IMG/VR virus record: IMGVR_UViG_3300020416_000007
Length of the DNA: 20,000 bases
Strand: one strand, 5' to 3'
Source: an uncultured virus (IMG/VR IMGVR_UViG_3300020416_000007)
Lineage: Duplodnaviria; Heunggongvirae; Uroviricota; Caudoviricetes
Shown here: positions 1 through 20,000 of the stretch, piece by piece
How the letters are laid out: the number at the start of each line of letters is the position of its first letter
How positions within the stretch are numbered: the stretch's first letter is position 1
Translations under genes and position numbers: made by a program
Notes under the pieces: generated by a model
Told to the model about the DNA's origin: nothing
The model's input: the letters and a program-made list of their open reading frames with translations, nothing else
Databases searched by the model: none

Positions 1-4
1 CATT

Positions 5-454
5 TTGATCTTGTCAAATAAATGGGATATAAGATACCTCAGGCTTGCTGAGGAAGTCGGTACTTGGTCCAAAGATCCCTCCTCCCAAATTGGCGCAGTA
101 GCCATAGGATCTAAGGGCCAAGTATTGGCACAAGGATATAATGGATTTCCTCGAGGAATAATGGACAGCACGATGAGGTTAGCTGATCGTGCAGAAAAAT
201 ATAAGTACATAGTTCACGCTGAACAGAACCTTATATACAATGCTACGTTCAATGGTGTTAACTTAGATGGCTCTACGATATATGTTACAGGTTTGCCAAC
301 GTGTTCCGAATGCGCTAAAGGCGTCATTCAAGTTGGAATCAAACGAGTTGTAATGCCTGTTCAAGATGTAAAAGAACAGTGGATTGAATCGTGGTCTCTT
401 ACAAAAAAAATGTTTAAAGAAGCAGGTGTTGAATATGAGTTCGTTAAAATGTAA
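5..454 (+). CDS. cd: dCMP deaminase (start may lie at or just outside the window edge)
   Basis: SKDPS-x-QIGAV, GYNGFPRG, HAEQN and PTCSECAK zinc-deaminase motifs. Confidence 0.93.
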   Translation: MILSNKWDIRYLRLAEEVGTWSKDPSSQIGAVAIGSKGQVLAQGYNGFPRGIMDSTMRLADRAEKYKYIVHAEQNLIYNATFNGVNLDGSTIYVTGLPTCSECAKGVIQVGIKRVVMPVQDVKEQWIESWSLTKKMFKEAGVEYEFVKM

Positions 455-818
455 TACAATTTTTGTAGGCATGAATCCATCTAAAGTTCCAGTAAGCAGG
501 TCTAAAGGATCTGCTTATAAACGTTTTCATGACTGGTTAGATTATTTAGAATTGAAACATGTATCATTCACTAACCTATCGCCTGATCCTGATTGGGATT
601 TTAAATTTAAATCATTTGATCACAATTTATTGTTTACAAGTCTGCAAAATTATGATAGAATAATAGTATGGGGATCATTAGTATCTAATTATCTAAGAAG
701 GTTAGGTTTCACAGAACACTTTGTTTTACCACATCCTTCACCTAGAAATAGAAAACTTAATGATCATAAATACGTACATAATGTGTTAAATGAGTGTAAG
801 GAATATTTAAATGACTAA
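435..818 (+). CDS. Small uracil-DNA glycosylase superfamily protein
   Basis: IFVGMNPS (motif A-like) and LPHPSPRNR (motif B-like). ATG at 435 with AGGTG upstream is preferred over the ORF-track start at 384. Confidence 0.7.
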   Translation: MSSLKCNTIFVGMNPSKVPVSRSKGSAYKRFHDWLDYLELKHVSFTNLSPDPDWDFKFKSFDHNLLFTSLQNYDRIIVWGSLVSNYLRRLGFTEHFVLPHPSPRNRKLNDHKYVHNVLNECKEYLND

Positions 819-2058
819 GATTGCTATCGTACTAGGGAGAGGTACTGAAGGCTGTGGTGTAACGCAATGTGCTATTCAAATGCAAAAGGTTACAGACGCA
901 CATATCTTTACTACAACTGATAAGAAATGGGGTAGAGCTAAAGGACTTGATATCGTACAAAACGAATTCTCAATGGCAAAGGAATGGGAACTCATAGCTG
1001 ATGCTATTAACTTGTCTTTTGATTTGTGTATCATATATTCTATTCCTTCGAAAGGACATCCTCAAGAATGTCAAGATAATTTTATTCCATTCCTTAAACA
1101 CATTAAAACTCGTAAAGCTTTTATTAACGTAGACCATAAAGCTGCTTCTATTGCACGTAACGCAAATCTTAAAGAAGTCTGTGAAAACGTAGATGTTATT
1201 ATGACTCATAGTATGGAGAATGATTTCTGTAAGTTTATAAGAAAAAATAAAATAGAAACTCCACTTACAAAGATGGGGCTAGGCTTTGATTATGATGGAC
1301 ACCGTGAAAAGTATTGGCGTCCTATTGAAGAACAGCAACACAACATGGTAAGATGGATTGGCCGTACTGCTATGTGGAAAGGACCAAGCGTTATGATTGA
1401 CTTCCATCAAGACGCTTTGATGACGTATGGATTCATCACAGTCCTTGAAGGATTAGAAGCTTCTATTCAATATCCTCTAGTCTTATATAGAGATAATAAA
1501 TCAGATAATCCTACAGATCGTAGAATTGTAGAAAATCATTTCAGGCCTGAGAAACATTACAATGATGTAAAGTTTACACCTGATCTGTATGGCAAAGAAG
1601 TTAAAGATAAAGGTGCATATCTTTATCCTCAATATATAAACTCAGAAGCTATGGACCGTTTATCACGATCAGCGTTTGGTTCTGATTTATATTTTTTGAA
1701 AGCAGAACACTATGGCAATAATATAGAAAATTGTCATGCAGAATGTATAGCATCTGGTACAGTTCCACTATTTCACAAACACTTTTGTGATAACGTGATT
1801 CATCCTGTACAAGGTAAACCAATTAGTCAATGTCAAAATTCTGGTACTCTTGGCGTTGATTACACTAACTTTAATGAGTGCCGCGACCAAATGGTCAAAC
1901 TTAAAAATGATCCTGCGATGAGAGATGATTGGAGAGAGATGGCTTTTGAATTTTGGAAACAACACTCCGACGGAGAAATGGTTGTGAAAGAAATAATTGA
2001 TCTCGCTTTGAACACTACTAGCAACCAACCACAAGGACTCGAGGAATTTTTCACATGA
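811..2058 (+). CDS. agt: DNA alpha-glycosyltransferase, T4 alpha-glucosyltransferase (AGT) homolog
   Basis: Collinear matches to T4 AGT as recalled: RGTEGCGVT (RGLEGCGVT), RWIGRTAMWKG (RWIGRTTTWKG), LEGLE, YINSEAMDRLSRSAFG (YINSEMLERMSKSGFG), ASGTVPLF, REMAFEF. Confidence 0.9.
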   Translation: MTKIAIVLGRGTEGCGVTQCAIQMQKVTDAHIFTTTDKKWGRAKGLDIVQNEFSMAKEWELIADAINLSFDLCIIYSIPSKGHPQECQDNFIPFLKHIKTRKAFINVDHKAASIARNANLKEVCENVDVIMTHSMENDFCKFIRKNKIETPLTKMGLGFDYDGHREKYWRPIEEQQHNMVRWIGRTAMWKGPSVMIDFHQDALMTYGFITVLEGLEASIQYPLVLYRDNKSDNPTDRRIVENHFRPEKHYNDVKFTPDLYGKEVKDKGAYLYPQYINSEAMDRLSRSAFGSDLYFLKAEHYGNNIENCHAECIASGTVPLFHKHFCDNVIHPVQGKPISQCQNSGTLGVDYTNFNECRDQMVKLKNDPAMRDDWREMAFEFWKQHSDGEMVVKEIIDLALNTTSNQPQGLEEFFT

Positions 2059-3008
2059 AAATATTAATCACTGGTATAGCCGGAATGATCGGCTTTCATT
2101 CAGCCAAGTACTTTAGGTCACAAGACTTCGAAGTAGTTGGTGTAGATAACTTCAACGACTATTACGATCCAAAACTAAAAGAAGATCGTGCTAGTATATT
2201 AGAGAAAGAATATGGCGTTTCTATATTACGCCATGATATTCAACACTTTACTCATCTACTTGACAATCCAATATTAAAGGATGTAGATGTCGTATTGCAC
2301 TTAGCAGCATATGCTAATCCACGTCATTCGTTTGAGGAACCTCAACATTATATTGACACTAACATTACAGGTACACAGCGTATCATTGAAACATTAGAAC
2401 AACGAAATATTCCTTGTGTCTATGCTTCAAGCTCATGTGTAATGCATGGACAACCACTTCCATGGAATGAGCATGATAGACCAGCTCATCAAAATAATCC
2501 TTATGGCTGGTCAAAGCGTTCGAATGAATGCCAGTTTATGCATTCAAAATTACCACGTAGCGCTGGTTTACGATTCTTTACTGTGTATGGTCCTTATGGT
2601 CGACCAGACATGGCACTATTTAAATTTACAGATAATATCGTAAAACGCAGACCGATAGATTTATACAACTTTGGTGATATGAAACGTGACTTTACATACG
2701 TAGATGATATTGTACAAGGTATTGGTATTGTAGTTGAAAAAGTATTTAATGACGAAGAGCGATATCATGAAATCTATAACATAGGTTATGGTGATCAGGT
2801 CGAGTTAATTGATTTTGTTGAAGAGATTGAAAAGAACTTAGATCGTAAAGCATTGCGAAATTTAGTCCCTAAGCACCCCGCTGACACCCCTGAGACGTGG
2901 TCTGACACCACTAAGTTGCAGGCGTTAGGTTATAAACCCACAACACCTGTGACAGAAGGTATTCGCGAGTTTGTTTCTTGGTACAAATCTTATTATGGAG
3001 TTAACTAA
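2055..3008 (+). CDS. NAD-dependent epimerase, UDP-glucuronate 4-epimerase (CapI/GAE-like)
   Basis: ITGIAGMIG Rossmann motif, DNFNDYYDPKLK, YGWSK catalytic YxxxK, GLRFFTVYGPYGRPDMALFKF and RDFTYVDDIV, typical of the UDP-GlcA epimerase subfamily. ATGA overlap with agt. Confidence 0.88.
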   Translation: MKILITGIAGMIGFHSAKYFRSQDFEVVGVDNFNDYYDPKLKEDRASILEKEYGVSILRHDIQHFTHLLDNPILKDVDVVLHLAAYANPRHSFEEPQHYIDTNITGTQRIIETLEQRNIPCVYASSSCVMHGQPLPWNEHDRPAHQNNPYGWSKRSNECQFMHSKLPRSAGLRFFTVYGPYGRPDMALFKFTDNIVKRRPIDLYNFGDMKRDFTYVDDIVQGIGIVVEKVFNDEERYHEIYNIGYGDQVELIDFVEEIEKNLDRKALRNLVPKHPADTPETWSDTTKLQALGYKPTTPVTEGIREFVSWYKSYYGVN

Positions 3009-3823
3009 TGAAGCTTGGTATTATAGGCCACGGGTTTGTTGGCAAAGCAGTTGATTATGGTTTTCATAGTTGTGATAAGATTATTATTGATCCTCTATAT
3101 GGAAATGATATTGAAGAACTGGAGAATGAGCGTTTAGATGTTACGTTTGTTTGTGTACCTACACCTATGGGTGAAGACGGTTCAATCGATTCTTCTATTG
3201 TAGAAAAGACTGTACGATTTTGTAAAAGAAAAGTTTCAGGCTTGATTGTAGTTAAGTCTACAGTTACACCAGACATTGTAGAAAAATTACAAGGTGGAAT
3301 GGCAGGCGATAGAGTCATTTACAATCCTGAATTTCTCACAGAAAAGAATGCTCAAGAAGATTTTATTAATCCTCAAATGCATATCTTTGGTGGAGTTAAG
3401 GAGAAAACTAGAAAGCTAAGTTGGATATATAAAGAGTATAGTCTTTGTAAACCTTGTCCAGTATATCACATGTCTGGACCAGATGCTAGCTTTGTTAAGT
3501 ACGGAATCAATTGTTTCTTAGCTTCTAAAGTTTTATGGTTTAATCAATTTTACGATGTAGTAAAAGACTTTGGAGGAAACTTTGGTCATGTCATTAATGC
3601 AATTGGAACTGATAGCCGAATCGGCCAATCTCATACTCGTGTTCCTGGCTTTGACGGTAAGCGTGGTTACGGCGGTGCTTGTTTTCCAAAAGATACAACT
3701 GCCTTTGCAAGTTTTGCTCAATCGTTTTCTACACTAGAAAAAGTGATTGAGGAAAATAATAAGTATAGAAAAGACTACGATAAAGATGAACGTGAATTAG
3801 CACAGAATGTAAGTTATGGTTAA
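3008..3823 (+). CDS. ugd: UDP-glucose/GDP-mannose 6-dehydrogenase family, short form lacking the C-terminal domain
   Basis: GHGFVG, FVCVPTP, VKSTV, NPEFL, K-Y-x-x-N and catalytic GYGGACFPKD. Confidence 0.88.
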   Translation: MKLGIIGHGFVGKAVDYGFHSCDKIIIDPLYGNDIEELENERLDVTFVCVPTPMGEDGSIDSSIVEKTVRFCKRKVSGLIVVKSTVTPDIVEKLQGGMAGDRVIYNPEFLTEKNAQEDFINPQMHIFGGVKEKTRKLSWIYKEYSLCKPCPVYHMSGPDASFVKYGINCFLASKVLWFNQFYDVVKDFGGNFGHVINAIGTDSRIGQSHTRVPGFDGKRGYGGACFPKDTTAFASFAQSFSTLEKVIEENNKYRKDYDKDERELAQNVSYG

Positions 3824-5006
3824 GTATGCAAGTATAGTTCCACTCATTGGTGGCGAAACAATAGCAATGGAAAAGGTATTCGGGTCTAGGCCCGAGTACA
3901 TCTTATCGTATAAGGATTTTCAAGCAAATGATAACCAGCTCCTTAATTATTATAATAATAGTATGCCTTATGTTCTTCTCGATGAAGGCGGTACTGCTCC
4001 TGGCAAAGTTGATATTATCAATACTGTCTGTCCTTGTGCAGGTCTCAGTTCACTTAGTCCTACTAGCGCTAGTGATAGCACTACTAATGATTGGATGGTC
4101 AAGTCTGCAGAGTATGTGCTCGAATCCCTCCAACCAACTGTGTTCTGGGGTGAAAACGCTCCACGGCTCGCTAGTAAAATGGGAGAACCAGTTGTTAACA
4201 GATTACGATCCCTTGCAAAAGATAATGGATATGTCTTCTCAATCTACAAAACAAAATCAATCTTACACGGATTGAGTCAAGTAAGAGATCGTGCATTTTA
4301 TTTCTTTTGGAAAGGTAATGAGGTACCTAAGTTCTCATATTATAATAGACCGTATACTAAGATTGAAGATCAGATACGTTCTTCTGCCACTAACACAGAA
4401 GATCCTATGTTTGAACAGGTGAACAATAAAGCTAAGCCTACAGACAATCCTTATTATCAATATGTGTTAGAAGAAATGCATGGTGGAATTACACACCAAG
4501 AATTTTTTAAGAAGATTGAGAAAACAACTAATCCATTGCATTATATTGAAGATCACGGTGGAGACTATCGTGTAGTAAGTAAGTGGATGTCAGATCGTGG
4601 TCACCAAAAGCTTTCAGAGAAATGCATATACATGTATGAAAAGTTAAAGGCTGGTAAAAATATTATGAGAAAAATGACAGAGATAGGTAAAGACCATATT
4701 GGCGCTTTCGTAGGTCATTTCCCTCATAGCCTAGTGCATCCTGATCAAGACAGGTATATCAATACACGTGAAGCTTTAGATATTATGAAGATGCCAAAAG
4801 ACTTTGAATTACAAGGTGGCTTAAAAAATCTTAACATGATTTGTCAAAACGTGCCTGTCACTACAGCTACAGATATGGCAGAAAATGTAAAAGACTTCTT
4901 AGGTGGAACAGCTGATACTATTAAATCAGAATATGTAGTACAGGATAATAAAACTAAAACTATATTCTCTAGAAAAAAACCTGGTACACTTGAAGCATTT
5001 TTTTAG
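3816..5006 (+). CDS. Divergent DNA cytosine-C5 methyltransferase-like protein
   Basis: Ordered C5-MTase motifs: variant motif I (IVPLIGG), IV (CPCAGLS), VI (GENAPRL), VIII (GLSQVRDRAF), IX (RYINTREALDIM), X (ICQNVPV). Confidence 0.8.
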   Translation: MVKYASIVPLIGGETIAMEKVFGSRPEYILSYKDFQANDNQLLNYYNNSMPYVLLDEGGTAPGKVDIINTVCPCAGLSSLSPTSASDSTTNDWMVKSAEYVLESLQPTVFWGENAPRLASKMGEPVVNRLRSLAKDNGYVFSIYKTKSILHGLSQVRDRAFYFFWKGNEVPKFSYYNRPYTKIEDQIRSSATNTEDPMFEQVNNKAKPTDNPYYQYVLEEMHGGITHQEFFKKIEKTTNPLHYIEDHGGDYRVVSKWMSDRGHQKLSEKCIYMYEKLKAGKNIMRKMTEIGKDHIGAFVGHFPHSLVHPDQDRYINTREALDIMKMPKDFELQGGLKNLNMICQNVPVTTATDMAENVKDFLGGTADTIKSEYVVQDNKTKTIFSRKKPGTLEAFF

Positions 5007-5035
5007 TTTACATTCAGACAAAAATGTGGTAGAAT
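5006..5035 (+). promoter_or_regulatory. T4-type early (host sigma70) promoter upstream of uvsX
   Basis: GTTTACA (5006-5012), 17-nt spacer ending TGTGG, TAGAAT (5030-5035). The same pattern recurs three more times in the window. Confidence 0.8.
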
Positions 5036-5059
5036 TAATTCATAACATAGGAGATGTTT

Positions 5060-6118
5060 ATGAGTATTATGGATAAACTCAAAAAGAATAGTAAGTTAAA
5101 ACATACTGAAGTTCTTTCTGAGTCTAAATTTTTTAACGAAAAAGATATGGTAAAGACACAAGTGCCTATGGTCAATGTAGCTTTATCTGGTTCCGTGGAT
5201 GGCGGACTTACACCTGGACTTACAGTTTTAGCAGGTCCATCCAAACATTTTAAAACTTCATTTGCATTGCTTATGGCTGCAGCATATATGGAAAAATATC
5301 CTGAAGCTGTCATGCTATTTTATGATTCAGAGTTTGGTTCACCGCAAGCATACTTCAATCAATTTGAAATTGATACTTCTCGTGTATTGCATACACCTAT
5401 TACAAATGTAGAAGAATTAAAATTTGATTTGATTGGACAATTGGAAGAACTTGATCGCGATGATAAAGTTATTGTAGTTATTGATTCAATCGGTAACTTA
5501 GCATCTAAGAAAGAAATGGAAGATGCTCTTAACGAAAAGTCTGTTGCTGACATGTCACGCGCTAAAGCACTTAAAGGTTTGTTCCGTATGTCGACACCTT
5601 ACTTAGCTATGAAAAATATTCCATTGCTTGCTGTCAATCATACATATAAAGAAATTGGATTGTTTCCAAGAGATATCGTTGGTGGTGGTACTGGTATCTA
5701 CTATTCAGCAGATGCAATCTGGATTCTTGGTCGTAGACAAAACAAAAAAGGCACTGAGGTTACTGGTTATGATTTTGTAATTAATATTGAAAAATCTAGG
5801 TTTGTAAAAGAAAAATCTAAAATACCAATTACAGTTAATTGGGAAGGTGGTGTTGCACAATACTCAGGTTTACTTGATGTAGCACTAGCTGGTGGATATG
5901 TACATAAACCAAGTAACGGATGGTATGAACCGCTACATCCTGTAACCGGTGAAGTGTTAGGTCGTAAAGTAAGACAAGGAGAAACTGAAGGTGCTTTCTT
6001 CTGGCTTGACATATTTGAAAAGACAGACTTCAAAGAATTTATTAAAAAGCAATTTACCATTGGTTATAAATCAGAAGTATCAATGGATAGGATTGTAGAT
6101 GAAACACCAGGAGAATAA
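5060..6118 (+). CDS. uvsX: UvsX RecA-like recombinase
   Basis: NVALSG, AGPSKHFKT Walker A, FYDSEFG, IDSIGNLASKKE, GGGTGIYYSAD, IEKSRFVKEKSKIP. AGGAG at 5049-5053 favours ATG 5060. Confidence 0.96.
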   Translation: MSIMDKLKKNSKLKHTEVLSESKFFNEKDMVKTQVPMVNVALSGSVDGGLTPGLTVLAGPSKHFKTSFALLMAAAYMEKYPEAVMLFYDSEFGSPQAYFNQFEIDTSRVLHTPITNVEELKFDLIGQLEELDRDDKVIVVIDSIGNLASKKEMEDALNEKSVADMSRAKALKGLFRMSTPYLAMKNIPLLAVNHTYKEIGLFPRDIVGGGTGIYYSADAIWILGRRQNKKGTEVTGYDFVINIEKSRFVKEKSKIPITVNWEGGVAQYSGLLDVALAGGYVHKPSNGWYEPLHPVTGEVLGRKVRQGETEGAFFWLDIFEKTDFKEFIKKQFTIGYKSEVSMDRIVDETPGE

Positions 6119-6434
6119 AACATACGAGTTGATTCCTGATGATGGAGGCGAGTCTTGGCATGTTAGAATTAAAGAAGGCATGTTTTCTGAAGCAGTAATT
6201 CAGTTTGGAGCTATAAAGATTGGTAAACAGTTAGATGACGGTGATCATCAAATTACATTTGATTTTGATCTTATTAGTTCTCCAGATGAAGACTTAAGTG
6301 TTGATGATGAAGAATTACAAACGACTGCTGGAGATATCTTACATGATATTATGGTGCAATCCTTAGAAAAAGATGATGGATCTATGGCAGTCAAAGATGC
6401 AGATAAACCTGATGCTAATTGGGAGATGTTATGA
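6099..6434 (+). CDS. Small acidic protein, probable gp40-like (head vertex assembly chaperone) by position
   Basis: 111-aa acidic ORF immediately after uvsX and before gp41, where T4 gene 40 sits. Function inferred from synteny only. Confidence 0.5.
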   Translation: MKHQENKTYELIPDDGGESWHVRIKEGMFSEAVIQFGAIKIGKQLDDGDHQITFDFDLISSPDEDLSVDDEELQTTAGDILHDIMVQSLEKDDGSMAVKDADKPDANWEML

Positions 6435-6850
6435 AAATACTAATAATGGGTTTGCCGGGATCTGGTAAAACTCATCTAGCTAAAAGATTACACGTGCATT
6501 TAAACTGCGCGTGGTATAACGCAGATAAAGTAAGAGAAATGGCTAATGATTGGGACTTTACTCCATCAGGCCGTAGACGTCAAAGCGAACGTATGAATTC
6601 AATTGCTACGTTTGAAGCGACAAGAGCTCGTACTGTTATCTGCGATTTTGTTTGTCCTACAGGAGAAACACGTAAACAATTCGATGCTGACATTACAATA
6701 TGGATGGACACTATACAAGCTGGTAGATATGATGATACAAATCAAATATTCGAAGAACCAACTGATATGGATTTCAGACTTGCATCTTTTATGTCAGATC
6801 CTGATATTGTTAGCTTTGCAAATTTATTAAAGGAAAAATATAATGTTTAA
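6431..6850 (+). CDS. Adenylylsulfate kinase-like P-loop kinase
   Basis: ILIMGLPGSGKT P-loop, NADKVR, DFT-x-x-GR-x-RQ, DFVCP, FEEP as in APS kinase family. ATGA overlap at 6431. Confidence 0.8.
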   Translation: MKILIMGLPGSGKTHLAKRLHVHLNCAWYNADKVREMANDWDFTPSGRRRQSERMNSIATFEATRARTVICDFVCPTGETRKQFDADITIWMDTIQAGRYDDTNQIFEEPTDMDFRLASFMSDPDIVSFANLLKEKYNV

Positions 6851-7283
6851 TCCAGTAACCAAGCGCCGCTTGTTTAATACAATGGAACCTACAGTTCAAA
6901 TGCTTGGTAGGTGGCAACCGTGGCATCCTGGCCACACAGAATTATTTAAAAAAGCACATGCAATGACTGGTCAAGTTTGCATTCAAATCAGGACTGTACC
7001 GCAAAATCGTGAAGCTAATTCACGAGTACCTGGTCAAGATGATAACCCATGGATAGTTGAAGATGTAAAGCAAAATATTATTAATCATTTATCAGAAGAG
7101 GGGTTTACAGAAGGGTTTGAATATGTTATAATGGTAGTACCAAACATTGTAGACATAGCATATGGACGCGGTGTTGGCTACACATTTACAGAGCACGATC
7201 TTGGTGAACAGATACACGCAATCTCAGCAACTAAAATACGTGCAGATTTAAGAAAGGCTGGCAAGCTTGCAGACAAATCTTGA
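6843..7283 (+). CDS. Cytidylyltransferase-like (HIGH-motif) nucleotidyltransferase
   Basis: LGRWQPWHPGH (HxGH) and ISATKIR motifs. Confidence 0.8.
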   Translation: MFNPVTKRRLFNTMEPTVQMLGRWQPWHPGHTELFKKAHAMTGQVCIQIRTVPQNREANSRVPGQDDNPWIVEDVKQNIINHLSEEGFTEGFEYVIMVVPNIVDIAYGRGVGYTFTEHDLGEQIHAISATKIRADLRKAGKLADKS

Positions 7284-8643
7284 ACTAACAATTTTAAGAA
7301 ACATCTTAACAGATGAAAAGTATATGCGTAAGGTTCTACCTTTCGTAAAACCAGATTATTTTGAGGGTATATACAGAATACTCTTTAAAGAAGCTGGTAA
7401 GTTTGTTGGAAAATATAATAAGCTTCCTACAATAGAAACTTTTAAAATTGAGTTAGATCAGTCTGATAGAATTGGTGGAGAAAATTATACAGTTGCTGTA
7501 GATTTATTACCACAATTATTTTCTAGTGAAAAGATAGATGAGGAATGGTTACTTAATAATACAGAAAAATGGTGCCAAGATAGAGCGATATATAATGCTG
7601 TCATGGAATCGATATCGATTATTGACGGTAAACATGAATCACTAACTAAAGGTGCTTTACCTGAATTATTACAAAAAGCATTAGGTGTAGCTTTCGATAC
7701 TAACGTCGGTCACGATTACATACAGAATGTAGAAGAAAGATGGGATTTCTATAATAAACAAGAAGAAAGGATACCATTTGACATCGAATATTTTAATAAA
7801 ATCACTAAAGGCGGTGTTCCAAATAAAACTCTTAACATTGCTCTTGCCGGCACTGGTGTTGGTAAGTCTCTTTTCATGTGCCACGTTGCCTCTTCTGCCT
7901 TAGTTGACGGTAAAAATGTTTTATATATTACTATGGAAATGGCAGAAGAACGTATAGCAGAACGTATCGATGCAAACTTATTGAATGTACCAATTGATCA
8001 ATTAGAAACAATGCCAAAGACTATGTTTACTGAAAAAGTAAAACAGCTGTCAACTAAAACTACTGGTCAATTAATCATTAAGGAATACCCTACCGGTTCT
8101 GCACATGCTGGTCATTTTCGTGCATTATTAAATGAATTAAAATTAAAGCGACAATTTGAACCAGATATTATTTTTATTGATTACTTAAATATTTGTGCAT
8201 CATCACGAATGAAAGGCATGGGAGGATCGATCAATTCATACAATTACATTAAAGCAATTGCTGAGGAATTACGTGGCCTTGCAGTGGAGTTCGACCTACC
8301 GATCTTCTCTGCAACACAAACGACTCGTTCTGGTTATAGTAACTCGGATGTTGGGCTTGAAGACACGAGCGAGTCTTTTGGATTACCCGCTACCGCTGAC
8401 CTCATGTTTGCACTCATTTCAACAGAAGAACTCCAACAGCTAGGCCAAATGATGGTCAAACAATTAAAGAATAGATATAATGATCCAACACAAAATAAAA
8501 GATTTGTTATCGGTGTAGATCGAAGCAAGATGAAATTATTTGATGTTGATCCAAATGAGCAAACGCTGACAGACGATACACCAGTGTATGATAAGACACC
8601 TGCTGGTGAAGGCATGGCAAAATTTAAGGATTGGAATATATGA
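7267..8643 (+). CDS. gp41: T4 gp41-like replicative DNA helicase
   Basis: AGTGVGKS Walker A, YITMEMAEERIAERIDAN, IKEYPTG, IDYLNI, IAEELRGLAVE, SATQTTRSG, KQLKNRYND. TTG start. Confidence 0.96.
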   Translation: MQTNLELTILRNILTDEKYMRKVLPFVKPDYFEGIYRILFKEAGKFVGKYNKLPTIETFKIELDQSDRIGGENYTVAVDLLPQLFSSEKIDEEWLLNNTEKWCQDRAIYNAVMESISIIDGKHESLTKGALPELLQKALGVAFDTNVGHDYIQNVEERWDFYNKQEERIPFDIEYFNKITKGGVPNKTLNIALAGTGVGKSLFMCHVASSALVDGKNVLYITMEMAEERIAERIDANLLNVPIDQLETMPKTMFTEKVKQLSTKTTGQLIIKEYPTGSAHAGHFRALLNELKLKRQFEPDIIFIDYLNICASSRMKGMGGSINSYNYIKAIAEELRGLAVEFDLPIFSATQTTRSGYSNSDVGLEDTSESFGLPATADLMFALISTEELQQLGQMMVKQLKNRYNDPTQNKRFVIGVDRSKMKLFDVDPNEQTLTDDTPVYDKTPAGEGMAKFKDWNI

Positions 8644-9389
8644 ATGATTTGATTTTTACTAACTGTGAAGACTTCTTAGAAAGTCAAAAAGTTCTTGAAC
8701 GCTTATACGTATTTGATGTTGATGGAACACTAACTGCTAGCCGGCAGAAGATGGATCCAGATTTTAAAGAGTTCTTTATAGAGTTTTGTAAGAACAACGC
8801 TGTTTATCTAATCACAGGTTCTGATAGAGTAAAGACTTTAGAGCAAGTTGGAATTGACGTATATTATTTTGCTGATAGAGTATATAATTGTTCTGGCAAT
8901 CATGTCTTTGAACAAGACAGAGAGATATATAGAACAGATTGGAGATTACCTGATCCAGCTGCATTCTTCTTATTAGATAAATTAGCGGACAGTGGATTCT
9001 ATAGAAAAACAGGACATCATATAGATGAAAGACCAGGCATGGTAAACTTTAGTATTGTTGGACGCAAATGTAATTTTGAAGAACGTGTAATGTATCGTGA
9101 ATGGGATGAACATAAGAATGAAAGAAGAATAATTGCCGAAGAGTTTAACTCTAAATTTCCTGACATTGAAGCTTTAGTTGCAGGTGAAACTGGTTTAGAT
9201 ATTTTTCCACGTGGTCTTAATAAAGGACAAGTGATTGATGATTTAAAAGGTTATGATGTACATTTCTTTGGTGATAAAATGGATGAAGGTGGTAATGATT
9301 ATCCACTAGCAGTGTTAAATACAAAAGGTACAAACTATCATGTGGATTGTTGGAAACATACTTGGAAATTATTAAAAGGAATGCAATGA
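8640..9389 (+). CDS. HAD-IIB phosphomannomutase (eukaryotic-type PMM-like)
   Basis: FDVDGTLT, ITGSD, ER-x-GMVNFS-x-x-GR, FFGDKMDEGGNDYPL. ATGA overlap with helicase stop. Confidence 0.85.
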   Translation: MNDLIFTNCEDFLESQKVLERLYVFDVDGTLTASRQKMDPDFKEFFIEFCKNNAVYLITGSDRVKTLEQVGIDVYYFADRVYNCSGNHVFEQDREIYRTDWRLPDPAAFFLLDKLADSGFYRKTGHHIDERPGMVNFSIVGRKCNFEERVMYREWDEHKNERRIIAEEFNSKFPDIEALVAGETGLDIFPRGLNKGQVIDDLKGYDVHFFGDKMDEGGNDYPLAVLNTKGTNYHVDCWKHTWKLLKGMQ

Positions 9390-10072
9390 AAGCTCGACTT
9401 ATATCGTATAGCCAACCGACAAGCCGGATTCATACCGGAGAATTATCAGTAGGAGGATTAGACAATATCCAAGATCTCATCGCGTATTGCGCCCGTGTCT
9501 CCAATCCGTCGAACCAACTTAACACGAAGACAACTTCGAAATTACTTAGATATCTCATCAAACACAAACACTGGTCGCCATTCGAAATGGCGTCAGTCTG
9601 CATCGAAATCCAAACGACAAGAGACATCGCAAGACAACTCCTCAGACACAGATCGTTTTCATTTCAAGAGTTTTCTCAGCGGTATGCTAATATCAATGAT
9701 ATTACTGATTCTATTGTAATACGTAAAGCACGTTTACAAGACGAAAGCAATCGTCAGAATAGTGTTGAAACAAATGATGCAAGGTTATTAACTGTATGGG
9801 AAGAACACCAAAGAAACGTATGGTATGCTGCAATGAAAGCATACAATTGGGCTATTGAAAATGGAATAGCAAAAGAACAAGCAAGAGCTGTATTACCAGA
9901 AGGTAACACTCCGTCTAGACTATACGTCAACGGAACTATTCGAAGCTGGATACATTATATTGAATTACGATCGGCCAATGGCACGCAACAAGAACATATG
10001 GAACTCGCTATTGCATGTGGACAAGCCATAAGCAGAATCTTTCCTACATTAGAAGATGGATCTGATGGATGA
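9386..10072 (+). CDS. thyX: Flavin-dependent thymidylate synthase
   Basis: HWSPFE, RQLLRHRSFSFQEFSQRY signature, AKEQARAVLP, TQQEH. Confidence 0.95.
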   Translation: MKARLISYSQPTSRIHTGELSVGGLDNIQDLIAYCARVSNPSNQLNTKTTSKLLRYLIKHKHWSPFEMASVCIEIQTTRDIARQLLRHRSFSFQEFSQRYANINDITDSIVIRKARLQDESNRQNSVETNDARLLTVWEEHQRNVWYAAMKAYNWAIENGIAKEQARAVLPEGNTPSRLYVNGTIRSWIHYIELRSANGTQQEHMELAIACGQAISRIFPTLEDGSDG

Positions 10073-10274
10073 TGATAAGCCTACACTTAAAGAAGCATGT
10101 AGAATATACTTTTTAGTTAAAGGCCACATTGACATAAGTGATGAACAAGCATTTTCATCATATAATAGTTACTTCAGACGTCTTTGGTTTGCAGGAAGTG
10201 ACGGAGCACCGTTGTACGAGAAAGAAGATGCTTTTGAAGAAGCTTGGAGAAATAAATATAAGGATAAATCATGA
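10056..10274 (+). CDS. Hypothetical protein (start may be 10065)
   Basis: ORF overlaps the thyX end and is coupled to the next ORF. Confidence 0.65.
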   Translation: MDLMDDDKPTLKEACRIYFLVKGHIDISDEQAFSSYNSYFRRLWFAGSDGAPLYEKEDAFEEAWRNKYKDKS

Positions 10275-10471
10275 AAGAATTTCTATTAGTAGTTTCAATG
10301 TGGGGTAATGATGGAACAGATTGGGTGTACATTGGAAACCAATACATTATGCAAGAGTTGTTTAGTAAAGAACAATGTGAAATAATCGCCAATAATAACA
10401 ATTGGCAAAAGGTAGAAACTAATCAATATTATGGATTACAATTTGATTGTTTTCATAAGGACGATAGATGA
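10271..10471 (+). CDS. Hypothetical protein (two Cys)
   Basis: AAGGA RBS and ATGA overlaps on both sides. Confidence 0.7.
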   Translation: MKEFLLVVSMWGNDGTDWVYIGNQYIMQELFSKEQCEIIANNNNWQKVETNQYYGLQFDCFHKDDR

Positions 10472-10575
10472 CAAAGCTATTCTGTAAACTAAGAAAGGTA
10501 ATTAAAACTTGGTTGAGTAAGAAAGATGATGAACAAGTAAAATACTTATCAGGTAAAAAGAAAAAAGTGATATAA
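10468..10575 (+). CDS. Small basic hypothetical protein (35 aa, MTKLFCKLRKVIKTW...)
   Basis: Read manually. ATGA-coupled to the upstream ORF, AAGGA upstream, ends just before the terminator. Confidence 0.5.
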   Translation: MTKLFCKLRKVIKTWLSKKDDEQVKYLSGKKKKVI

Positions 10576-10597
10576 ATGTAACAGTAATAAAAAATAG

Positions 10598-10627
10598 AAA
10601 AAGGGGGGTTTACATCTCCCTTTTTTT
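10598..10627 (+). terminator. Rho-independent terminator (possibly bidirectional)
   Basis: AAAAAGGGGGG-TTTACA-TCTCCCTTTTTTT hairpin with G-U pairs, followed by a T7 run. Confidence 0.7.
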
Positions 10628-10637
10628 GTGGTAGTCT
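10608..10637 (+). promoter_or_regulatory. T4-type early promoter overlapping the terminator
   Basis: GTTTACA (10608-10614), 17-nt spacer ending TGTGG, TAGTCT (10632-10637). A-rich UP element upstream, GAGGAG RBS downstream. Confidence 0.7.
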
Positions 10638-10660
10638 AAAACTCTAATGAGGAGAAAAAT

Positions 10661-10837
10661 ATGATAACCAGAACTTTTGATATTGACTTTAATGCGTCTA
10701 TAAATGATTTAATTGTTTTCTTAACAAAACATAAGGCCACATTAATTTCACTTAATCCACAACCAACATTACCATTACCTTCTATTACTATTAGGTTTCC
10801 AAAATCACAACTAAAAAATATTCAAAAAATATTTTAA
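10661..10837 (+). CDS. Hypothetical early protein (58 aa, MITRTFDIDFNAS...)
   Basis: Read manually. GAGGAG RBS at 10649-10654, lies between two early promoters. Confidence 0.7.
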   Translation: MITRTFDIDFNASINDLIVFLTKHKATLISLNPQPTLPLPSITIRFPKSQLKNIQKIF

Positions 10838-10843
10838 TTAGGG

Positions 10844-10873
10844 GTTTACATTTCAATTGAAATATGGTAGAAT
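10844..10873 (+). promoter_or_regulatory. T4-type early promoter upstream of the cell wall hydrolase
   Basis: GTTTACA (10844-10850), 17-nt spacer ending TATGG, TAGAAT (10868-10873). Confidence 0.78.
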
Positions 10874-10895
10874 ATAAATTATTGAGGAGTGCAGG

Positions 10896-11417
10896 ATGTT
10901 TAATAAAATAAAAGCAGGCGTTTTATGTGCGGCAATTATGATGCCGGCACCGATCGCCGTACAAGCTGATACAAGCGAAGCATTAAATGAACAGAAGTGT
11001 ATAGCGGACAATATATATTGGGAAGCTAGAAATCAAACAGTGAAAGGAATGATAGGTGTTGCTCTTGTTACACGTAATAGGGTTGTTGATAGTCGCTTCC
11101 CAAATTCGTATTGTGGTGTGGTGTTACAAGGACCTACGCGTCCAACTTGGCGGGATCCAGACGTTAGAATCCCTGTTAAGCACCGCTGCCAGTTTTCTTG
11201 GTATTGTGATGGCAAGTCTGATATTATACCTACTTACGACAACGATTTATATACCGTTGCTCTTGCCATTGCTTTCAGAGTATATCATGGTTCTTTTAAT
11301 GATTTTACTCACGGGGCAACACATTACCACGCTACCTATGTAAGGCCGGCGTGGGCAAAAACTAAAACTAGAACTACTAAAGTAGGGAGGCATATATTTT
11401 ATAGATGGGAAAGATAA
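10896..11417 (+). CDS. Cell wall hydrolase, SleB/Hydrolase_2 family, with signal peptide
   Basis: CIADNIYWEARNQ (catalytic Glu), V-x-x-NRV, CQFSWYCDGKSD, GATHYHA-x-YV-x-P-x-W, GRHIFY. GAGGAG RBS. Confidence 0.9.
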   Translation: MFNKIKAGVLCAAIMMPAPIAVQADTSEALNEQKCIADNIYWEARNQTVKGMIGVALVTRNRVVDSRFPNSYCGVVLQGPTRPTWRDPDVRIPVKHRCQFSWYCDGKSDIIPTYDNDLYTVALAIAFRVYHGSFNDFTHGATHYHATYVRPAWAKTKTRTTKVGRHIFYRWER

Positions 11418-11773
11418 AAGCTAATACTAAACAGGAAAGGTACTACACAGGTATGCTACGTATGATGAGAGAAGCAGACGCTGCTGAAGCTGCTGAAAAG
11501 AATATTGACTATAAGTTCAATGAAGGTGATCTTATAAAAGAGTTTAAAAAGTATATTGATTCGACTTATACTTCTCACTATTCAAAAGATAAATTTCAAG
11601 CTACTGAGTTTATCATGGACGGTGGCCATGGCACAGGCTTTTGCATTGGTAACGTTATGAAGTACGCTCAACGTTATGGTAAAAAAGGTACGCGCACTGA
11701 CGCTAGAAAAGATTTAATGAAAGTATTGCACTATGCATTAATGCAATTATATGTGCATGATCAAGAGTTATGA
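11405..11773 (+). CDS. DUF3310-like conserved phage protein
   Basis: SHYS...QATEFI...GFCIGNVMKYAQRYGKKG...DLMK-x-x-HY pattern. Confidence 0.75.
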   Translation: MGKIKANTKQERYYTGMLRMMREADAAEAAEKNIDYKFNEGDLIKEFKKYIDSTYTSHYSKDKFQATEFIMDGGHGTGFCIGNVMKYAQRYGKKGTRTDARKDLMKVLHYALMQLYVHDQEL

Positions 11774-12090
11774 TAGAATTAGCCTTAGGCATTTCATTAC
11801 ATCTAGGATTGGAGGATCAATATAATTGGTTACATCCACATGTTAGATATACTAATTGGAATGACTATATGGTTGGTGCTTACTATAACTCAGAGAGTGC
11901 AGTAAGCACGTATTTTGGTTATAGGTGGGAACTTGAAGATTGGGGATTAGAAGCTGCAATAGTAACTGGATATTCGTATAATGAGATTATACCATACGCT
12001 AGAGTTACATACGACAATTGGTATATTGCACCAGCTTTAGAAGATGATGCTAGTGGAATTGTTTTTGGATACGAGTTTAAACTAAACTAA
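11770..12090 (+). CDS. Small aromatic-rich beta-barrel protein, PagP-like
   Basis: Alternating aromatic/Gly strands, S-x-H, YN-x-x-HP, GAYYNS, S-x-Y-x-G, TGY, C-terminal YEF. Confidence 0.55.
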   Translation: MIELALGISLHLGLEDQYNWLHPHVRYTNWNDYMVGAYYNSESAVSTYFGYRWELEDWGLEAAIVTGYSYNEIIPYARVTYDNWYIAPALEDDASGIVFGYEFKLN

Positions 12091-12749
12091 TCCGATAGTG
12101 GATTGTCTAATGCCTCTTGTAAACGTTCAAAGATTTCTTTATCTAATGCTTTCATATCACTTCTAATATCTTTGTCAGTTTGACGAACACCTGATTCAAC
12201 TTCTCTTATAGATTGTGTAACATCTTTCTGTAATTGATTCATTTCGTTTCTTATACCTTCAAGCGTGTTACCAATACTATTTTGTGTTGTTTTAATTCTT
12301 GCTTCAGAGTCTTCCATATTAGTGCTGATCTTATCGCGTAGATCTGCCATTGTGTCTTGATTATCTTTTAACGTTAATCTAAATCTCTCTTCAAAAGTAT
12401 CTAATTTAGCATACACATCATTACGTAAAGATCGTACAGTCTTTTCTGCTCTCTGTATTTGTTCTTCTAAAAGAACGAATTGTCCTTCAATCCTCGAAAC
12501 ATCATTAGCTAAATCTTGTCTAATCTCTTGCGTATACGTAATTGCATCTTCTAGTTTCTGTAATTGCAATTCGTTTGCTGCAGCTATTTCATCGACATCT
12601 ACATTCTGCACAATCTCTTTCATATCCATATAATCTTTGTAGAATTCGAAGCCACCCCATGCTGCGCCACCAAGAGTTGATAGTGCAGTAAGTATAGCAA
12701 ACATCTTGCCACCTCTAAAGGTCATACCTCCAAATTCGAATTCAGCCAT
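12087..12749 (-). CDS. Membrane-anchored long coiled-coil protein
   Basis: N-terminal hydrophobic segment (MFAILTALSTLGGAAWGGF), then a long heptad-like helical region. Confidence 0.8.
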   Translation of the reverse strand: MAEFEFGGMTFRGGKMFAILTALSTLGGAAWGGFEFYKDYMDMKEIVQNVDVDEIAAANELQLQKLEDAITYTQEIRQDLANDVSRIEGQFVLLEEQIQRAEKTVRSLRNDVYAKLDTFEERFRLTLKDNQDTMADLRDKISTNMEDSEARIKTTQNSIGNTLEGIRNEMNQLQKDVTQSIREVESGVRQTDKDIRSDMKALDKEIFERLQEALDNPLSD

Positions 12750-13072
12750 TAGCAGTGTCCTTCTCTATGATACTTTCTATTTTTTCCCCAGCATTTATGT
12801 AATGGCGCTACTACATTATTAGGTAAAGCACGTCCAGGATATCGATAGTATGGATGCTTCCTAAGGTGTTCTCTAAGTTCAGCTAGCTTTTCAGCTCTCT
12901 TTATGCTACGCATTTCAGCAGCGCATGCTGCAACTTTATTCCAACTAAATGTATCAAAGTTTTGTTGTTCGTAGCCATGCAGCTTTAAACAATTCTTTGA
13001 ATCTTCGTTACTCGCTTTCACAGGATGACATGTTGCCATCACTAATAATATTGCATATATGTATTTCATCAT
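12749..13072 (-). CDS. Hypothetical secreted protein, Cys-containing
   Basis: Signal-peptide-like N-terminus (MMKYIYAILLVMATCHPVKA), translationally coupled on both sides. Confidence 0.7.
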   Translation of the reverse strand: MMKYIYAILLVMATCHPVKASNEDSKNCLKLHGYEQQNFDTFSWNKVAACAAEMRSIKRAEKLAELREHLRKHPYYRYPGRALPNNVVAPLHKCWGKNRKYHREGHC

Positions 13073-13218
13073 TCACAAACCTCATATTTACATGGATTTA
13101 ATATTCGATCCCATGTAGGACCTACATTACTCCAGTATTTTTCACTTTCTCCAAAATATGGCCACACGCCCCAATATAAAAAGAATGCAGCTATAACACC
13201 AATGATTAGTTGTTTCAT
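13069..13218 (-). CDS. Small membrane protein (49 aa, MKQLIIGVIAAFFLYWGVWPY...)
   Basis: Read manually. Fills the gap exactly, with TAATG and ATGA overlaps, one TM helix. Confidence 0.7.
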   Translation of the reverse strand: MKQLIIGVIAAFFLYWGVWPYFGESEKYWSNVGPTWDRILNPCKYEVCE

Positions 13219-13625
13219 TACTCGAATGCCAATTCCTTTAACTGTTTTAATTCTTGTTCAAGCTTTTGAACTTCTAGTACTTTCTTTCTTAATTCAAGTT
13301 CGTATAATCTATTACAATCAATTCTACTCTTTGCTCTATTACCAAGTGGTATCATAATTCTTGCATAAACACCGATATCACCTGTTTGCGTATCGTTAAA
13401 ATGATTATTCATAGTATCATAACGACCTTTATCAATTATGCCAGTTACACCGAATTCCAAGTTGGTAGCTGAACCAATTGCATTCATGCAATCTAATTCA
13501 CCAGCTCTAAACTTATCAGATTGATAACTACCTGGAGCACCAGGCAGTGATAAGTTTAATGAACTCGATTCTGCTAATGCTGTTGTCGTTACCAGCATCA
13601 GGCATAAAGTTATAATATGTTTCAT
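13218..13625 (-). CDS. Secreted hypothetical protein with Cys-bracketed amphipathic beta-strands and a C-terminal coiled coil
   Basis: Signal peptide ending ALA, LDC...TNLEFGVTG...DIGVYARIMIPLG...IDCNRLYELE, C-terminal heptads. Confidence 0.75.
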   Translation of the reverse strand: MKHIITLCLMLVTTTALAESSSLNLSLPGAPGSYQSDKFRAGELDCMNAIGSATNLEFGVTGIIDKGRYDTMNNHFNDTQTGDIGVYARIMIPLGNRAKSRIDCNRLYELELRKKVLEVQKLEQELKQLKELAFE

Positions 13626-13628
13626 TCA

Positions 13629-14012
13629 TCATCTCGCTATCTTCGAACAGATTTGTGATTTTACACCTGTCGAAATTACATCCTGTTTTAATTGTTTAGA
13701 AGTAGTACAAATCCATTCTATTCGCTTTGCATCTTTCTCTCTAAAATATACATCCATTTGCTTGTGCTGTAAATATGATATCTGAAAAATACGATCAACT
13801 GCTGCGAATGGTACTTTATTCCATTCTTTATCATAAACATTTATTTCGTAATATTCAACATCATTTCTTCTATTCCACATCTTCATGGTTGTAACTAATA
13901 TATTATCTACGTAAGAAGGTTTTAACTCTGCATACGTAGGCGTCAATTCGTGAGCAATAGCGCTACTCGTAAATAACGCTATTGCTATAGTTTTTATTAT
14001 TGTGCCAAACAT
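13629..14012 (-). CDS. Secreted Ig-like protein resembling a fimbrial chaperone N-domain
   Basis: Signal peptide ending AIA, LTPTY, M-W-N-x6-YEINVYD beta pattern reminiscent of PapD_N, C-terminal Cys pair. Confidence 0.5.
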   Translation of the reverse strand: MFGTIIKTIAIALFTSSAIAHELTPTYAELKPSYVDNILVTTMKMWNRRNDVEYYEINVYDKEWNKVPFAAVDRIFQISYLQHKQMDVYFREKDAKRIEWICTTSKQLKQDVISTGVKSQICSKIAR

Positions 14013-14494
14013 ACTGCTGTAATATTCGCTTTGTATTCACCACCAGGTAGCGGTTCATCGACACCATACGTTACTTCTGATTCAACTTCGAACCATACGG
14101 TTCCGGCAACTGTTAAATCATATTCAGTATGATTATCGTATTCCACTTTGGCTGCTTCATAACCTGACATATTTGTGTCAGATGTTGATGAAACAGTAAC
14201 CTCGCCATCCCACGCGACTGAGTCTGTGAGAGATGGACTAGTAGTAAATGCATTTGGCCATGATATTTTTGCTGTGTAATAATCAGCGATAGTCACGTCG
14301 TACCGGATGATTGGTTTTACGCCGCCATCAGCTGGCTTTGTACTTAATTCATCTGGATTTGGGTTTCCATACACACCTGCAACGTCAGTATAAATTGAGC
14401 ATTTCGAAGATACGTTCCCGGATATTTGCGAGTCCGTAGCATATGCTGCAGTTCCCATTAATATGACACCCAATGTTAAGATAGATCGTAGCAT
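13997..14494 (-). CDS. Secreted beta-sandwich protein resembling a Csu/spore-coat-U type fimbrial subunit
   Basis: Signal peptide ending AYA, N-terminal ISGNVSSKCSI, C-terminal LPGGEYKANITAVC (pilin G-x-Y terminal strand), Ser/Thr-rich, AGGAG RBS. Confidence 0.6.
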   Translation of the reverse strand: MLRSILTLGVILMGTAAYATDSQISGNVSSKCSIYTDVAGVYGNPNPDELSTKPADGGVKPIIRYDVTIADYYTAKISWPNAFTTSPSLTDSVAWDGEVTVSSTSDTNMSGYEAAKVEYDNHTEYDLTVAGTVWFEVESEVTYGVDEPLPGGEYKANITAVCLAQ

Positions 14495-14503
14495 GCTTTC
14501 TCC

Positions 14504-15454
14504 TTATTCTCTATCATATTGCGAGCGTACCATTTTTCTGTGGTTTTTATCAGAAGATAAATTTCTCAATGCTCTTCGGTTGTCTTTTATAATATTGTCT
14601 TTTAATACTAAAGTGTCGGCATATTGTCCACCTGGAATCGTAACTGAGTAATAGGGTTCTATCTTTGGCACCTGAGCCAATGCAGCGAGAATAGTTTGCT
14701 GTTGGCTTGTATCTACCATTTCTTCTATGGAGTTTTCTCCACCCAGTGTTACCTCAAGGCGTTCTTCTTCTTCAGTTTCTTCTTCCAACGTCAATTCTTC
14801 TTCGACTTCTTCTTGTCTCTTGTCGTCGGATTCAGCAGCAAGTGCTGCTTGTACCCATTCATCATAGAATGGATCATTAATGTCTGGTTCAACATCCATG
14901 TTTTGAAGATACTCAGCTAATGCTTCAGCGTATCCTCTGCATGTTGGATCAGCCAGTGGCGTATTTGCACACTTCATTAATTGCTCGTTGACTTCCATCT
15001 TGTAGTTATATGTGACTGTGGCATTACTAATAGTGCCGTCACCTTCAACTGCTATTTCACCATCACCCCATTGATCGGCATAGGTATATGGAAATCTAAA
15101 ATATTTCTGAATGGTTCCACCAGGAAAGCCTGACCAGTTGTCAGTGTGTTCGAAAATGTAACCATCGTTAACTGCATGTTCATTTCGAATATGCACTTTT
15201 GAATCTGTAGTAGGATCTTTTGTTATTGTGTATCGATAAGCTAAACCATTAACTTCTAACTCAATATAATTAGGAGTGGAGTCAGGCAATACTGTACCCA
15301 TGCTCCATGAAAGCCCGTTATTCGCCGCGTTATTAGTTACTCCGTAAGTTATATCAGAGTAGCAATAAGAGGAGGAGGCCGCCAACAAACCCACCGCCCA
15401 AAACTGTGGACTTATCTTCTTCGGTAAGGTTTTGTATAAAGTTTTTGTCGTCAC
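14504..15454 (-). CDS. Hypothetical secreted protein with beta-rich N-domain and acidic linker
   Basis: 316-aa ORF with signal-like N-terminus (GTG start uncertain), C-x7-C motif (CANTPLADPTC region), Glu-rich tract. Confidence 0.72.
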   Translation of the reverse strand: MTTKTLYKTLPKKISPQFWAVGLLAASSSYCYSDITYGVTNNAANNGLSWSMGTVLPDSTPNYIELEVNGLAYRYTITKDPTTDSKVHIRNEHAVNDGYIFEHTDNWSGFPGGTIQKYFRFPYTYADQWGDGEIAVEGDGTISNATVTYNYKMEVNEQLMKCANTPLADPTCRGYAEALAEYLQNMDVEPDINDPFYDEWVQAALAAESDDKRQEEVEEELTLEEETEEEERLEVTLGGENSIEEMVDTSQQQTILAALAQVPKIEPYYSVTIPGGQYADTLVLKDNIIKDNRRALRNLSSDKNHRKMVRSQYDRE

Positions 15455-15926
15455 CTGTATCTGGTTCCTTATCTTGATTTGCTAACCATGCAGCTTTCGC
15501 TTGATCACCTATCATACCATCAAATGGACAGGGTGTACCTGCGTCCATCATGGCCTGAAAAACACGTTCATCTTGACACATAACTGAAACTGCTGCCACT
15601 TTCATACCCATATCATATAATGTTTTAGCATTCTTTAGTTTTTCACAATTCATATCTCTAACTGTTTTACCACCAGAGATACCAAGTATTTGAGTTTGAA
15701 CAGCACCACTAACACCAACAGTACATAAATCTGAATTGGCTGAGTTTATTGACGGGGCTATTGCAGATGGAGGTGGTGATTCGACTTTGGTATTCGAATT
15801 TGAATTTGATGTGACATCGCTTGTAGTTGTATTCTCAGTTTTAATAACGTCATCGACAGCTTCCTGGCTGCTGGCTATATTAGTAACAAAAATCAATGCT
15901 ACTAGCATTACTAGTTTCTTTAACAT
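15354..15926 (-). CDS. Secreted Cys-rich hypothetical phage protein with hydrophobic C-terminal tail
   Basis: Signal peptide, Thr/Ser/Asn linker, PPPSAIAP, DLC...NCEKLK...MCQD...GTPCP, tail GGGFVGGLLLLLLL. GGAG RBS. Confidence 0.8.
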   Translation of the reverse strand: MLKKLVMLVALIFVTNIASSQEAVDDVIKTENTTTSDVTSNSNSNTKVESPPPSAIAPSINSANSDLCTVGVSGAVQTQILGISGGKTVRDMNCEKLKNAKTLYDMGMKVAAVSVMCQDERVFQAMMDAGTPCPFDGMIGDQAKAAWLANQDKEPDTGDDKNFIQNLTEEDKSTVLGGGFVGGLLLLLLL

Positions 15927-15950
15927 ATTATACTCCGTTTCATACGATTC

Positions 15951-15958
15951 TATTTATA
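15951..15958 (-). promoter_or_regulatory. T4 gp55-type late promoter driving the minus-strand operon
   Basis: TATTTATA on + equals TATAAATA on -, 25 nt upstream of the 15926 start codon. Confidence 0.8.
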
Positions 15959-15968
15959 CAAAAATTTA

Positions 15969-15997
15969 TTTACAATGCCGTCAAATTATGTTATAAT
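15969..15997 (+). promoter_or_regulatory. Early/sigma70 promoter for tmRNA
   Basis: TTTACA (15969-15974), 17 nt, extended TG-n-TATAAT (15992-15997). Confidence 0.75.
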
Positions 15998-15998
15998 A

Positions 15999-16006
15999 TA
16001 TAAATA
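15999..16006 (+). promoter_or_regulatory. T4-type late promoter for tmRNA
   Basis: Perfect TATAAATA immediately upstream of the tmRNA acceptor piece. Confidence 0.75.
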
Positions 16007-16009
16007 CGA

Positions 16010-16253
16010 ATGTAGATGTTAGAGGATATTCTGGACCTGGGGGCGGTACCCAGCACCTCCACCAAATTTACTTTGTAGAGTAAAAATCAATAATTTACTT
16101 TGTAGAGTAAATTTGATGGGGGTGAAACAGGATCGACAGGTATTTTAGTCTACGAAACATAACTGCAAACGATAACTTTGCACCATCTGGTTACGCCCTA
16201 GCGGCCTAACACAGGGGGCTGGCGGCTTGCCTAGCAACAGAAAAGTCGCACCA
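16010..16253 (+). ncRNA. ssrA: Circularly permuted two-piece tmRNA (alphaproteobacterial type), tag ANDNFAPSGYALAA
   Basis: Acceptor piece has T-arm CTGGG-GGCGGTA-CCCAG and ends CACCTCC-A-CCA at 16064. Coding piece starts GGGGGTG at 16118, giving a 7-bp acceptor stem with G3.U70, then AAACAGGATCGAC. Tag ORF 16165-16209. 3' pseudoknot GCTGG/CTAGC plus GCGGCTT/AAGTCGC. Confidence 0.95.
16065..16111 (+). repeat. Two exact 20-nt direct repeats in the tmRNA intervening segment
   Basis: AATTTACTTTGTAGAGTAAA at 16065-16084 and 16092-16111. Each copy is an imperfect palindrome. Confidence 0.92.
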
Positions 16254-16304
16254 ATTTATTGAGGAAATTTTGAAGATGATAAATAGTAACAAACAGGAGG
16301 ATAT

Positions 16305-16940
16305 ATGGAATTTTTAGGCTGGGGTTTTTTGTGGTATCTTTTGATAGCTCATGTTTCAGTATCAGCTGGGTTACATCGATACTTTGCGCATAAAGCATTT
16401 AAAGCGCATTGGCTTTATGAGATATTTGTTCTATGGACAACTAACCTAATTGGATTAAGAAGTCCTATTGGATGGATTGGTGTACATCGTATGCATCACC
16501 ATCACTCAGACACAGAACTTGATCCGCATTCTCCATTAAAGGTAGGATTTTGGAAGGTTCTATTTGGAATATGGAAAGTAGAGCATATTCCACCAAAATA
16601 TGTAAAAGATTTGTATGCGAATCCTCGTATTCTTTTCTTCCATAAATACTGGCATATCATCTGGGGTGTTCAAGCATTAATTGCTTTAGCAATCAGTTGG
16701 CAGGTGCTAGTAGCTTATACAGTAATTCCTTCGGTATGCGCTCTAATTGGCTTTGGTCTCGTGAATGGCGTTTGCCATATAGGCGGCAAGTCTCGCAACG
16801 TTCCAGCAATTAATGTGATGACAGCTGGCGAAGGGTATCATGCTGAACATCATAAAGGAAAGAATTTGAGATTCCATCGTTTCGATCAAACTGGAGCAGT
16901 ATTAGAATGGTTGATGAAAAGACAGATGATCGCAAAATAA
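16305..16940 (+). CDS. Membrane fatty acid desaturase (delta-9-like)
   Basis: His boxes GLHRYFAH, HRMHHHHSD (followed by DPHSP), GEGYHAEHH. Hydrophobic segments, AGGAGG RBS. Confidence 0.9.
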   Translation: MEFLGWGFLWYLLIAHVSVSAGLHRYFAHKAFKAHWLYEIFVLWTTNLIGLRSPIGWIGVHRMHHHHSDTELDPHSPLKVGFWKVLFGIWKVEHIPPKYVKDLYANPRILFFHKYWHIIWGVQALIALAISWQVLVAYTVIPSVCALIGFGLVNGVCHIGGKSRNVPAINVMTAGEGYHAEHHKGKNLRFHRFDQTGAVLEWLMKRQMIAK

Positions 16941-17518
16941 AAGACATGAAAGGCTATGATAGCCGAGTAGGTGAAAGAGATCAATATGCAATGAGATCTA
17001 GCCCGCACCACGGAAGAAAGAATTATCCGTGGACACTGGCCACAAAGTTTTGCGATATTCCTCCAGATGTTTATAGAGAAATATTACAAGAAGCAAAGTC
17101 TGCCACATATGAGCCTTACTTTGCTTTTAACTTTGCATATGTCACTCATCCATGGGCTCTTGAAATCGTAGAAAAATACGATGAGATATATGGATGTTTA
17201 TTTCTTAAGATAGACGGTGGAGCTGACGTCCTACCTCATTGTGACCCAGTAAGAGCAAGCAGTATTATTGCACCTATGTGTTATGAGGATGAAGTATATA
17301 CTCCTCTTGAAATATATTCAGATGAAACAATTTATTCTATAGGAAAGACTGAGGCCGGTTCAGCCTGGGCTTGGAACTGCAGACAACCACATGCAGTGTT
17401 TAATCAAAGACATGACGACAGAGTAAATCTGCAGTTTAATATCAGCGTATCTTATAGAGAATTTTATGAAAAACATTTAAACCCAGAACCTAGGATAAAA
17501 TTCGAAACACCAAAATGA
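16907..17518 (+). CDS. 2OG-Fe(II) oxygenase-like (double-stranded beta-helix) protein
   Basis: VLPHCD (HxD), distal PHAVFN and RVNLQF. Start uncertain. Confidence 0.68.
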   Translation: MVDEKTDDRKIKDMKGYDSRVGERDQYAMRSSPHHGRKNYPWTLATKFCDIPPDVYREILQEAKSATYEPYFAFNFAYVTHPWALEIVEKYDEIYGCLFLKIDGGADVLPHCDPVRASSIIAPMCYEDEVYTPLEIYSDETIYSIGKTEAGSAWAWNCRQPHAVFNQRHDDRVNLQFNISVSYREFYEKHLNPEPRIKFETPK

Positions 17519-18162
17519 AAATCTATCTTGACTATGATGTAAGAAAATATTTTGAGCGTATGGTTCCATTAAAAGGAAAGCGCGTGGTTGACTGGGGATG
17601 CAATCATGGAAACATGCTTAAGTATCAGCCATGCGATTTTGAGTACGTGGGCGTTGATGTTGATTGGGAACTTATAGAAGAAAATCGACATATTTGGCCA
17701 GAACATGAATGGCACCACTTAGATGCTTACAATCATCAGTATTGGCAAAGTGGTAAAGATGAAGAATTAGATCTGCCTGCCGACGTAACATTAATGTTTT
17801 CAATCTTTACGCATATGACTATATCTGAAATGAAAAGATATCTTCAAAAAATTCAATCACCATTATACTCAACATTCATTCCTACGGATGACGAGACTAT
17901 GTTAAGGCGAGCACTCAACTATAGATTAAAAGATAGACCCGACGTTTTTGAACAGGTTTATAATAAAGAATATGCCTATGTTGTCGCGACACCAGAAGAT
18001 GTAATGGTGTATGAAGGACTTGAAGATATACCACGTATGAATAATGTTTGGTATTTTTTAGTTGCCCACCACATGGACTATATGAAACAGTTTGGCGAAG
18101 TGATACCAACAGATTATGAAACCGGAATAGAGAGTACACAGCATTGCTTATACAGAAAATAG
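17515..18162 (+). CDS. Class I SAM-dependent methyltransferase
   Basis: VVDWGCNHGN motif I, YVGVDVD motif II, FSIFTHM. Confidence 0.78.
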   Translation: MKIYLDYDVRKYFERMVPLKGKRVVDWGCNHGNMLKYQPCDFEYVGVDVDWELIEENRHIWPEHEWHHLDAYNHQYWQSGKDEELDLPADVTLMFSIFTHMTISEMKRYLQKIQSPLYSTFIPTDDETMLRRALNYRLKDRPDVFEQVYNKEYAYVVATPEDVMVYEGLEDIPRMNNVWYFLVAHHMDYMKQFGEVIPTDYETGIESTQHCLYRK

Positions 18163-18677
18163 ATGATTGGCTATACACGCCTATGCCTACTGCAAATGAT
18201 ACTCGGCCAGCAGAAGTATGGACAAGAAAAACAACTGACTATGATCTTGTTGAGATAGAAGCGTGTATGTACGCTGTAAAAGACGATCATTATTTGATCG
18301 ATAATTATAAAATAGAACAGATTGAAAATTTGCATACGATATCTATAATGAGAAGAGACGATAGGATAGTCGGCTTCTCGGGTGTGATGGATATTAAACT
18401 CGGTTCTAGAATTTTGTCACGGTTATATCAAACACCAGACAATAGAGTTCAGTTTACTCGTGAACTTTTAAGACCAACTATTCATGCAATGCTTGAACAC
18501 CAATCTTTGCTTGTAGAAAAGAATGCTATTATTTCTAGAGAAAAAAGGCAAGCAAATTATTTTAAAAGATTTGTTGGAGCAATAAATAAAAAGAGCACAC
18601 GCAAATGGAAACTTACTGCTGAACTGTATGAAACGGTGCCGAACTCTTGGCAGTATATAGCTTGGAGAGAAGAATGA
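18144..18677 (+). CDS. Hypothetical protein, possible GNAT-fold acyltransferase
   Basis: DDRIVGFSGV strand followed by RILSRLY-x-x-P-x-x-R, resembling GNAT motif A. Confidence 0.5.
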   Translation: MLIQKIDDWLYTPMPTANDTRPAEVWTRKTTDYDLVEIEACMYAVKDDHYLIDNYKIEQIENLHTISIMRRDDRIVGFSGVMDIKLGSRILSRLYQTPDNRVQFTRELLRPTIHAMLEHQSLLVEKNAIISREKRQANYFKRFVGAINKKSTRKWKLTAELYETVPNSWQYIAWREE

Positions 18678-19180
18678 AACAATATGGAATACAAACAGAT
18701 GTAAATCTTGGAATGGAATTTTTCCAAGAATATTATGATAAATTAGAATATGTGGAATCATTTGAGCATTATGGAGAAAAGATTCCTGAATGTACAGGCG
18801 GAGAACTGATGAAACAGTTTTACGTAAAGCACATTCCGCCAGAAATGCATGATACGAAACTCAGAAGGTTTGTTCTGTCTCAATTCAAAAAATATGGTAT
18901 TAGAACAAAAGATTTTAGGCTTGATTTCTTTTTAGTAAAGAAAGGTGGTAGCATGCCTCCTCATGCCGATGTACATTCTGAGATTGCTTTCCTTATGCCG
19001 TTGTCTAAAAATACTGGTGCTCTTGGTATTAAAGATGATGATGGTGAGGTACGAGTGATGTACAATAATATGTTTATTCTAAACACAAAGAAAGTTCATT
19101 GGGTAGAAGAGCCAACAGAAGATCGTTTGCTATTTAGATTGGCAGTACACGATTTTCCATATACAGAAATGAATATTTAA
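18674..19180 (+). CDS. 2OG-Fe(II) oxygenase-like protein
   Basis: GGSMPPHAD (HxD), LNTKKVHWV distal His, DRLLFRL. ATGA overlap at 18674. Confidence 0.7.
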   Translation: MKQYGIQTDVNLGMEFFQEYYDKLEYVESFEHYGEKIPECTGGELMKQFYVKHIPPEMHDTKLRRFVLSQFKKYGIRTKDFRLDFFLVKKGGSMPPHADVHSEIAFLMPLSKNTGALGIKDDDGEVRVMYNNMFILNTKKVHWVEEPTEDRLLFRLAVHDFPYTEMNI

Positions 19181-20000
19181 TGGAAATAAGTTTTGATGAT
19201 AACGGATGGACTTTACGAGTTCATAACCCTATTACGTCTCTAACTGATGATGAGATAATTGAAGTAGCTCGACTACTATCAAAACAAACTGTCGTGGTTT
19301 TTCCTGAGCCAGAATTTATAGAGCCAGCAGAACAGCTACGTATTGCCGAGGTGATTGGCAATGTAATGAAAGCAAAAGATAAAAAGAGAACACACAGCAT
19401 TTATTTGCATGAAGGTGTTATCAGGGTTACAGGTAAGAAAGATGATAAAGGCGAGCCAGGATTATTTGGACACGCAAGCGCTTTAGAATGGCATGCCAAT
19501 ATGGCAAGTAATAAAGCAAGACAGCCTATTGTTTGGATGTATGGTGCAGAGCACATGGAAGGCTCTAGAACAAGCTTTATTAATATGGCAAAAGTCTATG
19601 AAGGTATGTCAGAAAACCTGAAAAAATCTATTACAAATTTAAAATGCTATTTTGGATATGAAAAAGGAAGATATAGTACAACACCTTGGTTTCACGATCA
19701 CGTAAATAAGAAAAATCTTTTTGATCTAGTTATGACTACCGAAGCCGGAATTACTGGATTATATTATCCATTTTATCAGGTATTCGGTATGGATGGTTTA
19801 AATGAAAATGAGTTTCAAGAAGTACACTCAGAATTAGTTCACCAAATTTTAAAAGATGAATCCTATGCTTACCACCATGATTGGGTAGATGGACAAATTA
19901 TTTTATCAGATCAATGGATGAGCATTCATAAGAGATGGGAATTTGATAGAATGGAAGAAAGGGTTCTTCATAGAATTGCACTAGATTACGGCAATGTGTA
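19180..20000 (+). CDS. TauD/TfdA-family dioxygenase (runs off the window end, near its C-terminus)
   Basis: Translated manually from ATG 19180 (TAATG overlap): MEISFDDNGW...VVVF...EQ...LEWHAN...GSRTSFINM...HDWVDGQIILSDQWMSIHKR...RVLHRI. Confidence 0.85.
   Translation, partial: MEISFDDNGWTLRVHNPITSLTDDEIIEVARLLSKQTVVVFPEPEFIEPAEQLRIAEVIGNVMKAKDKKRTHSIYLHEGVIRVTGKKDDKGEPGLFGHASALEWHANMASNKARQPIVWMYGAEHMEGSRTSFINMAKVYEGMSENLKKSITNLKCYFGYEKGRYSTTPWFHDHVNKKNLFDLVMTTEAGITGLYYPFYQVFGMDGLNENEFQEVHSELVHQILKDESYAYHHDWVDGQIILSDQWMSIHKRWEFDRMEERVLHRIALDYGNV

Follow-up and report, generated by a model that had tools for sequence, protein, structure and literature searches.

A gene run of a marine T4-like phage predicted to place a hexuronic acid on hydroxymethylcytosine in its DNA

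In the 20,000-nt stretch of viral DNA analysed here (the window), a gene for a DNA glycosyltransferase (GT) of the T4 alpha-glucosyltransferase (AGT) family adjoins genes for enzymes predicted to make an acidic sugar donor, and the phage DNA may therefore carry galacturonic acid in place of glucose. Judged from the encoded proteins, the best reading, which we hold with moderate confidence, is that the module would produce galacturonosyl-hydroxymethylcytosine (galacturonosyl-hmC) and would constitute a DNA hypermodification set of a marine T4-like myovirus. The source is an abundant uncultured marine T4-like phage of a cosmopolitan lineage, and near-identical DNA was found in 20 sequencing runs from 7 studies.

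The initial annotation had described a run of an AGT homologue, an epimerase and a UDP-glucose 6-dehydrogenase (Ugd)-like gene at positions 811–3823, embedded among nucleotide and replication genes. The open reading frames and their overlapping stop and start codons upheld this run (Table 1): as read from the sequence, AGT and the epimerase overlap by ATGA at 2055–2058, the epimerase and the short Ugd-like dehydrogenase (mini-Ugd) overlap by TAATG at 3006–3010, and the two flanking genes overlap the run by 8 nt each, at 811–818 and 3816–3823. Profile searches confirmed the setting as well, with a dCMP deaminase gene 5′ of AGT and genes for a C5-cytosine methyltransferase-like (C5-MTase-like) enzyme, UvsX, a gp41-type helicase and ThyX 3′ of mini-Ugd. 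In the complete relative G003, a glycan island of two GT25 genes, a second epimerase and FkbM lies elsewhere in the genome. Purifying selection was found on all four genes compared (dN/dS 0.05–0.19, 23 comparisons). The small UDG-like gene, listed as an open reading frame from TTG 384 and overlapping both the deaminase and AGT genes, probably starts at ATG 435; its product matched PF03167 weakly (E 0.002, below cut-off), as did the orthologues in L005 and L109, and in Atlas clusters of 120–123 aa viral proteins, where the sequence is present from residue 18, PF03167 is assigned to 24–33% of members.

Table 1. Coordinates of the predicted genes in and around the glycosyltransferase run, as positions in the window.
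Feature	Position	Strand	Remarks
dCMP deaminase (cd)	2..454	+	5′ end cut by window edge; PF00383 E 4.5e-18
Small UDG-superfamily-like protein, role unassigned	435..818	+	PF03167 weak
T4 alpha-glucosyltransferase (AGT) family DNA glycosyltransferase	811..2058	+	415 aa; PF11440
UDP-glucuronate 4-epimerase-type NAD-dependent SDR	2055..3008	+	317 aa; PF01370
Mini-Ugd (nucleotide-sugar 6-dehydrogenase core)	3008..3823	+	271 aa; PF03721 + PF00984
C5-cytosine DNA methyltransferase-like enzyme	3816..5006	+	PF00145 E 1.1e-15

The glycosyltransferase is a full-length homologue of T4 AGT, aligning over residues 3–398 with 3–398 of the structure 1xv5 (E 6e-42), and it matched both Pfam PF11440 (E 1.9e-30; 106.6 bits, cut-off 25; residues 36–367 on profile positions 27–353 of 355) and the PHROG alpha-glucosyltransferase (1.5e-67). 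By tblastn, 656 phage records were matched, all at <60% identity and at about 32% among the matches listed, and megablast of the whole cassette against phage records gave no match. At least 145 related contigs bear this AGT, whose dN/dS against six relatives was 0.065–0.091. T4 AGT itself takes UDP-glucose as its donor; from its gene context, the donor of the enzyme studied here is probably not host UDP-glucose.

No hydroxymethylase is encoded in the 20,000-nt window, as had been noted at the outset, and the suggested search upstream for a gp42-like enzyme located one directly upstream in L002, a contig from this phage that overlaps the window (identical at 899 of the 900 nt compared). Its 228-aa product matched T4 dCMP hydroxymethylase 1b49 (E 2.8e-70) and keeps the Cys and Asp at the sites that are mutated in deposited T4 variants (C to S, D to N). 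The gene lies 0.8 kb upstream of AGT, and a gp42-type gene was found 1–3 kb upstream of AGT in 5/5 larger related records. The same contig contains the full cd frame (L002:7004–7519), which overlaps the end of the gp42-type gene and whose product matched the phrog_174 dCMP deaminase (1.6e-40), as well as an upstream gene for a MazG-like NTP pyrophosphatase. An hmC acceptor base is thus supported by the predicted functions of these genes. A search for PF12851 (TET/JBP) in five records gave no match, with the controls silent too. The nearest record to the window (G001) is an 8.6-kb fragment with a 132-base overlap with the query. In the gp42-bearing type represented by L109, ugd and epimerase genes are present with no recognizable GT; as a lead, a 341-aa protein of L109 belongs to Atlas clusters in which HMUDK_hel is assigned to 10–36% of members.

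For the second gene of the run, the proposed UDP-glucuronate (UDP-GlcA) 4-epimerase type was borne out by its solved relatives and by the carboxylate-binding residues that it keeps. The protein matched PF01370 (2.5e-40), and its best distinct solved relatives were 5u4q (8.4e-67), 6zl6 (8e-42) and MoeE5 6kv9 (5.7e-27), the latter two of which we take to be UDP-GlcA 4-epimerases, a view backed for 6zl6 by an Arg at chain position 185. An N-terminal NAD-binding glycine motif (TGIAGMIG) and the catalytic Y150/K154 are present, and S126, S127, C128, T176 and R183 stand where the B. cereus enzyme (BcUGAepi, 6zl6) has Thr126/Ser127/Ser128, Thr178 and Arg185; the BcUGAepi position numbers 126–128 and 178 are presumed, and they match counting along the 6zl6 chain. 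Equivalents of BcUGAepi S127, Y149, K153, T178 and R185 are kept in 89/89 epimerase relatives. In BcUGAepi the carboxylate is contacted by a Thr/Ser network and Arg185, loss of which is described as converting the enzyme into a decarboxylase (PMC12338863). Because all of these relatives retain the Arg185 equivalent, the identity of this SDR as a UDP-xylose synthase was rejected. No NCBIfam equivalog cut-off was passed by the epimerase, the best matches lying far below theirs (heptose_epim, 111 against a cut-off of 275; galE, 106 against 262; TviC, 82 against 760), and no UGAepi model was seen among its NCBIfam matches. Its dN/dS against relatives was 0.12–0.16.

The Ugd identity given to the third gene stood in part: the NAD site, the catalytic Cys and the fold are those of Ugd, but the C-terminal UDP-binding domain (PF03720) is absent and the NCBIfam cut-off was missed (TIGR03026, 128.9 bits, below 189.8). 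The N-terminal PF03721 (5.7e-15) and central PF00984 (2e-15) domains were matched, whereas PF03720 was absent from mini-Ugd and all 61 orthologues (267–292 aa), and a separate gene for this domain was found in 0/4 whole records, the complete genome G003 among them. Since the 61 orthologues are equally short and dN/dS is low (0.056–0.19 against relatives), mini-Ugd appears to be a real short form, and a truncation artefact was rejected. Owing to the absence of PF03720, we describe the protein as working like Ugd and do not class it as Ugd. GHGFVG, GGACFPKD (containing the catalytic Cys), NPEFLTE, K164 and N168 were invariant in 33/33 aligned sequences, and the top Foldseek matches of its AF2 model (pLDDT 94) were all UDP-glucose dehydrogenases (TMq 0.74–0.82). 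The tail carries conserved basic and aromatic residues (R254, Y257 and R262), which could stand in for nucleotide binding. A missing UDP-binding domain combined with invariant sugar-oxidizing residues would also fit a scheme in which AGT puts glucose on hmC and mini-Ugd then oxidizes C6 of the DNA-bound glucose. We regard this as very improbable, as mini-Ugd is common in phages that have neither a GT nor hmC genes in its vicinity, the epimerase with which it is paired is a nucleotide-sugar enzyme of full length, and the conserved tail could take over nucleotide binding. That a Ugd without this domain is widespread in marine T4-like phages, whether hmC genes are present or absent, is an enzymological question in itself.

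The expected co-occurrence of agt, epimerase and ugd across relatives held for the first two genes and only partly for the third. Related marine loci counted as testable when they extended ≥1000 nt beyond AGT, and among these the epimerase directly followed AGT in 72/72, with a gap of ≤15 nt in 68 of them. This pair is intact in three gene orders, one with AGT-epimerase before uvsX, one with it after thyX (L025, L006, L010), and one with ugd relocated upstream of gp42 (L040, L077); in L006, ugd is located beside uvsX, and AGT-epimerase-MT about 9 kb away. A quick tree placed 62/65 AGT-linked epimerases in one group (SH-aLRT 99). In contrast, when loci were selected by mini-Ugd alone, 29 of the 43 testable ones lacked gp42, AGT and MT-like genes in the neighbourhood; ugd stood by itself in 15 of the 29 and was accompanied by the epimerase gene in 14. 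The epimerase/mini-Ugd pair is therefore not exclusive to DNA glycosylation. Furthermore, epimerases unlinked to AGT had the same active-site residues in 24/24 cases, and the pair is therefore useful without AGT.

Such loci argue for the main rival explanation, which we consider possible though doubtful: AGT would add glucose from host UDP-glucose as in T4, the unrelated epimerase and mini-Ugd would shift the nucleotide-sugar pool of the infected cell for envelope, capsule or virion glycans, and their adjacency to AGT would merely reflect a shared location in the plastic DNA polymerase–uvsX interval. Wherever uvsX was found in the 29 loci, it lay within a few kb downstream of mini-Ugd. The closest complete phage record (C48C1) carries the epimerase and Ugd-like genes before uvsX, yet neither AGT nor a gp42 homologue; mini-Ugd relatives occur on at least 592 viral contigs, and further sugar genes are found in relatives (KDO-8-P synthase, cupin and RfaE-like nucleotidyltransferase genes upstream, besides the GT25 island of G003). 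Published accounts read pelagimyophage Ugd genes as LPS-related auxiliary genes (PMC7029224) and describe the pol-uvsX region of T4-like phages as plastic (PMC6024577). However, AGT and the epimerase, whose codons mostly overlap, move jointly away from uvsX in the thyX-linked order, and epimerase and ugd in the window have an hmC-linked gene on either side, AGT before them and the MT-like gene after. In L160-type phages, moreover, TAGT (PF20691, E 1.3e-15), a second and unrelated DNA GT family, fills the AGT position by the MT-like gene, a short SDR and ugd. This explanation would also mean that, of all the enzymes in a translationally coupled run, the GT alone makes no use of what its neighbours produce.

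For the galacturonosyl-hmC reading, it is the epimerase, and not ugd, with which AGT is constantly paired, and this points to the epimerized product as the donor. In reconstituted phage 5hmC pathways, epimerase-paired GTs are reported to have strictly needed that epimerase, except in contig 91, and the epimerase and GT of contig 57 yielded a hexuronic-acid-cytosine of 433 amu (10.1101/2023.12.21.572611). When the contig 91 GT acted alone, the HexA-cytosine formed differed in retention time from the contig 57 product (10.1101/2023.12.21.572611), which favours a uronic acid or mixed glycan other than simple GalA-hmC; here UDP-GlcA might be the donor with the epimerase balancing the pool, several donors might be used, or a second transferase might build a disaccharide and leave a mixture in the DNA. 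Several phage GTs are likewise described as processive or multi-donor (10.1101/2023.12.21.572611; PMC8256090) and the UDP-GlcA 4-epimerase reaction as reversible (PMC12338863). We rate this outcome as unlikely, given that neither the window nor L002 showed a second GT in the gp42–uvsX interval and that the AGT-epimerase pairing speaks for an epimerized donor.

By homology, the first two steps towards galacturonosyl-hmC would be T4-like: the MazG-like pyrophosphatase, the gp42-type hydroxymethylase and dCMP deaminase would replace dC by hmdC at the nucleotide level, and the AGT-family enzyme would glycosylate hmC in DNA after replication. The sugar, we infer, would be a hexuronic acid, of which galacturonic acid is the most probable, with mini-Ugd oxidizing UDP-glucose to UDP-glucuronate, the epimerase converting UDP-glucuronate to UDP-galacturonate, and AGT, translationally coupled to the epimerase, taking UDP-galacturonate as its donor. 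The resulting hmC derivative would be acidic and negatively charged, and would likely escape nucleases recognizing C, hmC or glucosyl-hmC. Hexuronic-acid-5hmC is not new chemistry, as other phage GT and epimerase pairs have made it in E. coli (10.1101/2023.12.21.572611). If true, the present reading would place acidic sugars on every cytosine of a cosmopolitan marine phage lineage, provide a natural pre-replicative counterpart of a product so far reached only by reconstitution, and supply a new substrate on which evasion of type IV restriction and CRISPR could be tested. Enzymes stalling on such DNA may also bias marine viromes.

The C5-MTase-like gene, found ≤2 kb after the epimerase in 51/51 testable loci, represents a divergent subfamily that occurs in this dataset only alongside gp42-type genes. 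PCAGLS, ENAP, QxRxR, RxxxxxE and QNVP were invariant in 12/12 and 14/14 sequences, and these we take to be the catalytic motifs IV (PC), VI (ENV), VIII (QxRxR), IX and X, respectively. Motif I, in which FxGxG is expected, is an invariant PLIGG with Leu in place of the first Gly. The fold matched C5-MTases and the solved C5-carboxymethyltransferase 8yf3, an enzyme showing that non-methyl groups can be transferred by this fold. A two-layer and hitherto undescribed cytosine chemistry, quite unlikely in our estimate, would combine galacturonosyl-hmC, made by way of a self-contained donor pathway that begins with the minimal Ugd, with a non-methyl group, or an action on hmC or its glycoside, contributed by the C5-MTase-like enzyme. 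The former enzyme would then be a new two-domain Ugd, able to bind its nucleotide sugar although the classical UDP-binding domain is absent, and the latter, keeping the covalent-catalysis residues with motif I altered, would perform something other than simple cytosine methylation.

The glucosyl-hmC genes of T4 are those for gp42 dCMP hydroxymethylase, gp56 dCTPase, cd, and the alpha- and beta-glucosyltransferases. The present set resembles them in its gp42 homologue, cd, MazG-like NTP pyrophosphatase and full-length AGT homologue, and differs in an AGT about 32% identical, in the epimerase, mini-Ugd and C5-MTase-like genes of the same run, and in that no beta-GT was seen. The module also lies between DNA polymerase and uvsX, described as the site of gene 42 and beta-gt in T4 (PMC6024577). 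Compared with bacterial Ugd and UDP-glucuronate 4-epimerase (B. cereus UGAepi, 6zl6), the same two-step chemistry is predicted and the catalytic residues are kept, whereas the phage dehydrogenase lacks the C-terminal UDP-binding domain and has a shortened Rossmann insert.

Uronic acid in virion DNA is documented for Bacillus phage SP-15, in which a phage UDP-glucose dehydrogenase, a phosphomannomutase and a dCMP deaminase are described (PMC5977210). Its modified base is 5-dihydroxypentyluracil, a thymine replacement bearing phosphoglucuronate and glucose, so that the uronate is joined by a phosphodiester, unlike the glycosidic bond to hmC predicted here, and its Ugd is said to resemble teichuronic-acid genes of bacteria (PMC5977210). 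RB69/Mosigvirus phages are also T4-like and have donor-making sugar genes by a DNA transferase in the polymerase-uvsX interval, but with a pentose (arabinosylated cytosine), a 5-hydroxy-dC acceptor, and other transferase and sugar-enzyme families (PMC6024577; PMC13390438). A DNA GT paired with an NAD-dependent epimerase is shared with the "subclass II" phage 5hmC pathways (Pyle et al., 10.1101/2023.12.21.572611; Burke et al., PMC8256090). Their product class, HexA-5hmC (433 amu), has been shown experimentally, whereas ours is predicted from genes, and their 5hmC is described as made post-replicatively by a C5-MT and TET, in place of the gp42-type enzyme found here (10.1101/2023.12.21.572611). 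Compared by description, the contig 57 GT is GT-A-like, whereas the present GT belongs to the T4 AGT family and is accompanied by the phage's own Ugd-like enzyme.

In the six-frame ORF listing, the genes of interest stand in a row on the plus strand with overlapping stops and starts (see table), and the C5-cytosine methyltransferase-like (MT-like) gene is followed, in order, by uvsX, two small kinase/nucleotidyltransferase ORFs, a gp41-type helicase, a phosphomannomutase-like HAD protein and ThyX. The overlaps named in the initial annotation, ATGA at 2055-2058 and TAATG at 3006-3010, were borne out, and 8-nt overlaps were found in addition at 811-818 and 3816-3823.

Features of the window and their coordinates
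Feature	Coordinates	Strand	Remarks
dCMP deaminase (cd)	2-454	+	gene cut by the window start
Small UDG-superfamily-like protein	384/435-818	+	ORF listed from 384; overlaps cd and AGT
T4-type DNA alpha-glucosyltransferase homologue (AGT)	811-2058	+	415 aa
Epimerase	2055-3008	+	
Ugd-like dehydrogenase (mini-Ugd, ugd)	3008-3823	+	271 aa
C5-MTase-like gene	3816-5006	+	
Kinase/nucleotidyltransferase ORF pair	6419-6850, 6843-7283		overlapping; one matches the N-terminal and the other the C-terminal half of phrog_10255, a PHROG 'kinase' family
Phosphomannomutase-like HAD protein, eukaryotic type	8631-9389		between helicase and ThyX; PF03332, E 2.5e-24
Small PagP-like protein	11770-12090		
Seven ORFs	12087-15926	-	between plus-strand blocks
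Gene run	16305-19998		fatty-acid desaturase-like, unknown, SAM methyltransferase, two unknowns, TauD-family dioxygenase (last cut by window end)

The AGT matched the Pfam AGT family with E 1.9e-30 and gave an end-to-end alignment to the T4 alpha-glucosyltransferase structure (E 6e-42); its 656 matches in phage records all fell below 60% identity, with T4-like phages of enterobacteria, among the matches listed, at ~32%. A search of viral contigs with AGT as query gave 147 candidate stretches, of which 145 were confirmed. From the best 80 loci, linkage was counted at the 72 with at least 1000 nt past AGT, and the 8 shorter ones were dropped. The initial annotation had proposed examining agt-epimerase-ugd co-occurrence across phages, and in this set (best 80 of 145) the epimerase was the next gene after AGT at all 72 loci, with a gap of ≤15 nt at 68 and of 48 to 765 nt at 4. 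Among the same best 80, ugd directly followed the epimerase in 56/65 testable loci (11 with ORFs overlapping by a few bases), was placed beside uvsX (L006), upstream of the T4 dCMP hydroxymethylase-type gene gp42 (L040, L077) or beyond the locus in the remaining 9, and the MT-like gene lay within 2 kb downstream in 51/51 testable loci. The block stayed together in three gene orders among these loci: before uvsX (the window and the related contigs L003 and L005), after thyX (L025, which has ugd there, and L006 and L010, which lack it there), and with ugd shifted in front of gp42 (L040 and L077, the latter being the complete relative G003).

A quick ML tree was built from 89 epimerases, leaving out matches of <40% identity or <90% coverage, identical copies and matches with stops. 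In it, 62 of the 65 AGT-linked epimerases formed one group (SH-aLRT 99), and the linkage label changed 3 times, compared with 21.3 in shuffles. The other three (L111, L130, L135) were placed among unlinked epimerases, and their AGT-like neighbours are only 30-33% identical to the window AGT. Compared with L005, the cassette is a mosaic (AGT 94%, ugd 93%, epimerase 75% and MT-like gene 72% identity), which points to putative allele exchange inside a fixed gene order. DNA nearly identical to 811-5006 (at least half of the sampled words) was present in 20 public runs from 7 studies of marine/aquatic metagenomes dated 2014-2023, with 12 of these runs flagged as possible sources.

The source of the hydroxymethyl acceptor, which the initial annotation could not see, was found in L002, an overlapping contig of the same phage that is identical to the window at 899/900 compared bases and extends 7 kb farther upstream. 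Its upstream genes are, in order, a family B DNA polymerase, KDO-8-phosphate synthase, a cupin, a MazG-like pyrophosphatase, several unknowns, DUF1599, an RfaE-domain-II-like nucleotidyltransferase and a 228-aa protein matching T4 dCMP hydroxymethylase with E 2.8e-70. In alignments, this hydroxymethylase retains Cys and Asp at two positions altered in deposited T4 variants, which we take to be the nucleophile and the cytosine-selecting residue. Since a gp42-type gene was likewise found 1-3 kb upstream of AGT in 5/5 larger related records, the predicted acceptor is 5-hydroxymethylcytosine (hmC) produced in the T4 way. The genes lying between polymerase and gp42 (L002:1501-3108 and 5677-6419) include the KDO-8-phosphate synthase, which passes the NCBIfam cut-off, the MazG-like protein as a candidate dCTPase, the DUF1599 protein, labelled 'nucleotide modification associated', and the RfaE-like protein, alternatively glycerol-3-P cytidylyltransferase-like.

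The best solved relatives of the epimerase are 5u4q (8.4e-67), 6zl6 (8e-42) and MoeE5 (5.7e-27), the last two of which are presumably UDP-glucuronate 4-epimerases. By counting, an Arg occupies position 185 of the 6zl6 chain, and the available text of PMC12338863 describes Arg185 of the B. cereus enzyme as contacting the UDP-GalA carboxylate. At the matching places the window epimerase has Ser, Ser and Cys (126-128), Tyr150, Lys154, Thr176 and Arg183, and Ser127, Tyr, Lys, Thr and Arg are retained in 89/89 related phage epimerases; none of the NCBIfam curated models matched above cut-off. The enzyme is thus read as a putative UDP-GlcA/UDP-GalA 4-epimerase. An alternative reading as a UDP-xylose synthase was rejected because the carboxylate-holding Arg is kept and because, in the same portion of that source, mutagenesis disturbing carboxylate stabilisation turns the B. 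cereus epimerase into a decarboxylase (PMC12338863).

The Ugd label of the initial annotation held in part. The dehydrogenase carries the NAD motif GHGFVG, the beta-2 Asp, KST, NPEFLTE and GGACFPKD including the catalytic Cys, and the top Foldseek matches of its AF2 model (pLDDT 94) were all UDP-glucose dehydrogenases (TM-score 0.74-0.82 by query, 0.46-0.58 by target); the UDP-binding C-terminal domain PF03720 is absent, the protein ending ~45 residues past the catalytic Cys. PF03720 was encoded elsewhere in 0/4 records (complete G003 and three others), with controls positive in 13/14 genomes. Accidental truncation was rejected, since 61 orthologues are equally short (267-292 aa); the catalytic motifs and tail residues R254, Y257 and R262 were invariant in an alignment of 33 of the 61, and dN/dS was 0.056-0.19. 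Judged by motifs and model, the mini-Ugd probably works like Ugd, though without a defining family feature.

The MT-like gene belongs to a divergent C5-cytosine methyltransferase subfamily (Pfam E 1.1e-15), in which PC, ENA, QxRxR and QNVP are invariant and motif I reads PLIGG, and its model (pLDDT 78) matched the folds of C5-MTases and, at Foldseek rank 2, of the C5-carboxymethyltransferase 8yf3. Within the loci examined (best 80 each of the AGT and mini-Ugd searches), it occurred only alongside gp42-type genes. Pseudoalteromonas phage XG4 and the five cyanophage records of the S-TIM5 group have homologues of 32% identity. An AGT-family gene is also present in S-TIM5, and the annotated thymidylate synthase of this phage (L087:4766-5602) has Asp, in the motif PLD of the BLAST alignment, where thymidylate synthases, as we assume, have Asn; because of this Asp, the AGT-family gene and the MT-like gene, S-TIM5 cytosine may be modified.

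A profile search with the mini-Ugd alone confirmed at least 592 of 600 stretches; the best 80 were kept, a sample of the most similar loci and not a random one, and 43 were testable, having 3 kb or more of sequence upstream and 1.5 kb or more downstream of ugd or the ugd/epimerase pair. Among these 43 (best 80 of at least 592), 15 had ugd only, 14 the epimerase and ugd without gp42, AGT or the MT-like gene, 5 the full set, 4 gp42 and the MT-like gene with a short SDR, 3 gp42 only, and 1 each the epimerase with gp42 and the epimerase with gp42 and the MT-like gene, so that hmC genes were absent nearby in 29/43. In C48C1, the complete phage record closest to the window (gp41 67% identical), the polymerase is followed by a different methyltransferase, the primase, the epimerase, a Ugd-like gene of 319 aa and uvsX, and searches of this record for AGT and for a gp42 homologue found neither. 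Given C48C1 and the unlinked epimerases, whose active-site residues are the same, the pair is predicted to have a use needing no AGT. Phage Ugd in pelagimyophages is interpreted, in the accessible part of PMC7029224, as an LPS-related auxiliary gene. In G003 (121/191 ORFs scanned) a separate glycan island at ~57.5-64.2 kb contains two GT25 genes, an FkbM methyltransferase and another epimerase, in agreement with the initial remark that the cassette does not belong to a surface-glycan island.

Other transferases are found in the same company. Related contigs of the L160 type (L160:5149-8846) have gp42 and cd, then a TET-associated glycosyltransferase (PF20691, E 1.3e-15), and after it the MT-like gene, an SDR of 243 aa, mini-Ugd and uvsX, an order in which an unrelated DNA glycosyltransferase family occupies the AGT position. 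At that position L109 (L109:5760-9757) has two family-less proteins of 327 and 341 aa, adjoined by mini-Ugd; the 341-aa protein is near Atlas clusters with a 5-hmdU DNA kinase domain in 10-36% of members, a likeness we treat as a lead only.

Several neighbouring genes of the window were also characterized. The UDG-superfamily-like protein matched PF03167 weakly (E ~0.002, in three orthologues), and its Atlas clusters are viral, of 120-123 aa. Of the phrog_10255 pair, one is a P-loop kinase and the other a nucleotidyltransferase with weak NMN-adenylyltransferase matches, and the two may serve NAD salvage; a frameshift was rejected, since relatives share the two-ORF layout. The phosphomannomutase-like gene, present in some relatives only and at different positions there, could supply hexose-1-phosphate for nucleotide sugars. 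Family matches were almost nil in the minus-strand block (one coiled-coil-like), where GC skew flips, and G003 has a run similar to the desaturase/dioxygenase block.

Taken together, homology and gene order give good support to hmC substitution and to its predicted glycosylation by the AGT homologue. We regard it as an even chance that the sugar would be galacturonic (or glucuronic) acid: the constant pairing of AGT with the epimerase, an active site of the UGAepi type and experimental precedent argue for it, and the occurrence of the sugar pair on its own and the atypical dehydrogenase weaken it.

Among known systems, as far as the available portions of the sources describe them, SP-15 carries phosphoglucuronate on dihydroxypentyluracil and has a phage Ugd gene (PMC5977210), and RB69/Mosigvirus have arabinosylated cytosine with donor genes between polymerase and uvsX (PMC6024577, PMC13390438). 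Burke et al. describe 5hmC with Glc and GlcNAc and speculate that accompanying epimerases supply donors, and uronic acid is not mentioned in the accessible text (PMC8256090). The decisive prior art, judged from the available part of the preprint, is Pyle et al. (10.1101/2023.12.21.572611), where epimerase-paired glycosyltransferases required that epimerase, with one exception, and hexuronic-acid-modified cytosine (433 amu) was obtained in E. coli with the contig 57 epimerase plus glycosyltransferase and with the contig 91 glycosyltransferase alone; GT57 is GT-A-like, and the pathways use C5-MT plus TET. The module described here is predicted to be a T4-type, pre-replicative, GT-B version of this known hexuronic-acid-5hmC kind, with its own donor pathway.
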